IMG/VR virus record: IMGVR_UViG_3300033997_000243 | Location: 186,001 to 250,000 of that record | DNA: 64,000 nt | Reading direction: 5' to 3' (one strand) | Shown: positions 1 through 64,000 of the stretch, piece after piece | Layout of the letters: each line of letters begins with the position of its first letter | How positions within the stretch are numbered: position 1 is the stretch's first letter | Made by a program: the position numbers and the translations under genes | The notes under the pieces: generated by a model | Told to the model about the DNA's origin: nothing | Databases searched by the model: none | Seen by the model: only the letters and a program-made list of their open reading frames with translations

Positions 1-230
1 CCGCTATCTATCTTCTGACTTTCTTGAGTTCTTTTCGGTAATAACAATCGATAGTTTTTGTTATCACACAATTGAATAGATGCAAGTTCAAATATATTAC
101 TGTAGCTAAATTTACCTTCGCTAACATTCATACTGTATACCAGTACGGAAATTTTTTGAGAGCAAACATCTACAATAATCTTTGGATAGTCATCTTCCTT
201 GTATGGGTTCTTATCGTACTCAAAGTGCAT
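1..230 (-). CDS. hypothetical protein, runs off the window edge (MHFEYDKNPY...)
   Basis: ATG at 230 with a GAGGG SD; frame open to the window start. Confidence 0.5.
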   Translation of the reverse strand, partial: MHFEYDKNPYKEDDYPKIIVDVCSQKISVLVYSMNVSEGKFSYSNIFELASIQLCDNKNYRLLLPKRTQESQKIDS

Positions 231-270
231 TAACTTTCCCTCTGAATATAACCTAAGCTTTTACACTCGC

Positions 271-732
271 TTACTGTTGGTTCGTACCTTCAACACCGCG
301 CTGTTTGCGATCTTGTGTTCGTGCATCCAACCAATGCAATGCACTTACAATATGTTGCAGCGCTTGTTCATTGGAATTACAAGCGAACGGGCCAGCTTGA
401 AAACCACGAAGTCGGTGAGCGCATATTACCAAAAGATCTTCCATTTGAATTCCATTGACACCATGTTCGTTGATTGGGCCATTTTGGAAATTAATGGCGG
501 CAAGACAAATACTTTGTTCACCGTTAAAAGCGCTTACACTGTAAACATGATTTGCATTACCGTGAGTTGGTAAATCGTCAGCAGTTACAATTGTGTACTC
601 TGTTTTACGAATAGCTAAAACAGCTTGCTTTTGTTCGGCATCGTAATCTTCCATTGCCTGTGTAATCTTTTCAGCAGTAACTTCACCATCTACTGCAATG
701 AAAATAGTTCCTTTTGTTGGATCATCACTCAT
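271..732 (-). CDS. tad1: Tad1-family anti-Thoeris (gcADPR / cyclic nucleotide sponge) protein
   Basis: GNANHVY, INFQNG and DLLVICAHRLRGFQAGPF..N..AL.H...AL.W...R..DR..RGVEGTN match the Tad1 consensus recalled from Clostridium phage Tad1. Confidence 0.8.
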   Translation of the reverse strand: MSDDPTKGTIFIAVDGEVTAEKITQAMEDYDAEQKQAVLAIRKTEYTIVTADDLPTHGNANHVYSVSAFNGEQSICLAAINFQNGPINEHGVNGIQMEDLLVICAHRLRGFQAGPFACNSNEQALQHIVSALHWLDARTQDRKQRGVEGTNQQ

Positions 733-1166
733 TCACTGACCTCGACTTCTTGCAATTGCTCTAAGGGTTCAAAAGTTGATTTGACTCCCATAAGCTTGCG
801 TACTTGATCCATTGCCATTTCACCACGAACAGGTGTAACGCTTAAATACAAATAGTTGTATTCAGTGTGATCTGGATCTTCTGGATTTACATACTGAAGA
901 AGTTCACCAGCTTTCCATTGATAATGATACATGCCAACGACTTTTGTTTCTTCCACTGGATTGCTACTGTTTGAAATAGCATTTACTACACGTTCAAACA
1001 GGTCGGCTGAATAACTGGCCTTTGGGTTGTTCAACCACAAACACTTTTTGTCGAAGTCAACATAAGCCGTGAAATCCGGTAAACTGTGGAGACAGTGAAC
1101 TTCTACAGTCCATCCAGCAGATTCTAAAGTTTCTTTGTGTTGCTCAATAATGCCTGAGTATGACAT
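729..1166 (-). CDS. hypothetical protein
   Basis: ORF with GAAGGA SD; overlaps the downstream start. Confidence 0.6.
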   Translation of the reverse strand: MSYSGIIEQHKETLESAGWTVEVHCLHSLPDFTAYVDFDKKCLWLNNPKASYSADLFERVVNAISNSSNPVEETKVVGMYHYQWKAGELLQYVNPEDPDHTEYNYLYLSVTPVRGEMAMDQVRKLMGVKSTFEPLEQLQEVEVSE

Positions 1167-1199
1167 TTGATTTTCCTTCTAATTGGTGGGTTAAAGTTA

Positions 1200-1991
1200 T
1201 TAAATTTTACAGGCTCCGCCTTCGCAATCTTCCATATCTTCATCTTGTGTTTGAATTTCGATTAAAACATCTGGTATTTCCAGAGAATCAAAATCAACTA
1301 AGGCAAAGTCATCGTCTTTACCTGCTTCAGCACTTAAAGGCAATGTTAATACAAGAACTGGTTGATTCATGTTCACATAAATGCCGAATTGTGCATTTAA
1401 GCATGAGTGAGTTTCACCATGATCGCTGACACTGTAACTACCTTCACGGGTAAATGTTCCTAAAGGAGTATCAGCTGGAAAAATGAAGATTTTGTTTCTC
1501 AGATTTTGCATGTGTTTGGGAAATAAGCCGTCTGTTACTAAAGACACTTCAATATCTTTAATTTTCAAATCAGCTATTTCACCATTCTGCACTAACAAAT
1601 GTTGGTTTTTCGGTTGAAAATGGTTAAACCAAGATTCTTGTTCACTGATAGATGAAAATCCAAGTTCACCAGCCAGCATAATAAATTCTACGCTGTCCTC
1701 AAAATCATCTACTGATTTAATAGCTTCGTAAATAGCATCAGGGGTGAATTGTTTTTCAAGATTAAATTGGTGACTCGCACCATCCAATGTCCAAGACATT
1801 ACTCGATTTTCAAATCCAACCCCAATTTGCTTGTCAGCTTCTGCCTCAAGATGTTCATTCGACATAACTATAGAATCACTTCTCGTTGTAATAAAGCCGT
1901 TCAGCTTAACTCGCTTAAAGAATCGGCGCAACAAATTTGCAGGTTGATCCAAGTTATTCAATACGTTAGTTAAAACAGTAGTTTTGTCCAT
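1200..1991 (-). CDS. hypothetical protein, possibly a degenerate major-capsid-like paralogue, with an NrdA-like C-terminal CEGGACKI tail
   Basis: GAGGTG SD; acidic tail ending DCEGGACKI; weak capsid-like motifs. Confidence 0.5.
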   Translation of the reverse strand: MDKTTVLTNVLNNLDQPANLLRRFFKRVKLNGFITTRSDSIVMSNEHLEAEADKQIGVGFENRVMSWTLDGASHQFNLEKQFTPDAIYEAIKSVDDFEDSVEFIMLAGELGFSSISEQESWFNHFQPKNQHLLVQNGEIADLKIKDIEVSLVTDGLFPKHMQNLRNKIFIFPADTPLGTFTREGSYSVSDHGETHSCLNAQFGIYVNMNQPVLVLTLPLSAEAGKDDDFALVDFDSLEIPDVLIEIQTQDEDMEDCEGGACKI

Positions 1992-2003
1992 TTCGCACCT
2001 CAG

Positions 2004-2360
2004 TTACAGAAAATTTCTGGAATTATTTAAAGGGAATTCTGTTTCTTCTTCGAGATTTTTAGCCGAAGTTATTCGTAGACCACTCATAGGTGAACGTCCA
2101 TTGGCATTCATATAGCGAGTATCTACATGATAATAAACTCTGTTTTCTGATACACGGTCTAAGGCTAAGAATATGGCAAGCACTGACACTAATTCAGGAT
2201 CTTGAGCAAGTTTTTCGTTAATACCGTTAAGTAATTCATCCAGCTTGTCTTTATTAAGTGGAAGGTTCGCATCAAAAACTTCTTGTAATTTTGAGTCAAA
2301 CTCGTATTGAAGATCTCTGTAATCTTCCAGAAAAGCAAACACTTGTTGATGGTTAGACAT
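2004..2360 (-). CDS. hypothetical protein
   Basis: ORF in a packed operon, AGGA SD. Confidence 0.6.
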   Translation of the reverse strand: MSNHQQVFAFLEDYRDLQYEFDSKLQEVFDANLPLNKDKLDELLNGINEKLAQDPELVSVLAIFLALDRVSENRVYYHVDTRYMNANGRSPMSGLRITSAKNLEEETEFPLNNSRNFL

Positions 2361-2368
2361 TTTTCTTC

Positions 2369-2719
2369 CTAAGATTCCTTTAATAAATCTTGTTGTCCTG
2401 AAATACCCTTTAGTAACTGTTCAGTTATCAAAGCGTTCGGTCTAGATCGAGCGTACATAAGTTCGACCAGATAATCATGCAGCGATTTCTCTGGTAAGCC
2501 GTGTTGATCATTTTCACTATCCCAAATAACCTTTCTATTAAAGGATATATAAAATGTCGATTCCACGTACTCAAGTGATAGTAGAGAATATGATTTCCAA
2601 TGATCTTTTGTTTGACCTGATTTTGCAAAACCATCAACTAATTGTTCTATATTGTTATTTATTCTGTCAATGACAGATACAAGTTCTTGCATAAGATTGA
2701 TTGCAGTTTGATTCATCAT
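2369..2719 (-). CDS. hypothetical protein
   Basis: ORF in a packed operon, AAGGA SD. Confidence 0.6.
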   Translation of the reverse strand: MMNQTAINLMQELVSVIDRINNNIEQLVDGFAKSGQTKDHWKSYSLLSLEYVESTFYISFNRKVIWDSENDQHGLPEKSLHDYLVELMYARSRPNALITEQLLKGISGQQDLLKES

Positions 2720-2728
2720 AATATTCCT

Positions 2729-3139
2729 TTAATAGATAAATAAGGGAAGCCAAATATCTGTGAACACTTTTTTAAAATGAGAAGAATGTTTTTCAGCGAA
2801 ACCTTCAAGGAATTCTTGTCGCTGTGCGATAGTTCCATCTGTAGGATCTGCAAATATAGAAACCAAATTACGAGGAAAAGGCTTACCGACCAATTGAGTA
2901 TGTTTTCGATCTAAGTAAGCGTAAATTTGCTTGTTTAGATTTCTACGTTGTTTTCTACGTTGATAAGTAGTCGGAAGTATTTCTTTTTCTTTTGGAAAAC
3001 GCACTAAACAGATATGAAGAGTTTCTGGATGTTTTGCCAAAATTTCTGGATCGACAAGACCTGCGTAGTAGAATACAGATTGTCCTTGCGCCGGAAAATG
3101 CACTTCGAGTGTTCTATCGTTAAGTTTTTTAAATTCCAT
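2729..3139 (-). CDS. hypothetical protein
   Basis: ORF in a packed operon, GGAG SD. Confidence 0.6.
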   Translation of the reverse strand: MEFKKLNDRTLEVHFPAQGQSVFYYAGLVDPEILAKHPETLHICLVRFPKEKEILPTTYQRRKQRRNLNKQIYAYLDRKHTQLVGKPFPRNLVSIFADPTDGTIAQRQEFLEGFAEKHSSHFKKVFTDIWLPLFIY

Positions 3140-3142
3140 TAA

Positions 3143-3493
3143 TTACTCCAGAGTAGAATTGATTTTTCTGTCGAGTGCTTCACGACTTATACCAACAGTA
3201 ATCAACATGTTCAAAACAGTTTCTGCGTGTGGCGCACTACAAACAGATTGCTCAAGATACTGTAATTCTTTTCGCATCTTTTCAATCAAACTTGTTGTGT
3301 ACTTAATGCTGACCATGTTTGCTTCAAAGTTGTTAGGTTTGTACGCTTGTAGCTGACTGACTGGTGGAGGAGTTTTACCTGCACGTATATAACGCTTTGA
3401 CCAAGATTCATATTCTTCAAGCAGCAGTCCAAAAGCTGTTGCCATGTGTTCTTCAGTAAACTGAACGTGTTTTTGTTTTGGATCTGCCGCCAT
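3143..3493 (-). CDS. hypothetical protein (start MAADP)
   Basis: GAGGA SD precedes the ATG at 3493. Confidence 0.6.
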   Translation of the reverse strand: MAADPKQKHVQFTEEHMATAFGLLLEEYESWSKRYIRAGKTPPPVSQLQAYKPNNFEANMVSIKYTTSLIEKMRKELQYLEQSVCSAPHAETVLNMLITVGISREALDRKINSTLE

Positions 3494-3504
3494 CTTATTT
3501 CCTC

Positions 3505-3603
3505 TTAAGACCAATCATCACCTTGACTTTCACGTTTATGTGTTTCGTCATCAGAATATTTTTTGTTGTCAGGATCTGGATATTCTTCATTCCGTTGGCA
3601 CAT
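3505..3603 (-). CDS. small acidic peptide, 32 aa (MCQRNEEYPDPD...)
   Basis: fills the gap between neighbours; GAGG SD; below the ORF-track cutoff. Confidence 0.3.
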   Translation of the reverse strand: MCQRNEEYPDPDNKKYSDDETHKRESQGDDWS

Positions 3604-4081
3604 TACGTTTTTCCTCGAAATCTGATGCCTTTCGTAAAATAATATCCCGCAGTTGAGAATTCAGTAGATAAAGATCTACATATTCTTGCGTATCTTTAAG
3701 ACGTTCACCTCGATTAGATCTCCAATCTTTCATTGGGCCACGATCAACAATTCCGATAAAGTTATCAACCGTATTGTGCATTCTTTCTATGGCCGCATGA
3801 GATACTGGAATTGGCTTACCTATAAAATCAGTTAAGGCTTTTCTTACTTCCAACGCAATAACTTCTTGTGAATTCTCAAACATTTCAAGAAGTTGTTCAC
3901 GAGTTTGTGGAGAAAGAATATTGACGTTAAGGTTTAATGCTTTACTTTCAGCAGACTTTACGGCTTGATCGCAAATTGTTTGTGTTTCTTGCAACAAGCT
4001 ATTGCCATACATCATAGGGTTCAAAGCAATTGACTTTAAATTCTTTTGAATGATCTCTAAAGCAGTTAAAATGTTTTCCAT
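3587..4081 (-). CDS. hypothetical phage protein
   Basis: ORF in the operon; DW...GERLKDT.EY motif. Confidence 0.6.
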   Translation of the reverse strand: MENILTALEIIQKNLKSIALNPMMYGNSLLQETQTICDQAVKSAESKALNLNVNILSPQTREQLLEMFENSQEVIALEVRKALTDFIGKPIPVSHAAIERMHNTVDNFIGIVDRGPMKDWRSNRGERLKDTQEYVDLYLLNSQLRDIILRKASDFEEKRNVPTE

Positions 4082-4082
4082 G

Positions 4083-5030
4083 CTACACCTTAAAATAATC
4101 TTCGGTAAAGATACGTTTATCCATCGGTAATCTTAATTCACCAATCAACTGACCTAGCAAAGAACTATTAACGATTAGCAAGTTTGGCTGGATATTAGGA
4201 TCTTGCTCAACTGTATAACGCTGTGCGTAATAAGCTTTCAGCATTACAATTCGTTGCAATAAATAAGGAATTTTGAAAGTGCTAAGTTGTTTAGGGCTAA
4301 AAGTGAAACGGCCATTGCACTTATTTATTAAATCTTGTGTAATGGTTGGAGGATCTATGCTGTCCTCAAATACCGAATCTGGAAAGAAAGCGGTTTCAGG
4401 GTCGAACATAGTAGAATCTTCTGATTGTTGACCATCTTCAAAATCGTTAACAAACTTTACACCAAGATTATTGGATTTTAGTGAGGGAGCAAATCGAGTC
4501 CCAAACTTAAAATTTTGATTTATGTAGTTGTGTATGCGGAATTCCAAATACTCCTTGTACAACCGCTCGTCCATAACAACCTTTACTTTTGGATGATCCA
4601 ACTTTTTTAAGGTTTCAAACAAGGAAAGTAAATACGCATGGCGGCCATGAACGAAACTTTCACTCACGAATATAAATGTTTGTGAGTTTTTTTCGGTAAG
4701 CAGTTGAATTTTACCTACTGCCTCCGTTTTAAATTCTTCAATCAGTTCATTGCTGTGACTAAAGGGAACTTCAACTTCCAAAAAATTCTTTGAACCTTCA
4801 GTTCCAAATAAATGAGTAAGGTCGTAGGAATGATCATATTGAATAGATGACTCTGAATCAACTTTCATAAGAACAGCAGCAACACTCATTAAGTCACCGT
4901 ACTTACTAAGTGCTTCAACGGAATTTGGTGTAAATGCTTCGGATGCGGCTGAAGCATTATTCACTAAACGATCTAAATAAGCATCACGCATAAAGCGCAA
5001 TTCAGGTAAAGACATTGGAATAATATTCAT
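4083..5030 (-). CDS. hypothetical protein
   Basis: 315-aa ORF in a packed operon. Confidence 0.65.
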   Translation of the reverse strand: MNIIPMSLPELRFMRDAYLDRLVNNASAASEAFTPNSVEALSKYGDLMSVAAVLMKVDSESSIQYDHSYDLTHLFGTEGSKNFLEVEVPFSHSNELIEEFKTEAVGKIQLLTEKNSQTFIFVSESFVHGRHAYLLSLFETLKKLDHPKVKVVMDERLYKEYLEFRIHNYINQNFKFGTRFAPSLKSNNLGVKFVNDFEDGQQSEDSTMFDPETAFFPDSVFEDSIDPPTITQDLINKCNGRFTFSPKQLSTFKIPYLLQRIVMLKAYYAQRYTVEQDPNIQPNLLIVNSSLLGQLIGELRLPMDKRIFTEDYFKV

Positions 5031-5032
5031 TG

Positions 5033-5473
5033 TTAGTTCTCCATTTGTATTTCGATGAATTCTGCTTGCATTCCAAGATTGGCAAGTATAATACTAACCT
5101 GTGTAATGTTTTCACTGGAAATAAATAAGTCACACAACTGGCCAGCTTGATCAGAAGTTTTTATAATGGCTTCCAATTGCTTAATAGCTAACTCAGGTTC
5201 TTGAAAGATTTCAGGATGTACAATAACAAAATCGAAGGGCTTAACATCTTCAGAGTGCAATCCAAGTGGAAGAAAACTGTCTACCATATACTGACTTCCA
5301 ATTTTAATCAGTGCGTTAGCAGCATCGAACAAGTTTGTGTATAGTAAACAATTAGTCCAATTTCTTCCCATAGCCATTGCAATTTGATTTGCCTCTAAGC
5401 CAGCAAACCAAGACATTTGACTTACGGCCAGTGGAAAGAAAGATTCTGGTGTAGTGGAGTGACGTATGATCAT
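5033..5473 (-). CDS. hypothetical protein
   Basis: ORF with ATGA overlap to the upstream gene. Confidence 0.6.
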   Translation of the reverse strand: MIIRHSTTPESFFPLAVSQMSWFAGLEANQIAMAMGRNWTNCLLYTNLFDAANALIKIGSQYMVDSFLPLGLHSEDVKPFDFVIVHPEIFQEPELAIKQLEAIIKTSDQAGQLCDLFISSENITQVSIILANLGMQAEFIEIQMEN

Positions 5474-6255
5474 TTAGATCTCTTTCCCTTATTTTTAGGT
5501 TCAATGTAGGTAACAAAATATTTTGAATTGTCACCAGTATAAAGCAGTGGTACGTTCAACCAATCACAAATGATTTTGCCGAGCTCTTGACCAGTAAGAG
5601 CAATTTCGCAGCCACTGTACATTTTGTTAGCAGCTTTTATGTCTGATCCAGTTGTTATTTTAAACGGAAGATCTTTTTGTGATAATACACGAGTAGGGCG
5701 TTCGCTGTATGGAGTTAGACGAATATCCATTAACTTGGCAATATCATGCAAACACAAATCTAGCATATCGCGCACAACCAACTTTCCAACAAAGAAAGAA
5801 CGGCCCCAATGGAATTCATCCATTAAAGTTTTGTAAAGCAAGTAGCGTTCATCTTTTTGATTCTTTACAAAATCAGGTGGGATAACCACTACTTGTCCAC
5901 GGCCTTTTGAAAAAGTTTCTTTGTAGTCTTGGTTTGTGTATACTGAGCTGGTTTGCAGCATTCCACCTTCAGTCATAATTTGCTGATGAATTATTTTACA
6001 TTCACGACTTGGATATAAAAAAGATTCCACAGAATGAAATTCGGCAATAAAACGAAGAAATACAACTTTCTTACCATTCTTATCGAAGTTGTGGCCGTAA
6101 GCTTTTCCAACTTTACCCCAACGATCTGATTTTGTTGTTATCACACAAATTGTATCGACCGGATTACCAGTCATTAATATGTTGTCGGTTAATTTGTTTT
6201 GCGTGGCAGCCTTGATAAATTCTTTGTATTCAGCTTTTTTAGATAGACTGATCAA
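5470..6255 (-). CDS. hypothetical protein
   Basis: TTG start with a strong GGAGGT SD. Confidence 0.6.
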   Translation of the reverse strand: MISLSKKAEYKEFIKAATQNKLTDNILMTGNPVDTICVITTKSDRWGKVGKAYGHNFDKNGKKVVFLRFIAEFHSVESFLYPSRECKIIHQQIMTEGGMLQTSSVYTNQDYKETFSKGRGQVVVIPPDFVKNQKDERYLLYKTLMDEFHWGRSFFVGKLVVRDMLDLCLHDIAKLMDIRLTPYSERPTRVLSQKDLPFKITTGSDIKAANKMYSGCEIALTGQELGKIICDWLNVPLLYTGDNSKYFVTYIEPKNKGKRSK

Positions 6256-6272
6256 AAACTACCTCCAATTGG

Positions 6273-6294
6273 AAAAGGTGGGACAAAGCCCACC
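6273..6294 (-). terminator. intrinsic terminator after thyA
   Basis: GGTGGG/CCCACC stem followed by a U-tract on the minus strand. Confidence 0.6.
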
Positions 6295-6301
6295 ACAAAT
6301 C

Positions 6302-7561
6302 TTAAATTGCTACATCAGCTGGAATATGACCGCAGTGTTGATAACCTACTACGCGATAGTTTTGTTTACCAAGACCACGCAGATCAGTTTTTTGTTGAGG
6401 GCCAACACCAAAAGTAATTAACAGCGGCAGCGATTTAGAGTTTTCCAGATTGCTACCTTGTGTTTTGAATGCTTCGATATGGTTTTTGTATATGTGAGTA
6501 TCACCAACAAAAATATCCAGTTTACGAGGAATCATTCCGGTGACGGCAGCAACATAGCCATTTAGCATTGCATAGCTTGCTATATTAAATGGAGCGCCCA
6601 AAAATAAATCTTGACTGCGCTGGTACATGGCTAAACTTAATTCGCGTTTAGTCTCAACAAGACCGCTCATTGAAGCCAGAATTTTTAGCAAACTTACTTC
6701 GGACATTTCATACAATTCATTTTCAGTATATTCTACTGGAAAACCGTTGATTGTTGTTTGACCGTCAATTGTGTAAACATTATGAATTGCACGTTCTCCC
6801 ATAATGTTTTCGCCAGCATCGGCAGAACCAAATTGGAAAATTGTGTGACAGGCAGGTAATGCTTGCTTACCAATTTCAACCTGATCTTTTGGTGGCAATC
6901 CATCAACAGGAATTACGTTTGGATTCCAAGCATCCACAATAATACGACGACAATCTGGATAGTTCTTTAAACGATAGATCGCGTTTTTGATCTGATCAAA
7001 TTTGCGAATGAAATAATGCGAACGTACTTGAGTAGCAGGGTTATCAAAATACTCGTAAGAATAAGTTGATTGGCCTTGCAAGCGTGAATCGTTTTGATCG
7101 CAAACATCATCTGACAATGAACGTAAGTAATCAAACTTTGTTTCAAAGTAAGGATCTGTTGAGACAACACGATGAATTTCTTCACGACCTCGCCACTGCT
7201 CACCGTATACTGGGCCAAGATCGCCATTAGCATTTGCCCAACCATCCCAAATGTGAACATCTTCATCCAAAAGTTCTTGGATGTTTGTTTTGCCATCTAA
7301 AAACCAATGTAACTCTTTTGCGGTTCCCCTTAAAAACAATTGTTTGGTTGTAGGCATTGGAAAGCCGCTAAACAGATCTAAAGCTAAATGTTCACCAAAA
7401 GTTTTAATGGTGTCTTGCTGAGTTCTGTTAGATGAAGATGTGCCGTTGTTCAGAATTTTTTCGGCAAGAGCTAAAAAGTCAAAGTCAAATTGGTTTGCAG
7501 GAACTGCGTCACCAAATAATGCGTAACCTTGTTTTAATTTTCCAGGTGGAGATTTAGTCAT
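6302..7561 (-). CDS. thyA: thymidylate synthase with two insertions
   Basis: TTK, GDLGPVYGEQWR, RRIIVDAWNP, LPACH (catalytic Cys), YQRSQD.FLG.PFNIASY and GDTHIY motifs. Confidence 0.95.
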   Translation of the reverse strand: MTKSPPGKLKQGYALFGDAVPANQFDFDFLALAEKILNNGTSSSNRTQQDTIKTFGEHLALDLFSGFPMPTTKQLFLRGTAKELHWFLDGKTNIQELLDEDVHIWDGWANANGDLGPVYGEQWRGREEIHRVVSTDPYFETKFDYLRSLSDDVCDQNDSRLQGQSTYSYEYFDNPATQVRSHYFIRKFDQIKNAIYRLKNYPDCRRIIVDAWNPNVIPVDGLPPKDQVEIGKQALPACHTIFQFGSADAGENIMGERAIHNVYTIDGQTTINGFPVEYTENELYEMSEVSLLKILASMSGLVETKRELSLAMYQRSQDLFLGAPFNIASYAMLNGYVAAVTGMIPRKLDIFVGDTHIYKNHIEAFKTQGSNLENSKSLPLLITFGVGPQQKTDLRGLGKQNYRVVGYQHCGHIPADVAI

Positions 7562-7571
7562 CGAAATTTCC

Positions 7572-7988
7572 TTAGTTGTTTTGAAGAATAAGATTGCGAA
7601 TTACGTCATCGCTTTTTAAAATGTTTTGGCGAACTGATTCCATGCAACCTGTAACCGTTGTTTCGAGTGCTTGCAAACTTTGTTTTATTGAAAGCGAATC
7701 AAATATGAGGACATTGATTTCTCTTTCAAGATCGTCCAGAATATCATCAGGATTAGTAGAGGATTCTAAAGCATGTTGGACAATCTGAATTATTTTTGAC
7801 TGAAGTTCAGTGTTGCAGTCTGCTTCCTGCATTATGGATTCTGGAAGTGGAACCATAACACAAGAATCTATTTTGGTAATTGTGTCTGTAAAATAATACT
7901 GAACAAATGGGCCTTCTGACAATACAGCAATTTCTAAATTGTCCTGTAATAAAGAAATGGACACAAGATAAGGTGTTAGTTTAACCAT
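7572..7988 (-). CDS. hypothetical protein
   Basis: AGGAG SD; upstream CTGTAAAT motif. Confidence 0.65.
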   Translation of the reverse strand: MVKLTPYLVSISLLQDNLEIAVLSEGPFVQYYFTDTITKIDSCVMVPLPESIMQEADCNTELQSKIIQIVQHALESSTNPDDILDDLEREINVLIFDSLSIKQSLQALETTVTGCMESVRQNILKSDDVIRNLILQNN

Positions 7989-8025
7989 TAGTTTTCTCCT
8001 GTATTAACCTTGGATTTACAGTATG
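7986..8025. repeat. 40-bp direct repeat, copy 1 (RBS plus putative promoter)
   Basis: cattagttttctcct-N10-tggatttacagtatg, repeated 460 bp downstream. Confidence 0.9.
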
Positions 8026-8028
8026 TTA

Positions 8029-8448
8029 TTAGGCAGGTACTTCAACATTTGCCCAAAATACAACAGTTCTTCTTACCGTATCTCCCTTCAATACCTTGTG
8101 TTTTGTATTAGGTGGCATCATTATAACGTAAGGTAGTTCACTACTTTGCATAAATAACAATGATCCGCCTTCCCGCCACAATCTTTTATCTTGCGTTAGT
8201 TCAATAATAAAAGTGTGTGCGTTTGGAAAGGCACTATCAATATGTTCACTAATATGATCATCAGGTGCATATTCATTGTATCGTGCGTGAATAATATCAG
8301 CACCTACAAGAGACTGCAACCGCTTATAAATTGGGTTGTCAGGCTTTATGTGATGATGTGAAAAAGATGCACTAAGTTTCTCACTGTTTTCTGTGTAACG
8401 ACACAACTTTTTGTTAGGTAATTCTTTTAACCAATCAGGCACTATCAT
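8029..8448 (-). CDS. 2OG-Fe(II) oxygenase superfamily protein
   Basis: Y..Y...HID (HxD), distal H and RRTVVFW motifs. Confidence 0.75.
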   Translation of the reverse strand: MIVPDWLKELPNKKLCRYTENSEKLSASFSHHHIKPDNPIYKRLQSLVGADIIHARYNEYAPDDHISEHIDSAFPNAHTFIIELTQDKRLWREGGSLLFMQSSELPYVIMMPPNTKHKVLKGDTVRRTVVFWANVEVPA

Positions 8449-8485
8449 TAGTTTTCTCCTTAATTACCTATGGATTTACAGTATG
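8446..8485. repeat. 40-bp direct repeat, copy 2
   Basis: identical 15-nt outer blocks shared with 7986..8025. Confidence 0.9.
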
Positions 8486-8518
8486 CGTATAACAAGAAAT
8501 GTTGAAGTGTACAGACAT

Positions 8519-8544
8519 AAAAAAAGCTGACCGAAGCCAGCTTT
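8519..8544 (-). terminator. intrinsic terminator closing the leader-family operon
   Basis: GCTGGC-TTCG-GTCAGC hairpin followed by 7 U on the minus strand. Confidence 0.8.
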
Positions 8545-8554
8545 AAATATTGGA

Positions 8555-8962
8555 TCATTGAAACTTAACGGTCTTACCCAAATCTTTTGTATTTACTGAA
8601 TACACGGAAGTGGATGGTGGACGTTTGAATTTAATTTCTTTTTGATCCACTGAAACAATTTGTACGGTAGCCACAGGTTTCCATGCTGGTTTTGCTTTGT
8701 CTGTGCCGATTTGTGCAAGTCTCTGCATTACATAAGTATTTCCAACTTTAGGTAACTTAGGTTTTGGCTTGCCTGTGACAGAAACTTTGTATTTATCGGC
8801 TTCTTTTATATCAGCCGCTAATTCTTTTTCAGCTTCTTTCAACTTGAGTTTGGCGTCAGATACTTTATCCTTAGACTTGGCAACTTTTGCCAAAAGTTGA
8901 GCATACTTTTTATCGTCCTTTAATTTGGATGGAACCGAACTTGTTGACACTAATACCTTCAT
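8555..8962 (-). CDS. leader-family protein (MKVLVSTSS), basic coiled coil plus small beta-barrel
   Basis: start reassigned to 8962 by the AAGGA SD and the shared leader. Confidence 0.75.
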   Translation of the reverse strand: MKVLVSTSSVPSKLKDDKKYAQLLAKVAKSKDKVSDAKLKLKEAEKELAADIKEADKYKVSVTGKPKPKLPKVGNTYVMQRLAQIGTDKAKPAWKPVATVQIVSVDQKEIKFKRPPSTSVYSVNTKDLGKTVKFQ

Positions 8963-8972
8963 TTTTATTTCC

Positions 8973-9470
8973 TTATTTCGATTTCTTAACATCTTTTAAA
9001 ATATAGGCAGCTAATTCAGCATACCCACCAGAATTTTTACCAGCACGATCTACTGGTTTGCGTAATTCAGTTAGTTTGTCAATTTGCTTTTCAACAGCAG
9101 ACAATTCTTTACGTAATTGTTTTTGTTTTTCCTTTAATGCTTTAAGTTTAGCATCATTCAGAATTTTGTCTGTGGTTTCAATATTCTTTTCCTCAGAACT
9201 TTGCTTTGAAGGTTTTACATAACTATCAAATATAAACTTAGATCCAATTTCAAGTATTGGTATAACTTTGGTCACACTGGAATTACCAAAAGCATTCTTT
9301 ACCGTAATTTTTCCAGCACGTATGCTTTTAACTCGCACAGCTTTTTCGTGTTTAATCCACTGTCCTACAGTGCGGCCTCTTACCGCAAACTCTTGCTTTT
9401 CTCTCAGCCAATAAACTTTTCCAACTTCAGGCATACTACGCTTAGCGCTTGTTGAGACTAGAATTTTCAT
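8973..9470 (-). CDS. leader-family protein (MKILVSTSA), small beta-barrel plus coiled coil
   Basis: shared leader; AAGGA SD. Confidence 0.75.
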   Translation of the reverse strand: MKILVSTSAKRSMPEVGKVYWLREKQEFAVRGRTVGQWIKHEKAVRVKSIRAGKITVKNAFGNSSVTKVIPILEIGSKFIFDSYVKPSKQSSEEKNIETTDKILNDAKLKALKEKQKQLRKELSAVEKQIDKLTELRKPVDRAGKNSGGYAELAAYILKDVKKSK

Positions 9471-10051
9471 TTTGATTCCTTGAGTTTTTTAAACATTGCC
9501 TGAATCTGTTTTTGCTTTGGAGCAAGTTCATCATGTAGACGATTAAACTCTTCTTCAGACTTTGCTTTAAGAATTTTATAATGATACTTGTGAATTTCGA
9601 TCAATCTCATTATAACTTCTTTTTCACGCTCTACAGCATTTGGGCCATTTAGAGCTTGTGTGATTTCTCTAAGTGCTTGCTGTGCGAGATTAATCCAACG
9701 TGTTTTATCAACGTCAGGCTCCCAAGTATAAACAGCTTCCATATATTCATCGGAAATTTTTTGACCAGCTGTTCTTGGTTTGTCAGTAGTGGCCTTTGGT
9801 TTTCTTTTATTTGGATCAAATGGAATAACAGAAGATTTACTTGAATAGCCACCTATCTGTTTGAATTCTTTTTCCTTTGATGCCCAAACTTTAATATCAG
9901 CTTCACTCATTCGTCTGGCTAAAAAATCGTCCATTGCACTATCTGCCAGCTTAGCCACTTGTCTATCTTCAGATAGTGTTTCGCGTTCAATAGCTTTATA
10001 CGCCAATTGTCTGATTGTAGGTCTAGCACTAACGCTGACTAAAATCTTCAT
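9467..10051 (-). CDS. leader-family protein (MKILVSVSA), helical
   Basis: shared leader; TGATG coupling to the upstream stop. Confidence 0.75.
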   Translation of the reverse strand: MKILVSVSARPTIRQLAYKAIERETLSEDRQVAKLADSAMDDFLARRMSEADIKVWASKEKEFKQIGGYSSKSSVIPFDPNKRKPKATTDKPRTAGQKISDEYMEAVYTWEPDVDKTRWINLAQQALREITQALNGPNAVEREKEVIMRLIEIHKYHYKILKAKSEEEFNRLHDELAPKQKQIQAMFKKLKESK

Positions 10052-10650
10052 CACACATCCTTTAATAAGTCTGCCGAAATGAACTGTCCTTTTTCGAGAA
10101 CAGTTTTGGGAACTATTTTAATACTGGAGTCTAAATATTTAGCAATCTTTTTTGTTGCATATATTGCCTCAAGTTTTCCTTTTCCTTTCCCTATTATTTC
10201 TTTTTCCTTCCACACCCAAGGTTCATCACGCCAGTCGAAAATTTTTGACACACTAGGATCTTTGTTCTTGCTGAGTGAATTCAGATGATCGATCAGAGAA
10301 TCTATATCGAATGCTCCAGCTTCGACATCAACTTTATAAAGTACACCAAAATCTTGCATCGATTTTGATCCGTTTATCTTTATCTTGGCGAATTCCTCAG
10401 CAACCTCACGATCAATAGAAAAACTAGAATCACCAAATACTGCGGTTCTTTTTAAAGTTTCAAATGATTTGGCCGGAAGTTTCATTCCTCTATAAGCTGT
10501 TTGTTTCATTTTAGTTATAAACATTGGAAACGCGGCTTTCATTTTGGGAACTAGATCTTTGTCATTTGTATGAATCCAATCAGACAATAACTCAATCTTT
10601 TCTTTGTTTAAGGATAAGGACTCTGAACTTAAATTTACTAAAATCTTCAT
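10051..10650 (-). CDS. ADP-ribosyltransferase (R-S-E clade) with MKILVNLSS leader
   Basis: AYRG, SSFS..REVAEEFA, GVLYKV and EKEII motifs; start at 10650 by GAGGA SD and ATGA overlap. Confidence 0.7.
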   Translation of the reverse strand: MKILVNLSSESLSLNKEKIELLSDWIHTNDKDLVPKMKAAFPMFITKMKQTAYRGMKLPAKSFETLKRTAVFGDSSFSIDREVAEEFAKIKINGSKSMQDFGVLYKVDVEAGAFDIDSLIDHLNSLSKNKDPSVSKIFDWRDEPWVWKEKEIIGKGKGKLEAIYATKKIAKYLDSSIKIVPKTVLEKGQFISADLLKDV

Positions 10651-10925
10651 TTCATTTCCTCGAAAACGACATTCCAATCTTGTTCAAGTTGATGACGATC
10701 TGGATCAGTATCATAATAAGCGGCAATCGCATAAACTAATTCGCCAATATCACCGGTCAACGTAAATGTTTTATCGACAATTGCCATTGCTTTTGGCATT
10801 CTGGAAATTTTTACCTTTCTACCAACTGCTTTTATTTCGTCTGAAATTTGTTGAGTCGATGAATTCTTTTTAGCCTTAACATGAGCAACAAAAGTACGAG
10901 CAGACAAACTAACTAAGATTTTCAT
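10647..10925 (-). CDS. leader-family protein (MKILVSLSA)
   Basis: start at 10925 with GGAG SD; shared leader. Confidence 0.7.
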   Translation of the reverse strand: MKILVSLSARTFVAHVKAKKNSSTQQISDEIKAVGRKVKISRMPKAMAIVDKTFTLTGDIGELVYAIAAYYDTDPDRHQLEQDWNVVFEEMK

Positions 10926-11238
10926 TAGATTCTCCAGAATAGTTTCCAAGACTTGAGTAACTATAATAAAGTGTTACACAAGTTGGACTGCCTGTACTAA
11001 TGTGACCATCATTTAATTGTGCGCCAAACTTTTCATTAAATTGCCTTGGAATATCAACACACATTAGTTGAGGCACCAACTCTTTCTGAATTTCACGATC
11101 AGTAACCAGCAGTGAAAGATAAATGGCTCCGCGTAAATCTTGTTTTGGTGGGTCAATAGCTACTTTTAAAAATGAAGCACCTACTTTACTAAGTGCTGGA
11201 ATGCTTGCAAATGCCTCAACTAATTTTTCTGTACTCAT
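10909..11238 (-). CDS. hypothetical protein (no leader)
   Basis: AAGGTG SD. Confidence 0.6.
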   Translation of the reverse strand: MSTEKLVEAFASIPALSKVGASFLKVAIDPPKQDLRGAIYLSLLVTDREIQKELVPQLMCVDIPRQFNEKFGAQLNDGHISTGSPTCVTLYYSYSSLGNYSGESNENLS

Positions 11239-11247
11239 ATCACACCT

Positions 11248-11736
11248 TTAATAACTATCAACAGCGGAATAGTCTATGTTATTCAAATCAAGTACGTGAG
11301 TAATGCCTTTAGCTACAGATAGATCGACTGGATCAATTGGATCATTAATTCGTATTGCTGCATTTATCAGATCATATGCAGACCTGAATTTATACTCATT
11401 GCTTACGGTTATAGTTAAATCTTGTAAAATTTCTTTAGCTTTATTAAATGCCGCAGCAGAAACTTCTTGACGGATTGTTTTAATTCTAGGAAACGACTCT
11501 CCTGTATGGAAATTTTTAATTGCTTCAGTTAATTCAGAGAATTGTTCAGGGAGAATTGTATGCAATCGTTTACCCAAAGAATTGCAAACTTTTTCAGTCA
11601 AATAGATAATGTTTCTTAACTCTGGAGTTGGCCCTTTGACTTTCTTAATAAGAGAACTTAATTGTTTATTGAATTTGGTAATCTGTTCACCTGTTGTTAA
11701 GTGCTTAGGTGCGCTTAAACTTACTAAGATCTTCAT
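11248..11736 (-). CDS. leader-family protein (MKILVSLSA), paralogue of 11781..12254
   Basis: shared leader; AFNKAKEIL and DPVDLS..KGITHVL match the neighbour. Confidence 0.75.
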   Translation of the reverse strand: MKILVSLSAPKHLTTGEQITKFNKQLSSLIKKVKGPTPELRNIIYLTEKVCNSLGKRLHTILPEQFSELTEAIKNFHTGESFPRIKTIRQEVSAAAFNKAKEILQDLTITVSNEYKFRSAYDLINAAIRINDPIDPVDLSVAKGITHVLDLNNIDYSAVDSY

Positions 11737-11752
11737 TTTTCTTTCCTTAACG

Positions 11753-11777
11753 AAAATATGGGCCGAAGCCCTATTTT
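11753..11777 (-). terminator. C(UUCG)G hairpin between genes (leaky terminator or stabiliser)
   Basis: GGGC-TTCG-GCCC followed by ATATTTT. Confidence 0.55.
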
Positions 11778-11780
11778 ATA

Positions 11781-12254
11781 CTACACCTTTATTCCGGCCA
11801 TTTTCAGTGCATCAGTAACGCCTTTATATTTTGAAAGGTCACTTACTGGATCTACGTTATCTAAAAGCCTTTTACAGGCGATTGCTAAATTTTTAGCGGT
11901 TTCCCAAGTTTCAGCTTCTGATCCAGTAAGCTTTGTTTGTGCAACAATTTCTTTCAATTTTTTGAAAGCTGTTTGACCTAACTTCAAAAACTTCGGATCT
12001 ACATTGCTGTAATCAGGAGTTATATTTGAGGCACTTGTATCACGAACTTGATCTGTAATTTCCACCATCAAATCGTAAGATTTTTTCAGGGAAGGGTGGC
12101 CACGAAATCCATTACACAACATTGTGCAATTGTTTAATATTGCCCAATGATCAGAATCAAAATGCTTAAACTTTTTGAAATACTTTTTAACAGCGGCATC
12201 TGTCGTAGCCAAAGTAACTTCAGATTTTGCACTTAAGCTTACTAAAATTTTCAT
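11781..12254 (-). CDS. leader-family protein (MKILVSLSA), paralogue of 11248..11736
   Basis: shared leader; AFKKLKEIV and DPVSDLSKYKGVTDAL. Confidence 0.75.
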   Translation of the reverse strand: MKILVSLSAKSEVTLATTDAAVKKYFKKFKHFDSDHWAILNNCTMLCNGFRGHPSLKKSYDLMVEITDQVRDTSASNITPDYSNVDPKFLKLGQTAFKKLKEIVAQTKLTGSEAETWETAKNLAIACKRLLDNVDPVSDLSKYKGVTDALKMAGIKV

Positions 12255-12273
12255 TTATTTTCCTTAATGAAAT

Positions 12274-12289
12274 AGGGGCCGAAGCCCCT
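12274..12289 (-). terminator. C(UUCG)G hairpin between genes
   Basis: AGGGGC-TTCG-GCCCCT. Confidence 0.6.
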
Positions 12290-12293
12290 TGTA

Positions 12294-13328
12294 TTAATTG
12301 TTACCCAAGAAATCTGCTGTAGTAATATGGCTTACTTCAACAACATTGCTTGTTTGTTTATTTGTTGCAACAAGTTTAGCAACGAATGTACCTTCAACCG
12401 CAGCAGTCGGCTGAACGGGTGGCGTAAGTACAGGTTTGAACCAAGCCAAACTTGTACTGTTCTGCACACAACGGAATTGTGGATCGCTTCCACTGTCAAC
12501 AACGTCAGGAACTGCCGCACCAATATCAGTTGTAAGACGCAGAATATATTTCGCACCATCCCACAACAAACGCCAGATCAGCGGATTGGTTTCAGTACCA
12601 TCTGCACTACGATACATAATCAAATCGACATCGTAAAGTTCTGTAATGTTTGTGATAGTTTCGTGTTTACTACCAACACTCCAAGTTACATTCCACTGCT
12701 CGTTATTATTAGCTAACGTCAGAACAGAAGTATTCTCAGACATTACACGACCTTGATCCCATTGACTACGACGATAACTTGTTAACGCCAATTCAATCAA
12801 ATCGTTTTTAGCAATTGAGTATTTCGTACCTGGAATTCCAGTTCCAACATAAAGCGTTGGAGTACCACCAGCTTTAAGGAAACGGCTATCAATTGGTGCA
12901 ATCAAACCGTAAACAGTTTCACCTTCTGGAATAATTGGTTCGGGAGTAACGGGCACAACGATTACACCAGCTTCCTCGATCACTTGTTGAATTTCTTCTT
13001 CATAGTATTCGTTTAAGAAATTTTGAACAGCAGAATTTAATACTGTTGTTTGGCCAGCCGAAGTTGTATTAAACTTCTCTGAAATATCTAACCAATTTTC
13101 AACAATGTTGTTGCGTAATGCTTCAATATCCTCTGGAATTACAGGAGGAAAGCTTTTAGCATCAGTCAAGGCAACTTGTACGGCTCGTCCACCAACTTGT
13201 TGTCCAACAAACATAACTGGATTAAGTAACGGCACTACTTTAATATCGGACGCAGTAATCTTTTTAAGTTTGGCCAATTGATCAAAGCCAGAAATGATTA
13301 CTGTTGCGTATTGAAAACTAACTTTCAT
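12294..13328 (-). CDS. hypothetical protein, probable virion structural protein
   Basis: 344 aa; beta-rich C-terminal domain after a PVTPEP linker; GGAG SD. Confidence 0.5.
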   Translation of the reverse strand: MKVSFQYATVIISGFDQLAKLKKITASDIKVVPLLNPVMFVGQQVGGRAVQVALTDAKSFPPVIPEDIEALRNNIVENWLDISEKFNTTSAGQTTVLNSAVQNFLNEYYEEEIQQVIEEAGVIVVPVTPEPIIPEGETVYGLIAPIDSRFLKAGGTPTLYVGTGIPGTKYSIAKNDLIELALTSYRRSQWDQGRVMSENTSVLTLANNNEQWNVTWSVGSKHETITNITELYDVDLIMYRSADGTETNPLIWRLLWDGAKYILRLTTDIGAAVPDVVDSGSDPQFRCVQNSTSLAWFKPVLTPPVQPTAAVEGTFVAKLVATNKQTSNVVEVSHITTADFLGNN

Positions 13329-13362
13329 TGTTCCGCTCCATTTGTGTAGGTTCCAACTTAAA

Positions 13363-13869
13363 TTATGTAGATAGGGCCGAAATTAGATTCTGCACAAACT
13401 TTTCATAATCAACTTGACCTGTTTTGGTAGCGCTTGCTGTCCTTGCTAATAAATCTGCTTTGTCATTTCCTTCTATTCCGCTGTGACCTTTTACCTTTGT
13501 CATTATTAATCGACCAGACTTATAAAGCTCGTATAATGGTTTGATCAATTCTAAATTTTTGTAGGTTCCGCCTTCAGGTTTTCTCCAATTGTTTTTGGCC
13601 CAACCTTTTGCCCACACAGTAACGCAATTGATTGCATATTGACTATCTGTTAATACTTCAATAACGCAAGTTTTATCCTTAGACAATTTGAAAGGATATA
13701 AACACGCAAGCAACTCCATCTGATTATTTGTAGCATGTCTAAAGCCTTTTGAATATTCTTTTGTTAGTGTTTTACCAGATTTTTCTTTTATCAAAAATAA
13801 TCCAATTCCAGAAGGTCCGGGATTGTTGATGGATGAACCATCAGTATAAGCCAGTATTTTAGACATCAC
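13363..13869 (-). CDS. rnhA: ribonuclease HI
   Basis: YTDGS..NPG, TNNQMEL, TDSQY, KVKGHSG..GN..AD.LA motifs. Confidence 0.95.
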   Translation of the reverse strand: MMSKILAYTDGSSINNPGPSGIGLFLIKEKSGKTLTKEYSKGFRHATNNQMELLACLYPFKLSKDKTCVIEVLTDSQYAINCVTVWAKGWAKNNWRKPEGGTYKNLELIKPLYELYKSGRLIMTKVKGHSGIEGNDKADLLARTASATKTGQVDYEKFVQNLISALST

Positions 13870-13885
13870 ATATTTTCCGTTGTCG

Positions 13886-13911
13886 CTAATTTATAATCAT
13901 ATATTTACAGT
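13886..13911. promoter_or_regulatory. divergent control region: plus-strand TAATTTATA and minus-strand ACTGTAAAT candidate promoters
   Basis: both motifs recur upstream of other genes on their respective strands. Confidence 0.45.
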
Positions 13912-13924
13912 TTCGAGGTGAACT

Positions 13925-14215
13925 ATGGGACTTCCAGTAATAGTAAAGGGAAATAACAGCACAGGCCATCCACCTGGTTTTCCACCAACTCCAGCCGTTC
14001 AAGCAAGTACAAAAGTATTTGCTGCAAAACAACCTATTGTGCGTCAAGGTGACAAATATAAAATACATTGCTTTAACGGCAGTTGTCATGTGCCTACAGT
14101 GGTAAAAGCAAGTACAAAAGTTTTCATTCAAGGAAAAGGTTGTACACGATTGGGCGATAAACTTAGCTGCGGTGATACAGCAAGTGGTGGAATTTCAAAT
14201 GTGAGGGCAGGTTAA
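13925..14215 (+). CDS. PAAR-repeat spike tip protein (T4 gp5.4-like)
   Basis: GH..FPP, three PAAR-like repeats (STKVF..K.PIVRQGD), H/C metal ligands, RLGD.LSCG. Confidence 0.9.
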   Translation: MGLPVIVKGNNSTGHPPGFPPTPAVQASTKVFAAKQPIVRQGDKYKIHCFNGSCHVPTVVKASTKVFIQGKGCTRLGDKLSCGDTASGGISNVRAG

Positions 14216-14649
14216 TGTTCTTTCCTTCAGTTAAATTGGTTAATACGTCTGTAGAGCAAGCTGTGTTTTCTTTTAGATACAGTGACGCTAACCTTGATTT
14301 CGATTCTCAGCCTGATGAATTCATCTATGATATAGATGCAGTCATTCAGGCTTTTCTGCTTTTATTGGCCACTTCAAAAAGAGAACGCTGGTGGCGGCCA
14401 GAATATGGAACATACGATCTTGAAAGATTATTGTTTGAGCCTTTCGATATTGTTACTGCCGACAGAATTGCAGAATCTATTAGGTCTACGAATGAACTAA
14501 GAACAAATGGAAATACTCGCATAGAAATAAGTGGTGTTTCTGTTCAACCTGTTTACGATTCGCAATCTTATTATACAACATTGAGAATAAGTGTGCCTTC
14601 ATTGAATGCAGAAAAGTCTGTAAGTTTTACACTAAGACGGCCAACTTGA
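14215..14649 (+). CDS. baseplate wedge / sheath initiator, gp25-like
   Basis: LL.T...ER.WRPEYG....LLFEP motif. Confidence 0.9.
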   Translation: MFFPSVKLVNTSVEQAVFSFRYSDANLDFDSQPDEFIYDIDAVIQAFLLLLATSKRERWWRPEYGTYDLERLLFEPFDIVTADRIAESIRSTNELRTNGNTRIEISGVSVQPVYDSQSYYTTLRISVPSLNAEKSVSFTLRRPT

Positions 14650-14663
14650 TATAGGGGAATTTT

Positions 14664-16127
14664 ATGGTACGTGCAACAAATTTAAGTAAAGCCGTTGGGT
14701 TCCAACAACACGTAAATGCCATACTAGAAGATTTCAAAAAAGAATATGTGTGGGCCGATAAAGAAAAAAGTAGTTTAGCAATTTTCCTTGTAGATGCTTT
14801 GGCTGGTATAAGTGAAGTTGGACAAACCCACACAATGTTTGCGCTGCGTGAAGCATTTTTAAGAAAGGCCCGAAGAAATAGTAGCATTCTTGCTAACGTA
14901 AAGTTCTTGGGCGTAGAGTTATCAAGAAAAAGTGGATCAGCTACTTTAGCAAACTTACGCAATAACAGTGATACTTCTATACCAGTCGGAGCTTTCACAC
15001 AATTCTCTATTGGTGGCAGAAATTTCTACAACAGTCAAGGTTTCGTACTTGACGCAAAATCAAATAAAAGCGTTGTGCTGAAACAAGGCACGGTGGCAGA
15101 GAAGAATTTCAATTTAGCCAATTACGATCTTACATTTCCCGAAATATATTTAGGTGTTCCAAACTTCATTGTTTCATCAGAAGATCTTCAGGTTCGTGTA
15201 ATAGAATCGAATGGTGTAAGTACGTTGTGGACAAAACATACTGACACACTCTACGAAATGCGCCCTACCTCCAACAGTTATATTGAAAGCACAACTGAAA
15301 ATGGTGATGTTAGTTTTCTGTTTGGTAATGGTACTTATGGACGTAAACTTCCGCCAGATGCAACATTAAATGTTCGTTACATTATTAATGAAGGTGCTGT
15401 TGGTAATATCGGAAGTCCAGGTTCTCGCGTTACCGTAAATACAATTGGTGCTATAAGCGGTGTAACTGAAGAAGCAGCTGTTGGTGGATCTGATCAAATT
15501 GATTCAAATTTTTATAAATTGTATGGATCAAGTTTGTTTGAATCTCGTGGAACATTAATTCGTCAAGCGCATTGGGATGCACTGCAAAGTAGTTATCCTG
15601 ATATAGCGGATTTAGTTGTTCAGGGACAAAGAGAATTGGCTCCAGACGATCCAAGCTGGATGACTACAGTACGTCTTTGTGTGCTGCCAAAAAATAGTAG
15701 CAGTTGGGGCGGTTCAAACCCTAACCCTCAATCTGCTCAGTGGTCGCGCTTTTTAAGTTATGTGCAAGCTCGTTGTGGCAAACTTACTTTGGTGCCACAC
15801 AATCCAGAAAAAATTCTGATAGATGTATTGGTTGATGTTTATATATTTGACGACCAAGATGCCAGTTTAATGGAAGCTACTTTAACAGAAGTAGTTAAAA
15901 AGTTTTTCAGTCGTCGTACTGGAATACTTGGCCGCAAATTTGTTCCAAGCAGCGATTTAGGTGACAGCATCAAATATGAAGCTGATGGATCTAAACGCGA
16001 AGGAATAGATTATATTACTATTCTTCAACCAGACAGACCAATAACACCTGATTCTAAAGTTGCGTATGTTACACCACGTTCAATTAAAGTGCGTGTTAAA
16101 TATACTCAACGTAAACGGGATGCGTAA
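14664..16127 (+). CDS. baseplate wedge protein (gp6 / baseplate J-like)
   Basis: EAFL..ARR.SSI, FG.G.YG..LP, Y....G..GN and GGSD motifs; synteny. Confidence 0.85.
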   Translation: MVRATNLSKAVGFQQHVNAILEDFKKEYVWADKEKSSLAIFLVDALAGISEVGQTHTMFALREAFLRKARRNSSILANVKFLGVELSRKSGSATLANLRNNSDTSIPVGAFTQFSIGGRNFYNSQGFVLDAKSNKSVVLKQGTVAEKNFNLANYDLTFPEIYLGVPNFIVSSEDLQVRVIESNGVSTLWTKHTDTLYEMRPTSNSYIESTTENGDVSFLFGNGTYGRKLPPDATLNVRYIINEGAVGNIGSPGSRVTVNTIGAISGVTEEAAVGGSDQIDSNFYKLYGSSLFESRGTLIRQAHWDALQSSYPDIADLVVQGQRELAPDDPSWMTTVRLCVLPKNSSSWGGSNPNPQSAQWSRFLSYVQARCGKLTLVPHNPEKILIDVLVDVYIFDDQDASLMEATLTEVVKKFFSRRTGILGRKFVPSSDLGDSIKYEADGSKREGIDYITILQPDRPITPDSKVAYVTPRSIKVRVKYTQRKRDA

Positions 16128-19100
16128 TGAAAAGATTAAATGACTTAATGGTAGGTATTCTGAAAGAAAATCCTTTAATGGAAAGTTCACACAGAATAAT
16201 CGATGAATATTTTGTTCGTAATGTAACAAAATTTACTGAACAATTAGAAAGCATACGTACCATAACTCAAGAGACTCCGCAAGAAATTGTGGATGACAGC
16301 ATTCGTCAAATTGGTTTTGATATTCCAAGTTGGATAATGAGAACAAACGGTGAAAATATTCGCCGTTGTTTTTATCACTTGACTCAAGTTTATCAAATTA
16401 ATGGAACTCCTAATTACCCTAAATTTTTAGAGTTCCTTTTAGATCGTGGAATGCGTGTTGTAAATTTATATACGCAAGACTACGTTGAATTTTTCCCACA
16501 ACCGCTAGGTCGTTTAGTTAGTGAAGGTGGTTCTTGGTTTTTAACCACTCACGTAGATCTTGCGGTAATGGCAAATGGAATTCTTGGTCACTATCCTCTG
16601 GAATTGAATGAGCAAGATATTGCTTGGATCAAAACCAACTTAAACTATGAAGCGGCTGAACAGTGGCAAAAAGATGACATCGACTTTGATATTGATCGAA
16701 TGGTGTCTGCTGGAACAGTGTATGGTGTTAATGATGCACTGTATGCTTACATGGTGTTGGATAAGCGAATCATTGATTTGTTTTATCAGTTTGCTCCAAT
16801 AGAAGAAGTGGTACGTGGTATTTACATGACCATTACTGCTCAAGCTAACTTGTACATAACTGGAAGTTTGATTGAAGAACAAATTGATTTCATAGAACTA
16901 AATGGCCCATATCCAACGCAATCAGTTCTTGAATTAAATAGCATGTTAAGTGCAGGACAAGAATATCCTGTATATGGCCGAGTTGTCTGGTCTAATGGAA
17001 TGCAAACTCCAGAAACAGCGGTTATCACTTGGGCAGACCACGGCTATACAATAACCGAAGAAAACAAAATAATATTCGATGAAGTTGAAGCACAATTACG
17101 CAAGGATGTAATCGTCGAATACAAAATTTTAGGTGTTGTTGAAACAACAAGAATAACTTTGTACCAAGGTGATGTCGAATTAGTTCCTTCATCTCTTGTT
17201 ATAAAGGGGCCGAATGTTGTTGCCGAAAATAACACTGTTGCTTTTAACATCATTGGGGATTTTCGTGGGCCGCAAGGTGATGCGAAATTCCGTGAGATCT
17301 ATGATGTAGAAAACGTAAAATTGACTACAAATAGTTCAGATGTAATCATCGAAGGTTTTGATCTTACTGTTAAAAGAATCTTTGAAGATAAAAACATAGT
17401 TGTTCAAGCAGAGTATGAAACAAGTGAAGGTACAAAACTTTATCAGACATTTCCGCTGGTACTTCGTGCTCTACCTAAGCCAATTATTCCAATAGGTGTT
17501 GAATTTGCATTTACTCAAGTTATTTATAACTCTGAAGGTATTATTGTAAACGAAACTCCTCACATTGGCGATTTATTGCAAAACAATTATTACCGTATCA
17601 AAACTACTTTGATCTATAGCGACAATAGTTTAGTTCCAACCGACATGGAAGTAAATTGTTCTAGCTTAGCTATTGTTGTTGAAGCAGACAGAACATTTTT
17701 TGCAAGCGTTGTGAATAGTGACTATGAAAACATTTTTAGTGTTAAGTACACTGAAGGTGAGGAAGTAGTGACGGCTTCTGTCAGCAAGCTTGTTGTTTTT
17801 CCAAAAATAGTTTTGAATAGTTTGGAAATTGTTGGGCCAGATGTTTTGATGGAAGGCAAAACAGAAAACTATTCTGTTCTTGCTCACTGGAGTAATGGCC
17901 AAGTAAGTTCGGTTCCAGAAGCTCAATTGGTAAGTCGTGAAGCATTATTAGGTTCCGAATTTTTATATCCAGTGACTATTGATCGCGGCAGTGTAACTGC
18001 TCCAGTATTAGGAATGACAGCACGATCTCAGTTAACGGCCAGCGTTCAGCGTTATACAGATGGGCATTGGGTTGAAGTTACAAAACTTCTTACTATTAAG
18101 AATAATGATCGTATTGCATCTTCAATAGCAACCATCATGGCAGATCAGGTAACGGAAGGAAACAGAATAGCAATAAACTTCTATGTTACATGGACAGACG
18201 ACAAAGTAACACAAGTTATGCCAACTGCCGTGCGTTTAATAAAACAGGAGAATGGTGTTATTCACAGTGAGGCAGTGCGTGTAGATCCAGATGTTGATAC
18301 AGAAATTGTAGAAACTGGATTTGGCCCACTTCGCATTAAAATGCACCCAACTCAAACTTTTATTGAAACTGAAACTGGATTAGAATGCAGATCTTTAATG
18401 ATCGAGTATGAAGAAAGCGATACGAGTCTTAATGGTTTGTTTAGCATGGAATTCGATTATGATGATCCGTATTCTGCAAATTTAATTTCGGCAAATCGTT
18501 TATTTACAACCGCAGAAAAATTCGTAGGAAGTGAAAGTGTTACTATTCACGTACCTGACGAAATGGCTGAAGGTTCACGACACTTTGCTAAGGCCGTAGT
18601 TCGTTTTGAAAATGGTCTGGATAAAGAAGTTGAAGCCAATTGGAGTGTAGAAGATATTGAAGGTGAGACAGATGATGTTGGTGCTGATGTAAGCGTTAAC
18701 ACATATACCTTACAAAAAATAGTTTATAGCTTAATTGCTTTAGATGAAACAACGCTAATGGATATGTCATTGTCTAACCAAGATTTGACTGCGTTCCAAA
18801 TACGCAATCTTATAAATGGAGATTCAATATTTGCTGAAATGTCAAATCAACCGATTCCAGGACAAACTTGGCCACAAAAACTTTTAATTTTGTTCGCTCA
18901 ATATCCTGAACCTCTTGCCCGTTGTTTAATTCAAACTCGTTTTATAGCCGAAGATGAATTATTTGTATTACGTTGCGGTTTCTTTGCAAAACAAGATGCA
19001 CGTACAATCAAAATCATTAACCGTCCGGTTGAGCCAGATACTCCAATTTTAAGTTGGTACATAACTGGCCCAGTCGAAATAGAAGCGAATCTTTACAACT

Positions 19101-20782
19101 TTTATTCTTACGGTTTAAGTGTTCAATATGCTGATAATGGTGTTGAGTATTTAGTAAGTAATGATTGGGAAGTTGAATTGTATTCCGATGAAACTTTTGA
19201 CCAACGGCGTGAATTGATTCGCACCATTGTATTGCGTGACGGTGACGGAATACTTCCAATGGATAACGATGGAAGTGGCCGTAAAAAAGATGTTGATGAA
19301 CTAACTGCGGAAGAACTGTTAGAGGTTTTACCAACAAGCAGCGTTGTTGACATCGATCAAAATGGTTACTTGTATCCACGTTTAAATGAAAATGCGCGTA
19401 TTGTAGTTACAGCCGTTTATAATGATGGACAACAGCAATTCAGAGAAAATCTTCCAGTTTACATTCGCAAACAAAATACTAGATTGCAGAAAATAGAGGT
19501 AGCTTTAGTTGGGCCAACTGGATCAATAACATTTGACTTTAAAGACAAATTGTTAGATGAACCAAACGCTTGGTCAAACTTGAGTTTGGATGGAGTTGTT
19601 TATTATCAATTCCGTGCTTATTTAACGCGATTTGGAGATCCTGCTCAATACGAATTGGTTGAAAATCTTTTCTGGAAAGCTGAACCTGTAGGCAGTGGCG
19701 TAAGCTTTGACGAGCAAAGCGGCCGACTTTATATTCTTCAACAAACTAACGACAGTGATGTAACAATTGTTGCTTCTTATGAAGAAGAATTTAGAGAAAG
19801 CGAAACAAGTTCAACAGTATTTTTGGAGAGTATAAAGTCATATTCTCTTGTAAAAATAACTGCGACCAAAGCGCTAGATGTTATTGATATTCTTGGTAGT
19901 ACGTTTACAACAAGTGATACAACTTTTTATCCATCTTACCAAGTTTCTCGCCGTGACGGATCTTTGGCAAGTGTTGATGTTGTTTCCTTATCAATAGTTG
20001 AAGCACCTTTAGATATTTCCATAAGTATTGACGGTAAGGGAATAGTAATTCCAAAACGATCAACGGATATAATCATTAAGATTCGTGCTACAGCTGTTGA
20101 AGGTTTACGTACAATCTACAAGGATTTTACGGTAACTATTTTGGCAAGCTTTGTTCCGTTAGAACTACACATAAACAGTAATCCAGCTGGTATTCGTGAT
20201 AATGGAGAATTTTACCTAAAAGCATTTTTAGAAATGCGTGATGGATCTACTTATGATGCAACAACAGATTCTTACTGGCTGTTGGAAACAAAATTGGCAG
20301 GTCTTGAATTAGGTAATAGAACTGGCTTATTGAAAGTTCCTTATGTTGATAAAGACACTGAAATAACCTTTAAAGTTGTGTACACTAGAAACGAGATCGT
20401 GTTTGAAAAAACTCACACAATGATCATTCAATCTAGTTATCCAATTTACTGGGAAGATCCAGTGGCTGCAATCAACGCAACTTATTTCCAGAATGTCATT
20501 GGAAGTGACGAATTCAAAAGATTATTAAGTACAACAGGCGGAAGATTCACTTCATATCCAGCTGCTGCTGAGTATCTTTACTTTGCACATCCGAAAAGTT
20601 TTGGTTTAGCTACGTTCGCCATTATTCCAAGTACAACTGGAGCAATCAATTGGGGCAACATGCAGACACCTGTAGAAGTAACGCGCACCTATATTAATGG
20701 TGTGACTGAACCTTGGTTGATTTATCGTACAGTCAATCGCGGTTTTACTTTAGGTGAATTCAGTGTGGTATATGGGCAGTAA
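16127..20782 (+). CDS. large baseplate wedge protein (gp7-like N-terminus) with tandem Ig-like repeats
   Basis: follows the gp6-like gene; repeated L.I.GP..V.E strands; 1551 aa. Confidence 0.7.
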   Translation: MKRLNDLMVGILKENPLMESSHRIIDEYFVRNVTKFTEQLESIRTITQETPQEIVDDSIRQIGFDIPSWIMRTNGENIRRCFYHLTQVYQINGTPNYPKFLEFLLDRGMRVVNLYTQDYVEFFPQPLGRLVSEGGSWFLTTHVDLAVMANGILGHYPLELNEQDIAWIKTNLNYEAAEQWQKDDIDFDIDRMVSAGTVYGVNDALYAYMVLDKRIIDLFYQFAPIEEVVRGIYMTITAQANLYITGSLIEEQIDFIELNGPYPTQSVLELNSMLSAGQEYPVYGRVVWSNGMQTPETAVITWADHGYTITEENKIIFDEVEAQLRKDVIVEYKILGVVETTRITLYQGDVELVPSSLVIKGPNVVAENNTVAFNIIGDFRGPQGDAKFREIYDVENVKLTTNSSDVIIEGFDLTVKRIFEDKNIVVQAEYETSEGTKLYQTFPLVLRALPKPIIPIGVEFAFTQVIYNSEGIIVNETPHIGDLLQNNYYRIKTTLIYSDNSLVPTDMEVNCSSLAIVVEADRTFFASVVNSDYENIFSVKYTEGEEVVTASVSKLVVFPKIVLNSLEIVGPDVLMEGKTENYSVLAHWSNGQVSSVPEAQLVSREALLGSEFLYPVTIDRGSVTAPVLGMTARSQLTASVQRYTDGHWVEVTKLLTIKNNDRIASSIATIMADQVTEGNRIAINFYVTWTDDKVTQVMPTAVRLIKQENGVIHSEAVRVDPDVDTEIVETGFGPLRIKMHPTQTFIETETGLECRSLMIEYEESDTSLNGLFSMEFDYDDPYSANLISANRLFTTAEKFVGSESVTIHVPDEMAEGSRHFAKAVVRFENGLDKEVEANWSVEDIEGETDDVGADVSVNTYTLQKIVYSLIALDETTLMDMSLSNQDLTAFQIRNLINGDSIFAEMSNQPIPGQTWPQKLLILFAQYPEPLARCLIQTRFIAEDELFVLRCGFFAKQDARTIKIINRPVEPDTPILSWYITGPVEIEANLYNFYSYGLSVQYADNGVEYLVSNDWEVELYSDETFDQRRELIRTIVLRDGDGILPMDNDGSGRKKDVDELTAEELLEVLPTSSVVDIDQNGYLYPRLNENARIVVTAVYNDGQQQFRENLPVYIRKQNTRLQKIEVALVGPTGSITFDFKDKLLDEPNAWSNLSLDGVVYYQFRAYLTRFGDPAQYELVENLFWKAEPVGSGVSFDEQSGRLYILQQTNDSDVTIVASYEEEFRESETSSTVFLESIKSYSLVKITATKALDVIDILGSTFTTSDTTFYPSYQVSRRDGSLASVDVVSLSIVEAPLDISISIDGKGIVIPKRSTDIIIKIRATAVEGLRTIYKDFTVTILASFVPLELHINSNPAGIRDNGEFYLKAFLEMRDGSTYDATTDSYWLLETKLAGLELGNRTGLLKVPYVDKDTEITFKVVYTRNEIVFEKTHTMIIQSSYPIYWEDPVAAINATYFQNVIGSDEFKRLLSTTGGRFTSYPAAAEYLYFAHPKSFGLATFAIIPSTTGAINWGNMQTPVEVTRTYINGVTEPWLIYRTVNRGFTLGEFSVVYGQ

Positions 20783-20794
20783 TACTGCCCTTTT
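20774..20794 (+). terminator. intrinsic terminator
   Basis: GGGCAGT-AAT-ACTGCCC followed by TTTT. Confidence 0.7.
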
Positions 20795-20834
20795 ACATAA
20801 TTTATAAGCATGTGGTTTTACGGGAAATATAAAA

Positions 20835-23189
20835 ATGATTCCAGATCGTTTGATTTTAACACCAGAAGGCGAAGCAGCACTGTTATCCGCAAGTGAGGGT
20901 GGCGTGTTTATTCGCCCTTCTTCGTTTGTTGTAGGAAATTTTTCAGGAACTGAGCCTGAAACAGTTTCAAGCGTTGTACTAGGTGATGTTATTTATTCTG
21001 GCCAACTTTTCTATGTAGAAGTGTTGAATGGCAATACTGCACGTTTCACAATAGAATTACCTGTACTTCCAAACACTGTTAGCATTACAGAAGCCATTGT
21101 TTATTTGGATGATAATGTTCCGCTTGGCCGTGTACGTACAACAGTTCCATATGAAAAAGCTGCGGGGCGCAAAATGCGTTTAAGCTTTATGCTGCATTTG
21201 GATCAAGATCTTGCAAGTGTAATCGATGTTACTTTAAGTACATTCGGATCAGTTCCTGCTTGTGTTGGTGTTGATTTTCTTCCACCAGCTGGAACAGCAA
21301 TAACAAATGCTGTTTTAGTTTTAGATCTGCAAAGCAATGCTGATGGTGAATATTCTCCTGAATTAGCATATCGCTATGGTGCAGGTGGAAATGTTTGGGG
21401 CTTTAGCGGCTATTCAAGATTACACAGCGGAAACGTAACTCCGGTTGATGGCGCAAACTTTTCTGCGGATAGTGTTGTAGAAGATTTTGAATTAGAAAAC
21501 GATGACGAAGTTATTTGTAGCATTAGTGCTGGTAAAGGTGCTGGCGAAACTCGTCGTTTCAAAATTGTAGCTGGAGCATTTGCAGCAACTAATATTGGAT
21601 TTTCTGATATTGATTCTGGAAGTGTCATTCACATCTGGAAACAAATTGTAGGTGCTGGAAGTTCTGGTAGTGGTTTACCAGATCGTAATGGTGTTGGGCC
21701 AGATTGGGTTTTAGCTGCTGGTGAACAAAATGCACAACCTCGCTGGATTCCTCAAAGCGTAGGTAAATCAAGAACTCGTGGTAATATTTATAATCCTCCG
21801 GGAAAATTAAAGATTACACAAATTACCTTGACTCCAACACAAGCGCAAAGAACATTTTTGCTTTACAACGAAGATCCTTTAACAACTGCTGATCCAGAAA
21901 GTTGGATTCATCGTTATAGCTATAGAAAAAATAACAACTATAGCATGATAAGTTTGTCTGGTGCTAATCAACAACGTACCGCATATACATTGGCAAACAA
22001 CAGACTTGAGTTCACTGAAGATGTCCCAGTCGAAGTTACAATCGACGCTCGTTTATTTGAGTTAGAGCCAAGTACAGGATCTCGAATTGATATTCGTAGT
22101 CGTGAACATACTGGTGATGGAATTACACGCGAATTCGATTTACCAGCTATTCCAGAAGATCCAACAAAAGTATTAACTTTCTTTGAACGTACTTTAACTA
22201 ATCCAGCATCATACACAATTGATCTGGTTCGAGGTAAAATTGTTTTCCTTGAAGCAATTGGTATTGGATTACGCTTTGAAGTAAATGTGATAATTCACGA
22301 AGCAGTTGAAAACTTCGCTACGCTAATGCACTCACATTTGGTTACTGTTAGAGATCGTGCTAATGTTTTCGTTCTTCCATTTACACCAAGCAGCAAAGAA
22401 AATGTATTCATTAACGTGAGCGGTTTACACGTTTATAAATCAGAATACGTTTTGGTTGGAAACAAAGTTGTTATGAACAACGATGTTGATCTTGATGTTC
22501 CAATAGAATTCATGATCTTTGAAAACGTAAGATCTGAAGGCACTCCTGATACTGCTTTACGTGGAATGGTTGTTGATGCCATGCTAAGTGGTAACTCAAT
22601 TGAAATGGTACGAAGCGGTGCTGACAGTTTACGCATAGAATTGCCTGAAATAAAATTGTTGAGTGGCAAGAACTGCAAAATCGCCGGACAATTTCCAGAG
22701 TTTGAAGTAAGTTTTGATGCTGGCTCTGAAGTCGGTGGCGGTTACACAGCAATATCGCTTAGTGAATCTGGTGACTCAATTGGTGAGCTGACGTTAACAC
22801 ATCGAATCGATGTTAAAAAAGATTTGTTGGTTAATATCAATGCACATTTTGAAGCGCAGTTGGGTCCTGGTTTTAAATCAAGTTCTGGTACAGAAGAAAT
22901 GCAATTTGCATTAGGTTTCAAAACTTTATCAACAAAAGAACCTGAATTTGGCAGAAACTTAAAGGGTACAGGAACAGCCGGTTTTGCGGTAAGTGCTCCA
23001 GATTCAACCGGAAAAATGGCAATGGCGAATGGTTCAGTAGGTGATGCCGTTACTTTAATTGCTGCGAATAATCCACAAGGTTACGTGGAGATAATTGCAA
23101 AAGTTAAAATAATAGGTGCGGAACTTAGTTCGTATGAATCAAAAATTCGTATATCATTGAATGGTATTGTTGTGCCTATTATTAATTAA
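20835..23189 (+). CDS. baseplate-anchored tail fibre / fibre base protein
   Basis: N-terminal LT..G..AL typical of fibre anchors; GDG.TREFDLP-type repeats. Confidence 0.65.
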   Translation: MIPDRLILTPEGEAALLSASEGGVFIRPSSFVVGNFSGTEPETVSSVVLGDVIYSGQLFYVEVLNGNTARFTIELPVLPNTVSITEAIVYLDDNVPLGRVRTTVPYEKAAGRKMRLSFMLHLDQDLASVIDVTLSTFGSVPACVGVDFLPPAGTAITNAVLVLDLQSNADGEYSPELAYRYGAGGNVWGFSGYSRLHSGNVTPVDGANFSADSVVEDFELENDDEVICSISAGKGAGETRRFKIVAGAFAATNIGFSDIDSGSVIHIWKQIVGAGSSGSGLPDRNGVGPDWVLAAGEQNAQPRWIPQSVGKSRTRGNIYNPPGKLKITQITLTPTQAQRTFLLYNEDPLTTADPESWIHRYSYRKNNNYSMISLSGANQQRTAYTLANNRLEFTEDVPVEVTIDARLFELEPSTGSRIDIRSREHTGDGITREFDLPAIPEDPTKVLTFFERTLTNPASYTIDLVRGKIVFLEAIGIGLRFEVNVIIHEAVENFATLMHSHLVTVRDRANVFVLPFTPSSKENVFINVSGLHVYKSEYVLVGNKVVMNNDVDLDVPIEFMIFENVRSEGTPDTALRGMVVDAMLSGNSIEMVRSGADSLRIELPEIKLLSGKNCKIAGQFPEFEVSFDAGSEVGGGYTAISLSESGDSIGELTLTHRIDVKKDLLVNINAHFEAQLGPGFKSSSGTEEMQFALGFKTLSTKEPEFGRNLKGTGTAGFAVSAPDSTGKMAMANGSVGDAVTLIAANNPQGYVEIIAKVKIIGAELSSYESKIRISLNGIVVPIIN

Positions 23190-23201
23190 GGTCGGTGCGG
23201 T

Positions 23202-24725
23202 ATGGATGATATTACAATTCGTATTGAAGCATTTGAAAACAGATCTGATCTTGATGGAGCAAGAGCAAAAACTTCAGAATTCGGATCAGATGTTGCTTTC
23301 GTACAAGTAGAAGAACCAGATCCGCTTAATATAAAATTTGCGTACAATGCCCAATCAGGTGTTTTATCTTTAATCCGTGGGCCTGATGATATTATTCAGG
23401 CCACTGGTTTTCTTACGCAAAAAAGTTTGGGAACTGGAAGAAGAGGAAAGAAAGGAAAAAGAGGCAAAGACGGTCGTGATGGGAAAACTGGTTACGATGG
23501 TCGTGATGGAAAATCTGGATGTCCTGGAATTCAAGGTGTAAAAGGAAAGAAAGGACTTCCAGGTCGTGATGCTGATGATGGCCCAATTGGGCCAATAGGT
23601 AAAGCTGGTTGTGGTGGTGCTGAAGGTGAAGAAGGTGAAAGAGGAAATAAAGGAATAATCGGCAATGAAGGATCTCAAGGTTTAATGGGATCTAGTTGCA
23701 AGCAAGGGCCGGATGGCCCTGACGGTGAAAAACCTTTGGAAACAGTTTTATTTTCTGACGTTCCACCAGTAGATAATCTGCTTGCTTTTATTTGGGCAAA
23801 ACCTGTCAACAGAGATCAAGTAGATCCAACAGATCCATTGCCGCCAATAGATACTCCGTCACCTTTAAATGGAAGAGTAGATAGTTTATCAATGAATGTT
23901 CCTCCGGTCGGTGCTGGTTGGTATCAAGCAATTCTTTATTTTAAAGTGAATTCTTTAAGTGGTGGAGTTGGGCCTTTTAACTATAAATGGTCTGGTGATT
24001 TTTCGACAAACGCAAATCTTTCAGTAGTTGATACTGGAATGACATCTGCAAACTTGAATTTGAAGTGTAGAATTTATATTGCTGGAACAGAAACCAGAAA
24101 AATTACTGGTGGAATTCGTTGTACAGTAACAGACGTAGGTAACGGCAACAATCCACTACTGTTAGATGCCACTTACACATTCAACATTGTTGCGACGGCT
24201 TCTGGAGGCGGTGACAGTGGAGGCGGTGGTGGAGGCTGTATCGTTTTTGGTCAACGTGTTAATTTAGTAAATGGTGAGCAAATTCAAGTTCAATCTATTT
24301 TACACGGTGACAGTTTAATCGGCGCAAGCATAGAAAGTTTGCCGGACAGCTCTAATGGAAACTCTAAATTTTTAGATTGGTTCACTTCTGATCTTAAATC
24401 GAAAAATACAACTGTCACGGCTATGTCTGTTAAACACGGAACTTACCATAGTTACTACAAAATAAATAATGTTTTGAAAATAACTTTGGAAGAGAACATG
24501 CTTTGCTTGCGCGGAGGCTATTGGTCTTTTAGACGAGTTAAAGATCTTCGTGTTGGAGACTATTTATATCATCGAACAGAAGGTGCTAAAGAAATTCTCA
24601 GCATTGAACAAATAAGTGAACAAGTTAAGACAGTATCTTTAGATGTTGAGACATCAGACACTTACTATGTTGAAGATTATTTAGTTCACAATCTGGATGT
24701 CGGTGGGCCTGTGATTAAGAAATAG
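23202..24725 (+). CDS. collagen-like tail fibre protein with a C-terminal Hint domain
   Basis: about 33 Gly-X-Y triplets, a beta domain, poly-Gly linker, then CIVFG...LVHN. Confidence 0.8.
   Translation: MDDITIRIEAFENRSDLDGARAKTSEFGSDVAFVQVEEPDPLNIKFAYNAQSGVLSLIRGPDDIIQATGFLTQKSLGTGRRGKKGKRGKDGRDGKTGYDGRDGKSGCPGIQGVKGKKGLPGRDADDGPIGPIGKAGCGGAEGEEGERGNKGIIGNEGSQGLMGSSCKQGPDGPDGEKPLETVLFSDVPPVDNLLAFIWAKPVNRDQVDPTDPLPPIDTPSPLNGRVDSLSMNVPPVGAGWYQAILYFKVNSLSGGVGPFNYKWSGDFSTNANLSVVDTGMTSANLNLKCRIYIAGTETRKITGGIRCTVTDVGNGNNPLLLDATYTFNIVATASGGGDSGGGGGGCIVFGQRVNLVNGEQIQVQSILHGDSLIGASIESLPDSSNGNSKFLDWFTSDLKSKNTTVTAMSVKHGTYHSYYKINNVLKITLEENMLCLRGGYWSFRRVKDLRVGDYLYHRTEGAKEILSIEQISEQVKTVSLDVETSDTYYVEDYLVHNLDVGGPVIKK
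24237..24692 (+). other. Hint (intein-like) domain 1
   Basis: block A C-I-V-F-G; block F/G VSLDVE...YYV..YLVHN; residue after HN is Leu; block B His replaced (TLEE). Confidence 0.85.
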
Positions 24726-24736
24726 GTAGGTATTTT

Positions 24737-25381
24737 ATGTTGACGAAAGTTCCAACTAAATTAATTTCAGCGCCTCAAGGAACAAACGGTCAAAGTCTTG
24801 TTGTTCAGGATAAAAGAATAACAGCTCAATCTACTGCAACTCAAACAGTTTCACCTATAGAAGATTGGTTTTATGATGCAAGCGTTGGTGTTCTCACAAT
24901 TCGTTTGTTGAATGGAACAACTCAAACTTTAGGTGGATTTCCAATATTATCTGATATTCCTGAAGGCCCACAAGGAGCACAAGGAGAACCAGGAATTGAT
25001 GGAAAAGATGGTCGTGATGGTCGTGATGGTCGTGATGGCGAAGCTGGTTGTGTAGGTGCAGCTGGTGAAAAAGGTGATGACGGTGATGATGGCCGTGACG
25101 GATTAGAAGGGCCAGTTGGCCCACCAGGTATTCAAGGATGTGAAGGCCCAAGAGGAAAACGTGGGCCAAAAGGTGAAGATGGAGATCAAGGCCCACCTGG
25201 AAAACAAGGTCTTCCAGGAATTGAAGGGCCACCTGGAAAAATGGGAAAACAAGGGCCACCTGGAAGAATAAATATTATTGTAAGTGAAACTGATCCAGGT
25301 CCAAGTTTAGGTAATGGTGGAATTTGGGTTAATCCTTTAATTGGTCAGATAGATGATGATACTGATCAATTTTTTACGTAA
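24737..25381 (+). CDS. collagen-like fibre protein
   Basis: about 33 Gly-X-Y triplets; (GGTCGTGAT)3 DNA repeat; C-terminal DPG...G.IWV. Confidence 0.85.
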   Translation: MLTKVPTKLISAPQGTNGQSLVVQDKRITAQSTATQTVSPIEDWFYDASVGVLTIRLLNGTTQTLGGFPILSDIPEGPQGAQGEPGIDGKDGRDGRDGRDGEAGCVGAAGEKGDDGDDGRDGLEGPVGPPGIQGCEGPRGKRGPKGEDGDQGPPGKQGLPGIEGPPGKMGKQGPPGRINIIVSETDPGPSLGNGGIWVNPLIGQIDDDTDQFFT

Positions 25382-25393
25382 GGAATTTTTAGC

Positions 25394-25888
25394 ATGAGTG
25401 GTTTAACAAAATTAAACTTATCTATGGTAAGTCCACCACTTCAAAATGGCGGAGTTATTGCGTCAGGCCAAAGTCTCACTGTAGATCCAAAAACAATAGA
25501 TCTTTCTGAATTTAGTGGCTACTATGATCGTACACAAGGAATACTAACTTTAAATATTCCTACGATTGGAAAAATTAATATTGGAAATTTTCCAACATCT
25601 GCGGATATTGGTACAGGACGCACAGGGCCAAGTGGTCGGGATGGTGTAGCAGGTGTTGATGGTTTAATCGGTGAAACTGGTCAAAAAGGTTTGCAAGGTT
25701 GTCGTGGGCCAGAAGGCCCACAAGGTCGTCAAGGTGAACGTGGGCCGCGAGGTCTAACTGGGCCGCAAGGTGAACAAGGTATTCAAGGTATTCAAGGCAA
25801 TGACGGTCGTGATGGACGAGTTTTAATTTTTGTTCAAAGTGAAGATCCCGGAAGCGTTGGGGCTGGTGCGCTCTGGGTACGGCCCTAG
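25394..25888 (+). CDS. collagen-like fibre protein
   Basis: about 22 Gly-X-Y triplets; paralogous N- and C-terminal caps. Confidence 0.85.
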   Translation: MSGLTKLNLSMVSPPLQNGGVIASGQSLTVDPKTIDLSEFSGYYDRTQGILTLNIPTIGKINIGNFPTSADIGTGRTGPSGRDGVAGVDGLIGETGQKGLQGCRGPEGPQGRQGERGPRGLTGPQGEQGIQGIQGNDGRDGRVLIFVQSEDPGSVGAGALWVRP

Positions 25889-25945
25889 TAGGTTTGGTTC
25901 TCTCTGGATTATTTAGATCCGAATTTAATTTAAGGAAAATTTAAG

Positions 25946-26410
25946 ATGAAACAACGCAAATTATTTCTACAATCTAGATCGTCTGAATCAGTTGAAAATT
26001 TCATTCAGACAGTAAATTCTCTGGCTCTTAATATGCGTAAAGAACTAAAGAAATTATTTCCAAAATTTATTACGGATGTTCGGGTAAGAAATGACGAGTT
26101 AGGTCGATACATTCTGATTGATTTTATAAATGTAGATCCAAGCGAAGCAACAACTCGTAATAAAGAGGAAGCCAGCGCTAGATTCAGATTTATAGTAAGC
26201 TTTGCTGATTTTATGAATAATCCAAATTCAGTTAAAGGTTTTGAAGTAGAGCCTTTAATGGGTGTGAAAATTAAACATACCAAACATGGATTAGATTATA
26301 AACATATCTCAGATAAAGATATGGGTCGAACACTAGACTTACTGTTAAGCTGGTTTAAATCTCAACGCAACGCCCTGAACAAACTGACACCGAAAGATAA
26401 GGATTTATGA
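25946..26410 (+). CDS. hypothetical protein, paralogue of 26407..26889
   Basis: LFPKF, IDFIN and WFKSQ..AL..L shared with the neighbour. Confidence 0.7.
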   Translation: MKQRKLFLQSRSSESVENFIQTVNSLALNMRKELKKLFPKFITDVRVRNDELGRYILIDFINVDPSEATTRNKEEASARFRFIVSFADFMNNPNSVKGFEVEPLMGVKIKHTKHGLDYKHISDKDMGRTLDLLLSWFKSQRNALNKLTPKDKDL

Positions 26411-26889
26411 TGAAACTTTTCTCGCTATGTATGGATTCACAAACACTGACAAGTTTATCCTTGGATGCAGCTGAAGCCAAATTGAATGCTGAAAATGCTT
26501 TGGAAGAATTCAAGAGCAAAATGAAAATTCTTTTTCCAAATTTTATGCTCAGCGCTAAAATCAAAAACATAATGTCTGGTGAATCACTTGTAATTGATTT
26601 CGCAAATATCTCTGACAAAGATCAGGCTCCACATGGAATTCTTCACAATGTTAGCGGCTTCTTCACAATCATAATGGATGTGAATTACAGCGGTAAAATG
26701 TCGAAACCTATAGAAACATTTCAGATGGAAATGATTCGTGGTGGTGTAAGTCGTAGAGTTCAAAGTTACGGTGTTAAACAATTCAGAAAAATTTCTGGTA
26801 ATTCACCTAGCGAATGTTTATCAAAATTGTTTAAATGGTTTGAGAAAAACGCTGAAGCATTACGCAGTTTGCCTGTTAGCGTTTATTAA
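26407..26889 (+). CDS. hypothetical protein, paralogue of 25946..26410
   Basis: LFPNF, IDFAN and WFEKN..AL..L. Confidence 0.7.
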   Translation: MMKLFSLCMDSQTLTSLSLDAAEAKLNAENALEEFKSKMKILFPNFMLSAKIKNIMSGESLVIDFANISDKDQAPHGILHNVSGFFTIIMDVNYSGKMSKPIETFQMEMIRGGVSRRVQSYGVKQFRKISGNSPSECLSKLFKWFEKNAEALRSLPVSVY

Positions 26890-26909
26890 GTTGTTTAGGG
26901 GAAATAAAA

Positions 26910-29900
26910 ATGGCTCGATTACGCATAAGATCAATTTATAACAACAAATGGCTTGATGTTTGTAATCATCCAGTGTCTTTTAGATCTCCAGACAACAGAT
27001 CTTGGATTCCATTTGACATTAAGCGTATGAGTGTGCGTGACGGTGGCAATTTAAACTGGTTAGAAATTGATTGTAAACCCGATCCACTTTTTGATGAACC
27101 GTGTGCGTTCAAACAAATTGGTAGTGTCAATTGTCCAACTGGAATTGACACTATGGAGTTGGGAAGTGGTGATGGAACTGGAAGTGATGGATTACCTTTT
27201 GATCTTATAACAGGTTATCCAGCGGGTTATGATATGCCAGATGCTGGTGACACAGGTTTTATGTTAGAACGTGCGATAGGAAGTCCTCGCGGTTTTGCAC
27301 TTAAAAGACCTGCATTAAACTATGCTCTTGAATATTACGATCCAGAAGGTGTTACAAGTAATCTAGGTCGTGGCAATTATGCGAACCCAAACTATTTGTG
27401 GGCAACTACTTTTAGTGGTGGCGCTCAAATCACTGAAACAATTTATGATCTTGGTCAAGTTGCTGGATGGTACGAAGTAATATTTGCTTCATACGACGAT
27501 GTAGGTATTAGTGTTGACGTTTATTATTTAGGTCAACGTATCGCAACAACGTGTGGTCGTATTAAAGATCGTTACAAAATTGAATTCTTTTTTGATGCAC
27601 TTGCTGGCGAAGGTGAAAGTCGTGTAATGATACGTGTTCGCGGTCAAGAAAGTACACGTTGGACATACATGGTAACTGGGCCAAAACAAATGCTCAGTGT
27701 TTATGGTTTAGATTTAGAAGATCCACTGCATCAGGTTTTAATCAGAACAGATGAATACAGTGGAACTCCTTTATTTCCTGCACCGTGCCACGCAACAGTT
27801 TTTCCTCGTGACTACAAAACAAATGATGGCAAATGGTTTTACGAATTTCACCACTATGTAGGTGAAAATGCAGATCCAAACGAACTTGCCTTAATGGTTA
27901 TTGATTACACAAGTTGGATGAACCTTGATAAATTTGAAGTTTATCACGGAGGCTTGCGTATCGGTAGCACAATGGATCCAAAAAGTTTGTTGGGAATGAT
28001 TCAATTTTTGTGGGAACCAAATCGTTTTAGTATTCCCGTTCCAGATTTAATGATTCGTGTGAGTGCTGATGTTCGTCAATACGGCGAAGATATTATGAGT
28101 TGGTACTACACATTATTCTGTCAAAACACTCCTGGATACAGAGAAAATCCTTGGGACTGTGAAACTCCTGTTGCTGGTTTAAGTAGCATGGGTCACGGTA
28201 GCACCGAAGATAACTATGACATGGATAACGGTGTTGAGAACGGAGTAGTCAGTATTAAAGCAACAGGTTACGGAGATTTTACTTATACTGTAACCGTCTT
28301 TGACATTGACGGAAAATTAGTTGCGTATACTGAAGGTAAGAGAACTACATTTACTCAATTTTTTATAAAGGCGGCTGAACATGGTGATACTCGTAAACGC
28401 ATTGCTGTACGTATTGATGCACCAATCGGAAGTTCTTGGACTTACTTTGTAGGATGTCCAGTAGAATTACTTGATATTGAATTAGATGATAAAACAATTC
28501 CAGTTTGTAATGATGAATTTGAGATCACTGTTAATGATGTGCAGTGTGTAAAAAGTGATTTTGCTACATTTACAGTTACTTCGAGCTTACCGGTTCCAAA
28601 TGATGTTCATGTAAGTGTTTCGACGCAAGACGGAACTGCGAAAAGTTCTGGCGGTGCAGGATCTGATTATGCTGGATTACCAGACATTTATGGTATTTTT
28701 CAGGATAATGATTCACCCACAGAAACCTCAAACTTCGATAGTAAGACACTGCGTTTTGGTGTACAGAATTGGCCGAATGCTAGTGTTGTATTTGATAATG
28801 GTTGGGGAAATTTGGCAAACCCTGAGCATAAAAATGCTGCGTCTACAAATGATCCTTCTCATATAATGGGAAGAAACACCAACTACTGGCAAAACTTGGA
28901 AACAAGTTCATTCGCTAATCTTTCGCCTGATGCAAAATTAGTTGTGAATGCTTGGAAACATCGTTTAGGAAATTTGAATGGCAAAAGTTGGATTATCTTA
29001 ACGGATAGTGCAGATCCTGCTGGTGATTTTTCTGAAATATGTTCCAACTTTATTCAAAGCATGATAAACATTTATGGCATGAATGTTCATGTTGTGCGTG
29101 ATGATTATACAACTCAAAATTTTACACCATATGATATTATTACGATTGCGAATAGTAGACGTTGGGGTGAAGTTGGTCAATTCAGTGCGGCTGGTGTGCA
29201 TTATATGGCGCGGGTACTTCAAGGATATAAAAGTCCTGTTGGTATTGCCATTGCAGATCAAGTTAAACAAAATCGAGTGCTTCATTGTTATTTTAGAGCG
29301 ACAAACCAACGTCTTGCCCAAAACATTTTAATTCGTGATGTAATGAATTGTTTTGTTGGTGTAAAGTTTTACTGGAACGAGCAGCTGACAAAAAATCCGA
29401 CTAATGCTGATGTTACGCTTGGTCGTCATCTTGCTCAATATCCTGATACTCCATTGTTGACAGGTATTTCTGAAGCAAAAGCTGATTCAGATTTTACTGT
29501 ATTGGATGTTCTTTATATTCCAGCACCGACAACAGTTGATCCTGATTACGTTGCGAAATCTGAAATAGTTACTATACCAACTGGGGCAACTTCAGCTCAA
29601 GTTAAGGTAACAACTTTAGATCCAAAAGCAAGCCCTATTGGGAAAAATTTCTATTTGAACTTAACTGGAACTGACAGCGGAACAATTGTAGATGCTCAAG
29701 GTATTGCAACTTTTGCTAACTCCAATACTTCACCACAACCAGTAGGTGATTTGAACTTCTCACCCTCTTATTTTACTTCACACAGTAAAAATACTTGGGA
29801 TAACTCCGGTGTTAGAGTTTATGGAAGTGCGGTTGCGTTTGCAATAGATTATTCCGGCTTTCCTACCCAAACAAATCCAGGTGGCGTAGAACAGCCTGGA

Positions 29901-30269
29901 AAAATTGCTGTTGTTGAAGCAAATGGTGGTATGGGTACGCAAGCTCAACTTAATAAATACTATACTGCTGGTGATTATCCGTATGATCCTGCACTTACTT
30001 ATGTTTATAAGTGGGAATACTCAGTTAAATTTAATGATGGAAATAGAAAGCTTACTGTTCCGTCGATAGCAACTACTTACGATGTAATGAACAGAATAAC
30101 ATCGTTTGCTGTGAATCAATCGAACGAAGAACATAGCGGATCAGGTTACTCGCTTGTTGTAGAGGCAATATTATGGATCAAAGCAAGTAATGGTGTTGAA
30201 ATGAAAAGTAACTTGGTTACAATCAATATTGTTAGTGATCCAATTTTTGCAGGTGGAAACATTCCGTAA
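26910..30269 (+). CDS. multidomain virion/fibre protein: three beta-sandwich repeats plus a split Calx-beta domain
   Basis: repeated ...V(Y/F).G..IA.T...IRV...W.Y...P modules; T.DGTAKS ... DY...V.IP.G. Confidence 0.7.
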   Translation: MARLRIRSIYNNKWLDVCNHPVSFRSPDNRSWIPFDIKRMSVRDGGNLNWLEIDCKPDPLFDEPCAFKQIGSVNCPTGIDTMELGSGDGTGSDGLPFDLITGYPAGYDMPDAGDTGFMLERAIGSPRGFALKRPALNYALEYYDPEGVTSNLGRGNYANPNYLWATTFSGGAQITETIYDLGQVAGWYEVIFASYDDVGISVDVYYLGQRIATTCGRIKDRYKIEFFFDALAGEGESRVMIRVRGQESTRWTYMVTGPKQMLSVYGLDLEDPLHQVLIRTDEYSGTPLFPAPCHATVFPRDYKTNDGKWFYEFHHYVGENADPNELALMVIDYTSWMNLDKFEVYHGGLRIGSTMDPKSLLGMIQFLWEPNRFSIPVPDLMIRVSADVRQYGEDIMSWYYTLFCQNTPGYRENPWDCETPVAGLSSMGHGSTEDNYDMDNGVENGVVSIKATGYGDFTYTVTVFDIDGKLVAYTEGKRTTFTQFFIKAAEHGDTRKRIAVRIDAPIGSSWTYFVGCPVELLDIELDDKTIPVCNDEFEITVNDVQCVKSDFATFTVTSSLPVPNDVHVSVSTQDGTAKSSGGAGSDYAGLPDIYGIFQDNDSPTETSNFDSKTLRFGVQNWPNASVVFDNGWGNLANPEHKNAASTNDPSHIMGRNTNYWQNLETSSFANLSPDAKLVVNAWKHRLGNLNGKSWIILTDSADPAGDFSEICSNFIQSMINIYGMNVHVVRDDYTTQNFTPYDIITIANSRRWGEVGQFSAAGVHYMARVLQGYKSPVGIAIADQVKQNRVLHCYFRATNQRLAQNILIRDVMNCFVGVKFYWNEQLTKNPTNADVTLGRHLAQYPDTPLLTGISEAKADSDFTVLDVLYIPAPTTVDPDYVAKSEIVTIPTGATSAQVKVTTLDPKASPIGKNFYLNLTGTDSGTIVDAQGIATFANSNTSPQPVGDLNFSPSYFTSHSKNTWDNSGVRVYGSAVAFAIDYSGFPTQTNPGGVEQPGKIAVVEANGGMGTQAQLNKYYTAGDYPYDPALTYVYKWEYSVKFNDGNRKLTVPSIATTYDVMNRITSFAVNQSNEEHSGSGYSLVVEAILWIKASNGVEMKSNLVTINIVSDPIFAGGNIP

Positions 30270-30272
30270 TCA

Positions 30273-30292
30273 AAAGGGGCTTCGGCCCCTTT
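30273..30292 (+). terminator. C(UUCG)G hairpin, possibly bidirectional terminator
   Basis: AAAGGGGC-TTCG-GCCCCTTT. Confidence 0.65.
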
Positions 30293-30311
30293 CACCAAGA
30301 AGAAGAATTTT

Positions 30312-33300
30312 ATGGCAGGAACTCCATTCACAACTATTTACGAAAATTTAGGATCTAATGCGACAACTGTTCCTGGAATTTCGTGGAAGTTTGACCATGA
30401 ATACATTATCTACACGATTGAAAGAAACGCAGATGATGAAGTAGGTGTTGTTTATATAAATACACATGCGGCTTCTCTTCGAGCTATTGATCGTGGATTT
30501 TTAGCTGTAACGGTTGACGCATGGATTGTTCTTGATCGTCAAACAATGCAGATTAAAAGCGAATCACGTAAAGGTGATGCTTGTCCAATTTTAAAAGTTT
30601 TAGAGCGCCCGATTACAGTTGGCGTATCGGACTTTACTTCAGAAAATTGGGAAGTTTATTATTCAGGCCCTGGAGTTGTACAATTAAATATTGACTGGCC
30701 TGATGATTATGAATACGTTATCTTTGTTCACGCAACAGAGCCTCCTGGTCGCTATCCAGATCTTAAGTGGTCTATATGCGCTCACTTCTTTTGTCCGGCA
30801 GCAATGAATGCGAGTGATATAAATGGCGGTGGTTATTTAAAACCGATTGAAGGTGCGTCAGGTGTAATGATGTATCGTGGTCGGTTTTCTAGTCCAACTG
30901 GCAGACATATTCGTAGATTCGACAAAGGTGATGGTTTAATAGCGTATATACTTCGCAGAAAATTTAGAACTGATACCAAAGCAACAACTGAATTTAATAG
31001 TTGGAAGCAACACACGTTTGCACTTCCTAATGGCATACAAGCTGGTGGAAATTGGCGTGATGCTAAACCTTATGCTTGGCCTGATGATACTGAAATAATG
31101 GTAGTGTCACAAGATCCTAAAGGTAGCACAGAAATGGCTACTTCTTATTATTTCACAGATTCAAACATTCAGAATACAACTCAAATAAATTGGCGTGAAC
31201 GCGGTTTATTGTATGATGCGGGTTATGATCATTATATAGAGTTGTTGAAACCTATTTGGCAAAACCGTGGAACCAAACATATCCGTTCAAGTGATGGAAG
31301 AATTTTTGCAGCGTGGGAAAAACTACCCACGTTAGATGTTCCACCGCCAGAACCTCCACCGCCAGTTGATCCTGTAATTGATTGTCGCGCTTGCGTACCA
31401 GCTGGATCTTTGTGGGAGCAAACTGCAAGTATTGAAGTTCGTTTTGTTAAGCCTGATGATTGGCAATTACGCAATTATCGCTATGATTGGCACGGTGACA
31501 TCGGCAACGGTTCTGTGGAATTAATTGGAACCGAAGCTAATGGAAGAATTGCAAAAATTCGTTTTGTAAAAATGTTAGAACCTACCGATGATGGAATAAT
31601 GTTTCCTATCAATGTGGCGGTTACAGTTTATGATATGGATTATGCTTCGGCTGGAGTACAAGATAGTGATACAGCAATCATCGAATTTGAATTACCTTGT
31701 ATTGTAGTGGCGAATCAGCCGGATATAAGTATAGAGGATATTACTGTACTTGAGCAAGACATCAATCATGTCGTACAGGTTACAGTTTCTTTGTCTGAAC
31801 CAGCAACTGCGGAAGCACTAACAGTAGATTGGCAAACTCGTGATGGTACTGCGAAAAGCGATCTGAGTGTTAAAACACTTGCTAGGGATGATTTAGGTAA
31901 TCCATTTATAACCGTTATAGAAAGTTTAGATAGTAAAGTCAGGACTTATATAGATGGTTGTTTTCCAAAATGGTATGCTGCAAGTTTTTACGACAGATTG
32001 AATACACCTAAATTTCAAACAACATTTTTATTCACGCAAAACATAATTAACTGGTTATCCAGAAATAAAGTTGGAGGTCAAGTTTTATTATTAGGTGATA
32101 AGACGAACGATCCTTACAATGTTAAACTATCTAACGCAAATGATTTTTTCCCTGTATTCGATGCCGCAGCAACAGCCACAGGAAGAACTTTAGTTGTTGA
32201 ATATGTCTATGATATAGTTCCATCTAAAGCATATTTCGATTCCTTCGATTGCATTATTTATATAGGCAGTCACTATACAGGCGATCAAGTTAATTCACCT
32301 GAATTTATTACTGCACTTGTAGAAAGTCATTTAGGTGGAATCGGAGCAGCATTTATATCTGATCATGGTGTTGATGATATTAATGGGGCTGGTTTTTTCA
32401 AAGGCGTTAATGAAGTTTTGATCAATGCTTTTGGTATAGGACTAAAGGGCAATATAGATCGCGGATCTATGGTACTTACTGTGGAAAACGCAAAAGCTAC
32501 TTTAGGTGATCATCCATTGTGGGCCGGATTAAGCGGCCAAATAGATGCAGGATCTTCAGAAGCGTATGTTGATGCAATAGATAGTGAACCGGATTATATA
32601 AGTGGTCGAGGAACTTTAGTCTTTGCTGTCGGTGAGCAACACAAAATAATCGAGGTTACAATTGTTGGTGATACTACAATTGAGAATGACGAATATTTTG
32701 AAATAATGATCTCGAATAATAGTCGAGGTCAGATAGTAAAAAATGTTGGTCGTGTTACACTTCAAGATGATGATGCTCAACCTTGCGGTGTCACAACAGG
32801 ATCTGGTGGTACTGGTGTCACAGAAACAGTTCATAATATGGGATCTGAATCAGGCCAAGTAACAGTTGGTTTTGATATGTTCGGTGTTCCAGATATGATG
32901 GAAATTTTTTACGATGGAGTACGCGTAGCCGCAACAAGCAGAGATTTAAGTAATCCATACCCAAGTGGAACTGGACGCTATTACAATCTTCCAAATGGAA
33001 ATAAAGATCTTCCAACTGAAGTAAGTGGTGCTGGTACTCTATCATTTTATTATGAAGGGCCACCAAACAAACCTTCAACAATCATGATTCGTATGACTGG
33101 GCCAGACGGAACTGCATGGAATTACAATTTAGATTGTCCGATTCCTGTTGAGGAGCCGCCACCGCCAGCAGTAACAATTGCTGGAATAAGATTTAGAAAT
33201 TTAGATCCAGCACCTGGAGCAGGAGCAATTGCAATAGGTTATATTGATTTTATAAAATCGGATAGCACTATTTACGATTTTGGTAATGTACTGCAAGATA

Positions 33301-34226
33301 ACTATGTAAATTGTACTTTTGAGCATGGATATACAGAAGGACAACCTGTGCAATATCAAAATAGTTATAAGCCGCGTCAAGCAATTAATGGCTATCAAGA
33401 AGGATCTCAATGCAGTCACCGCGATTACTATGGCCCATTCACAAATGATGCGTACTTATTAATTCGTTTATCTCAAATGACGGATATAATAGGTTTCAAC
33501 ATGATGGATTGGCATTATTGTAATGACAATGGCGCTCCAGTGTTTCGCGCTCCAGCACTTCCATACAGCATAGATCTTTTAGATCAAAATGATAATGTGA
33601 TTTGCACACAAACAGTAACAAGTTATGTTAGTCCGGCGGCAGATACAGTTGGTTACGTTCCAATACAATTCCCTTGCGATCCTGTAATTGGTGGAACAAG
33701 TGTAGGTGGCGGAAGTGCAGATTGTTTTGCATACGGAACTTTGATAACTATGTCTGACGGTTTTGAAAAAGAAATCGAAGATATTGTTATTGGAGAAACA
33801 GTTAAAACTTTTTCCATAGAAGGATTAACTGATGCAAATGCTGAAAATCCTGTGGACTATTTAACTTGGTCAACTTACGATCTGCAAATAAAAGAATCTA
33901 CTGCCGCAGTAACATCAGTTTCTTATCACGAAACTAATCTACATCATAAGATTTGGATAGAAGGCAAAATAGATCCTATAAGGGTCACTGCGGAACATCC
34001 ATTCTTAGTTAAGTTTTCTGATAGAAATGATTGGGTATTTGATTACGCTCGTTATCTTAAAGCAGGTGATACTGTTTTAGATTCAAGTGGTCGGCAAATA
34101 AAAGTTCTATCGAATCAATTGATATACGGAAATATTAAAACTGTCCGTCTGGATGTTGAAACGCTAGATACTTATTTTGCTGGTGGAATTCTTGTACACA
34201 ACAAAGATACTACAATACAACAGTAG
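30312..34226 (+). CDS. multidomain fibre/adhesin protein with a split Calx-beta domain and a C-terminal Hint domain
   Basis: Pro linkers; ISIEDITVLE..DGTAKS / DY..G.L.FA.GE..K.I.V.I.GD...E.DE.F; ends CFAYG...LVHN. Confidence 0.8.
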   Translation: MAGTPFTTIYENLGSNATTVPGISWKFDHEYIIYTIERNADDEVGVVYINTHAASLRAIDRGFLAVTVDAWIVLDRQTMQIKSESRKGDACPILKVLERPITVGVSDFTSENWEVYYSGPGVVQLNIDWPDDYEYVIFVHATEPPGRYPDLKWSICAHFFCPAAMNASDINGGGYLKPIEGASGVMMYRGRFSSPTGRHIRRFDKGDGLIAYILRRKFRTDTKATTEFNSWKQHTFALPNGIQAGGNWRDAKPYAWPDDTEIMVVSQDPKGSTEMATSYYFTDSNIQNTTQINWRERGLLYDAGYDHYIELLKPIWQNRGTKHIRSSDGRIFAAWEKLPTLDVPPPEPPPPVDPVIDCRACVPAGSLWEQTASIEVRFVKPDDWQLRNYRYDWHGDIGNGSVELIGTEANGRIAKIRFVKMLEPTDDGIMFPINVAVTVYDMDYASAGVQDSDTAIIEFELPCIVVANQPDISIEDITVLEQDINHVVQVTVSLSEPATAEALTVDWQTRDGTAKSDLSVKTLARDDLGNPFITVIESLDSKVRTYIDGCFPKWYAASFYDRLNTPKFQTTFLFTQNIINWLSRNKVGGQVLLLGDKTNDPYNVKLSNANDFFPVFDAAATATGRTLVVEYVYDIVPSKAYFDSFDCIIYIGSHYTGDQVNSPEFITALVESHLGGIGAAFISDHGVDDINGAGFFKGVNEVLINAFGIGLKGNIDRGSMVLTVENAKATLGDHPLWAGLSGQIDAGSSEAYVDAIDSEPDYISGRGTLVFAVGEQHKIIEVTIVGDTTIENDEYFEIMISNNSRGQIVKNVGRVTLQDDDAQPCGVTTGSGGTGVTETVHNMGSESGQVTVGFDMFGVPDMMEIFYDGVRVAATSRDLSNPYPSGTGRYYNLPNGNKDLPTEVSGAGTLSFYYEGPPNKPSTIMIRMTGPDGTAWNYNLDCPIPVEEPPPPAVTIAGIRFRNLDPAPGAGAIAIGYIDFIKSDSTIYDFGNVLQDNYVNCTFEHGYTEGQPVQYQNSYKPRQAINGYQEGSQCSHRDYYGPFTNDAYLLIRLSQMTDIIGFNMMDWHYCNDNGAPVFRAPALPYSIDLLDQNDNVICTQTVTSYVSPAADTVGYVPIQFPCDPVIGGTSVGGGSADCFAYGTLITMSDGFEKEIEDIVIGETVKTFSIEGLTDANAENPVDYLTWSTYDLQIKESTAAVTSVSYHETNLHHKIWIEGKIDPIRVTAEHPFLVKFSDRNDWVFDYARYLKAGDTVLDSSGRQIKVLSNQLIYGNIKTVRLDVETLDTYFAGGILVHNKDTTIQQ
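33723..34202 (+). other. Hint (intein-like) domain 2
   Basis: block A CFAYGT.I.M.DG..K.IEDI..G; block B TAEHPF; block G LVHN; residue after HN is Lys. Confidence 0.9.
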
Positions 34227-34323
34227 TGTTTTTAAAATGGCAAAACCTGCTAATTTAAAGTTATAGACAAAACTTCTTCTGTTTCATTGTATTCAGAAGA
34301 AGTTTGTGTACTGGGAGTTTAAA

Positions 34324-34545
34324 ATGCCAAAGGCAGTTGTTTTGAGAGTCAGGGACGTTAAAAACGTCCTTGATCCTTTTCATATAAAGAATTTTCATTT
34401 AGGTGGCTGGCGTGTTCGTCATGAAAACAAATGGATCAGAATGGTTCCAGAAAATACTCTGATTAAAAATCCAGATCATGATCCGGCTGTACACGCACCA
34501 GATGATACTGAATTTCCGTTATATACACAGGTGGTATCAGAATGA
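34324..34545 (+). CDS. small virion-associated protein (start MPKAV)
   Basis: GGGAG SD; R..N.W pattern like the N-terminus of 26910. Confidence 0.55.
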   Translation: MPKAVVLRVRDVKNVLDPFHIKNFHLGGWRVRHENKWIRMVPENTLIKNPDHDPAVHAPDDTEFPLYTQVVSE

Positions 34546-35315
34546 TAACTAGACTACCTTTAGCAATGATCAACGCTGGATCAACAAGTTTAGCAGGACA
34601 AAATGTTACAGTTGTTCAGCCGGGAGTATTAGCTGCACAAGATCCGTCTGCAACTGTTCAACCTGCTGTTATACAAGGAACGTATGACGCGGATAGTGGA
34701 ACAGTTACAATAGTCAATGCTGATAATTCGATAGTTTTAATTTCTGGTTTTCCAACAATAAGAAGTTTACCAACTGGACAACGTGGGCCAGAAGGTAAAC
34801 AAGGTATTTCTGGAGTAGCAGGAAGAAATGGTCGTGATGGTCGTCCTGGAGAACAAGGTTGTCCTGGAGTAAAAGGTGATCGTGGCTTGCGAGGCCCAAT
34901 TGGGCCAGAAGGCCCACGAGGGCCGCAAGGAGAAATCGGCCCCAAAGGTGACAAAGGTGACAAAGGTGACAAAGGTGATGCAGGTATTGATGGCCTTGAA
35001 CCAGAATATGTAAAGACAAGTCGTGGAGCATCTATTTATTTACAAAGAAGCGGTGGAACAATTCAAAGTGGATTTTTTGAAAATGCTCTACAAGACAGAA
35101 CAATAACTTTACTGTTTCCGAGAAATTTAATAAACGGTGTTGTAAGTATTGTATTGTTCTTTAAGAATCCAAGTAGCTACCAAGCTCTGAATTATGAAAT
35201 AGGTGAATATTTCTACGATGATTTAGAAATTGGTGGTGTAACAATAACTCTTAAAGGAACTCCACCTGCACAGCTTGAGCCTTGGCAGTTCTGGTGGTTT
35301 GTAATGGGCGATTAA
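34542..35315 (+). CDS. collagen-like fibre protein with a C-terminal globular domain
   Basis: about 25 Gly-X-Y triplets; (AAAGGTGAC)3 repeat; shared N-cap. Confidence 0.85.
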   Translation: MITRLPLAMINAGSTSLAGQNVTVVQPGVLAAQDPSATVQPAVIQGTYDADSGTVTIVNADNSIVLISGFPTIRSLPTGQRGPEGKQGISGVAGRNGRDGRPGEQGCPGVKGDRGLRGPIGPEGPRGPQGEIGPKGDKGDKGDKGDAGIDGLEPEYVKTSRGASIYLQRSGGTIQSGFFENALQDRTITLLFPRNLINGVVSIVLFFKNPSSYQALNYEIGEYFYDDLEIGGVTITLKGTPPAQLEPWQFWWFVMGD

Positions 35316-35317
35316 TC

Positions 35318-35821
35318 ATGCAACAATCTAAGTACCTTAGTTACGATCCAACTGTTGAAACTGGCCCGAATATTCGCGGTCAATATTCAACAAAAGAACT
35401 GGCTGGAAAAAATCATATTCTTGTCACAGCTCTTGAAGTAGAGCAATTTAGAAAAAACCCAAATGGATTCAGAGTTACACTTGGTAAGTTGGAAAAGATT
35501 AATCAGCCAAACATTTCAACTGTCCAAAGAATGCAGACAGAAAAAGAAATAACAAAAACAACAATCACAAGTCCTTTAGAAATAGAGCACGGTGATGCAA
35601 AATTTGTATATATTCCAGATATGACTTTGCAACTAAATACAGCACTCGGTTTGCATTTATGTATTCACGATAAAAATAAAACGGTAAGTTTGCCTTGTAA
35701 AGTTGTGGAATCAGATACTTGGATATTTCGAGATCACACATATGAAGATCTAGTGCGACTGGCTACTGCTATCAATGATCGCCGTGAATCCATCAGTTCA
35801 GGTGCTTACGAAACTTTGTAA
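35318..35821 (+). CDS. putative tail fibre assembly/accessory protein
   Basis: start MQQSK just after the fibre gene; position typical of fibre chaperones. Confidence 0.45.
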   Translation: MQQSKYLSYDPTVETGPNIRGQYSTKELAGKNHILVTALEVEQFRKNPNGFRVTLGKLEKINQPNISTVQRMQTEKEITKTTITSPLEIEHGDAKFVYIPDMTLQLNTALGLHLCIHDKNKTVSLPCKVVESDTWIFRDHTYEDLVRLATAINDRRESISSGAYETL

Positions 35822-35833
35822 TAGGGTAGATCA

Positions 35834-36748
35834 ATGGACACACTATTAATAGGGCTAGTTAGTGAGTGTTTGAGTAAAGCTGTAGCTTTGGGACTGACGG
35901 CATCCAATAAAATAGTTTTAGCTGTAGGATCTACACAAAACGAAACAGCTTTAATTTATGTCAGTGCTGTTGAACCCACTGGGCCAGAACTTCCACTAAA
36001 TTTTATGTGGATAGTTTCAGATTCTAACAGTGCAGATTATCAGAAGATTCTGAGAAGAACTTCAAAGACTGCAAACTTTCCTTACCAAAATACTTACGAA
36101 TATCCAACGGTATATGCAAACGTAATAAATACATTTCCTGTATATGATGCTGTTGACGGTTTTATTCGCCCTGCATTAGAAAATCATAGATATTCTGTAG
36201 GAAATGCTCATGCTGCTACTCCAACTCAAATTGGAGCAGTTAATATAAATGGCGATACAATGCTTGGCAGTTTAAAAGCCAGAGCAAATTGGAGATCTGT
36301 TCCATTACAACCAGAAGAATTTATTCCTCTGCAAAAAATGACAGATAGCCTTAATAGTCAGACTCAAGGCTTTTACACTATTCTAATGCAGTTATTTAAT
36401 AGAATAGGTGCAGTAGAAACAACTAACGCTCAGTTAGCTCAAAGAATTACAGCTTTAGAGACAACTGGTGGTGGCCAAATAGATCCAAATCTTGTTCCAC
36501 GTACTTATGTACATGAACAAGCAGAAGCAGAACCTACTTGGATTATAAATCACAATCTAGGTACTCAATTCTTAATTGTACAACATTGGGTTCATATTAA
36601 TACACCTGATGGGATAAAATTGGAATTGGCTGGAGCGGAACAAGTTGTTATAGTAAATGACAATTTTGTTTTAATTGATCATACGATACCAGCAACAGGA
36701 ATAGTTGTGTTGTTGGAAGCAGGGTTAGAAGTAGTTCCAGAGGAATAA
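35834..36748 (+). CDS. virion structural protein with H.Q...W.I.HNLG domain
   Basis: GN.H..TP.QIGA..GD.M.G.L fibre motifs, coiled coil, HNLG domain. Confidence 0.65.
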   Translation: MDTLLIGLVSECLSKAVALGLTASNKIVLAVGSTQNETALIYVSAVEPTGPELPLNFMWIVSDSNSADYQKILRRTSKTANFPYQNTYEYPTVYANVINTFPVYDAVDGFIRPALENHRYSVGNAHAATPTQIGAVNINGDTMLGSLKARANWRSVPLQPEEFIPLQKMTDSLNSQTQGFYTILMQLFNRIGAVETTNAQLAQRITALETTGGGQIDPNLVPRTYVHEQAEAEPTWIINHNLGTQFLIVQHWVHINTPDGIKLELAGAEQVVIVNDNFVLIDHTIPATGIVVLLEAGLEVVPEE

Positions 36749-36752
36749 GATC

Positions 36753-37691
36753 ATGCGTTATTTGATAGGTGCATTATTTTTAGCGTTTCAGACTTTTGCC
36801 AACCCTTTGTTGTCTACTGAAAAACCTATCATTTATTACGTAACTCAAAATCCAATCAGCACACATTATGGAGATCCGATAGCCAGTTATTTAGCGTCCA
36901 GATTCAATAGCCATCAAGTTCTTGCATATTATATGCAAATGGATGTTGGAGGTTCAAGATCTAATGAAAAGTATTTACTGGATATTGTAGTTCGTGATGT
37001 GCAAAATGTTAAACCAGCTTATGTGTTTGTGTACAATTCTGGAATAGCTGCTGATTTGAAGCGAGAGCTAGGAAATAAATTTATTGTAGCTGATTTTTCT
37101 ATAGTATCTTCCAGCACAGATATTGTTATTGAGAATCCTATAGCTAAATTGCTACACGTTTTATCTGAATTCGATTATGAATACGGCAGGGTTCATATCT
37201 TAACAGATCAAACAAATCAAAGTGGGCGCAATGCTAGACTTTACAAAACTCTGTTACTAAATCAAGGCATAAAGGAAAATTTGGTTGAGATTCATAAATT
37301 TGAGAATGTCAAACAACTGGAATTGAAGCTAAGATCTTTAAATGCAGAGCCGCACGGAATTATTATAAATGCGATGTATGTTCTAAAGGATCAGGAACTA
37401 AGTAAGTTTAGTTATGCGGTCGATCTAAAAAACATTGTTGTACGCATTAACCGAAAACACATTGATGTAAATGGTTATCTAAGCCCTGAAGAAAACGAAG
37501 CGCTAATATTTTCAATTGACACAAAAACGGCTGGTGATTATTTTGCAAATAGTGTTTTAGGAACCAAAACTAAACTCAGTGGTACTGTTAAATTTAGAGT
37601 CACATTAAATGCAAAGCGCATGAATGAACTTGGCTTTAAAGATAACTATCTTCGCGGCCTTCATAATGTGGATGCACTAACAAATGACTAA
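36753..37691 (+). CDS. secreted periplasmic-binding-protein-like (ABC_sub_bind-like) protein
   Basis: signal peptide MRYLIGALFLAFQTFA; alternating alpha/beta pattern; C-terminal LNAKRMNELG like the family IN.K.A..LG motif. Confidence 0.55.
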   Translation: MRYLIGALFLAFQTFANPLLSTEKPIIYYVTQNPISTHYGDPIASYLASRFNSHQVLAYYMQMDVGGSRSNEKYLLDIVVRDVQNVKPAYVFVYNSGIAADLKRELGNKFIVADFSIVSSSTDIVIENPIAKLLHVLSEFDYEYGRVHILTDQTNQSGRNARLYKTLLLNQGIKENLVEIHKFENVKQLELKLRSLNAEPHGIIINAMYVLKDQELSKFSYAVDLKNIVVRINRKHIDVNGYLSPEENEALIFSIDTKTAGDYFANSVLGTKTKLSGTVKFRVTLNAKRMNELGFKDNYLRGLHNVDALTND

Positions 37692-37977
37692 CTTTAGCCA
37701 AAAACAAGTTAAGTGGATTTTCCTTATATTGCTTTTATTTGTTCTCGGTGTTGTGTTCGGTGATTTTTATTTAAACCGAGAAGATGACAAACAAAAAGCA
37801 ATACGAGAAGAATTCGTACTTTGTGTCAGCGCTGTATGCTTAAATAAAAAAGTTGGGCAACAGTGTGTAGAAATGGCTCCTGTTATTGCTCGTGTTGTTG
37901 TGGCTGAAGATTCTGTTGAACGTGATGCTAAAAGGTTAATCATTGAGACTGGTAATGAATGCTCAGTACACAACTAG
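37684..37977 (+). CDS. small single-TM protein with a 4-Cys soluble domain (antiholin-like topology)
   Basis: N-terminal hydrophobic helix; four Cys. Confidence 0.55.
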   Translation: MTNFSQKQVKWIFLILLLFVLGVVFGDFYLNREDDKQKAIREEFVLCVSAVCLNKKVGQQCVEMAPVIARVVVAEDSVERDAKRLIIETGNECSVHN

Positions 37978-37992
37978 ATAAAGGGTTGACGG

Positions 37993-38526
37993 ATGGGCGG
38001 CTTTTTTGAGTATTTATCAAGTTCAGCCCCAAGCACAGTGATACTTGCAGTATTACTTGTTGCCTGTGGTTGGTATTTGTATAGCCACGGCTTACCTGCT
38101 ATTCAAAACCAAAAGACGTTCGAGGAAGAACGGGAAAAGTGGCAGAAAGAAAAAGATGAATTAAATGAGGTTATTAAAAACCACGTAACGCAAGATTCGA
38201 CAGAACAACTTCTGTTAGATCTAATAAAAACATGCCAAGCAACTCACGAAATGGTATCTAGCTTAGTAGTAGAAACTGATAAAGAGTTTGTTGAATTGGC
38301 AGGTAAACTGGATAAACTTATCGGTACATTGAAAGAAGTTTCGGCAAGCAGTGATAGCACATTATTGCGAAGGGTAGAAGGACTAGATGCCGAACTCAGG
38401 CTTATAACCCAACAAGTCAGTGCAGTAAGTTACCGATTAGCAACAATAACTGGTTTGTTGATCGGAAATCAACAGAGGTCTGCGCTATCTGATTTAATGG
38501 GGAACGACGTAAAGGATCTCAAATGA
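37993..38526 (+). CDS. single-TM coiled-coil membrane protein
   Basis: TM segment VILAVLLVACGWYLY followed by heptads. Confidence 0.6.
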   Translation: MGGFFEYLSSSAPSTVILAVLLVACGWYLYSHGLPAIQNQKTFEEEREKWQKEKDELNEVIKNHVTQDSTEQLLLDLIKTCQATHEMVSSLVVETDKEFVELAGKLDKLIGTLKEVSASSDSTLLRRVEGLDAELRLITQQVSAVSYRLATITGLLIGNQQRSALSDLMGNDVKDLK

Positions 38527-39254
38527 AAGATCTTGCATTTAAAGCCATTGTCAGTTTAGCAAATAGCCATGTTGAACAAAAGAAACATCATTTGATTACA
38601 ATGTTTTTAAACAGTCAAAGATATAAATTTTCGGAAACAAGTTTGTTTGTACTTGAGTCTGAAATAGATTTACTCAGTGAAACAATTCGTTGCATGGAAA
38701 ACGAATTTCTAAATAATTTAGACATAGAGGCTGCGAGAGTAAATATCATCAATGATCTGCAAAGAGCAATGACATATCAAATTGCAAGCTTAAAATCTAG
38801 GTCTGAGTTAGATCCAAAATTGCGTCTTGTGTACTTGAACATAAAGCAAAAGTACATAAGGGTCGTGGCGGAACGTGTCAATTCTTTGATACAGTCTAGC
38901 CGAGAAGCAAGCTACACAGAAACCGCAAACTTTTTGTGTAGCGTTTTAAACCATGTTGGTTTTATTTTAAGTGAAATCGACTATCTGGTTTTTTGTAAAT
39001 CTCAAGAAAATTTTGATCCTTTTATCACACTTGATTATTTAGATCTCATATTCACAAGAGATATAGATAAAACATTTGTTGTAGAAAGATTGAAATTCTA
39101 TAAGGACAATGGACTTTTGAGAGACAAATTTCTTTGTGTGAAATCGTATTTAAACGCTGAGCGGTTGGAAAGTGATCAAACGCTCAACGATACTTACGAG
39201 TTGACACTAGAGGAAATAAAGAAGTGCGGGTTTGAAATTGTTTGTATTCTTTAA
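38523..39254 (+). CDS. hypothetical helical protein
   Basis: ATGA-coupled ORF. Confidence 0.6.
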   Translation: MKDLAFKAIVSLANSHVEQKKHHLITMFLNSQRYKFSETSLFVLESEIDLLSETIRCMENEFLNNLDIEAARVNIINDLQRAMTYQIASLKSRSELDPKLRLVYLNIKQKYIRVVAERVNSLIQSSREASYTETANFLCSVLNHVGFILSEIDYLVFCKSQENFDPFITLDYLDLIFTRDIDKTFVVERLKFYKDNGLLRDKFLCVKSYLNAERLESDQTLNDTYELTLEEIKKCGFEIVCIL

Positions 39255-39277
39255 TCACATTACCGAGGTAAGTTTTC

Positions 39278-40972
39278 ATGTCTAAACAATATGGTTCTTT
39301 AACTTTTATGGGCCAAGGCCAAATCAAAAATTTCACACCTGAGAAACTGGTAGCTGATCCAGCTGGCGCAGGTTTGTGGGAAGGTCGTGTATGGACAAAC
39401 ACAACTGACAATGTTATTCGCTTTTATTTAGATGGCGAAGTAAAACAATTTGCCGAAGGTGGTTCACTGGACGATTATTTACGTCGTGACGGTTCACTGG
39501 CAATGTTAGGTGCTTTGCTGTTAGACAGCGATGATCAAAGTGCTGCTACTGATTTAACTGCAATCAGTAAAGGTCACTTAGATACTCAATTAGCTACCAA
39601 ACAAAACACTATCACTGGTGCTGCCACTTCAATCACTACCGCTGATTTAACTGCTGAGCGTGTTGCTGTTTCTGATGCTTCAGGTAAAGTTGCAGTTTCT
39701 ACTGTAACAACTACTGAATTAGGTTATGTTGGTGGCGTTACTGGCCCAATCCAAACTCAATTGGATGGAAAACAAGCTGATTTAGGCTTCACTCCAGTAA
39801 ACCGTGCTGGCGACAGCATGACTGGTCAGTTAGCAATGAACGACAATCGCATTAGTGGTGTTGGTGCGCCGTTGAATGCAACTGATGTCGCTCGTAAAAT
39901 CGATTTAGAAACTGCCATTGCAAATCTGAACTGGCAAGATGATGTGTTAGCAATTCAAGTTGATAACACATTAGTTCCACAGACTGTTGAAGGTGCTCGC
40001 TATATCGTTACTGATGTTGCGAATCTGAATGCAGGTTTCGGAACTATCGCTGGTGTTGGTGACAACGACATCGTTGAATATATGGATGGATCTTTCGTAG
40101 TTGCCTACGATATTTCTACAGCTGGTGCAAATGCCGCTGGTACTTTTGCTACCAACTTAGATGATGGTTCATTCTATCGTTACAACGGCGCTTGGGCACG
40201 TTTTGAAGGTGTCGATTCAATCGTTGCGGGTATCGGTTTAGTTCGTAGCGGAAATACTTTCAACGTAAACATGGGTGCTGGTATTTCTCAGTTACCTACT
40301 GATGAAGTTGGTATTGATGTTCGCGCTAACAGCGGTTTATTCTTAACTGTTGATGGTTCAACTGCTTCTACTGATACTTCTGCTGCTTTAGCTGTTTTAT
40401 TACAGTCTGCTGGTGGTTTAAGTTTCGGTGTCGATGGTGGCGTACAAATCGCTTCGCAAGGCGTTACTGCTGCAATGTTAGGTGCAGTTGTTGGTAACGG
40501 TTTAGCTGGTGGTAACGGTGTTGCGATTTCTGTTACTGCTGGTGATGGTATCACTGTTGATGGTTCTGGTGTAAGTGTTGACGAAACTTTCTTAGATGGT
40601 CTGTATGCACGTTTAGATGGTGCGGATTTCACTGGTGCTGTTACAGTTCAAGCTCCGACTGTTGATGCAAACCCTGCTCGTAAACTGGATCTGGATAACT
40701 TAGATACAGAATTAAGTGGCGCAATCAACGATGTGAACACGCGCATTTCTGCTGGTTACTTCGTTTATGATGGTACTGCAACAGCTGCTTCTACCCACAC
40801 TGTAACACACGGTATGGGCCAGAAATATGTCGGTGTAACTGTTGTAGATGAATTCGACAACGTAGTTGGTGTTGACGAAATTACTTTCGTTGATGCAAAC
40901 AGCTTTACTGTTGACGTAATTCCTGCAAGTAAAATCCGTGTTATCGCTGTCGGTGCTGCACCTTTAATTTAA
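39278..40972 (+). CDS. abundant fibre/whisker-like structural protein
   Basis: GD.MTG.L and G.GL repeats; strong GGT/GCT/TTA codon bias; C-terminal HGMG domain. Confidence 0.7.
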   Translation: MSKQYGSLTFMGQGQIKNFTPEKLVADPAGAGLWEGRVWTNTTDNVIRFYLDGEVKQFAEGGSLDDYLRRDGSLAMLGALLLDSDDQSAATDLTAISKGHLDTQLATKQNTITGAATSITTADLTAERVAVSDASGKVAVSTVTTTELGYVGGVTGPIQTQLDGKQADLGFTPVNRAGDSMTGQLAMNDNRISGVGAPLNATDVARKIDLETAIANLNWQDDVLAIQVDNTLVPQTVEGARYIVTDVANLNAGFGTIAGVGDNDIVEYMDGSFVVAYDISTAGANAAGTFATNLDDGSFYRYNGAWARFEGVDSIVAGIGLVRSGNTFNVNMGAGISQLPTDEVGIDVRANSGLFLTVDGSTASTDTSAALAVLLQSAGGLSFGVDGGVQIASQGVTAAMLGAVVGNGLAGGNGVAISVTAGDGITVDGSGVSVDETFLDGLYARLDGADFTGAVTVQAPTVDANPARKLDLDNLDTELSGAINDVNTRISAGYFVYDGTATAASTHTVTHGMGQKYVGVTVVDEFDNVVGVDEITFVDANSFTVDVIPASKIRVIAVGAAPLI

Positions 40973-40989
40973 TTTTTACGGCTAATAAC

Positions 40990-41022
40990 AATTGGGGCGG
41001 CATTTGACTGCCCCAATTTTTT
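40990..41022 (+). terminator. intrinsic terminator
   Basis: AATTGGGGCGG...CTGCCCCAATT followed by TTTT. Confidence 0.75.
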
Positions 41023-41047
41023 ATCATTTTCTTTAATGAGGAAACCT

Positions 41048-41656
41048 ATGAAAGTCTTAGGTAGAACAAACTTCATGGGAAACGCCGTAAAAAATTTGGC
41101 CTTTAGTGCTGACGACGATGGTGTCGAATTTGCAGGTGAAGGTCGAATAGTGCGTGTCCAAGGTCGTCTGCTTATGGGTGTAACTATTGTTGATGGTCAA
41201 ACAACTTCTTTAGGTTGGGTGCAACTTCTGCAAGAGAAAAATACTTATACGCACGAACAACAAACTCCATCGACAGTTTGGACAGTGCAACACAATATGA
41301 ACAGTACACGTTTAATTGTGCAGCCTTGGCCGGATGGTGAAGTTGCTACAGCGCAAGAAATTATTACATTAGATGCTGACACAGTTCAGATTACATTTAA
41401 CGTAGCAGTTTCTGGTGTTGCAACAATTATGGTTGGTAACATTGATGGTTTAGCTAAACCAGATATTCGTTATGAGCAACCGTTCACCAGTCAAACAACT
41501 GTTACGGTAAATCACAACTTAGGTTATGATCCAGCAATTCGCGTTCTGAACGCTTACGGAATGGAAATTTTGAATTACGAATTATCCAGTCCTTCAGTGA
41601 ATCAAAGTGTGCTGACGTTTACAACTTCTTCAACTGGAACAGTTTACTGTTTATAA
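41048..41656 (+). CDS. virion protein with two HNxG domains
   Basis: THEQ.TPS..W...HNM and VNHNLG; start by GAGGA SD. Confidence 0.7.
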   Translation: MKVLGRTNFMGNAVKNLAFSADDDGVEFAGEGRIVRVQGRLLMGVTIVDGQTTSLGWVQLLQEKNTYTHEQQTPSTVWTVQHNMNSTRLIVQPWPDGEVATAQEIITLDADTVQITFNVAVSGVATIMVGNIDGLAKPDIRYEQPFTSQTTVTVNHNLGYDPAIRVLNAYGMEILNYELSSPSVNQSVLTFTTSSTGTVYCL

Positions 41657-41666
41657 GGAGTAAGTT

Positions 41667-41897
41667 ATGGCATCAGTTCGTTTGGTAGGTCAAGGTGGCT
41701 ATACTCACACGCAACAAACTCCAAGTACAATGTGGTTGGTTGAGCACAATTTAGGTCGTGTTCCATTGTTGGAAGTGTTTGTAAATCACCAAGGCATTCT
41801 GCAAAAAATTCAGCCAAAATCTATAGAGCAACAATCTGGTAATATTACCAAGATTCATTTCTCTGTTCCGATGACTGGCAATGTTCGCGCATTGTAG
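41667..41897 (+). CDS. stand-alone HNLG-domain virion protein
   Basis: YTHTQQTPSTMWLVEHNLG. Confidence 0.7.
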   Translation: MASVRLVGQGGYTHTQQTPSTMWLVEHNLGRVPLLEVFVNHQGILQKIQPKSIEQQSGNITKIHFSVPMTGNVRAL

Positions 41898-41907
41898 GAG
41901 AAATTAA

Positions 41908-42456
41908 ATGTTATTAGATGGCGCTTCTTTGCTTGATGGAAGTACGCTGGAAATTTCACCTGTTGAAGAAGGTGCAAGTTTTCCAGCGTCACCAACTGAC
42001 GGCAAACGCTTTAAGAAAACTGGAACAGGTGCAGGCAATTATGTGTACTCCGCATTTTTGTCAACTTGGATTCTGGTAACAAACGTAGCCTTTAACAGCT
42101 ATGATATTAGTTCGAGCATTTTTGATCGTCCACGTAGCAGTGATGTTGTGGTCAGACATTTAGCAGCAAGAACTTTTTATCTAAAGGCTGGATTGGCTGG
42201 ATGTTCTGCAAGAGCAAACGTAGCTGCAACAGCACAAACAGTATTTACTATTAATGCTGTTCGTAGTGGCGTAACAACTCAAATAGGAACCTTAACTTTT
42301 GCAGCTGGTGCAACTGTTGGTGTTTATGCGAGTTTAGCTGGTGCAAACTCTATTATCTTTGGTGTAGGTGATGAATTAACGATTGTAGCTCCGGCCACTC
42401 GTGATACAACACTGTCAACAATTGCTATTACAATGGCAGGACTTTTATTCGTCTGA
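41908..42456 (+). CDS. virion fibre-associated protein
   Basis: FP.SP.DG motif; beta-sandwich ending GD.L.I.AP...D.TL. Confidence 0.6.
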   Translation: MLLDGASLLDGSTLEISPVEEGASFPASPTDGKRFKKTGTGAGNYVYSAFLSTWILVTNVAFNSYDISSSIFDRPRSSDVVVRHLAARTFYLKAGLAGCSARANVAATAQTVFTINAVRSGVTTQIGTLTFAAGATVGVYASLAGANSIIFGVGDELTIVAPATRDTTLSTIAITMAGLLFV

Positions 42457-42463
42457 GGTTAGT

Positions 42464-43384
42464 ATGGATCTTATACAGTGGGAAAAGTCAGCACTTACAA
42501 ATTTGACGGGTAACACAAATGGAAATACTGATTGGCTATTTGGCTACCTAAATACAGCGCAGACGGACTTGCTGCTAGAAGATCCTGTCTCGCTTTCTTC
42601 TTTTGAATTCATGTCACAAAATTGTATTGCAAGTAGATTAATTAGCTTGCGTAATATATATCCAGCGGTAAATCCTTACGCTGATTTAATTTTTGCAGAT
42701 AGCGGAAGATTATTTCACCACAGAGGTACGCTGGATATTTCAGGTTCAAACTTAAGACGCGCAATACCAACTCGTATTTATTTTGAAGGTGTAACTGATT
42801 CGCAATGGAATGCTACACTTACCCCGTTTTATACCCCAACACTTCTGGCCGGAATTTCTCGATTACAGCGAGTTAGTATTCCGATCACTGCTTTTGTTAT
42901 CTACGAATTTCAGAACCCAACAACTATAAAGAATATTGCTTACGCTCACTTTGCAGGAAGTGCGGCAAACTCAAGACCTTTAGGTCTTTCAGTTCAATAC
43001 AAAGTTGGCGATCAATGGTTTTCTGCTGATACCATTACTTTAACAGATGCCAACACGAACATAGTAAATAAAGTCTTTGATATTCCTGAATGTACTGCAA
43101 TTAAAATAGGCACTATAAATTCAGGAAGTAAAATAGGTTGGCAATTTAGTTATCTGACATTTGAGACAGATTCCGATTATATATTGGAGGAGACAGTTGA
43201 ATCTTTAATTGTCTGCCCTATGCCTATAGCTGGACACACTTCACCTGCAACTTGGGAACCGAGCAGCGTAAGAATATTTTCTTATGATTTAAGTGAAATC
43301 AAATTGAATACACTTCAAACAAATCGTTTCATTGAAATGAATTTGATTGCGGGTCGTATGGAAGCAAGGGCCACATTAACATGA
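42464..43384 (+). CDS. array member, long type (discoidin-like insert)
   Basis: start MDLIQ by GAGG SD; YEF..P..I...L.VQY..G..W pattern. Confidence 0.55.
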   Translation: MDLIQWEKSALTNLTGNTNGNTDWLFGYLNTAQTDLLLEDPVSLSSFEFMSQNCIASRLISLRNIYPAVNPYADLIFADSGRLFHHRGTLDISGSNLRRAIPTRIYFEGVTDSQWNATLTPFYTPTLLAGISRLQRVSIPITAFVIYEFQNPTTIKNIAYAHFAGSAANSRPLGLSVQYKVGDQWFSADTITLTDANTNIVNKVFDIPECTAIKIGTINSGSKIGWQFSYLTFETDSDYILEETVESLIVCPMPIAGHTSPATWEPSSVRIFSYDLSEIKLNTLQTNRFIEMNLIAGRMEARATLT

Positions 43385-43887
43385 AAATGAATAAAGCCGC
43401 TGCTAGTTTATTGTACCAAAGAAATTTGGGCACTACTGCTTTAAGGTATCACATAATTTTTGTTCGTGGTAATACACACACGACGACAGAGTTAGATACA
43501 CTGTTCAATGCAACAAACGGAATCTTTACCAATATAGCAACCTTGATAACTCAGATAGGTTCGCGTGGCGGTGCTGTGTTAGCACAAGCAGAATTAATAA
43601 CAACGCAAAATCCAGCAATGAAAGCAAACTTTCCTAGCTTATTAGATTTTGATTGGAGTAAAGTAGCGCCAACTGTTATGGTTTCAGGTCAACCTGATTG
43701 GTTTTTGATTTATCCAAGAACAACAAACGTAGCTTACAATGCTAATGGTGCGTCAAACTTTTTAATACGTGGCAGCATAACAGATTTTTCAGGTGACGGT
43801 GATTTGCGTGTTGGAAATCGCAACATGACAGTTGGTGAAATTTATGAAATGACAAACTGCAAAATAAGGCAGGTAGGTCATGAATAA
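43381..43887 (+). CDS. array member, short scaffold type
   Basis: MKMNKA start; G.PDWF; GSI.D..G.GDL. Confidence 0.6.
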   Translation: MKMNKAAASLLYQRNLGTTALRYHIIFVRGNTHTTTELDTLFNATNGIFTNIATLITQIGSRGGAVLAQAELITTQNPAMKANFPSLLDFDWSKVAPTVMVSGQPDWFLIYPRTTNVAYNANGASNFLIRGSITDFSGDGDLRVGNRNMTVGEIYEMTNCKIRQVGHE

Positions 43888-44272
43888 TTTAATCAAAGAC
43901 GTCAATTATTTTGACAAAAATTTCGATCAGAATAAATTTGTGTTTTTTCCAAAACAAGTCACTTGGGATCTATCTTTAAACGGCACTAATGTAATTCAAG
44001 GTAACAACCCTCAAGTTGATTATGTGCCGACGCCAGAAATAGTAAATTTAATTCATCCTGTTATAAATGCTGGATTAATTTACTCGGCTGGATTGCCAAG
44101 TATTTCTATTTTTGTACAACCTCAGTTCATTGATATGCCTTTTGTGGCTACGCAGCTTAACTCGAATGTTGTATTTCAAACGTATACAGCCATCATAAAT
44201 TTTGAAGCAACTACATTGCCAACTTTAAATGTAATGAATGCTGCTTTCTTTACACTTCAGATAGGGGTATGA
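43880..44272 (+). CDS. array member, type C (paralogue of 48316)
   Basis: YF...FD...FP..VT.D. Confidence 0.5.
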   Translation: MNNLIKDVNYFDKNFDQNKFVFFPKQVTWDLSLNGTNVIQGNNPQVDYVPTPEIVNLIHPVINAGLIYSAGLPSISIFVQPQFIDMPFVATQLNSNVVFQTYTAIINFEATTLPTLNVMNAAFFTLQIGV

Positions 44273-44273
44273 A

Positions 44274-45266
44274 ATGAAAACTTTTGGAATGAATCCAACT
44301 TTAGTTGAATCATTTAAGAACATTATGCCAACAAGGAATCTTGCGTATTTCTTTGATGGCACAATGCCAGCGGATTTTAATTCATTAGGTTTTCCGCAAA
44401 CAGCAGCAGGTTTAATTGAAAACTGTAAGAACGCTTGTGTCATTACAAGCTACTTCACAGACAACCGCAACGTGAATTTTGTGAATGCAGGATCATTAAT
44501 AAAGTCTGGCGATTTGGTTGCTGTATATCGCGGTGAAGTTGTGTCAGTTAAAGACGGAGCAAGTAATCCAACAGCTTTTGATGATCATTTGATTTATTAT
44601 CCAAGAAAAATCACCTGCAAAAATGACTACAGAGATCACAACACTTTTATGTCTGTCATGTATAAAATGCAAGGTGATTATGGTTTTGACGGATTAGATA
44701 CTTTCATTGCGCGTACAACAGAAAATGATGAAACTATCGAATTTGAATACGATACACCAAGAGCAGTAAACTGTTTTGGTATCAAGCAAAGCACAACAGC
44801 CGCGCAAGTAATGTATCAATTTCACATTGAATATTGGAATGGATCTGCTTGGACATTGATTGATACAAGTCCAATAAATCAAATTGGCTATTGGATAGTT
44901 AAATTTGCTGAGATAACGGCTACTCGTTTCAGAATCCGTAAAGTAAGTACAACTGGGACAGCCGCGAATATAGATTTAGCTTTCGCTTATTTTGGTAAGT
45001 TTGGATTCAGTGCCGGTGACATTCGTAAAAACGTAGCTGTTCCACAATACGCCATTATTGTTCCAGAGCATATTAGTGCGGCTACCTACACAAACTTGTT
45101 ATCAAAACAAAACGACACTTATGGAAACCGTAATCAAAATACTGAACATCTTATAATGTGCAGTGCAGGTCTGCCAAGCCAAAGCGTTTACATGAAAATG
45201 AACGCACCTACAACAGACGAATACAACAAATACAACTACTATTTAGTAGTTGGGCAGATTATATAA
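44274..45266 (+). CDS. array member, long type with F5/8 type C (discoidin)-like domain
   Basis: FDGTMP; IEFEYDTP..VN...IEYWNGSAW...ITATRFRI. Confidence 0.65.
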   Translation: MKTFGMNPTLVESFKNIMPTRNLAYFFDGTMPADFNSLGFPQTAAGLIENCKNACVITSYFTDNRNVNFVNAGSLIKSGDLVAVYRGEVVSVKDGASNPTAFDDHLIYYPRKITCKNDYRDHNTFMSVMYKMQGDYGFDGLDTFIARTTENDETIEFEYDTPRAVNCFGIKQSTTAAQVMYQFHIEYWNGSAWTLIDTSPINQIGYWIVKFAEITATRFRIRKVSTTGTAANIDLAFAYFGKFGFSAGDIRKNVAVPQYAIIVPEHISAATYTNLLSKQNDTYGNRNQNTEHLIMCSAGLPSQSVYMKMNAPTTDEYNKYNYYLVVGQII

Positions 45267-45275
45267 GGCGGCCTT

Positions 45276-46409
45276 ATGTTGAATGCAGGATTAAACGATA
45301 CTGTATTTAGATCTATCGAGAACAATATTACAATTGAAGGGTTGTCCATATCAAACACGGTTTATCTATTCAGTGGAGATCCTCCAATAGATATAAGTGA
45401 TATGATGCTTACATTGACTGGGAATTTGGATGTAGATACTTCTTATTTAGTTAATAGGGCTGACGCTATATTAGATCTTGATTTTTCGGTAACACGAGAT
45501 TCTACATCTATAAAATTTAATATAGCAAATGGATTTTTTGGAAATTATTTTGAAAAATTTTTAGCATATAAAGGTAAGCCTGACTTAAATGTTTATGATA
45601 CTGGATTAGCGGCTTACAGAAATCTTGGAGACTGTATAGTATATTACGCAAACAGTATAGCTTCAAACTATTCAGTAAGTTCAGGACTGCCTTCAGTAAC
45701 CATACCCACAAGACAGTCTCCTAATGTGAGAAATGATACTCATATAGAAAATTCTGCATTCTCAGGCAAATATCTAAGAGGCAGATATAACATTAGCAGT
45801 TGGTATTTCTATATGGGCCGCAGAGCCAATAATAAAAATGCCAGTGGTCAAGACTTGCCAACTAATAACCATCGTGGTCATGGTATGGTCATATTCGATT
45901 CTCCCATTGAGGCTGATTTTATTATGTTCAGCCTTGTGCATGATGGAACGACTATATATAATACCAACTTATCTAGTCTCAGTCTTATACTTGAAGATAA
46001 TACTTTTGTTGAACTTCCAGTATTTGGCGTCAGTCCGTCAGGAATCATATATTTAGTTCCATTTGCGAAAAGAACTATAAAGGGCGTGAGAATGGCAAAT
46101 GCCTACCAGCCTATAAATACTTCTACTCAAACTTTCTGTAACTACTATTGTCCGATTTTTACTGTAGGTCTTTCTGAATACCAGACAACAGATTTGGCAA
46201 ATCCAACAAGAGATATTATAACTCATGCACTTGTAGTGCCGACCTTAAATCCTGTAAGACAATCTCAAGCTACAAAGAGTCAACCTTTGATGTTGCTTAG
46301 TGTGGGAAATGAGGAAAGTTCAGCAGAACTTAAAGTTCAAGCACCTGATAGTATGTACATATCTTCTAGCAGTGTTGTAGATAAAACACTAATGGAATTG
46401 CCAAAATAA
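45276..46409 (+). CDS. array member, long type (close paralogue of 51719)
   Basis: MLNAGLND, LFSG.PP, R.LGDC, H...FD.P..ADF. Confidence 0.65.
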   Translation: MLNAGLNDTVFRSIENNITIEGLSISNTVYLFSGDPPIDISDMMLTLTGNLDVDTSYLVNRADAILDLDFSVTRDSTSIKFNIANGFFGNYFEKFLAYKGKPDLNVYDTGLAAYRNLGDCIVYYANSIASNYSVSSGLPSVTIPTRQSPNVRNDTHIENSAFSGKYLRGRYNISSWYFYMGRRANNKNASGQDLPTNNHRGHGMVIFDSPIEADFIMFSLVHDGTTIYNTNLSSLSLILEDNTFVELPVFGVSPSGIIYLVPFAKRTIKGVRMANAYQPINTSTQTFCNYYCPIFTVGLSEYQTTDLANPTRDIITHALVVPTLNPVRQSQATKSQPLMLLSVGNEESSAELKVQAPDSMYISSSSVVDKTLMELPK

Positions 46410-46492
46410 ACTGGGTTTAAAGTTTTGAATAAATAAGTTATTATCATCCAAGTAGATAAGATCTTAATAATCAAACAATTTTGGAAATAAAC

Positions 46493-47059
46493 ATGAAAAT
46501 TAATAAAGCTTTTGCTGATCAGATGCTACTTATCTATGGGCAGAATTATGCAGCCACAACTTTGACTCAAACTTCAGGAGTTATATTTAGTTTGTGGAGT
46601 GGGGCAGAACTTTCTCAGACTGAAATGAATGTCATTCGTGACACATTCACAGACGCAAATGGAATTATTGCAGGTAATTGGCCAGCTACTTTAATGGGGC
46701 CAAATGGAAGAGTTGAATTGGCACGTTTATACGTACCAACTTTCTCGCAAAGATCGGATAATAGCGAACCTAATGCTCTAAGAAAAAAATTTGAACTATC
46801 AAAAATAACAAGTTTAATGACTATTCTTGCGGCGGGTAACGCAGGATCATTTACATTATCCATAACAGGATCTAGTTGGACTGGATGGACATCTGCCGCA
46901 GCAAACTCTAGCCGTGTTATATATAATGGTTCAGTAGGAAATTTAGAAAGTAATGCTGATATTAAGTTTCCTACAACTTCAATAGCTTTGGATAGTAAAA
47001 TTAAACCTACCGACATAAATTTCCAATTTAATTTCCCAAGTTTAGAAATGATTTGGTAA
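46493..47059 (+). CDS. array member, short scaffold type
   Basis: start MKINKA; SLWSG; GSVG...S.ADI. Confidence 0.6.
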   Translation: MKINKAFADQMLLIYGQNYAATTLTQTSGVIFSLWSGAELSQTEMNVIRDTFTDANGIIAGNWPATLMGPNGRVELARLYVPTFSQRSDNSEPNALRKKFELSKITSLMTILAAGNAGSFTLSITGSSWTGWTSAAANSSRVIYNGSVGNLESNADIKFPTTSIALDSKIKPTDINFQFNFPSLEMIW

Positions 47060-47074
47060 TAGAGGCGACACACA

Positions 47075-47602
47075 ATGAAAATGAATACTGGTGCTTTATT
47101 AGCAAGTACATATGCTTTGCACAGAAACGATCTTGCAAATACTACGGCTGTTTCAGTTAGTTTGTTTACTGGTGGCCCATTAACTCAAGCCGAAGAAGAT
47201 TATATAAACAGTGCTACTGTTACAGCAGCTTCAACAGGTTTGATTAGTCACAGTTTAGCCAGAACAAATTTAATTTCAACACGTACTGAACTTGGTCAAC
47301 TGTTTTTACCTACTTTCACTCAGAAGAAAATAGGTGGGAATGTACATGAACGCATTTGGATGTTCACACAACGCACAGAAGAAATGACTGGATTAGCTAA
47401 TGGAGATCCAACACTTGCAATGATTTCACTTCATGGTGGTGCAGCTGTTTATACAGCTGGAAACATTTGCAGAATGTTAATGTTGTGTTCAGTAGGTAAC
47501 GTAGGTTCAGGTGCTGAATTTGAACACAATGGCCCAATAGTAACTGGACAGCGTTACAAAATAAACGACTTCAAGTTTACCATTCAAAACTTGTTAGGTT
47601 AA
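47075..47602 (+). CDS. array member, short scaffold type
   Basis: SLFTGG; ELG.L.LPTF.Q shared with 46493; SVG..GSGAE. Confidence 0.6.
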   Translation: MKMNTGALLASTYALHRNDLANTTAVSVSLFTGGPLTQAEEDYINSATVTAASTGLISHSLARTNLISTRTELGQLFLPTFTQKKIGGNVHERIWMFTQRTEEMTGLANGDPTLAMISLHGGAAVYTAGNICRMLMLCSVGNVGSGAEFEHNGPIVTGQRYKINDFKFTIQNLLG

Positions 47603-47606
47603 GTTT

Positions 47607-48242
47607 ATGGGAAATGTTTATACTCATAATCATGGAACGGAACCTAAAGTCGTTCAAGTATACAAGCCATTTTTCAACAATAGCTTAGCTAACGGCCCAT
47701 TACGTCAATTTATTTCCTACCCACAATCAAGCGCACCTACTGCACGAATAGGTCAGTTTGATGGATATGAGTGGGGATATAACACAGACGGATCGCAGTA
47801 CGGAATAGTGCGATTTAATGGAGTAGCAGTCCCAAATCAAGCTGAAACTTTTGCTATGTTGCAATCAAAATATTCGATTGGTGTAAATCAAAATATTAAT
47901 ACCAATCCGATATTTTATTCAGTTTACGCAAAGACTGATCTGGAAGATCCAATAGAGAGTGTTGTATGCGAATATAATGCTTCCAACCACAAAGTATTTT
48001 CATATTCAAATGGAACAAGAACTTGGTCAGCCACTATAGATGGAATAACTTATGGATGGCGCAGCTATTCTAACATAGAAGGTGCGGCTGGCTACTTGAA
48101 TGATTTTACGATTAACGGTCAAGGCTCTGCTAATATTGCAGTGCGAGATTATATTTTAAATTTATGCACTGTAGGTTCAGTTGTTCAATCTGGTGAGCCA
48201 ATAAGAAGTGCCGTCTGCGTTAAAACGTATTCGGTATCTTAA
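47607..48242 (+). CDS. hypothetical aromatic-rich protein with an internal duplication
   Basis: A.I..FDGYEWGY and ATIDGITYGW repeats. Confidence 0.55.
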   Translation: MGNVYTHNHGTEPKVVQVYKPFFNNSLANGPLRQFISYPQSSAPTARIGQFDGYEWGYNTDGSQYGIVRFNGVAVPNQAETFAMLQSKYSIGVNQNINTNPIFYSVYAKTDLEDPIESVVCEYNASNHKVFSYSNGTRTWSATIDGITYGWRSYSNIEGAAGYLNDFTINGQGSANIAVRDYILNLCTVGSVVQSGEPIRSAVCVKTYSVS

Positions 48243-48315
48243 ATAACGATAACGGATTAAAATAAAACTGGGAAAATGAAACGCAGTATGTTCTGCATTT
48301 AATAGGAGACATCTG

Positions 48316-48777
48316 ATGCCTAGTGTATATGTCGCGGCATACTATGCAAACAGATTTGATCCAGATACATTGTTTCCTGAAACGGTCACGATTGATGGCG
48401 ATCAAGTTTTTTTGTCAGACGGAAATCCTTCATTGGCACAAAGAGGTCAGTACAATATAGATCAAAGCTTTTTAAGTTTCTTGAGTCTAACTTATCTGAA
48501 CATGCCAGAAGTATTTTTCGATCAAGTAGCGACTACAGTTGAACGACCTTTAGTTCCACAAGCAAGTTCATACTTGTTAAGTAGTTCAATAAATGAATTG
48601 CAAATACCATACACTGTAGTAGAAGTTAAATCAAATTTTGGACAAGTATTTGTACAGAATTCTCTGCATACAGTTAGTGTGTTATTGCCTCAAGATCCTG
48701 ATTTAGATTTTAATGCTACTGCATTTGTGCAGTACAATCTGATGAATGAATCTACATTAACCTCAACTTTGATATAA
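48316..48777 (+). CDS. array member, type C (paralogue of 43880)
   Basis: YY.NRFD...LFP.TVT.D. Confidence 0.5.
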   Translation: MPSVYVAAYYANRFDPDTLFPETVTIDGDQVFLSDGNPSLAQRGQYNIDQSFLSFLSLTYLNMPEVFFDQVATTVERPLVPQASSYLLSSSINELQIPYTVVEVKSNFGQVFVQNSLHTVSVLLPQDPDLDFNATAFVQYNLMNESTLTSTLI

Positions 48778-48787
48778 GGGCGCAGTT

Positions 48788-49738
48788 ATGTATTTTGCAG
48801 CAGAAAATGCGAATATGGTAAGTATGCAAGCGCAAGCTGGCACACAATGGAATCTTTTTCTGATGACTGGTGATGTTCCAACTTCAGTAAATGAAGTTCA
48901 TACAGAAATCGGCTTGTCAGATATGAAAGGCATTTATGCAAATGCCATTGCAGGTTTACGTTTACTGTCTGTAAACAGCACAACATACGGAACAGAATTA
49001 GTTGCATTTGAAAACGTAGCTCAACTTTTCACACTTAAAATGCACGGTGCAAGATCTACTAATGGTCTGGCTGGCATTCAACTGTTACCACAATCTATTG
49101 ATTCAAACATTCAAGGACTGGAAAAACCAGCTGGTTTTGTGAATGGATTAGAATCTATGGCACTGGCTCCAGCAACAGCCACAACTCATATAACAACTGA
49201 TGGTTGGATTGAATATGATTTTGGTGATGCTGTTAGTGTGAACCGTGTTGTATACGGAAATTTTGTTACTACCACAAGAAATCCAAGCACAATGGCGATT
49301 GAATATTTGAACGGAAGTGCTTGGGTTGTAGCAGCCACAGGCATCGCTGTTAAAACGTACAATGCCGCTGGTATTGAATCAACTTTTGCTCCAATAAGTG
49401 CGCGTCGTTGGAGAGTTCGTTTTCTGGATAACACCGGAACTGTTGCAGCAAATACATTAGTGTATAACTATATTCGCTTCTTTGCTTCGGCAGTACCAAG
49501 TAATGTAATGTCAAAAGAAAATATTCCTGTAACCTGGGGTATTTTAGTTCCGGCAGCTCCAGTAGCTTCTATCTACGAAAGTTTGTTTGCTCAACGTGTA
49601 CCCGCATTTATTTTTACATTAGGTGGGCCAGCTGACGGTGGCGTGGGTTTATTAAACCGCAGTAGCGGAACAATCGAAGATATTTTTAGTGTTATCAGTC
49701 TTAAACTTAAAACTGCTGTAGTCACGGAGGTAGCATAA
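48788..49738 (+). CDS. array member, long type with F5/8 type C (discoidin)-like domain
   Basis: LMTG.VP; WIEYDFG..V.V...IEY.NGSAW...ISARRWRV. Confidence 0.7.
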   Translation: MYFAAENANMVSMQAQAGTQWNLFLMTGDVPTSVNEVHTEIGLSDMKGIYANAIAGLRLLSVNSTTYGTELVAFENVAQLFTLKMHGARSTNGLAGIQLLPQSIDSNIQGLEKPAGFVNGLESMALAPATATTHITTDGWIEYDFGDAVSVNRVVYGNFVTTTRNPSTMAIEYLNGSAWVVAATGIAVKTYNAAGIESTFAPISARRWRVRFLDNTGTVAANTLVYNYIRFFASAVPSNVMSKENIPVTWGILVPAAPVASIYESLFAQRVPAFIFTLGGPADGGVGLLNRSSGTIEDIFSVISLKLKTAVVTEVA

Positions 49739-50274
49739 TGTTATTAGCAACTGATGCGATGATTCCACTGTTGAATCAATCACCAATTTTAGGTGTAACA
49801 AACCGCAAAATGCTTACTCTGTATGATGGCACCATGCCAACAAAAGAAGATTTGGAAGCTGCTTTATATTCCACTACTTCAGGATCAGGTATTGCAAGTA
49901 CAACTCGCGGTTTGTATCGTCAAGATCTTATTCACAATCTTGCACTTGCAAAAGGCGGGATATTACGTGGTTACGTAAACTATCCAACAAACTTTGCACT
50001 TCAAATGCAAGGTGCAAACAAATTGCGCTTTCCATTATCCGAACGTCCAGAAGAATTGATTAAGTCTGCGATTGGTAACGTAACTTATTTTATTCTGGCA
50101 GTTGTTGCCAGTACAGTTGTTGCCCCAACAACTAACGGTGCAGTTCACTGGGTAGGTATTGGTACTGTTGGTGCGGCTGGAAGTGGGGCTGATATGATTT
50201 TGTTCGGCGGCGCAATTGATAATACACGCGCAGTTAAAATGAATGATCAAATATTCACTTTTGACGGAGTATAA
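49738..50274 (+). CDS. array member, short scaffold type
   Basis: LYDGTMPT; GTVG..GSGADM. Confidence 0.6.
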   Translation: MLLATDAMIPLLNQSPILGVTNRKMLTLYDGTMPTKEDLEAALYSTTSGSGIASTTRGLYRQDLIHNLALAKGGILRGYVNYPTNFALQMQGANKLRFPLSERPEELIKSAIGNVTYFILAVVASTVVAPTTNGAVHWVGIGTVGAAGSGADMILFGGAIDNTRAVKMNDQIFTFDGV

Positions 50275-50276
50275 CC

Positions 50277-51185
50277 ATGATATTCCATTCAGGAGTTAAC
50301 GCACCCAATAGTATTCAAGACTATTTCGGTGCTTCTGGATGGCATTCATTTTTCTTTTCGGCAGCGGATTTGGGTTTAACTCTTCCAGTTAGTTTTGAGG
50401 AATTGACGGAAGAGTTTTTAAAATTCAATCCGCACGATGTAGATGCGTTGATTAATAACTGTCGAGCAGTATCATTACTGACCTCAAGTGTTGTTAATGG
50501 AAACTTGGTATATAATCACGCATCTTCATTAATTCCTATGAGAAAAATGGGGCCAGATGTTTCCAATCCAAGATACGGCAATGATCCCCTTTATCAAGGC
50601 CGCATTTTAAATGTTTGGAGTACAGGAGACAGAACTCAATTTACTTTTGCTGAGAAATGTGCGCTACTTGGTAGACAATCAACTTATGTGACTTTTGCTC
50701 AAACAGCATTAGGTCATAAAATAGAATTAGACTGTTCCGCGCAAAAGATAAATTTTATTGACATGGATTTTGGTTCTGTTGTTCCAAACTTCAATATCAA
50801 AACCGTGGCTAATGGAGTAGAGCTTGAACACGTTGTTACTAAAGTAGCGAACAATCGTTTCATGTTCAATAACACAAGAACAGATGTAACTAAAGTTATT
50901 ATCGAGTTTACAGCCGGACAACCAGCTTTTGATCTAAAATCTATTAAGATCATGACAGATAATATTAATGGACATTCAGCAGTATCAATTAATTTTGCTC
51001 TGTTACGTCCAGTAAGTGTAACCGGCAGTTTATTACCAGTAGGTGCAGATTATCCTTTCATGGTAATATCTTCTGGTGGAACAAATGCAACAACGGAAAT
51101 GCGTTTAGACATAGGAACAAAGCAATCTGGCGAAGATGTTGTTGTAATGCACTGTCAAATTCGTCCTCAAGTAGTGGAGATTTAA
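50277..51185 (+). CDS. array member, long type
   Basis: MIFHSG.N start; beta-sandwich insert; G......E.RL end. Confidence 0.55.
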   Translation: MIFHSGVNAPNSIQDYFGASGWHSFFFSAADLGLTLPVSFEELTEEFLKFNPHDVDALINNCRAVSLLTSSVVNGNLVYNHASSLIPMRKMGPDVSNPRYGNDPLYQGRILNVWSTGDRTQFTFAEKCALLGRQSTYVTFAQTALGHKIELDCSAQKINFIDMDFGSVVPNFNIKTVANGVELEHVVTKVANNRFMFNNTRTDVTKVIIEFTAGQPAFDLKSIKIMTDNINGHSAVSINFALLRPVSVTGSLLPVGADYPFMVISSGGTNATTEMRLDIGTKQSGEDVVVMHCQIRPQVVEI

Positions 51186-51187
51186 TT

Positions 51188-51679
51188 ATGATTGGATTAT
51201 CCACTAGCATGAAAGCTTTACTTGGAGCCAAGTACGAACAAACAGCTGTAGCTAAAAAAGTAATGTGGGTTATGGGAGGCACTATGCCAACTCAAGCTCA
51301 AATTGCTGCATTAGTTCAGGCTGATGGTTCAATAAGTAGTAACGCATTAAAAGCATTAGGTACTTTAAGATTAAGTGTTACATATCCAGCCACTGTTGTT
51401 CCATTACGTACCGGAATAAACCTAGTAAGTTGGTTATTAAGTCAACGCGGTGAAACTTTCACAGTTAACTCACCTGGTGCTGCCGATTGGTTTGTTTTTA
51501 TGTATGTGCAAACTAACATCAACGAACCGAACTACACAACAGACGCCAAGATTTATCAATGTTTCATCGGTAAAGTTGGTGACATAGGTGAAACTGGAGT
51601 CGATATGGAATTATTAGGTTCAATGATTGAATCTGATAAACTATATAAAACTACAGACTTTGAAATTAAATCTATATAA
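51188..51679 (+). CDS. array member, short scaffold type
   Basis: MGGTMPT; G.ADWF; GKVGD...G.DM. Confidence 0.6.
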   Translation: MIGLSTSMKALLGAKYEQTAVAKKVMWVMGGTMPTQAQIAALVQADGSISSNALKALGTLRLSVTYPATVVPLRTGINLVSWLLSQRGETFTVNSPGAADWFVFMYVQTNINEPNYTTDAKIYQCFIGKVGDIGETGVDMELLGSMIESDKLYKTTDFEIKSI

Positions 51680-51685
51680 GTATTT

Positions 51686-51699
51686 GGGGCTTCGGCCCC
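51686..51699 (+). terminator. C(UUCG)G hairpin
   Basis: GGGGC-TTCG-GCCCC with no clear U-tract. Confidence 0.45.
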
Positions 51700-51718
51700 T
51701 CTACTTAAGGAAAAATTT

Positions 51719-52849
51719 ATGCTGACCGCAGGATTAAATGAAAACTTAGTAAGAACATTAATTAACACTGCAACAATTAATTCCATAACACATCAAAGTG
51801 TTTTGTATATGTTTAGCGGTTCAGTTCCACCAAGTCTTGAATCATTAGATTTGAATGTAGGTTCCTTGACAGAAAATCTCAAGTCGCTACTTCAAAGCGC
51901 CGATGGTGTATGTTTTCCAAATATAGCTCTGGATAAATCAGATGGTTTGAAAATAAAGGCAAATATATCAAGCGGTGATTTTGGTGGAATAAGAGAAAAG
52001 ATTGGGACAAAGAAAGGAGCTTATATTCCAGATATTTCACAACAAGTATTTGATCTTAATACTTCTGGAAATAGAGCTTTAGGTGATTGTGTCTTATATA
52101 GATTAAATAATGCTTGGGCAGATTGGCAAGCTGGAACGGGCTTGCCTGCACTCGTTATTCCTCCTGTGTTACCTCCACTGGATTCAGTAAATTCATTATT
52201 GCAGATGACTGGAATAAATTGTCAATCGGGTCAAAAAATACGTACATTTGAACAATTGGATTCTTATGGAACTTATTTAGGCCGTAGAGGATCTACAACA
52301 GCAGGTGTTACTAACGATAGCCACAGAGCACACACTGCTATAGTGTTTGATGAACCAGTTCAAGCGGATTTTCTTTTATTCAGAATGCTTTGCCAAAATA
52401 ACGTGGCTACAAGAACTTTTTCAAACGTATCTTTAATTTTGCCAAATAATTCGATAGTGGAATTGCCTACATTCACGGCAACACAAAATATAAGTTACGT
52501 ACTCAACTTTACAAAAACTTTGATAAAGGGTTTACGTTTGGCAACAACACATCAAACTTTTAGTTCAACCCAAGCCAGATTCTATGCAACTTACTTTACG
52601 GCAGGTCTTAAAGATTGGGAATTAGAATCTGACTTAAGTGATAACACGAGAAATCCTTTTACTTGGGGTATTTTAGTGCCAACACCAGATCCAACTGCTT
52701 CGGCCTTAACCGAAAGAAAATTACCTTTAGCCTTGGTTACAATAGGTGATCCAGCAAGCGGCGCTGATATAGAATTCAATGGAAGATCTGAACATTATAT
52801 CAGACCAAATTGCATTGTAAACAAACAATTGTTTGAACTTAATTTATAA
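51719..52849 (+). CDS. array member, long type (close paralogue of 45276)
   Basis: MLTAGLNE, MFSG.VPP, RALGDC, H...FDEP..ADF, IG...SGADI. Confidence 0.65.
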   Translation: MLTAGLNENLVRTLINTATINSITHQSVLYMFSGSVPPSLESLDLNVGSLTENLKSLLQSADGVCFPNIALDKSDGLKIKANISSGDFGGIREKIGTKKGAYIPDISQQVFDLNTSGNRALGDCVLYRLNNAWADWQAGTGLPALVIPPVLPPLDSVNSLLQMTGINCQSGQKIRTFEQLDSYGTYLGRRGSTTAGVTNDSHRAHTAIVFDEPVQADFLLFRMLCQNNVATRTFSNVSLILPNNSIVELPTFTATQNISYVLNFTKTLIKGLRLATTHQTFSSTQARFYATYFTAGLKDWELESDLSDNTRNPFTWGILVPTPDPTASALTERKLPLALVTIGDPASGADIEFNGRSEHYIRPNCIVNKQLFELNL

Positions 52850-52863
52850 CATAAGGAAATAAA

Positions 52864-53211
52864 ATGGAGCAAGTAACAGCAACTCAACTACTTGGCCCAC
52901 TGATGAAATATTCATGGGATTATCTTATCTTAGCCTACGCATTTACTTTGCTTGGTGTAGCAATACACTGGGTTAAAAAATGTGTGCAGGATAAACTGGA
53001 CTTTGTGAAATACTGGACTTGCAACAAGCAAAGCAGTATTTTAGTTGTCTTAACTACAACAGCTGGTTATTTTACCACGCTTATCATTGATCCGAATCCA
53101 AATTTAATGACGTTTATTGGTATTAGTTATATGGCCGATAGCATATTAAACAGGGACGGTGGCCCAAAGGTGAATCCAAATGTCAGAACTCCAGACGAAC
53201 CAAGTTATTGA
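52864..53211 (+). CDS. putative holin
   Basis: small protein with 2-3 TM helices and a charged C-tail at the head of the lysis cluster. Confidence 0.6.
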   Translation: MEQVTATQLLGPLMKYSWDYLILAYAFTLLGVAIHWVKKCVQDKLDFVKYWTCNKQSSILVVLTTTAGYFTTLIIDPNPNLMTFIGISYMADSILNRDGGPKVNPNVRTPDEPSY

Positions 53212-53542
53212 AGTTAAAGAAGTGTGGTATAAAAAGTGGGGTAAGTATATTCTTATGGGATTACTTGCTATACTTACACTGGGCGCGTATGCTTATGCAG
53301 CGCGTTCAAAAAACCCTACGGCTACAACTGATAAACTTGATGAAATCGACAGAGATATTATTGAGGATAAAATTGTTGATGCGAATGCTGTAGGAAAAGA
53401 AATAGAGGCAGAGCAATCCGATATGCAACAAATTAAGGTTGCTGGTCAAGATGCTTTTGATTCTGTTGCAGATCAAGCAGTTAATAAAACCGATGATCAA
53501 AAGATTGCGGATTTTAATGCAAGTATGAAAAAACGGAGATAG
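53180..53542 (+). CDS. putative inner-membrane spanin (i-spanin)
   Basis: basic N-terminus, one TM, helical periplasmic part. Confidence 0.55.
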   Translation: MSELQTNQVIEVKEVWYKKWGKYILMGLLAILTLGAYAYAARSKNPTATTDKLDEIDRDIIEDKIVDANAVGKEIEAEQSDMQQIKVAGQDAFDSVADQAVNKTDDQKIADFNASMKKRR

Positions 53543-53545
53543 TCA

Positions 53546-54055
53546 ATGGCTACAGAAAATTACTTGGTAAAACATTCAGAGCAAATTTCTGTAGCCAATG
53601 CCTTCTCTGCGAAATTTCACAATAGTCTGAAAATCGAAGCACATGATGGCGGCTACAAGTTTAATTTACTTGCAGATTTTAGTATGGATTTTTGTTGGGA
53701 CATAGAAAATAATTGCCCTATACTTCCAACAGATAATAAGTTACGTAAGTTCAAGATCGCGACGTTAACAGCAAGAGAAGGTTTTGAATCTGATCTTATT
53801 AGTAGTCCTCGATTCCTATGGTCGCTGTTTCCTCCATTTGGTAGTGGACTAAAGGCATCGGTTATTCATGATCTACTTTATAGAAATGATATTCCTTCTC
53901 CATCAGGGCAATTTTACACGCAGAAAGATGCGGACTTAATTTTTAAAATAGGTTTAATTGTTGAAGGCGTAACCGACAGAAAATCTTGGGCAATGTACAA
54001 TGCACTTCGTTTAGTTGGATTTCGTGCTTGGGAAGAAAACAGGGGAATGAAATGA
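53546..54055 (+). CDS. DUF1353-family protein
   Basis: GF.SDL.S.PR..W..FPP.G....A.V.HD.LY and AD..F...M..A.R..G. Confidence 0.85.
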   Translation: MATENYLVKHSEQISVANAFSAKFHNSLKIEAHDGGYKFNLLADFSMDFCWDIENNCPILPTDNKLRKFKIATLTAREGFESDLISSPRFLWSLFPPFGSGLKASVIHDLLYRNDIPSPSGQFYTQKDADLIFKIGLIVEGVTDRKSWAMYNALRLVGFRAWEENRGMK

Positions 54056-54516
54056 AATACGCTCTAATTGTTTTATCAATGTTTCTTTTTGGATGTGCTA
54101 GTGCGCCAGAGCCAAGAGAAATACAGACCAAAAAGATTGCAGAATTCGTACACAAAGAAGTAACTCCTGTGAGTATTCCAGAAGCCTTCACGCATGATGT
54201 AGGTAAGTACAAAGACGCCAACGGTAAAACATGGGCGCTTGTTGATCCAGATGATTTGGTAAAAATAGAGCAAGCGTATATCAGTGCTGAATCTAATGCA
54301 GCACTTGTGGAACAGGCCAATTTAATTTTAGAATTAACTGTCCAACGCGCAAACTTAATTCGTGAGCTTGCAGAGCTAGAGGAATACAGAGCATTGAAAA
54401 TGGAAGTTGTTTTAAAGGATGAAAGGGAAAGCAGAAGGGAAGAACAGTTGCGGAATAGTATTGAAAGCATAACACTGAAAATAATTACTGCACTTGCATT
54501 AGTCGTAGCAATATGA
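54052..54516 (+). CDS. lipoprotein, putative outer-membrane spanin
   Basis: start MKYAL at 54052; lipobox LFG-C; coiled coil; hydrophobic C-terminus. Confidence 0.6.
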   Translation: MKYALIVLSMFLFGCASAPEPREIQTKKIAEFVHKEVTPVSIPEAFTHDVGKYKDANGKTWALVDPDDLVKIEQAYISAESNAALVEQANLILELTVQRANLIRELAELEEYRALKMEVVLKDERESRREEQLRNSIESITLKIITALALVVAI

Positions 54517-54551
54517 GAAAGGGGAGCCATTACGGTTCCCTTTTCTTTTTT
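54517..54551 (+). terminator. terminator ending the late operon at the convergent junction
   Basis: GGGGAGCC...GGTTCCCT hairpin with a long U-tract. Confidence 0.75.
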
Positions 54552-54563
54552 CAACAAGTAAAT

Positions 54564-55397
54564 TTAAACTCGTGATCCAAAATCACGCATGGCTCCTGTA
54601 GGATCTGCGATGAATAACTCTCCAAGTAAAGATCCTTTTATATTTGGGTTGACTTCCCAAGTAGCGCGACGTATGAATAAATTAACGCGACATTTTAAAA
54701 AGGTATCATCATCGAAAACCGAACTTATCGAAATAAAGAGAGGTGCATTATGTGCAATGCTCGACATCTTTAAAGAATTAAGTCGGTCAATTGGATTCAT
54801 TGATTTATTTTTTACTGCTTTATATCTCCAAGCTAACTCTTCAGATATATAACCAATACATCTTCCAAGTTCAAAATAATCAGCGTTTCCTGAATTTGGA
54901 ATACCATCACACAAAACCACGGTGAATCCAGAATTCATTAGAATTCGTGCAGCTGTCTGATTTCCTGATTCAAACATTTCCACAGTAAAGGCTGCTTTAA
55001 AGGCTGTTAAAGTTTCACATATACTTCTTACATGATCTTCAACATTTGCATTCGGCACATCAATATGAAAATAATCTTTTGACTGTGTAGAATTCTGACC
55101 TAAATTAAATTCTTCTGAGAAGCTAGATATATAGCTCACTAAAGCTCTTAACAAATAAGATTTACCGGATCTTTGACCTATAAGAAGGCTAGATGTCAAA
55201 GCCTGTTCCCTGTAGTAACTAGCATCTAACTGCAAGTTACCAACATCTAAATAAGTGCAAGGTTTCGGAATGTTTATACCGTCTCTTTTTAAGAATTCAT
55301 CAGGCTTAACTTGACCGAATATCTGACTTCCAATCAAAATTAAATCAGGCCACATTCCATCATGGTATTTTGTACAAAATTGGAAAAAAGATTGCAT
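54564..55397 (-). CDS. truncated terminase-large-subunit-like ATPase domain
   Basis: Walker A GQRSGKS, degenerate Walker B (YISEELA), ISISS and TWEVNP...DP..A.RDFG; no nuclease domain. Confidence 0.6.
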   Translation of the reverse strand: MQSFFQFCTKYHDGMWPDLILIGSQIFGQVKPDEFLKRDGINIPKPCTYLDVGNLQLDASYYREQALTSSLLIGQRSGKSYLLRALVSYISSFSEEFNLGQNSTQSKDYFHIDVPNANVEDHVRSICETLTAFKAAFTVEMFESGNQTAARILMNSGFTVVLCDGIPNSGNADYFELGRCIGYISEELAWRYKAVKNKSMNPIDRLNSLKMSSIAHNAPLFISISSVFDDDTFLKCRVNLFIRRATWEVNPNIKGSLLGELFIADPTGAMRDFGSRV

Positions 55398-55406
55398 AAT
55401 TTACCC

Positions 55407-56279
55407 TCAGTCATTCAATATTTGTTTATTGAATATAAATAAGTATTCATTGTCTGATGGAACAGGGCTACCGAACTCACACTGAACAACCTTTGGAAAT
55501 GCAATTCCTTGTAAGCAAAAACCAATTGAGTCCAAGTCCAAAGCTTCCGTCAGCTCTACTATATTATTCAAATCTTTTGAGTTTGGTGCAATTCGAGTTA
55601 CCCAAAATTTAGTCTGTCTCTTATCAAGTTTAATGCCTTCAAAGATGCCAGTGATTCTTTCTATAGTGGTATAAGAATCCAAGAAAAACAGTTTTGGTTG
55701 TTTTTCGCGCCACTCTTTATATACCCTTATATCCAGCAATGTAGGATCTGCTGGAATAACTGCTGAAATAGATTTAACGCTGATTGCGAAATATTCCGAA
55801 GATGCAGTTCCCATGTGAAAAGCAAAGGAAATAGGTGCGTTAAAGAAATCACACAATTTCTTAGTAACGTGCTTTATCTTTGGTCGATTTAAAATTTCTT
55901 GATTTTGTGAATAAGAAATATGTTTGGCCAAATGTGCAGGTTTTGTATTATGCTTAGCACGAATAGCCTCAATATTATTTTCAGCGCGATTTATTTCACT
56001 TTTAAAAATTGATTCAAGTGAAACGCTATGCAAATCACACACTGATAATAATGTAATCAGTGTACCTGCTGCTTCCTGGTCTACTTCACCTTTTGGTCGG
56101 CTGTAAACGTGATCTAAAATACTATCCATTTGATCCCGCGATAATCCTATAGCCTGACACAATTCTACACATTCTTCTGCAAAACGAAAACTGCGTTCAC
56201 TCTTGTCATTTGTGTGTTCAACACCAAAACAATTAGTAAGCCAGTTTCTAACCCTGACTTTCATCTGCTGTAAATTCAT
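55407..56279 (-). CDS. MazG-like nucleotide pyrophosphohydrolase fused to an unknown domain
   Basis: RF.EE..EL.QA and V.QE..G motifs; start MNLQQ by GGAG SD. Confidence 0.7.
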   Translation of the reverse strand: MNLQQMKVRVRNWLTNCFGVEHTNDKSERSFRFAEECVELCQAIGLSRDQMDSILDHVYSRPKGEVDQEAAGTLITLLSVCDLHSVSLESIFKSEINRAENNIEAIRAKHNTKPAHLAKHISYSQNQEILNRPKIKHVTKKLCDFFNAPISFAFHMGTASSEYFAISVKSISAVIPADPTLLDIRVYKEWREKQPKLFFLDSYTTIERITGIFEGIKLDKRQTKFWVTRIAPNSKDLNNIVELTEALDLDSIGFCLQGIAFPKVVQCEFGSPVPSDNEYLFIFNKQILND

Positions 56280-56769
56280 CAACTTTCTCCTGTGTGCCAA
56301 TCACATCCGACATAAATTGTTTTGCTTTTAACACAACATGAGTGCAGCCTTGTTGCTCAACACAACTGGTTAAAAAGTTTGCCCAGTTCTTGTTCATCAT
56401 GGTTAAGAATTCTTTTGGAGATCCGCGCTTAGCGTAACGCTGCATATACTCCACTTTTAAATTCTTTTCAGGATAAACCAGAGTGAAGTCAATTCCAGCA
56501 TCTACCAAAGCTTGACGCACAGCATCATGCGAACTAACAAGCAAATAATCACATTGGTAACGAGCTTCTTCAATGTGTTTAATGTAATTTGCCGGAAAAT
56601 CATCTTTAGGGAATTTTGAACTGTCGCTATCCATAACAGTAAAGCCTAATTCCTGTTGACGATTGAAAAAGTGAGTTTTGCCAATCCCAGGAAATCCACA
56701 AATAATTTGAGCGCTTTTTTGCGGAACTGACTTAGGTTTGTTTTTGTTTAATGATACCAAAATTTTCAT
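56248..56769 (-). CDS. P-loop nucleotide-kinase-like protein with MKILVSL leader
   Basis: IICGFPGIGKT, DSDSS.F and R...RG motifs. Confidence 0.75.
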   Translation of the reverse strand: MKILVSLNKNKPKSVPQKSAQIICGFPGIGKTHFFNRQQELGFTVMDSDSSKFPKDDFPANYIKHIEEARYQCDYLLVSSHDAVRQALVDAGIDFTLVYPEKNLKVEYMQRYAKRGSPKEFLTMMNKNWANFLTSCVEQQGCTHVVLKAKQFMSDVIGTQEKVDEFTADESQG

Positions 56770-56783
56770 AATTGTTTCCTTCC

Positions 56784-56990
56784 CTAGTTTTTAACAAGAG
56801 GAATATTAATCGATAAATCTTGCACAGTGGCGTCACGATATACTTTGTGTTGATTCATATTTGAAGCCAACTCAATTTGATATACAAGTAAAACAGTGCC
56901 ATCTTCTAAAGTGTGAGGGCGCAATCGTGAATTTCCTGTAGGAAAATATTTAGTTTCTGGATGCGGTGGAACATTAGAGCTTGTTGACAT
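56784..56990 (-). CDS. small hypothetical phage protein
   Basis: AAGGA SD; packed operon. Confidence 0.6.
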   Translation of the reverse strand: MSTSSNVPPHPETKYFPTGNSRLRPHTLEDGTVLLVYQIELASNMNQHKVYRDATVQDLSINIPLVKN

Positions 56991-57003
56991 TAAATTAATT
57001 CCT

Positions 57004-57519
57004 TTAACAGACTAATTGCTGCGGTTGAGGTTTTAATTCCAAAGAGTTTAACGCATCCATTGCTGGAATGCTGTGCCAACTGTAAACTAAAGCCCTTAAC
57101 TTCACATCAGGTTGAATGCACTTGTTTTGTTTAACAAGTTTAATCACGCTTGCAATAAAGTTGTCTATCATTGCCGTTTTCGCGTTTGGATCAGATTTTA
57201 ACGCAAGCTCAGCAACAAATTTATAATTACGTGCAGCAAACGGACGTTGCATTAAAATCCAATCACGCGAAGATGAAGCAATACGTAACTGAATTATCTC
57301 ACGATCCGAATAACCATAGGCTATACATAAATCAGCGTGATATTTAGTGTAGCGCTTTACACCATCAAAAACAACTGGAATACTCACACCATATTTAGCA
57401 GCGGATTCACTAACAGACAGGCTACCACACAAGACGTCATGCACAGCATGTACACTTTTACTTATTACAGGCTTGGCCTTGATCATGTTGTAAATTGTCC
57501 AAAATTGATCTGAAGTCAT
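57004..57519 (-). CDS. HTH DNA-binding protein (TrfB/KorA-like N-terminus)
   Basis: MT..QF...A..DVL..G.S..E.A.KYGVS...V...VKR. Confidence 0.55.
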   Translation of the reverse strand: MTSDQFWTIYNMIKAKPVISKSVHAVHDVLCGSLSVSESAAKYGVSIPVVFDGVKRYTKYHADLCIAYGYSDREIIQLRIASSSRDWILMQRPFAARNYKFVAELALKSDPNAKTAMIDNFIASVIKLVKQNKCIQPDVKLRALVYSWHSIPAMDALNSLELKPQPQQLVC

Positions 57520-57534
57520 AGAGTGCCGTAACCT

Positions 57535-57663
57535 TTAATCTAGTTCTTTTGCTACATAACTGAGTGCGTTGCTTGCCACGAGTAAAGTAGATACTACAAT
57601 TGTACTTGCAATGTAAATAAGTACAGCACGAATAAAAGGATTCATCTTTTTCATATACATCAT
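57535..57663 (-). CDS. small membrane peptide, 42 aa (MMYMKKMNPFIRAVLIYIAS...)
   Basis: ATGA overlap with the upstream stop; one TM helix; not in the ORF track. Confidence 0.5.
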   Translation of the reverse strand: MMYMKKMNPFIRAVLIYIASTIVVSTLLVASNALSYVAKELD

Positions 57664-57878
57664 TTTGTTTGTTTTCCCTGATCTCCACGCCACACTAAAG
57701 CATCAGCTTGTCCAGTAAATACTTTCCAAGCTAAACTTAAACGAGTACGTAAACTTGGAAGCGATAATGGACGAGAAGCAGTCCAACAACTTGCACCCTG
57801 ACGAGTAATTTGTGTTTGCGTTTCAGAGTCCCGAATATCATCGGCTTGAAACAATTGAGGAGTTTGATACTCAAACAT
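57660..57878 (-). CDS. small conserved-type phage protein
   Basis: W..SRP...RL..AW.VFTG.ADA..W; GGAG SD before MFEYQ. Confidence 0.65.
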   Translation of the reverse strand: MFEYQTPQLFQADDIRDSETQTQITRQGASCWTASRPLSLPSLRTRLSLAWKVFTGQADALVWRGDQGKQTK

Positions 57879-57896
57879 AATAATCTCCAATAGGAA

Positions 57897-57914
57897 ACGA
57901 GGCCGAAGCCTCGT
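57897..57914 (-). terminator. C(UUCG)G hairpin terminator
   Basis: ACGAGGC-TTCG-GCCTCGT followed by TT. Confidence 0.6.
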
Positions 57915-57917
57915 ATA

Positions 57918-58724
57918 TTAAATGCTGAATGCGCTCAACCGATTCTTTTTACCAGTACGCGCAGTTTCTGTTGTGCTAATATGAACCCAACCAGTAAATG
58001 CACCCATATTTGGTTTATGGAATTCAAGAATCAACTGATCATACTGAATCTTACTATCATTTTTGATCCAGTTGAATAAAGATCCATTACTTCCACTCTT
58101 AGTAACTTCAAGATCAACAGCTTCACCTAACGGATGCTGCTTGCCAGCGTAATAGCGATCCCAAAGTTCTAAAATAATCGCATACGTGTGAGTTTTTGAA
58201 TTCAGTGCATTCCGAACTAAATCACGATGATACATAGTTGAATTAATTATGGTAACTAATTCAGCGGCTGTAGGCTCACTGTTGTTGCTGCGACGATAAG
58301 ACTTTGTAACGTATTTACTAAAGCCGTCTTTATAGGTAGCCATGTACTCAACTTCAGGGCCGCGATACCAACTGTTAGGTGTAAAGCCGCCAAACTTATT
58401 GCGGATAACTTCCAAACAAGTTTTAGCTGTGTAACGTGCATTTTCAACAATGTGAATCATGTTGGCAGGTACACGATTTTCAAGGCCATACTTAGTGGCG
58501 TTATCACTACGAATCAACTCTTTATATTTAAAGTTGTCGCTTAAAAGTTCGTCAGGATTAATATCTAAGTAACCATCACCATCTTTATCACGGTAACGAT
58601 CTAAAAGAGTTTGATGTACTTCTTCGGCACTTACCTGCTGTTCAACCAAAATAAATCCTTTTGGATTCAAGTTCACTTTGGCTTCAGTAGCGGTCATATA
58701 CGGATTTGAGTTTGTGAAAAACAT
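57918..58724 (-). CDS. peptidase M15-family protein (candidate endolysin) with an insertion
   Basis: LS.NF...EL.RS, LE.IR..FG...NSWYR, QH..GEAVD, DQLILE and WVHIS. Confidence 0.8.
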   Translation of the reverse strand: MFFTNSNPYMTATEAKVNLNPKGFILVEQQVSAEEVHQTLLDRYRDKDGDGYLDINPDELLSDNFKYKELIRSDNATKYGLENRVPANMIHIVENARYTAKTCLEVIRNKFGGFTPNSWYRGPEVEYMATYKDGFSKYVTKSYRRSNNSEPTAAELVTIINSTMYHRDLVRNALNSKTHTYAIILELWDRYYAGKQHPLGEAVDLEVTKSGSNGSLFNWIKNDSKIQYDQLILEFHKPNMGAFTGWVHISTTETARTGKKNRLSAFSI

Positions 58725-58727
58725 GAA

Positions 58728-59408
58728 TTATCCTCTCTCAATGTTATCAAAAATATCGGCAGGTTTTGCCCTACGTTTAACGCTACGTGCTTGCGCGGCA
58801 GAATTACATTTTGCCTTATCCACCAAGTAATTTTCAAGCTTAGGAAGTGTATTAAACGCCTGAAGAATTTTCTTCAGTATAATATCGTATTCCTTTTTAA
58901 TTTTCTCAGAAGGTTCTTTATTTGATTTGCCGTGAGAAACATTTTTATCTATGAATAAAATTCTTAGATAGTGATCATGCAGCTTGTATAAAACTTCTGG
59001 ATCTTCAATGTCTTTCATTAGCGACCAAGGAACATTTATTCTATTCCCGATCTCTAAAAGATCATAGTGATGTCCGTGGTATTCAATATAATCACGGCCA
59101 AGATCGCGTAACATACCTTTAATATCAGCACCATAAATTCCATAGTATGCAGCTATATAAACTGGTGAACAATCAAAAGCAGAAGCAAGTTCATCAATAG
59201 TGCATAACCGATTTCCATAACGAATACGAACATAAGGACTTGCGTACTGAGATTTTTCAGGTAATTTAATCAATTCATTTGGAATAGATTCAAGTCGTTT
59301 TTCGCACTCACAAACAACACCCATCGTTGTATTGAATTTTGAGTTTGCTGTGCGGTGAACAATGCTGTAACACTTTCCGTACTCAGCTAATAGTTGTTTT
59401 GCTTTCAT
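58728..59408 (-). CDS. DNA-binding protein resembling homing-endonuclease accessory modules
   Basis: CEC motif and two I.Y.G....L.E...... HTH-like repeats; no HNH core seen. Confidence 0.4.
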   Translation of the reverse strand: MKAKQLLAEYGKCYSIVHRTANSKFNTTMGVVCECEKRLESIPNELIKLPEKSQYASPYVRIRYGNRLCTIDELASAFDCSPVYIAAYYGIYGADIKGMLRDLGRDYIEYHGHHYDLLEIGNRINVPWSLMKDIEDPEVLYKLHDHYLRILFIDKNVSHGKSNKEPSEKIKKEYDIILKKILQAFNTLPKLENYLVDKAKCNSAAQARSVKRRAKPADIFDNIERG

Positions 59409-59409
59409 C

Positions 59410-59865
59410 TTAGTTTAGCCTGTGAGGAATAAATTCTGGAATATCAGATAACAATTCATCTAACTGCGTTTTGACAGTGGTAAGAACAGTTTTTCTTATA
59501 CCAACTACATCAGGACTTACTGTAGTCTGATCAATAACAAGAGGAATTTCAATTTGAGCAAATAATTCGCCGTCTTGTTTTTCCATTATCACAGTAGCTA
59601 CTGTCATAAACAAAGTGCAATCTTCAAGACGTTCTGCACCATAATTAAAAATATTTCCTTCATCTATAAAAGATTGAAGATACTCATTGTAACTCTGCGA
59701 CTCTTGATCTTCAGGATCTTGAATCAACTCAAGCTTACCCCAATGCTTGGATGTACTTACAGGAAACTCTGTCAACTGAACATCGACAAGCAAAAGATGG
59801 GAAGGCAGCGATTGATTTAAAATATCACGCCACCAAGTTGTACTTGAATAAGGTTGTATCTGCAA
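59410..59865 (-). CDS. hypothetical protein
   Basis: TTG start with GGAGG SD. Confidence 0.55.
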   Translation of the reverse strand: MQIQPYSSTTWWRDILNQSLPSHLLLVDVQLTEFPVSTSKHWGKLELIQDPEDQESQSYNEYLQSFIDEGNIFNYGAERLEDCTLFMTVATVIMEKQDGELFAQIEIPLVIDQTTVSPDVVGIRKTVLTTVKTQLDELLSDIPEFIPHRLN

Positions 59866-59867
59866 AA

Positions 59868-60701
59868 CTAAGCCTCCATTATGGCTTCTACTTGATTTAA
59901 AATATGAAGATAATGCAAGTCGTGATGTCTTGGGCTTGAATTACTTACAATGCGTAAATGCCCGTCAATAGACTTAATGCAAACTCTGTCGTGATTTAAT
60001 CCAAAATATTTACCGCTCAAGCTAGTGCAAATATCAAGGTCGTAAGTTCTGTATATGAAAAGAGCATATTCATTCATCCAAGATGTCAAACGCCAAATAT
60101 CCATTTCGTCAGAGGTGGATTTGTTTTCGGCTCTGCTTTCAATTAAATCAAATGAATATTTCATTTCAAGCAAAGACTGTACGTTCAACATAAGAGTCTG
60201 ATCTTTTATCAGAAAAATTTTACCTATGCCCGACACATCAAGCTGAGAATCAATTAAGCGATTTAACTTTGAACAAATTGGAAATCCAAAAGATGTTAAC
60301 GCTTTATCAGAAATAGAATCTTTATGGCCATATTTGAAATACCAAGTATCTTCTATTTTTGTAACGGTAACAAAGCTTTCTGTAAAATTGCTTCTCAATG
60401 TATTTATTAATTCACTATGCTCGATAAGTCTAGCCAGCCTGTCAGTTAAAGAATTTGAGGAAGCAGGAACCAAATAGCAAGGAATATCATATCCATGATA
60501 AAGCACGGCATTCATAACTCGTGTCATGCTTGTACTAAAGCAATCAATACGATCTTTAGTTACCTTGAAGATATAAGTACGATTGTATTTTGTTGTGAGT
60601 CTCTCTAAAGCCTCCGAATTATCTTCTAACAAAGACAAGTCTGAGGACTCTTGACTTATAAAACAACGAACAGCTTCATTAGCTGAAAATTGAGTGATCA
60701 T
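59868..60701 (-). CDS. hypothetical protein
   Basis: 277-aa ORF, AGGTG SD. Confidence 0.6.
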   Translation of the reverse strand: MITQFSANEAVRCFISQESSDLSLLEDNSEALERLTTKYNRTYIFKVTKDRIDCFSTSMTRVMNAVLYHGYDIPCYLVPASSNSLTDRLARLIEHSELINTLRSNFTESFVTVTKIEDTWYFKYGHKDSISDKALTSFGFPICSKLNRLIDSQLDVSGIGKIFLIKDQTLMLNVQSLLEMKYSFDLIESRAENKSTSDEMDIWRLTSWMNEYALFIYRTYDLDICTSLSGKYFGLNHDRVCIKSIDGHLRIVSNSSPRHHDLHYLHILNQVEAIMEA

Positions 60702-60728
60702 GATTCACCTGTTATCAGAACTAACAGG

Positions 60729-60748
60729 TTGGGAGCCTAAGCCCCCAA
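60729..60748 (-). terminator. intergenic hairpin
   Basis: TTGGGGGC-TTAG-GCTCCCAA on the minus strand. Confidence 0.4.
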
Positions 60749-60753
60749 ACTTT

Positions 60754-61428
60754 TTAGTTTTTGTTTTTGACTTTGCTGTAATACTTAGGAACTGAAGTCA
60801 AACTCAGTCTTTTGAAAAAATTATGATCTCGAACAACAGATGCAGGAAGGAAAACTGTTAAGTTGTGGCGAGTACCATCAAAAGACCGATTTAAAGCATC
60901 TTCTATTTCTTCCCAAGGTGTACCATAAGAAGAATCGTTACCGAAAAAATAAAGTCCGATGTTGGTCGGTTTATCAAAATCTTCCAACAATTGATTAAAG
61001 CCAGATTCTACAGAATCCAGATCAACGTGGTGAACTTTATTATCTGGAACTTTGTGTCCAAAAGTATTTTGCACGAATATTGTAGTAATATCGAGTTTGC
61101 GTCCGGCATTTCTCTGGTCAACTATGTTAGGTAACTCTGAAGCCGGATAGCAAGAATATTTAAAATGCTTTCCTAGTGCAGTACGTCCGGTGAATTTGCA
61201 AGCAGCTTCTGCTTTAATAAGTTCAGGTATAAACTTATGCAAAGAACCCACAAGACCTTTAGGAACATGGGACGTATTTGAGGCAACAACCAAATCAGAA
61301 AAATTATTTCTTACGCTGTGTACTATAGCGTCCAAGAAATGATCGGTTATCATATAGTTAACTGAATTTGTTTTGCAGCCCAAGCCACCTTTAACCAGCT
61401 GTTGAAGTCTTTGTTCTAATGTTGTCAT
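60754..61428 (-). CDS. divergent macro-domain protein
   Basis: VV.SN....KGL...L, LG, FVQ..FG, D.D....F..L, G.PW..I...L and LTVF match the Poa1p/TARG-like macro fold. Confidence 0.55.
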   Translation of the reverse strand: MTTLEQRLQQLVKGGLGCKTNSVNYMITDHFLDAIVHSVRNNFSDLVVASNTSHVPKGLVGSLHKFIPELIKAEAACKFTGRTALGKHFKYSCYPASELPNIVDQRNAGRKLDITTIFVQNTFGHKVPDNKVHHVDLDSVESGFNQLLEDFDKPTNIGLYFFGNDSSYGTPWEEIEDALNRSFDGTRHNLTVFLPASVVRDHNFFKRLSLTSVPKYYSKVKNKN

Positions 61429-61442
61429 AATATTTCCCCTCG

Positions 61443-62411
61443 CTAACAGTTGAATGTTTCTTTGAACTCAAACTGTTTTTCTACAGAACGAACTTTTCGT
61501 TCGACTTTTTTAGACCAAGGTTCCAACAGATAGGTCGATAATCGTGTATCTACCTTTAAGTCTTTCTTGATCTCAACTAAATCTCTGCACATAAAACAAA
61601 GATCTTGATAAAATGGATCTTTGAGTTTTTTTCCCAAAGCGCCTTTATGTTCTGCTTGGAATATAGAATCAAGATCTTCATACTGCATCAACAATTCGAT
61701 AGCTGTTTTATCTCCGACGCCTGGAATGCCTGGAATGTTATCGCTCTGATCTCCTGTCAGTGCCAAAAGATCCACAAACATTGGAGGAATAACGCCATAC
61801 TTTTCAAGACAACTTTGATATGTAATATCTTGTTCTTCACTGTTGTCTTGTTTTGGTAAACGTAACCTTGTATCAGGTTTTAATAACTGAGCGAAATCAC
61901 CGTCACGACTCCAAATATATTTACGACATTTTAGTTGGAAACACAAGCTTCCTATAATATCGTCGGCCTCACCGTGAACAGAAGTTATAGGGTGAATTCC
62001 ACGCGCAGTCAAAATATCAATAATCATTTTTAATTGTGGGCGAAGTGCAATACTTTTAGCATCGTCACCGTCAGAAAAACGATTACCTTTATAACCACTT
62101 AAATATTTTTCTGGAAATTTAGCAGCATCTTCTCCGCGTAAACGCTTTTCCATGAAATCGCGCATTATTTTCTTGCGCTTGTCCGAACCTTTTTTGTGGT
62201 CAAATACAACAGCTAAAATAACTTGACCTCGTGACGCTAATCTTCTGCGAATAAGAGCATTTAGCATAACGCAAAAAGTTTTAGCTGCTCCAGTAGGTGT
62301 TCCGTCTTTTAACGTCATTCCCTTATTTTTTAAACTGGAGTAATATGCTCGATTGAGCCAATTGTGGCCGTCAATAATATCTATAACCGGATTAGGTTTG
62401 ATTTTACTCAT
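61443..62411 (-). CDS. 5'-3' exonuclease / flap endonuclease (PolI N-terminal, T5 D15-like)
   Basis: IDG.N...RAYY, YK.NR, EADD.IG, SRDGD..QL and GD.SDNIPG.PGVG.KTA. Confidence 0.95.
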   Translation of the reverse strand: MSKIKPNPVIDIIDGHNWLNRAYYSSLKNKGMTLKDGTPTGAAKTFCVMLNALIRRRLASRGQVILAVVFDHKKGSDKRKKIMRDFMEKRLRGEDAAKFPEKYLSGYKGNRFSDGDDAKSIALRPQLKMIIDILTARGIHPITSVHGEADDIIGSLCFQLKCRKYIWSRDGDFAQLLKPDTRLRLPKQDNSEEQDITYQSCLEKYGVIPPMFVDLLALTGDQSDNIPGIPGVGDKTAIELLMQYEDLDSIFQAEHKGALGKKLKDPFYQDLCFMCRDLVEIKKDLKVDTRLSTYLLEPWSKKVERKVRSVEKQFEFKETFNC

Positions 62412-63109
62412 TTGATTATCCCATGTTCGGATAGTTGAATTCTTTCCAATTTATCCGAATCGACCATTAGATTGTATACTAATGGATTTACAGTTTGCGC
62501 TACGTAAGGAGTTTCAGTTTCTTTAGATGCTTTTAACCAACGTAAAGATTTAGCATTTACGTGAACAACTCGTTTTGGCTTAACTTGTGTAATAAGCCAC
62601 TTTTCAAAAAAGCAACCAACGCTGCGATGACACTCAGCAAATTCTTCAAGCTTTTTCGGAGCGAGTATTCCAGAAAGCGTTTTGTATTCTGAAATAATAG
62701 ATCCATTTTCTACTGTATGTATGTCCACAAACTGAAAACTTTTTCCTATAGTCCCCATATTCATAGGAACGCCAGCAAAAATAAAAGATCTTATGTCCGA
62801 TTCTGTTTTCATGTTTTCTAACAACAGACAGAGAACTTTATTCCCACCAAAGAAATGCTTTATGTTTTCAACAGTCAGGTCATAAATATTGTTTATGACA
62901 ACAAGATCTGTTATCACAGGTTTGAACGGCACATCTTCTGGATTAGCGCATAAATAAACGGAATACTTATCACGCACAAATTTTCTTTTCTTTAAAGGAT
63001 TTGGCCAGCTGCCTCTGATTATATATTGCCTTCCATGTATGTCACAGAAATCTGGCCCTTGCTTTTTAGCTGTGTTACTGCAACCACACGAATATAAAGT
63101 GCATATCAT
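62408..63109 (-). CDS. hypothetical protein with an N-terminal Zn-binding motif
   Basis: CGC...C..H; AGGAG SD. Confidence 0.6.
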   Translation of the reverse strand: MICTLYSCGCSNTAKKQGPDFCDIHGRQYIIRGSWPNPLKKRKFVRDKYSVYLCANPEDVPFKPVITDLVVINNIYDLTVENIKHFFGGNKVLCLLLENMKTESDIRSFIFAGVPMNMGTIGKSFQFVDIHTVENGSIISEYKTLSGILAPKKLEEFAECHRSVGCFFEKWLITQVKPKRVVHVNAKSLRWLKASKETETPYVAQTVNPLVYNLMVDSDKLERIQLSEHGIIK

Positions 63110-63147
63110 AAATCTCTCCTATTACTAAAGAAAGATTTACAGTTTTA

Positions 63148-63450
63148 CTAATGCCACTCGGCTCGTTGGTTAATTAATTTCTGGTCTGGATGATTTTGAA
63201 TAAAGGTAGAAAGGTTCCTGTGTAGCTTTCTGCAATTAAGGCGTCCATTTGTATAGCAATAGCAACTTAACTTATCTGGAACCATAAGCGGCATTACCTG
63301 TTGGACTTTCTTTTTAAAGGTTTCCATATAGCGCTGCGCTTCTAGTGTATCGCTTGTATCACATAAAACAACAGTAAGTTCTCCTGCCATTTGATTGCGT
63401 ACAAAATGATTAACGGTTAAAACTGAGGAATGTACAAGTTGAATATTCAT
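63148..63450 (-). CDS. hypothetical protein (start MNIQL)
   Basis: AGGA SD before the ATG at 63450. Confidence 0.55.
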   Translation of the reverse strand: MNIQLVHSSVLTVNHFVRNQMAGELTVVLCDTSDTLEAQRYMETFKKKVQQVMPLMVPDKLSCYCYTNGRLNCRKLHRNLSTFIQNHPDQKLINQRAEWH

Positions 63451-63465
63451 AATGAAATTCCTAAT

Positions 63466-63492
63466 AAAAAAGGGCGACACTGGGCCGCCCTT
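63466..63492 (-). terminator. intrinsic terminator
   Basis: AAGGGCGG...TCGCCCTT followed by a U-tract on the minus strand. Confidence 0.65.
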
Positions 63493-63506
63493 CCTTGGGT
63501 TAACTG

Positions 63507-63884
63507 TTATTCAAAGTCATCTTCTTCAGATTCAGCATCTTCAAAGGACGGTATGATTGTAATCAAAATGGTTTGACGAGTACCAAGCGCTAATAACGTA
63601 ACGCCTGAAATCATTGCAATGTTTTCAACGCCATCTTCTTCAGCTGAAGATTCGTCACCAACATACAATTCGTTTTCTTCCTGAAATTCACCAAAAGCAT
63701 CCACTAAAATTTCAGCTGTTTCGTAGTTAACGATCTCACCAAGATTTACGTATTTATCGTACTCTTGTTCAAAGCGTTTTAAGGTTTCCAGATCTTCCCC
63801 ATTGAAATTTCCAACAGGTAATATAACCAGTGCAGGGGCAGAACTCAAATCAACCTGAGAAAAATCAAACAAAGTTTCCATCAT
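63507..63884 (-). CDS. acidic hypothetical protein
   Basis: AAGGA SD; D/E-rich. Confidence 0.6.
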   Translation of the reverse strand: MMETLFDFSQVDLSSAPALVILPVGNFNGEDLETLKRFEQEYDKYVNLGEIVNYETAEILVDAFGEFQEENELYVGDESSAEEDGVENIAMISGVTLLALGTRQTILITIIPSFEDAESEEDDFE

Positions 63885-64000
63885 TACTTCCTTTACTTTT
63901 TAAGTTGAGATAAAACTGCTTGCATAAGCAGTTTGTTCGGTATGGTTGCCATCATAAAATAAAACAAGTAAGCATCTTGTTGACTAGAAGGCAACTTATA

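What the first reader, a model, noticed from the sequence alone, without database searches (positions are those of the whole stretch)
1200..1262. Ribonucleotide-reductase-type redox tail (DCEGGACKI) on a non-RNR protein
Seen: an acidic linker ending CEGGACKI. Known: E. coli NrdA ends DDGCESGACKI, the Cys pair that shuttles electrons from Trx/Grx. The rest of the 263-aa protein has no RNR motifs. Inference: a captured tail that recruits or sponges thioredoxin/glutaredoxin, or supplies the tail in trans to a tail-less phage NrdA.
Basis: partly seen in the sequence, partly recalled or inferred. Interest (0 to 1): 0.6.

Follow-up and report, generated by a model that had tools for sequence, protein, structure and literature searches.

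The report
Portable RNR redox tail in phages
A jumbo-phage protein ends in an exact copy of the electron-shuttling tail of bacterial ribonucleotide reductase, and that tail proves to be a portable 40-residue module that many reductase-less phages, and bacteria such as Neisseria, also carry as a tiny stand-alone gene of unknown function.

Summary
The 263-aa ORF at window 1200..1991 (-) ends in CEGGACKI, the native C-terminus of NrdA in many Gammaproteobacteria (E. coli: CESGACKI). The tail is invariant in all fused homologues (55-62% identical overall), with synonymous codon changes.

The main result is that the last ~40 residues are a fused copy of a free-standing mini-protein. In a syntenic relative, a tail-less homologue of the N-domain and a 45-aa mini-protein are separate genes. 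The mini-protein family has an acidic/hydrophobic stretch, an acidic linker and C-x-x-G-A-C-K-I-stop. It has over 300 sequence clusters, all labelled hypothetical. It occurs in jumbo, N4-like and podophages, and in chromosomes of Neisseria/Eikenella (between iscS and iscU), Moraxella and marine gammaproteobacteria. It is fused to at least five unrelated phage domains.

None of 56 carrier contigs (39 near-complete) encodes an RNR large subunit; none of those tested encodes class III RNR, Trx or Grx. The idea of a tail supplied to a tail-less phage NrdA is therefore refuted here.

Best reading: a detached NrdA tail acting on the host Trx/Grx-class Ia RNR circuit. Whether it helps or blocks is unresolved. 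Function is inferred, not shown. The N-domain may have an HK97/encapsulin-like fold (weak).

The parts
1200..1991 (-). Whole gene P0001, 263 aa. It is a fusion of a lineage-specific N-domain and an RNR-tail mini-protein module.
   Evidence: ORF list and translation. Full-length fused homologues P0002 and P0003, and fragment P0004, come from other samples.
1326..1991 (-). N-domain, residues 1-222. Function is unknown. Invariant residues include D154, H160, R182 and C197. The fold may be HK97/encapsulin-like.
   Evidence: No family hit. There are only five relatives among 1.8 billion representatives, including the tail-less P0005. Fold searches on a poor model (mean pLDDT 52) return almost only capsid proteins and encapsulins. 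The second model was unusable.
1401..1403 (-). Codon of Cys197. This is the only cysteine outside the tail, and it is invariant even in the tail-less homologue P0005.
   Evidence: Alignment A2 and cysteine count.
1257..1316 (-). Acidic/hydrophobic stretch, residues 226-245 (contains FDSLEIPD). It is shared with the free mini-proteins and is a presumed docking segment.
   Evidence: Aligns with the free mini-proteins P0035, P0006, P0007 and others. tblastn of P0035 gives 64% identity over 39 aa. Resemblance to the NrdB C-terminal motif is suggestive only.
1227..1256 (-). Acidic linker, residues 246-255.
   Evidence: The part IEIQTQ is conserved in fused homologues.
1203..1226 (-). CEGGACKI, residues 256-263. 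This is an exact copy of the class Ia NrdA C-terminal CX4C redox tail. The stop codon follows at 1200-1202.
   Evidence: It is invariant with synonymous codon variation.

Best explanation
P0001 is a natural gene fusion. A lineage-specific phage domain of about 220 aa (function unknown, possibly an HK97/encapsulin-like fold) has been joined to a module of about 40 aa. In many other phages and in some bacteria that module is a free-standing mini-protein.

The module has three pieces: an acidic/hydrophobic stretch, an acidic linker, and the exact C-terminal C-x-x-G-A-C-K-I dithiol tail of proteobacterial class Ia NrdA. The tail always sits at the very C-terminus.

I take the module to be a detached NrdA tail that plugs into the host circuit normally served by the native tail. 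In that circuit, host thioredoxin or glutaredoxin reduces the Cys pair, and the tail then visits the NrdA active site. The upstream stretch would supply docking.

The carrier phages encode no RNR, Trx or Grx and depend on the host for deoxynucleotides. On that basis I think the module lets the phage tap or tune host RNR turnover. I lean slightly (about 55:45) towards sustaining or hijacking turnover rather than competitively blocking it.

Shown: the sequence identity, its conservation, the fusion/fission relation, the distribution, and the absence of phage RNR, Trx and Grx. Inferred: every binding partner and the direction of the effect. The confidence given (0.5) is for the mechanistic reading; the fusion and module anatomy alone I would put at about 0.9.
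For: - The tail is identical to native NrdA ends. It is invariant under synonymous change, while the protein as a whole is only 55-58% identical. The neighbouring ThyA-like gene is 90% identical between the same two phages.
- Rosetta stone: in the syntenic locus L193, the tail-less N-domain homologue P0005 and the free mini-protein P0035 are separate genes with one gene between them.
- The free mini-protein family has 302 clusters, and 133 of 143 retrieved small sequences end exactly in CEGGACKI. Variants CAGGACKI, CSGGACKI, CTGGACKI and CESGACKI occur, mirroring the variation at the same two positions in NrdA tails.
- The module always sits at the C-terminus. It is fused to at least five unrelated domains (P0001; Pylas_064 with Phage_gp49_66; phrog_10453; 296-aa and 360-aa proteins).
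- 0 of 56 carrier contigs (39 at least 90% complete) have PF02867. 0 of 26 have NrdD. 0 of 30 have Trx or Grx.
- The genes lie in replication or nucleotide-metabolism neighbourhoods: thymidylate synthase, PolA/5'-3' exonuclease, primase/SSB.
- Some members carry a motif identical to host NrdB C-terminal anchors.
- The alpha and beta tails converge at the alpha active-site entrance, and engineered alpha(1-753)-betaC35 fusions exist.
Against: - There is no experimental or structural evidence of any partner. The complex prediction with E. coli NrdA gave no verdict.
- The NrdB-tail likeness is not statistically specific. Column-permuted matrices do as well in 10-15% of trials. For P0001 itself the rigid matrix score is not above its own shuffles.
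- Absence of RNR is weak support. The cultured relatives PaBG, NCTB and JA29 lack both RNR and the module, and only about 19% of phage genomes encode RNR.
- Host NrdA already has its own tail, so the benefit of an extra tail is not obvious.
- Bacterial copies sit in isc or redox contexts rather than next to nrdAB.
Confidence: 0.5

Rival explanations
1. Intramolecular redox arm. The N-domain is a cysteine-dependent enzyme (Cys197, with His160, Asp154 and Arg182). Its oxidised cysteine is regenerated by the C-terminal Cys pair, which host Trx/Grx reduces in turn, as in NrdA itself. In the L193 lineage the arm would be supplied in trans by the neighbouring mini-protein.
For: P0001 has only three cysteines: the tail pair and Cys197. 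Cys197 is invariant even in the 24%-identical, tail-less P0005. The domain gene and the mini-protein gene are neighbours in L193 and are fused here.
Against: The mini-protein is widespread, whereas the N-domain has only five relatives in 1.8 billion representatives. The module must therefore have a client other than this domain. It is fused to several unrelated domains. No enzyme fold was recognised; the only fold lead is capsid-like.
Confidence: 0.15
2. Pure Trx/Grx decoy or sponge. The tail titrates or traps host thioredoxin or glutaredoxin, lowering electron supply to host RNR and other clients, or recruiting Trx as a cofactor for a phage protein.
For: The native tail is a known Grx1 substrate (the 1QFN entry is this peptide). 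Carriers encode no Trx or Grx of their own. A capsid-like oligomeric scaffold would display many tails (weak).
Against: A reduced dithiol peptide is a poor sink without an oxidant. The conserved upstream stretch is unexplained by a simple redoxin substrate. Starving RNR would hurt phages that have no RNR of their own.
Confidence: 0.15
3. A function unrelated to RNR: a metal- or Fe-S-related Cys-pair peptide, or a sulfur/electron relay for the ISC machinery, whose tail only converges on the NrdA sequence.
For: In Neisseria and Eikenella the mini-protein gene always lies between iscS and iscU, downstream of iscR. In Moraxella it lies next to a flavin oxidoreductase and near an Rrf2 regulator. 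In Thalassolituus it lies downstream of a CysJ-like flavoprotein.
Against: 8-of-8 identity with NrdA tails, including the terminal K-I and the preceding D-D-G, is hard to obtain by convergence. Other bacterial contexts are unrelated to redox. Phage contexts are replication or nucleotide metabolism.
Confidence: 0.1
4. The tail is supplied in trans to a tail-less phage-encoded NrdA.
For: None in this genome.
Against: The complete genome with terminal repeats has no PF02867, PF00268 or PF13597 match. 0 of 56 carrier contigs has an NrdA. Phage NrdA proteins that were found carry their own tail.
Confidence: 0.01
5. RiPP (lanthipeptide-like) precursor. The acidic stretch would be a leader and the Cys-containing end the core peptide. 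UniRef labels two bacterial members 'FxLD family lantipeptide'.
For: The UniRef label appears on two bacterial members. The N-terminal part is acidic and F/L-x-L-D-like.
Against: The NCBIfam models give no hit. There is no Ser or Thr in the putative core. No modification enzymes are in any neighbourhood examined. The module is functional as the end of proteins of 120-360 aa. The tail is identical to the NrdA tail.
Confidence: 0.02

Closest known systems
C-terminal CX4C tail of class Ia RNR alpha subunit (E. coli NrdA C754/C759)
   Same: The last 8 residues are identical to many gammaproteobacterial NrdA ends, and the acidic D/E-D/E-G run precedes them as in NrdA. The tail is at the extreme C-terminus and is predicted disordered.
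   Different: It is not attached to an RNR barrel. It is encoded as its own mini-gene or fused to unrelated phage domains. The stretch upstream of the last ~11 residues does not resemble the NrdA proximal linker (0 of 39 representatives).
C-terminal anchor of the RNR beta subunit (NrdB ...D-D-F/L-x-D-F-x-L)
   Same: Several mini-proteins carry an identical or near-identical motif upstream of the tail (for example L008, L011, L006/L027). The Moraxella mini-protein resembles its own NrdB end.
   Different: The motif is internal, not C-terminal. The family-wide likeness is not statistically specific (p about 0.1). P0001's own version (FDSLEI) fits only the hydrophobic spacing.
Small disordered eukaryotic RNR regulators (yeast Sml1, S. 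pombe Spd1); from established literature, not tested here
   Same: These are small, disordered proteins that act on the large subunit. Sml1 is reported to compete with the R1 C-terminal tail.
   Different: There is no sequence relation. They are eukaryotic and carry no copy of the redox tail. Whether the phage module inhibits at all is unknown.
Redox partners fused to RNR subunits (Grx domain fused to NrdB in Facklamia ignava, PMC6187632) and engineered alpha(1-753)-betaC35 chimeras (PMC11447812, PMC11067019; PDB 8VHU)
   Same: They show that the parts of the RNR electron and radical relay are modular and can be re-wired by fusion, and that the alpha and beta tails meet at the active-site entrance.
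   Different: Those cases add parts to an RNR. Here the tail has left the RNR altogether.
HK97-fold capsid proteins and encapsulin shell proteins
   Same: The only structural matches of the N-domain model: lambda gpE gives Z 9.6 over 136 residues; encapsulins give Z 6-7; Foldseek E-values against viral capsid models go down to 3e-4.
   Different: The model is poor (mean pLDDT 52) and could not be reproduced with P0005. There is no Pfam capsid hit. The gene lies outside the structural module.

Membership tests
Class Ia ribonucleotide reductase alpha subunit (NrdA) | Ten-stranded alpha/beta barrel catalytic domain (Pfam PF02867) with the active-site cysteines | tested here: not met
   P0001 has no Pfam hit at E <= 0.1 and no PDB sequence hit.
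Class Ia ribonucleotide reductase alpha subunit (NrdA) | C-terminal CX4C dithiol tail ending K-I | tested here: met
   Residues 256-263 are identical to native NrdA ends.
RNR-tail mini-protein family (uncharacterised; PHROGs 24014, 14561, 38753, 10239) | C-x-x-G-A-C-K-I followed directly by a stop codon | tested here: met
RNR-tail mini-protein family (uncharacterised; PHROGs 24014, 14561, 38753, 10239) | Acidic/hydrophobic stretch with a conserved Pro, 15-30 residues upstream of the tail, alignable with free members | tested here: met
   Alignment A3. The profile of the fused proteins finds the free proteins P0006 and P0007 at positions 224-262. P0035 is 64% identical over 39 aa.
RNR-tail mini-protein family (uncharacterised; PHROGs 24014, 14561, 38753, 10239) | Free-standing gene of about 35-70 codons | tested here: not met
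   In P0001 the module is fused to a 222-aa domain. The free state is seen in the syntenic locus L193. P0001 is therefore a fusion derivative, not a typical member.
Thioredoxin-fold redoxins (Trx, Grx, NrdH) | Thioredoxin fold with a CxxC active site | tested here: not met
   No PF00085 or PF00462 match in the protein or anywhere in the genome.
HK97-fold capsid / encapsulin shell proteins | HK97 fold (spine helix, P- and A-domains) | tested here: inconclusive
   The top 50 VIA-align rows are all capsid or encapsulin chains, Z 6.0-9.6. Foldseek against BFVD is capsid-dominated. However, the model has mean pLDDT 52, the second model has pLDDT 32, and there is no PF05065 hit.
HK97-fold capsid / encapsulin shell proteins | Assembly into capsomers or shells | not testable with these tools
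   Needs SEC-MALS or electron microscopy of the expressed protein.
FxLD-type lanthipeptide precursors | Match to the curated precursor model, Ser/Thr plus Cys in the core, and a neighbouring lanthionine synthetase | tested here: not met
   No NCBIfam hit. There is no Ser or Thr in the last 9 residues. No such enzymes are in the neighbourhoods examined.
RNR-binding regulators that work like Sml1 | Direct binding to the large subunit with an effect on activity | not testable with these tools
   The single complex prediction gave no verdict. Biochemistry is needed.

The most novel reading that the evidence does not exclude
Phages that lack ribonucleotide reductase, and some bacteria (Neisseria, Eikenella, Moraxella, marine Oceanospirillales), encode a previously undescribed class of mini-proteins that are detached RNR tails. 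Each is an acidic docking stretch followed by the alpha-subunit CX4C-K-I dithiol arm. These would act in trans on class Ia RNR, either as a soluble re-reduction arm or as a tail/beta-anchor competitor. That would make them the first small-protein effectors of bacterial RNR. In P0001 the arm would be displayed on a capsid-like scaffold.
Probability: 0.4. Interest if true: 0.85.

Novelty: new variant of a known kind. Interest (0 to 1): 0.72.

Why it matters
Class Ia RNR is the gateway to DNA precursors. Its C-terminal dithiol tail has always been regarded as an integral part of the enzyme.

This work points to the same tail as a mobile, independently encoded module. It is under strong purifying selection. 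It is spread over many unrelated phage lineages that depend on host RNR. It is also fixed in the chromosomes of bacteria, including Neisseria meningitidis.

That suggests an unrecognised layer of control or exploitation of dNTP synthesis, or of the Trx/Grx network. No small-protein effector of bacterial RNR is known to me, and the literature searches found none.

The idea is directly testable with cultured phages (Klebsiella phages FBKp24, Pylas and Asterion, Erwinia jumbo phages) and standard RNR assays. It also bears on recent findings that several defence systems sense RNR-driven dNTP changes.

Tried and rejected
- Complex prediction of E. coli NrdA with P0001 residues 210-263: no verdict (score 0.01, controls not run). 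This is not evidence either way.
- AF2 model of P0001: mean pLDDT 52. AF2 model of P0005: mean pLDDT 32, unusable.
- ESM Atlas search of the N-domain: nothing usable.
- Pfam, PHROG and NCBIfam on P0001: no hits. Phage database by DNA and by protein: no relatives of the whole protein.
- Test of NrdB-tail mimicry. A position matrix from 32 host NrdB ends beats each mini-protein's own shuffles in 10-11 of 39 representatives. However, a reversed matrix does equally well (the motif is quasi-palindromic), and 10-15% of column-permuted matrices do as well. I therefore do not claim specific beta-tail mimicry.
- Test that the module body copies the NrdA proximal linker: 0 of 39 representatives. Rejected.
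- RNR absence as an argument. Relatives without the module (PaBG, NCTB, JA29) also lack RNR, so I weigh the anticorrelation lightly.
- Literature searches for the tail strings and for phage inhibitors or mimics of RNR found no description of this family.
- Promoter and terminator scan of 1-8000: nothing above shuffles for promoters.
- The PDB profile search's best hit, 1RLR chain A, has a deposited sequence in which beta-peptide residues replace alpha residues 737-746. This is a curiosity, not evidence.
- Read laying was not used. No alternative genetic code was needed.

Full report
**The observation**

The window lies in a complete 319.5-kb jumbo phage genome with terminal repeats and 37.6% G+C. 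It was assembled from subsurface metagenomes. By a tail protein it is distantly related to PaBG-type, Erwinia and Dickeya jumbo phages of Gammaproteobacteria.

The ORF at 1200..1991 on the minus strand encodes 263 aa and ends ...IQTQDEDMEDCEGGACKI. E. coli R1 ends ...DDGCESGACKI (PDB 4R1R and others), and the tail peptide itself is PDB 1QFN chain B. A scan of one genome per bacterial species shows that CEGGACKI-stop is the native end of ~760-aa NrdA proteins in Proteus, Yersinia, Pectobacterium, Shewanella, Pseudoalteromonas, Moritella, Gilliamella and others.

**Conservation**

Word-based and exhaustive profile searches find very few relatives of the whole protein:
- two full-length proteins (P0002, P0003; 58% and 55% identity);
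- one fragment (P0004);
- one distant 231-aa homologue (P0005).

All fused homologues keep D-C-E-G-G-A-C-K-I and the preceding DV.IE.Q.Q block unchanged. At the DNA level every synonymous third position in the tail varies. The nearby ThyA-like gene is 90% identical between the same two phages, whereas P0001 and P0002 are 58% identical. The protein body therefore evolves fast while the tail is frozen.

**What the tail belongs to**

I scanned IMG/VR for the back-translated tail plus a stop codon.
- The CEGGACKI scan gave 31 loci. Only two are real NrdA genes. Most of the rest are ORFs of about 40-130 codons made of an acidic stretch ending in the tail.
- Scans for CESGACKI and for the general C-x-x-G-A-C-K-I-TAA pattern added more free mini-proteins. 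Their tails are CAGGACKI, CSGGACKI, CTGGACKI, CPSGACKI and CVGGACKI. Genuine phage NrdA proteins in the same scans carry their own tails.
- A profile of 20 mini-proteins retrieves 302 clusters, all annotated hypothetical. 133 of 143 retrieved small sequences end exactly in CEGGACKI.
- PHROGs holds them as four families of unknown function.
- Cultured carriers include Klebsiella phages FBKp24, the KpLz group, Pylas and Asterion/Klyazma, Citrobacter CVT22, Erwinia Pecta, the pEa_SNUABM_35 group, and Vibrio 275E43-1.

**P0001 is a fusion**

The distant homologue P0005 lacks the tail. On its contig (L193) it is followed by one 131-aa gene and then by a 45-aa free mini-protein, P0035. P0035 is 64% identical to P0001 residues ~226-263. 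The flanking genes are syntenic with the window's genome. The profile of the fused proteins also hits the free 35-41-aa proteins P0006 and P0007 over positions 224-262.

The last ~40 residues of P0001 are therefore an orthologue of a free-standing gene that has been joined to the upstream domain. The same module is found at the C-terminus of other, unrelated proteins:
- Pylas_064, with a Phage_gp49_66 domain;
- a phrog_10453 protein of 355 aa;
- proteins of 296, 360 and 123 aa.

The module is always C-terminal. This suggests that it needs a free end and otherwise tolerates any cargo.

The genome has no class I/II large subunit, no NrdB, no NrdD, no Trx and no Grx. Across carriers:
- 0 of 56 contigs (39 at least 90% complete) have PF02867;
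- 0 of 26 have NrdD;
- 0 of 30 have Trx or Grx.

Supplying a tail-less phage NrdA is thus excluded, and any partner is a host protein.

A caveat applies. The relatives PaBG, NCTB and JA29 have neither RNR nor the module, and only 128 of 685 phage genomes had RNR in a survey. The anticorrelation is therefore suggestive only.

**The upstream stretch**

Host NrdB proteins end in D-D-F/L-x-D-F-x-L. Several mini-proteins contain the same string, and the Moraxella protein resembles its own NrdB end. The idea of a chimera (beta anchor plus alpha tail) is structurally attractive. Both tails converge at the alpha active-site entrance, and alpha(1-753)-betaC35 fusions have been built.

My controls do not support specificity, however. 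Column-permuted matrices match as well in 10-15% of trials. P0001's own version (FDSLEI) fits only the hydrophobic spacing. The stretch is also not a copy of the NrdA proximal linker. I therefore call it a docking segment of unknown partner. The complex prediction with E. coli NrdA returned no verdict.

**Context**

In phages the gene lies near thymidylate synthase (this lineage, Erwinia-type jumbo phages and others), near PolA and a 5'-3' exonuclease (45-49-kb phages), or near primase/SSB (Pylas).

In bacteria the contexts differ:
- In Neisseria and Eikenella, the 42-48-aa gene is fixed between iscS and iscU, although NrdA there has its own CAGGACKI tail.
- In Moraxella it follows a flavin oxidoreductase, near an Rrf2 regulator.
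- In Thalassolituus it follows a CysJ-like flavoprotein.
- In other marine genomes it follows cvfB.

The redox flavour of some of these contexts favours a working dithiol rather than a mere plug. It also keeps a non-RNR role open.

**The N-domain**

No sequence family matches. The domain has one cysteine (C197), which is invariant along with D154, H160 and R182.

The AF2 model is poor (mean pLDDT 52; a core of residues about 71-130 reaches 76-86). An exhaustive structural search nevertheless returns only HK97-fold capsid proteins and encapsulins in its top 50 rows (Z up to 9.6). Foldseek against viral models is likewise capsid-dominated. A second model built on P0005 failed, so this remains a lead. 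If it is true, the tails could be displayed multivalently.

**Verdict**

- The feature is real and selected.
- It is a fused copy of an undescribed mini-protein family that carries the RNR alpha tail.
- The most likely target is the host Trx/Grx-NrdA relay.
- Whether it feeds or blocks the relay must be settled by the assays listed.
- Literature searches found no description of the family. Recent work shows that defences sense RNR-driven dNTP changes, which gives phages a plausible reason to tune RNR.

Noticed in passing
L068 5063-5191 (Neisseria meningitidis); also L040, L043, L078, L097, L105, L110, L267-L269: A 42-48-aa ORF ending in CEGGACKI lies about 70 bp upstream of iscU, between iscS and iscU, in every Neisseria and Eikenella genome examined. 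Some species have a variable insert before it. It is annotated only as hypothetical, or not at all.
   Followed up: partly
window 6302-7561 (-): A 419-aa thymidylate-synthase-like protein (phrog_160), longer than usual. It is 90% identical in the relative L001. A ThyA-like gene recurs within about 4 kb of the mini-protein in several jumbo-phage lineages. It could be a dUMP or dCMP hydroxymethylase rather than a plain ThyA.
   Followed up: no
window 271-732 (-); L001 11276-12415: The 153-aa ORF (phrog_2428, unknown function) matches only the C-terminal 100 residues of a 379-aa protein in L001 and L002. That protein carries a Pfam Acb2_Tad1_hairpin hit (the anti-CBASS/anti-Thoeris sponge family). 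This hints that the block may be a counter-defence neighbourhood.
   Followed up: partly
window 14664-34226 (+): A large tail/baseplate module: baseplate wedge (487 aa), a 1551-aa tail protein, a 784-aa PaBG-type tail-collar fibre protein, a collagen-like fibre protein (507 aa), and two giant proteins (1119 and 1304 aa) sharing phrog_26008.
   Followed up: no
PDB 1RLR chain A: The deposited sequence of this R1 entry reads beta-peptide residues (DIDDLSNFQL) in place of alpha residues 737-746. By accident this makes it the best PDB sequence match to the mini-protein profile.
   Followed up: no
L241 79-1143; L224 3028-3915; L217 3664-4743; L031 1193-1582: Independent fusions of the same tail module to other phage domains: phrog_10453, two unknown domains, and Phage_gp49_66 in Klebsiella phage Pylas gene 064.
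   Followed up: partly
L158-L161 versus L040, L106, L114: In the three bacterial lineages checked that carry a chromosomal mini-protein, the cell's own NrdA tail reads CAGGACK(I/L), whereas the mini-protein reads CEGGACKI. The two tails in one cell therefore differ at position 2.
   Followed up: no
L049, L089, L095 (Psychrosphaera): The NrdA tails here have unusually long linkers before the Cys pair. In L049 the tail sits in a 23-codon open frame, suggesting a frameshift or a split at the 3' end of nrdA.
   Followed up: no

Follow-up and report, generated by a model that had tools for sequence, protein, structure and literature searches.

A nine-residue N-terminal leader, MK[IV]LV[SN]xS[AS], is shared by largely unrelated basic proteins of a 319.5-kb PaBG-like jumbo phage, of which a stretch of 64,000 nucleotides (the window) was analysed. 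The leader seems to be a transferable propeptide by which proteins are directed to the prohead during its assembly and which is cleaved by the prohead protease, the cargo probably being injected; a chance of about two in three is given to this reading. Since the leader is carried by unrelated basic proteins, its core is seen at the likely cutting site of the major capsid protein (MCP) and its genes flank that of the protease, a head address similar to the capsid targeting sequence (CTS) of phage T4 is the most likely explanation.

A leader shared by unrelated proteins

Seven open reading frames on the minus strand, T1 to T7, begin with the leader and encode proteins of 92-199 residues (Table 1). 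A Shine-Dalgarno-like AAGGA or GAGGA is located 6-9 nt 5' of each start. For T1, the gene callers were split between 8992 and 8962, and the Shine-Dalgarno sequence AAGGAA and the leader favour the latter. The preliminary description had named these seven starts, and all of them hold. Its count was too low in that an eighth tagged gene, T8, which was found by a PSSM scan for the leader, had been missed.

Table 1. Features of the window, numbered from its first nucleotide; minus-strand genes start at the higher coordinate.
Feature	Position	Strand	Leader	Description
Terminator-like hairpin and T-run	8523..8544	-		ends the tagged-gene operon past T1
T1	8555..8962	-	MKVLVSTSS	135 aa, Lys-rich, pI 10.0, 21.5% K
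T2	8973..9470	-	MKILVSTSA	165 aa, basic
T3	9467..10051	-	MKILVSVSA	194 aa, basic
T4 gene	10051..10650	-	MKILVNLSS	199 aa, putative R-S-E ADP-ribosyltransferase
T5	10647..10925	-	MKILVSLSA	92 aa, basic
U	10909..11238	-		untagged ORF within the cluster; 109 aa, acidic, pI 5.0
T6	11248..11736	-	MKILVSLSA	162 aa, T7 paralogue, presence/absence cassette
GGGGCUUCGGCCCC hairpin, second copy	11759..11772			ahead of T6
T7	11781..12254	-	MKILVSLSA	157 aa, helical-bundle protein
GGGGCUUCGGCCCC hairpin	12274..12289	-		between the 344-aa gene and T7
344-aa acidic protein	12294..13328	-		conserved neighbour, upstream of the cluster
RNase H	13363..13869	-		conserved neighbour, upstream of the cluster
ACTGTAAAT candidate promoter motif	13903..13911	-		5' of RNase H, the 344-aa gene and the tagged genes
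PAAR gene	13925..14215			adjoins the cluster
T8	56248..56769	-	MKILVSLNK	173 aa; K/P-rich linker, P-loop NTPase/kinase-like domain

The leader is specific to N-termini and is under selection at the peptide level. As a degenerate DNA pattern it gave 5 matches against 0.00 expected from shuffled sequence, and the motif occupies 49 of 3920 first-ATG positions versus 8 of 10043 internal Met positions. The third codon positions vary, and Ser6 and Ser8 are drawn from the TCN and AGY boxes alike. This means that selection acts on the peptide, as had been argued from the codons. Conservation at the DNA or RNA level, as a translation-initiation enhancer or a cassette-exchange recombination site, is extremely improbable. 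The region around the start codon is AT-rich and unstructured and cassettes do exchange at the locus, but the freedom of the synonymous sites, the conservative nature of the amino acid substitutions between phages (I/V, S/A, L/T/V) and the use of another repeat, ACACCTTTA, by the sole mapped indel speak against it. The DNA 5' of the tagged genes is unconserved, except for UUCG hairpins ahead of T6 and T7.

The leader opens with M-K-[IV]-x-[VI], in which hydrophobic residues alternate, and closes with S-x-S-[AS]. It has only three to four hydrophobic residues, no RR and no Cys, and so lacks the features of Sec, Tat and lipoprotein signals; its unlikeness to a Sec signal had been recognized before. 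Neither the leaders nor the residues that follow them have a Glu at a constant place.

Similarity had been said to end mostly past residue 9, and this is true except for T6 and T7. When the first nine residues were removed, these paralogues were the sole related pair (29% identity, E 1e-8, z 13.3), and no relationship was seen in the other pairs (all z<=4.2). The eight tagged proteins of the window represent at least seven unrelated families. T1 to T7 are all basic, with pI values of 8.9-10.1 and 9-21% Lys, in agreement with the Lys-rich character ascribed earlier to many of the cargoes. The paralogy of T6 and T7, together with the frequent occurrence of MKILV... as the β1 strand of Rossmann-type proteins (MKILVTGxSG matches), would fit a remnant of shared descent among quickly diverging paralogues, or a fold that all have in common and that opens with this strand. 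This explanation has hardly any probability: the other pairs are dissimilar past residue 9, the folds of the cargoes differ (helical bundle, ADP-ribosyltransferase, P-loop, β-rich with coiled coil), and the leader is carried by 54 families, is disordered in the single usable model and outlives the loss of the adjoining 65 residues in the T3 orthologues.

Cargo proteins and their turnover

The AF2 model of T7, made from a five-member family alignment, is a helical bundle (pLDDT 79.6) with no structural neighbour in the PDB. Residues 1-10 have a pLDDT of 34 and no secondary structure; in this sole modelled case, the leader is placed outside the fold. It is also the only contiguous invariant block in the T7 family, whose members are 21-82% identical.

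The T4 gene product is plausibly an R-S-E ADP-ribosyltransferase (ART), judging from its motifs YRG (53-55), SSFS (75-78) and EKE (149-151). The orthologue P0002, at 69% identity, has all three unchanged. Feature and structure matches in the ESM Atlas are to ART, ADPrib_exo_Tox, Mod_ADP_RT and DRAT, with TM about 0.5, and a weak alignment with Vis (4xzj; E 0.45) runs through YRG. No Pfam match was found for this protein, and its AF2 model was unusable (pLDDT 37). The ART that had been placed among the cargo is thus favoured by the Atlas matches and the motif, but received no significant HMM support. In T8, the leader and the linker precede the domain's own β1 strand and Walker A motif (GFPGIGKT), and the match to AAA_33 is weak. 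T2 has a small β-rich N-domain and a K-rich coiled coil.

Among relatives, the leader is retained while the cargo is deleted, truncated or replaced. Contig L001, 99% identical, cleanly lacks 541 bp that hold T6 and its hairpin; the direct repeat that borders this indel, ACACCTTTA, lies outside the leader. T1 is absent from the relatives L032 and L034, and their T3 orthologues are missing residues ~8-72, so that the leader is joined straight to the conserved C-terminal domain. In L032, T1 and T2 are replaced by a new 318-aa cargo with the leader MKILIATSA. The T2 orthologue of L034 has kept 7/9 leader residues, with 46% identity elsewhere. The T5 orthologues are 92% identical in L032 and 61% in L034, the latter with the leader MKIKISVSS. 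U co-occurs with the T4 gene: both are present in the source phage, L001 and L032, and both are missing from L034. Conservation of the leader greatly exceeds that of the cargo, for example 8/9 versus 32%. Of the nearest cultured relatives tested, NCTB has no canonical leader copies at the syntenic site and Erwinia phage Y3 none in its head module, which speaks against the head reading. By analogy, the window cluster is proposed to be a fast-turnover cargo locus comparable to the internal-protein locus of phage T4.

The cluster is anchored in all relatives by the 344-aa gene and RNase H. It sits in a non-structural minus-strand block containing RNase H and thymidylate synthase, about 125 kb away from the phage's head module, a placement that also counts against the head reading. 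ACTGTAAAT has 6 matches versus 1.25 expected, four of them upstream of minus-strand genes, and might be a promoter motif; no late promoter was definable for the cluster. The PAAR gene, a gp25-like gene and a gp6-like baseplate wedge gene adjoin the cluster.

Linkage to the head genes and the MCP junction

Leaders are found across the PaBG-like lineage, in 93 ORFs of 54 sequence families, and are genomically linked to the genes for the MCP and for the protease of head maturation, beside which most of them lie. In dozens of phages they concentrate on the MCP/protease strand of the head module, with up to six leader ORFs on that strand at one locus, and the proteins in these modules include large ones of 400-900 aa. 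In the same phage as the window, the head module (L164/L239) contains the protease gene (L164:9965-10759), then eight basic proteins (pI 8.3-10.3), each with a leader that closes with S-x-S-[AS] or nearly so. Downstream of these are encoded a scaffold-like acidic protein (777 aa, pI 4.1) and then the MCP. The tag is not confined to the window cluster; these eight further genes and the lineage-wide set had escaped the preliminary description, which proposed looking for the pattern throughout the genome and in relatives.

The head-module form, MKI[KR]VF.S.S[AS], exceeds that of the cluster by one residue, and leaders of the two kinds might therefore be handled differently. The density of [LIVMFT]S.S[AS] is 1.24 per 1000 aa in head-module proteins versus 0.23-0.34 elsewhere. 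T8, in addition, has a leader-bearing orthologue in L046 (47% identity, E 5e-45) that lies between the protease and the scaffold/MCP genes.

These positions bear on two other readings. One is that the leader directs its cargo to the tail, to the baseplate or to the spike, in the manner of T6SS/eCIS effector signals. It draws on the neighbouring PAAR, gp25-like and baseplate wedge genes, whose order is kept in L032 and L034. However, these neighbours are divergently transcribed, most leader genes of this phage and its relatives accompany protease, scaffold and MCP genes and not tail genes, the motif is scarce in the tail/baseplate block, at 0.23 per 1000 aa, and the lumen of the tail tube is already filled in a DNA phage. 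Loading of this kind is considered very improbable. The other is a different cellular fate, such as a degradation tag, a strand that docks to a phage chaperone or to a replication factory, or activation timed by some protease outside the head. Co-transcription of the cluster with RNase H in a non-structural block, the position of T8 among DNA-metabolism genes and the generic amphipathic β-strand character of the leader would all suit it. It is nevertheless improbable, for it leaves unexplained the concentration on the MCP/protease strand in dozens of phages, the core shared with the MCP junction and the T8 orthologue inside a head module.

It had been suggested to look for S-x-S sites in the MCP, and a matching sequence is present in that of this phage: FLSLSA/EQ at residues 71-76, or 20.9% of the length (the slash marks the putative cut). 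The corresponding sequence is FASLSN/S at 69-74 in the MCP of a sister phage, and RRAPSA/RE at residue 72 in that of PaBG, equivalent to a mass loss of 19.0%. The PaBG MCP is reported to shed about 20% of its mass on maturation (PMC7412058), with which the PaBG site agrees. The LSLSA core of the leader stands in the MCP of this phage where its maturation cleavage would be expected. The S-x-S-[AS] core holds little information: a 5-mer PSSM was often best at a conserved core strand of the MCP, VVATSS. A test for phage-by-phage co-variation of the leaders with the linker of the MCP did not reach significance (p 0.14). The leader itself is likely cut after residue 9, not inside S-x-S. The earlier proposal of a head-targeting leader with an S-x-S site is supported in part, by several independent computational lines: the protease/MCP clustering, LSLSA in the MCP, PaBG gp83, the disorder of the leader in the T7 model and its retention through cargo turnover. 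It is amended as to the point of cleavage. PaBG gp83 (320 aa, pI 10.3), with the N-terminus MLIKINLLEAVAA, is encoded in the head module and is one of 14 abundant virion proteins; its N-terminus is leader-like, a diverged form.

The protease gene is 51% identical to the NCTB copy, the first sequence of the query. Copies in relatives are annotated as head maturation protease, and that of Y3 matches phrog_18299. Two motifs, EH(D/N) and YS.G, never vary in the PaBG-like protease. Its specificity is not inferable by homology, since the family has no Pfam match and hhalign of its profile against phage T4 gp21 gave a probability of 0.3%. If the leader is removed as proposed, the prohead protease of this new lineage would have a specificity other than for Glu.

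The linkage to protease, scaffold and MCP fits equally well a head-assembly peptide whose proteins are auxiliary scaffold or core, broken down or expelled when the head matures, or permanent internal parts, and not injected effectors. In phage T4, gp67, gp68 and gp22 are cut up and mostly exit the head (PMC9026906), and many of the present cargoes are simple Lys-rich or coiled-coil proteins. This alternative is unlikely, because the probable enzymes among the cargo (ART and P-loop proteins, and a topoisomerase IB in PaBG) have no obvious scaffold role, rapid cassette turnover typifies host-interaction genes and not structural parts, and a basic pI favours staying on the DNA.

Comparison with known systems and the proposed role

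The CTS of phage T4, 10 residues long, stands at the head of a set of divergent internal proteins and is cleaved off by gp21, and Alt, an ART, is packaged and then ejected (PMC9026906; PMC3012670). The present leader resembles the CTS of IPI, IPII and IPIII and the variable T-even IP locus in its extreme N-terminal position and length of about ten residues, its mostly basic, unrelated proteins, its fast-turnover gene cluster, its accompanying (here predicted) ART and its ending in a candidate site of the type cut by the prohead protease in the MCP, here recognized by sequence. A protease and a scaffold core, as in a phage T4-type CTS system, are both encoded. In contrast, the leader bears no resemblance to the MKTYQEFIAE-type CTS, which is cut after L/I-x-E; its site is hydrophobic-S-x-S-[AS], with no Glu. 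It is also found on head-module proteins of 400-900 aa, and it belongs to a PaBG-like jumbo myovirus lineage whose protease has no detectable match to gp21.

In phiKZ, 201phi2-1 and SPN3US, N-terminal propeptides of head and ejection proteins are cut by gp175/gp245, with one motif for MCP and cargo (PMC10052503). These, too, are jumbo phages, and numerous proteins inside the head or ejected from it bear propeptides that the prohead protease removes, as is proposed here. They are of a different family, and their propeptides are long and variable, with no common short tag; cleavage is at (S/A/G)-X-E or A-X-E, with Glu at P1, whereas the MCP junction described here ends in S-A or S-S. In the maturation site of herpesvirus assemblin, (V/L/I)-X-A/S, P1 is small and P3 hydrophobic, as in L-S-A/ here, and the EH(D/N) and YS.G motifs recall the HK97-type His/Ser prohead proteases. 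No sequence or profile match of the PaBG-like protease to assemblin or HK97-type proteases was found, and the resemblance is only a lead. The signals of eCIS (PVC, AFP) and T6SS are likewise portable N-terminal labels on diverse effectors, with contractile-apparatus genes as neighbours; unlike the leader with its head-protease/MCP linkage, they are either disordered stretches of about 50 residues or motifs of another kind, and their cargo goes to the tube or the spike.

Four steps are inferred for the prohead propeptide and its cargo: binding, cleavage, a stay in the head, and injection. The hydrophobic, β-strand-like half of the leader would bind the scaffolding core or the protease, and the maturation protease would cut after S-x-S-[AS], the type of site that seems to divide the N-terminal delta region from the mature MCP. 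The freed basic cargo might remain with the DNA and probably be delivered to the next host. The set would comprise an Alt-like ADP-ribosyltransferase, a P-loop enzyme, helical-bundle proteins and Lys-rich proteins. That one peptide combines a head address with a non-glutamate cleavage site, hydrophobic-S-x-S-[AS]/, throughout the PaBG-like jumbo-phage family is proposed tentatively, at somewhat less than even odds.

If this is true, the packaged and injected repertoire of these mostly uncultured phages would be readable from the genome sequence. ARTs, P-loop enzymes, a type IB topoisomerase, HEAT/LRV-repeat proteins and dozens of orphan families would all belong to it. Foreign proteins could then also be loaded into large capsids by means of the leader.

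The leader peptide in the window

The cluster consists of eight tightly packed minus-strand ORFs, seven of which (T1–T7, the tagged genes) start with the nine-residue sequence MK[IV]LV[SN]xS[AS], referred to here as the leader. The seven starts given in the preliminary description (8962, 9470, 10051, 10650, 10925, 11736, and 12254) all match exactly on inspection of the ORFs. A Shine-Dalgarno-like AAGGA or GAGGA is located 6–9 nt 5' of every leader start. The degenerate DNA pattern for the leader peptide gave five matches in the window and none in 100 shuffles.

The codons of the leader vary among the copies, and both Ser positions draw on the TCN and AGY codon boxes. The DNA 5' of the tagged genes is unrelated, except for UUCG hairpins ahead of T6 and T7. 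This means that selection acts on the peptide and not on the DNA, as was proposed at the outset; a reading of the leader as a DNA element was weighed and judged unlikely. The related proposal that similarity mostly stops after residue 9 also holds. Without the first nine residues, T6 and T7 are the sole detectably related pair (29% identity, E 1e-8, z 13.3), and all other pairs score at shuffle level. The T1–T7 proteins are all basic (pI 8.9–10.1), and U, the one untagged ORF of the cluster, is acidic.

A position-specific scan yielded an eighth copy, absent from the preliminary list. In this gene (T8), MKILVSLNK is followed by a Lys/Pro-rich linker and then by the β1/Walker-A segment GFPGIGKT of a P-loop protein. 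When IMG/VR was scanned with the degenerate leader DNA pattern, the matches were mostly Rossmann-type MKILVTGxSG genes; the first five residues of the leader alone are therefore not diagnostic.

Positions of the features discussed in the text (window coordinates unless a locus is named)
Feature	Positions	Strand	Remark
Leader cluster (T1–T7 and U)	8555-12254	-	
Gene T4	10051-10650	-	probable ADP-ribosyltransferase
U	10909-11238	-	
T8	56248-56769		leader copy at 56769
Indel, L001 vs L002	11240-11780		541 bp
Apparent terminator of the cluster	8523-8544		
ACTGTAAAT copies	8014-8022, 8474-8482, 13903-13911, 63135-63143	-	25–45 nt 5' of gene starts
GGGGCUUCGGCCCC-type UUCG hairpins	30276-30289, 51686-51699	+	intergenic gaps
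GGGGCUUCGGCCCC-type UUCG hairpins	57899-57912, 60732-60745	-	intergenic gaps
Acb2_Tad1_hairpin family protein	271-732	-	153 aa
Thymidylate synthase	6302-7561	-	419 aa
Fibre-like proteins with Gly-X-Y repeats	23202-25381, 34542-35315	+	
Protease gene of the head module	L164:9965-10759		264 aa
Protein inside tail-fibre block	35834-36748		
Tail-module protein	37993-38526	+	
Putative lipoprotein	53986-54516	+	
Head-module leader genes	L239:3819-9056		
DUF5754 gene with short leader	L239:5895-6227		
PaBG gp084	L037:4266-5954		562 aa
NCTB BN7874_230	L154:11986-12768		

Relatives, cargo, and transcription of the locus

The baseplate and fibre proteins of the source phage (319.5 kb) share 32–36% identity with their counterparts in Phage NCTB, Pseudomonas phage PaBG, and Erwinia/Dickeya jumbo phages; the source is therefore a distant, uncultured PaBG-like jumbo myovirus. 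A search of GenBank phages for near-identical DNA gave no match, and a metagenome scan using the 344-aa neighbour protein returned the known variant contig only. The same locus was found in three related phages, between RNase H with the 344-aa protein and the thymidylate-synthase block. The thymidylate synthase itself has orthologues of 397 aa (L034) and 471 aa (NCTB).

In the 99% identical relative L001, the T6 gene and its hairpin are cleanly missing, with the direct repeat ACACCTTTA at the flanks of the indel. The second relative, L032, retains T7, U, T5, and gene T4. In its version of T3, about 65 residues adjoining the leader have been lost and the leader itself has been kept, and an unrelated 318-aa protein starting MKILIATSA stands in place of T1 and T2. 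The third, L034 (a 286.6-kb contig), carries five tagged genes (MKILISLNS, MKILISLSA, MKIKISVSS, MKVLISTSA, and MKINISMSS). Between distant orthologues, conservation is far higher in the leader than in the cargo, for example 8/9 versus 32% and 7/9 versus 46%. Among the five members of the T6/T7 family, no contiguous block other than the leader is invariant. The AlphaFold2 (AF2) model of T7 is a confident helical bundle (pLDDT 79.6) with residues 1–10 unstructured (pLDDT 34). In this model the leader is thus an appendage ahead of the fold and not within it; the reading of the leader as a fold element was judged unlikely. The canonical leader was not found in the NCTB syntenic region or in the head module of Erwinia phage Y3.

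No significant match to Pfam or PHROG was obtained for the tagged proteins. The product of gene T4 (not to be confused with phage T4) contains the R-S-E motif set of ADP-ribosyltransferases (ARTs) as YRG, SSFS, and EKE, which is invariant in the orthologue. Its ESM Atlas neighbours are ART families, by features and predicted structure, and a weak alignment with Vis toxin passes through YRG. Because HMM searches gave no support and the AF2 model was unusable, the product is graded as a probable ART; motifs and structural neighbours favour the ART suggested earlier among the cargoes. Three genomes contain U along with the ART-like gene, and L034 has neither; U could serve to inhibit the ART or act as its chaperone. 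Among the other cargoes, T8 is a P-loop enzyme and T6 and T7 are helical bundles; a fold search with the T7 model returned generic helical bundles only, with no structural neighbour. T1 and T2 are rich in Lys and contain a small beta-rich domain as well as a coiled coil, and an ESM Atlas search with T2 was uninformative. In tblastn searches against cultured phages, neither the ART-like gene nor a 408-aa leader family gave a match.

The cluster lies approximately 125 kb from the head module, within a non-structural block. The motif ACTGTAAAT occurs six times against 1.25 expected and is a candidate promoter of this block. The cluster is apparently transcribed from a promoter of the ACTGTAAAT type that precedes RNase H, across the UUCG hairpins and up to the terminator. 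The phage T4 late promoter TATAAATA showed no enrichment, and sigma-70-like sites were at chance level. This GGGGCUUCGGCCCC-type UUCG hairpin also recurs elsewhere in the window on both strands and is likely a terminator or RNA-stability element.

Several other genes of the window should be mentioned. The Acb2_Tad1_hairpin assignment comes from the precomputed gene table (Pfam), and this protein is a candidate anti-CBASS/anti-Thoeris nucleotide sponge. The tail-module protein starts MGGFFEYLSSSAP, with S-x-S-A at residue 8 and without the MKI.V part. An internal start, MKYALIVLSMFLFGC, in the putative lipoprotein gene resembles a lipoprotein signal with a lipobox and is followed by a coiled-coil-like region; the product may be a spanin or exclusion lipoprotein. 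Several fibre-like proteins have collagen-type repeats, and the PHROG match of the protein inside the tail-fibre block is annotated as an HNH endonuclease.

The head module, the major capsid protein, and PaBG-like phages

The head module of this phage was found via a broadened protease alignment at 51–72 kb of the contig (L164), and an identical ENA contig (L239) extends it. Homology searches with the PaBG and NCTB major capsid proteins (MCPs) and a walk leftward from the window did not reach the MCP. Downstream of the protease gene (264 aa) lie the genes of eight basic proteins whose leaders are related (MKIKVFVSQSS, MKIQVMLSESA, MKIKVFISSSN, MKILVSLCT, MKVNILISESA, MKIRVFTSTSA, MKIRVFISESS, and MIISLSVSA). 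Next in order are an acidic, scaffold-like protein of 777 aa (pI 4.1), a protein of 233 aa, and the MCP (364 aa). Two leader sub-types are present in one genome: MKI[KR]VF[IVT]S.S[AS] in the head module and MKILVSLSA, one residue shorter, in the window cluster. The short form is also found on one head-module gene (DUF5754).

An S-x-S site in the MCP, which the preliminary description had proposed to look for, was found as FLSLSA/EQKR (residues 71–76, 20.9% of the length; slash, putative cut). It is in a variable linker, which separates the conserved N-terminal region from the capsid core. The same place is occupied by FASLSN in the sister phage, VTSA/EQK in NCTB, and RRAPSA/REE in PaBG (residue 72). 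The MCP of PaBG is reported to shed about 20% of its mass as it matures, and processing is also reported for several virion proteins (PMC7412058); removal of 72 residues gives a computed mass loss of 19.0%. The S-x-S-[AS] core is low in information, and the top score of a 5-mer PSSM often falls on a conserved core strand of the MCP, which confounds the MCP-site test. A permutation test of phage-specific matching (co-variation) between leader and MCP was not significant (p 0.14). The pattern [LIVMFT]S.S[AS] has a frequency of 1.24 per 1000 aa in head-module proteins, compared with 0.23–0.34 elsewhere, and is almost always N-terminal. PaBG gp83 (320 aa, pI 10.3), whose gene adjoins the scaffold-like gene, starts MLIKINLLEAVAA and is among 14 abundant virion proteins.

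A leader PSSM was used to scan 80 loci around MCP genes and more than 100 around head maturation protease genes of PaBG-like phages. The motif is on many ORFs of the MCP/protease strand, which directly flank the protease gene and number as many as six in one locus. It is at 49 of 3920 first-ATG positions versus 8 of 10043 internal Met positions. In the loci covered, 93 distinct leader proteins form 54 sequence families. The leader is thus found across the lineage, and T8 and the eight head-module proteins show it elsewhere in the same genome. The families include proteins of 600–900 aa and an LRV/HEAT-repeat protein. PaBG gp084, also among them, starts MHTSLSAV and contains the core of a type IB topoisomerase (Pfam Topoisom_I, 5e-15); since its gene is in the head module, this topoisomerase may be packaged. 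In NCTB, MKIISISA and MKIVSISA are on two pI-10 proteins immediately 5' of the scaffold-like and MCP genes, and a T8 orthologue with a leader sits within the head module of another relative (L046). NCTB BN7874_230, also a head-module gene, is annotated 'Phage endolysin' and shares 50% identity with the head maturation protease of PaBG; the label is probably a mis-annotation. A literature search of incomplete coverage found no published description of the leader in PaBG-like phages.

A possible address label for the head

The leader pattern is that of the capsid targeting sequence (CTS) of phage T4. There, divergent basic internal proteins from a variable locus carry a leader of 10 residues, which the scaffolding core recognises and the prohead protease removes; Alt, an ART, is packaged and ejected with these proteins (PMC9026906; PMC3012670). 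By homology, the present system is not a member of the phage T4 system: its leader has another sequence, and its cleavage motif is also different, lacking a Glu at P1. The protease has no Pfam family, and its profile matched nothing relevant in the PDB, nor phage T4 gp21. Unlike the leader, the propeptides of phiKZ/SPN3US are long and variable and are cut after A/S/G-X-E (PMC10052503).

The leader would act like the CTS. Its alternating hydrophobic half would dock to the core or the protease, and the S-x-S-[AS] half would be a cleavage site common to the MCP. The window cluster would then be a fast-evolving cargo locus. Sec-signal and tail-loading readings were weighed and judged unlikely. Head targeting with cleavage is the best-supported explanation of the leader, with a probability of about 0.65. 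In this part the preliminary interpretation is supported; the injection of the leader proteins and their roles as effectors are inferred.

To our knowledge, little is known of how phages beyond phage T4 and the phiKZ group choose the proteins that travel in the head. The prediction is concrete and cheap with existing isolates: neo-N-termini after ...S-A in virion proteomes of PaBG, NCTB, or Lu11. The leader would offer a short tag to package foreign proteins in a capsid whose internal volume is far above that of phage T4. By a simple rule, it would also allow candidates for injected host-takeover or counter-defence proteins to be listed in metagenomic jumbo phages; 54 cargo families are already visible in the loci covered here. 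A sequence-readable address label in this widespread jumbo-phage family would mean that the CTS principle also operates in a new lineage, with a new protease specificity.

Follow-up and report, generated by a model that had tools for sequence, protein, structure and literature searches.

A leader-tagged, putative ADP-ribosyltransferase of highly divergent sequence in a cassette array of a jumbo phage

Introduction

Does the minus-strand gene at positions 10051 to 10650 of the phage DNA studied here encode an ADP-ribosyltransferase (ART), and what is the role of the short N-terminal leader that recurs on its neighbors? The window, i.e. the entire stretch of 64,000 nucleotides that was analyzed, corresponds to positions 186001-250000 of an IMG/VR record of an uncultured phage, which has 319,518 bp, terminal repeats and 37.6% G+C. 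Both parts of the question have precedents: phage ARTs delivered with the virion are already known, as is cargo that is addressed by a leader. For the latter, T4 offers the example in its capsid targeting sequence (CTS), internal proteins and Alt (PMC9026906), while ARTs are often packaged in the heads of myoviruses (PMC9503650).

The product of the gene, hereafter P0001, is most likely a highly divergent R-S-E mono-ADP-ribosyltransferase, and comparisons of sequence and of predicted structure point to the ModA/ModB family and the Vis/C3-like arginine ARTs as its nearest recognizable relatives. Below we describe the gene, the leader system and the exchange of cassettes at the leader, and then weigh the different readings of what the leader and the enzyme might do.

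The gene and its motifs

The open reading frame runs from 10650 to 10051 on the minus strand and consists of 199 codons and a TGA stop, the latter included in the span; the N-terminus of its product reads MKILVNLSSESLS. We place the start at the ATG at 10650 rather than at the in-frame TTG at 10677, because this ATG shares bases with the stop codon before it (ATGA), has a GAGG Shine-Dalgarno sequence to its 5' side and brings the leader into register with those of the other leader-tagged genes. At the other end, the stop and the ATG of the downstream gene have one base in common (TGATG). The initial annotation had proposed at this site a leader-tagged protein with YRG, SFS and EKE motifs in R-S-E order. 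The reading frame, the leader, the motifs and their order are all present, and only the strand has to be amended, as reading the sequence puts the gene on the minus strand. The three motifs can be read behind the leader at the following positions:

10051..10650, minus strand: ART-like gene encoding P0001 (199 aa plus stop, pI 9.1)
10624..10650, minus strand: leader codons 1-9 of P0001 (MKILVNLSS), whose first 14 nt, ATGAAGATTTTAGT, are also the start of the next gene
10486..10494, minus strand: Y53-R54-G55 (TAT AGA GGA), with the proposed NAD-binding Arg on strand beta1; read from the sequence and aligned with the YRG of Vis and ModA/ModB
10417..10425, minus strand: S76-F77-S78 (AGT TTT TCT), proposed as the S-x-S and leading into the helix EVAEEFAK; read from the sequence and aligned with the STS of Vis and the SF[ST] of the Mod family
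10198..10206, minus strand: E149-K150-E151 (GAA AAA GAA), proposed as the catalytic E-x-E, with IIGKGKGKLEAIY behind it; read from the sequence, aligned with the E-Q/D-E of the Mod family and kept in P0002

The S-x-S begins 22 residues after R54, and the EVAEEFAK helix, at residues 81-88, comes next.

A word-indexed search recovered a single homolog of P0001, namely P0002, a protein of 200 aa with about 70% identity (69-71% depending on the method) that is encoded on the syntenic 7.3-kb JGI contig L002. All three motifs are invariant in this pair, whose dN/dS of 0.105 shows the gene to be genuine and subject to purifying selection. When 1.84 billion representatives were scanned exhaustively with HMMER, no ART relative came up, and the one sequence added was P0003, a repetitive protein of 1600 aa; its repeats align to residues 15-134 of P0001 but lack R54 and S76, and we judged it spurious or uninformative. 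Scans of IMG/VR and the JGI metagenomes for P0001 returned a near-identical 80.8-kb contig and nothing else, and neither tblastn nor megablast against 50,697 phage records gave a match. The phage genome itself carries no ART paralog and no Macro or ARH genes.

A leader peptide on ten basic proteins

The leader pattern MK[IV]L[IV]S.S opens ten ORFs of the genome, seven of them arranged in tandem on the minus strand within the window; three more are found outside the window, at genome positions 79947-80276, 102847-103341 and 318727-318936. The nine-residue consensus is MK[IV]L[IV]S[LTV]S[AS]. From its first to its last gene, the array around the ART-like gene is built as follows:

11781..12254, minus strand: leader-tagged gene, 157 aa, MKILVSLSA, with which the array opens; a G+C hairpin stands before it at 12274-12289
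11248..11736, minus strand: leader-tagged gene, 162 aa, MKILVSLSA
10909..11238, minus strand: leaderless gene within the array, 109 aa, conserved in L002
10647..10925, minus strand: leader-tagged gene, 92 aa, MKILVSLSA, upstream of the ART-like gene, whose start its stop overlaps; 92% identical in L002
9467..10051, minus strand: leader-tagged gene, 194 aa, MKILVSVSA, downstream of the ART-like gene
8973..9470, minus strand: leader-tagged gene, 165 aa, MKILVSTSA, in whose place L002 has another sequence from codon 10 on
8555..8962, minus strand: leader-tagged gene, 135 aa, MKVLVSTSS, with which the array ends
8523..8544, minus strand: terminator-like hairpin that closes the array

Past codon 9 the leader proteins are mutually unrelated and have no family matches. 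The codons of the leader itself vary synonymously, with Ser written as AGT, AGC, TCA, TCG or TCT, Leu as TTA, CTA or TTG, and Val as GTN; it is the peptide and not the DNA that is under selection. Further, all ten leader proteins are basic, with pI values of 8.9-11.4, where long ORFs have a median of 6.65 (chance about 6e-6 under a conservative null). The relative L002 has five genes with the same leader, while the syntenic region of phage NCTB has none, and a scan of IMG/VR for the leader DNA returned this lineage and two chance ORFs of 16 codons, and nothing else. A promoter scan gave nothing above chance, and no common promoter motif was found 5' of the leader genes. Taken together with the gain and loss of cassettes at the leader (see below), the common peptide on ten basic proteins and their tandem array bear out the leader system that the initial annotation had postulated.

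The leader as the boundary of cassette exchange

The near-identical contig L028 has no cassette for the 162-aa protein, and nor does the majority variant in runs X2 and X4, both from the subsurface; the joint 11241->11783, at which it is missing, has a depth of 243 as against 39 for the cassette-bearing form. In the wastewater relative X5 (about 95% identical), which may be an RNA library, a joint 10037->10637 skips 599-600 nt, with 14 nt that fit both sides, and the depth inside the ART-like gene is zero; like the other cassette comparisons, which are drawn from assembled contigs, it should be read with this in mind. The span in question is:

10037..10651, strand not applicable: holds the 600-nt interval missing in X5

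As both the ART-like gene and the next gene start with ATGAAGATTTTAGT, X5 is without exactly the ART cassette, from leader ATG to leader ATG. Replacement follows the same boundary. When G000 is compared with L002, the homology covers the preceding gene and the 27-nt leader and ends right after codon 9; in place of the cassettes for the 165-aa and 135-aa proteins L002 has one for a 318-aa protein, and the homology resumes at the hairpin at 8523-8544. Thus, the leader is the fixed 5' boundary of cassette exchange. The presence or absence of cassettes differs among these close relatives, which indicates that the ART-like gene is accessory and exchangeable cargo.

Phage affiliation and possible roles of the leader

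A 784-aa tail protein of the phage shows 32-36% identity with PaBG, Lu11, NCTB and jumbo phages of Dickeya and Erwinia, and by this similarity the phage can be placed with the PaBG/Lu11/NCTB group, as a jumbo myovirus, and outside the phiKZ group (PMC7412058). For the PaBG-type phages, termed the 'Lupandier group', it has been reported that the capsid protein is HK97-like and that virion proteins are processed by proteolysis (PMC7412058). In phmmer searches with T4 proteins, the sheath protein gp18 and the tube protein gp19 match the genome, and gp21 and gp23 do not. Likewise, the Pfam models for the head protease (S77 and S78) and for Gp23 have no match in the genome, a result for which the S77 and Gp23 controls are uninformative. 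A gene at genome positions 904-2130 with a 'peptidase' PHROG was rejected as a candidate head protease, since it has no Pfam match and sits among replication genes.

The sequences that follow the leader do not show a common processing site. The first Glu past it lies 10-43 residues in across the leader proteins, and in P0002 the 'SE' of the LSSE of P0001 (with E10) is deleted. No conserved L/I-x-x-E site (T4-type) or A-x-E site (SPN3US-type) was found after the leader; a tripeptide resembling A-x-E occurs near it in some of the leader proteins only. Prohead cleavage of the SPN3US/phiKZ type takes place after A-x-E (or S/A/G-x-E) (PMC10052503). As there is neither a conserved Glu nor a conserved A-x-E, the sequences do not support cleavage as in T4 or SPN3US (PMC9026906, PMC10052503), and the leader may be retained on the protein or cut elsewhere.

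By analogy with the T4 CTS, internal proteins and Alt, the leader would direct its carriers to the assembling virion, and the leader proteins would enter the host together with the DNA, as in the systems that serve as precedents (PMC9026906, PMC9503650). Once injected, the ART might modify proteins of the host from the first moments of infection, in the service of takeover or of anti-defense. We give an even chance to this reading of P0001 as a leader-addressed, virion-packaged ART effector injected with the DNA. A wider proposal, to which we lean a little less than halfway, is that a jumbo phage whose head is not T4-like has independently evolved a CTS-like label that loads a changing set of small basic effectors, a new ART family among them, into the particle, with the leader DNA as the fixed 5' boundary of the cargo.

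The foremost alternative is that the ART would be made and act inside the infected cell in the manner of ModA/ModB, unpackaged, with the leader in some other role: an N-terminal strand for a common partner or chaperone, a control of stability or localization, or mainly a homology patch for recombination. The position of the array would suit this, as it is not among the head genes and is co-oriented with the RNase H and thymidylate synthase genes that flank it on one side, the PAAR and baseplate genes on its other side being on the opposite strand. The nearest recognizable family, Mod, would suit it as well, being one of non-virion proteins (neither ModA nor ModB is known to be packaged in the virion), as would the failure of our searches to find a head protease and a conserved cleavage site. 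The leader also demonstrably marks recombination boundaries; however, a pure recombination handle would be kept as DNA, whereas this leader varies synonymously and is kept as a peptide. Moreover, ten out of ten carriers are basic, as are the T4 internal proteins, and in a late structural module the tail tube gene is followed immediately by one of the leader genes (109 aa, pI 11.4). On balance, we consider this alternative rather unlikely.

Affinity of P0001 to ADP-ribosyltransferases

As to the enzyme itself, we regard it as quite probable, from the sequence comparisons and models set out here, that P0001 has an ART fold with an intact R-S-E site. The competing explanation is that P0001 is no ART and instead a fast-evolving orphan in which three short motifs came together by chance, and it would account for the lack of a significant match in any sequence library. 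P0001 matched no family in Pfam (hmmscan, E up to 10), PHROGs or NCBIfam, nor did PF03496 match anywhere in the whole genome; with the thresholds not reached, the protein stands outside every curated ART family. In phmmer searches against the PDB, P0001 retrieved gp8 alone, with an E-value of 1.4, and P0002 retrieved nothing, while BLASTP of P0001 against ModB was not significant. A chance origin would also sit well with the loose pattern R..S.S..E.E, which occurs in 10 of the 1129 ORFs of the genome, or about 1%, and in 0.57% of shuffled versions of P0001. By contrast, a strict pattern is found in P0001 alone among the 1129 ORFs and in 0.015% of its shuffles. The strict pattern, typical of R-S-E ARTs, comprises [FYW]RG, S.[ST] and [EQ].E with two hydrophobic residues behind it, at canonical spacing; the Gly after the Arg, the two hydrophobic residues and the spacing are what it adds, and they are common in Mod-like and C3-like ARTs. 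As it was picked after the sequence had been seen, its rarity supports an ART identity and does not prove it.

Profile comparisons yielded matches that point in the same direction. A two-sequence profile of P0001 and P0002 gave one match among 177,635 PDB sequences, the arginine-ART Vis (4xzj; E 0.45): here TAYRG falls on TAYRG, and SSFS with the next helix falls on the STS region, and the alignment ends before the E-x-E. With hhalign, the P0001 profile aligned to a Mod-family profile over 166-168 collinear columns, in which the R, the S-x-S and the E-x-E are all matched. The 16-sequence Mod profile gave a score of 24.8 (P 0.005, with 0 of 300 column shuffles as high), and the same profile minus L016, which has an internal stop, gave 19.0 (P 0.04, with 5 of 150 shuffles as high); given this shift of P from 0.005 to 0.04 with the choice of profile, the line is weak to moderate, and a chance resemblance could draw on it too. 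At default settings, hhalign found nothing against a two-sequence alignment of ModA and ModB. Against the Mod profile, the remaining nine leader proteins reach 8.9-18.7; the 164-aa FYRG protein (18.7) alone nears the 19.0 of the ART pair, which argues against a chance resemblance. In an independent MAFFT alignment with ten Mod proteins, the invariant columns are W25, K31, R54, G55, S76, F77, A84, F87, R141 and E151, and these include the Mod-specific 'LWQCMENK' region and an invariant Arg before the E-x-E.

Predicted structures and language-model features extend the comparison. The ESM Atlas holds a model of the exact P0001 sequence with a pTM of 0.70, and ART families (PF01129, PF03496 and Vis) account for six of the ten nearest rows among its structure neighbors, with TM values of 0.47-0.52 over 127-141 residues. 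By language-model features, the nearest named clusters are DUF4765 at the top, followed by DRAT, Mod_ADP_RT, ADPrib_exo_Tox, NarE and Lart1; DUF4765 has an ART-like fold (PMC7883292). AlphaFold2 did not give a confident fold, as would be expected of an orphan: its pLDDT was 37 on the two-sequence alignment, with no Foldseek match for that model, and 45 once Mod rows had been added, in which case Foldseek retrieved ARTs (Vis at 1.9e-4), matches that are not independent because the alignment behind the model contained the Mod rows. Both of these low-confidence runs predict the same order of elements, namely helices, a strand with R54 (residues 50-59 in both), a helix, the S-x-S, a helix, a strand, inserted helices, the E-x-E and two strands, an order that fits the ART plan. 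Both also place a helical insert of about 25 residues between the beta3 region and the E-x-E.

Hence, several independent weak lines converge on one superfamily, and we think it improbable that P0001 is an orphan with fortuitous motifs. The ART reading of the initial annotation thereby gains the ESM Atlas neighbors, the Vis match, the ModA/ModB profile and the conserved motifs in its favor, and has against it that no curated family model and no confident AlphaFold2 model support it. If P0001 works like known R-S-E ARTs, R54 together with S76 and S78 would hold NAD+, and E151, with E149, would catalyze the transfer of ADP-ribose. An E-x-E is found with an arginine acceptor in Alt, ModA, Vis and the iota and cholera toxins; from the Glu in its first position, the likely acceptor would be an arginine of a host protein.

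In ART-like domains that have degenerated, the R / S-x-S / E-x-E set is usually gone, whereas P0001 retains it complete and conserved under purifying selection. For this reason we find it still more improbable that the fold serves another job, be it that of an NAD+ glycohydrolase, a ModB-like RNAylation enzyme, an enzyme that ADP-ribosylates nucleic acids or a catalytically dead binding module of the kind seen in the DUF4765 domain of CNFY. Three observations would be compatible with such a departure: the top feature neighbor is DUF4765, which is ART-like and in CNFY fails to bind NAD+ (PMC7883292); ModB has the transfer of NAD-capped RNA among its activities (PMC9503650); and P0001 has the helical insert before the E-x-E.

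Significance

The elements that appear to be new here are a very divergent ART branch and an unrelated nine-residue leader in a phage with head genes that are not T4-like; new as well is the direct evidence for the leader as a cassette-exchange junction. In T4, a tiny N-terminal tag makes any small protein into injected cargo. Should the leader prove to be a packaging address, the solution of T4 would be a convergent, general strategy of large myoviruses, and the injected effectors of uncultured jumbo phages could be found by a simple rule of sequence. The leader array would then amount to a plug-and-play system for injected host-takeover and anti-defense proteins, with the nine other leader-tagged proteins as candidate factors of either kind. 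The ART would define a new and very divergent branch beside ModA/ModB, and its arginine targets could reveal a new takeover point. A nine-residue targeting tag, if that is what the leader is, could also be put to practical use, to load phage particles with foreign proteins.

Comparison with known systems

In sequence, ModA and ModB (Mod_ADP_RT) come nearest to P0001. They too are phage enzymes, and their 200 and 207 aa compare with the 199 aa of P0001. They have N-terminal helices, [LY]YRG, SF[ST] with an A..F helix, and an E-x-E followed by hydrophobic residues and a Gly, all of which have counterparts in P0001, as do the Mod invariants W25/K31 in the 'LWQCMENK' region and R141. The identity is nevertheless only about 17-22%, and P0001 falls below the Pfam threshold. 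Furthermore, the Mod proteins have no leader, whereas P0001 is leader-tagged and encoded in a cassette array of a non-T4 jumbo phage.

With Vis (Vibrio splendidus) and the C3-like arginine/asparagine ART toxins, the tie is through Vis, the only PDB sequence matched by the two-sequence profile; the TAYRG is identical in the two proteins and the Vis family is among the ESM Atlas neighbors. The match is, however, at an E-value of 0.45 and stops short of the E-x-E, before which P0001 has its predicted helical insert; and Vis is a bacterial toxin and not phage cargo. The MuF-fused and polyvalent-protein ARTs of phages (Iyer et al., PMC9503650) offer a parallel in concept, that of a head-delivered ART that modifies host macromolecules. 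These are addressed by covalent fusion to a head domain, while for P0001 the proposed address is a nine-residue leader on a free-standing small protein.

T4 Alt is likewise a phage R-S-E ART, and it is by analogy with it that travel in the particle is proposed for P0001. Alt is non-essential, starts with a propeptide of seven residues and reaches the host along with the DNA (PMC9026906); P0001 would seem to be dispensable in the same way, as its cassette is absent in X5. On the other hand, Alt has about 3.5 times the size, is a member of Alt/VIP2 (PF03496), a family that P0001 does not match, and is cut by gp21, of which we found no homolog here, just as we found no conserved cleavage site.

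The T4 CTS is an N-terminal peptide of about ten residues on the unrelated small basic proteins IPI, IPII and IPIII, which are encoded side by side and vary as cargo among phages (PMC9026906). The present system parallels it with a nine-residue leader, ten proteins with a pI of 8.9-11.4, a variable tandem locus, and indels and swaps that are bounded by the leader. Its leader is unrelated in sequence (MKILVSLSA versus MKTYQEFIAE) and does not end in a Glu-specific cleavage site, the head genes are not T4-like in sequence, and its targeting role is putative. All in all, P0001 would in its working resemble a cross of T4 Alt and the T4 internal proteins, while by sequence it appears nearest to ModA/ModB.

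Leader-tagged genes within and beyond the array

The nine-residue N-terminal leader of the putative ADP-ribosyltransferase (ART) is also found on proteins encoded outside the window, and in one of these it is immediately followed by an aromatic-Arg-Gly motif:

genome 102847-103341 (2848-3342 of the stretch L007), + strand: leader-tagged protein of 164 aa, pI 9.4, with the sequence MKILISLSGEKFYRG...

In an hhalign comparison of this protein with a profile of T4 ModA/ModB relatives, YRG was matched to YRG (score 18.7, P 0.04); the S-x-S and E-x-E motifs are not clearly retained. The protein is possibly an ART-like cargo that has been truncated or has degenerated. Its gene is preceded by one for a type IB topoisomerase-like protein. 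One ModB homologue, from an IMG/VR T4-like contig (L016:241-870), was taken out of the profile: it has an in-frame stop nine codons past the YRG motif, so that the gene is either a pseudogene or one whose stop is suppressed, unless the stop is an error.

The following features bear on the setting of further leader genes:

genome 79947-80276 (2948-3277 of the stretch L006): extremely basic leader-tagged protein of 109 aa (pI 11.4)
L006:3284-3961: protein of 226 aa carrying a KMPT-N domain (E 3e-12), encoded next after the 109-aa protein
L002:5195-6151, on a syntenic 7.3-kb contig of a relative: leader-tagged cassette of 318 aa (MKILIATSA), absent from this genome

The gene for the 109-aa protein lies directly behind those for the tail sheath and tube, which places at least one leader gene within a late structural module. 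The 318-aa cassette shows a weak KMPT-N match just after its leader (E 0.098).

Upstream of some leader genes are G+C-rich hairpins resembling GGGGCTTCGGCCCC, followed by TATTT..TTAAGGAAA:

window 11737-11780
window 12255-12293
genome about 79895-79946

As a genome-wide promoter this combination was rejected, since close matches are limited to two copies.

Within the array, the 162-aa leader cassette and its upstream hairpin (window 11242-11782) form a presence/absence polymorphism in the subsurface population, with a read depth of 243 without the cassette versus 39 with it and a 9-nt microhomology at the joint. A further variable spot lies where the 165-aa cassette meets the 135-aa one (window 8934-9033): the wastewater relative X5 has 153 different letters replacing 98 nt.

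Other genes of the genome

genome 904-2130 (L034:904-2130), amid replication genes: 409-aa protein matching PHROG 17197 'peptidase' (E 3e-63)
window 23202-25381 and 34542-35315, + strand: several adjacent tail-fibre-like genes with a collagen-like or tail-fibre repeat region in common (phrog_8745, 38766, 6320)
window 35834-36748, amid structural genes: HNH endonuclease-like gene
window 6302-7561, - strand: thymidylate synthase, 419 aa

The 'peptidase' protein matched no Pfam family; its gene lies near the same genome end as a 69-aa leader gene (318727-318936). The PHROG match of the thymidylate synthase covers 397 residues for 279 profile positions, which suggests that the enzyme carries an insertion. 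The homologue in the related jumbo phage NCTB is likewise long, at 471 aa.
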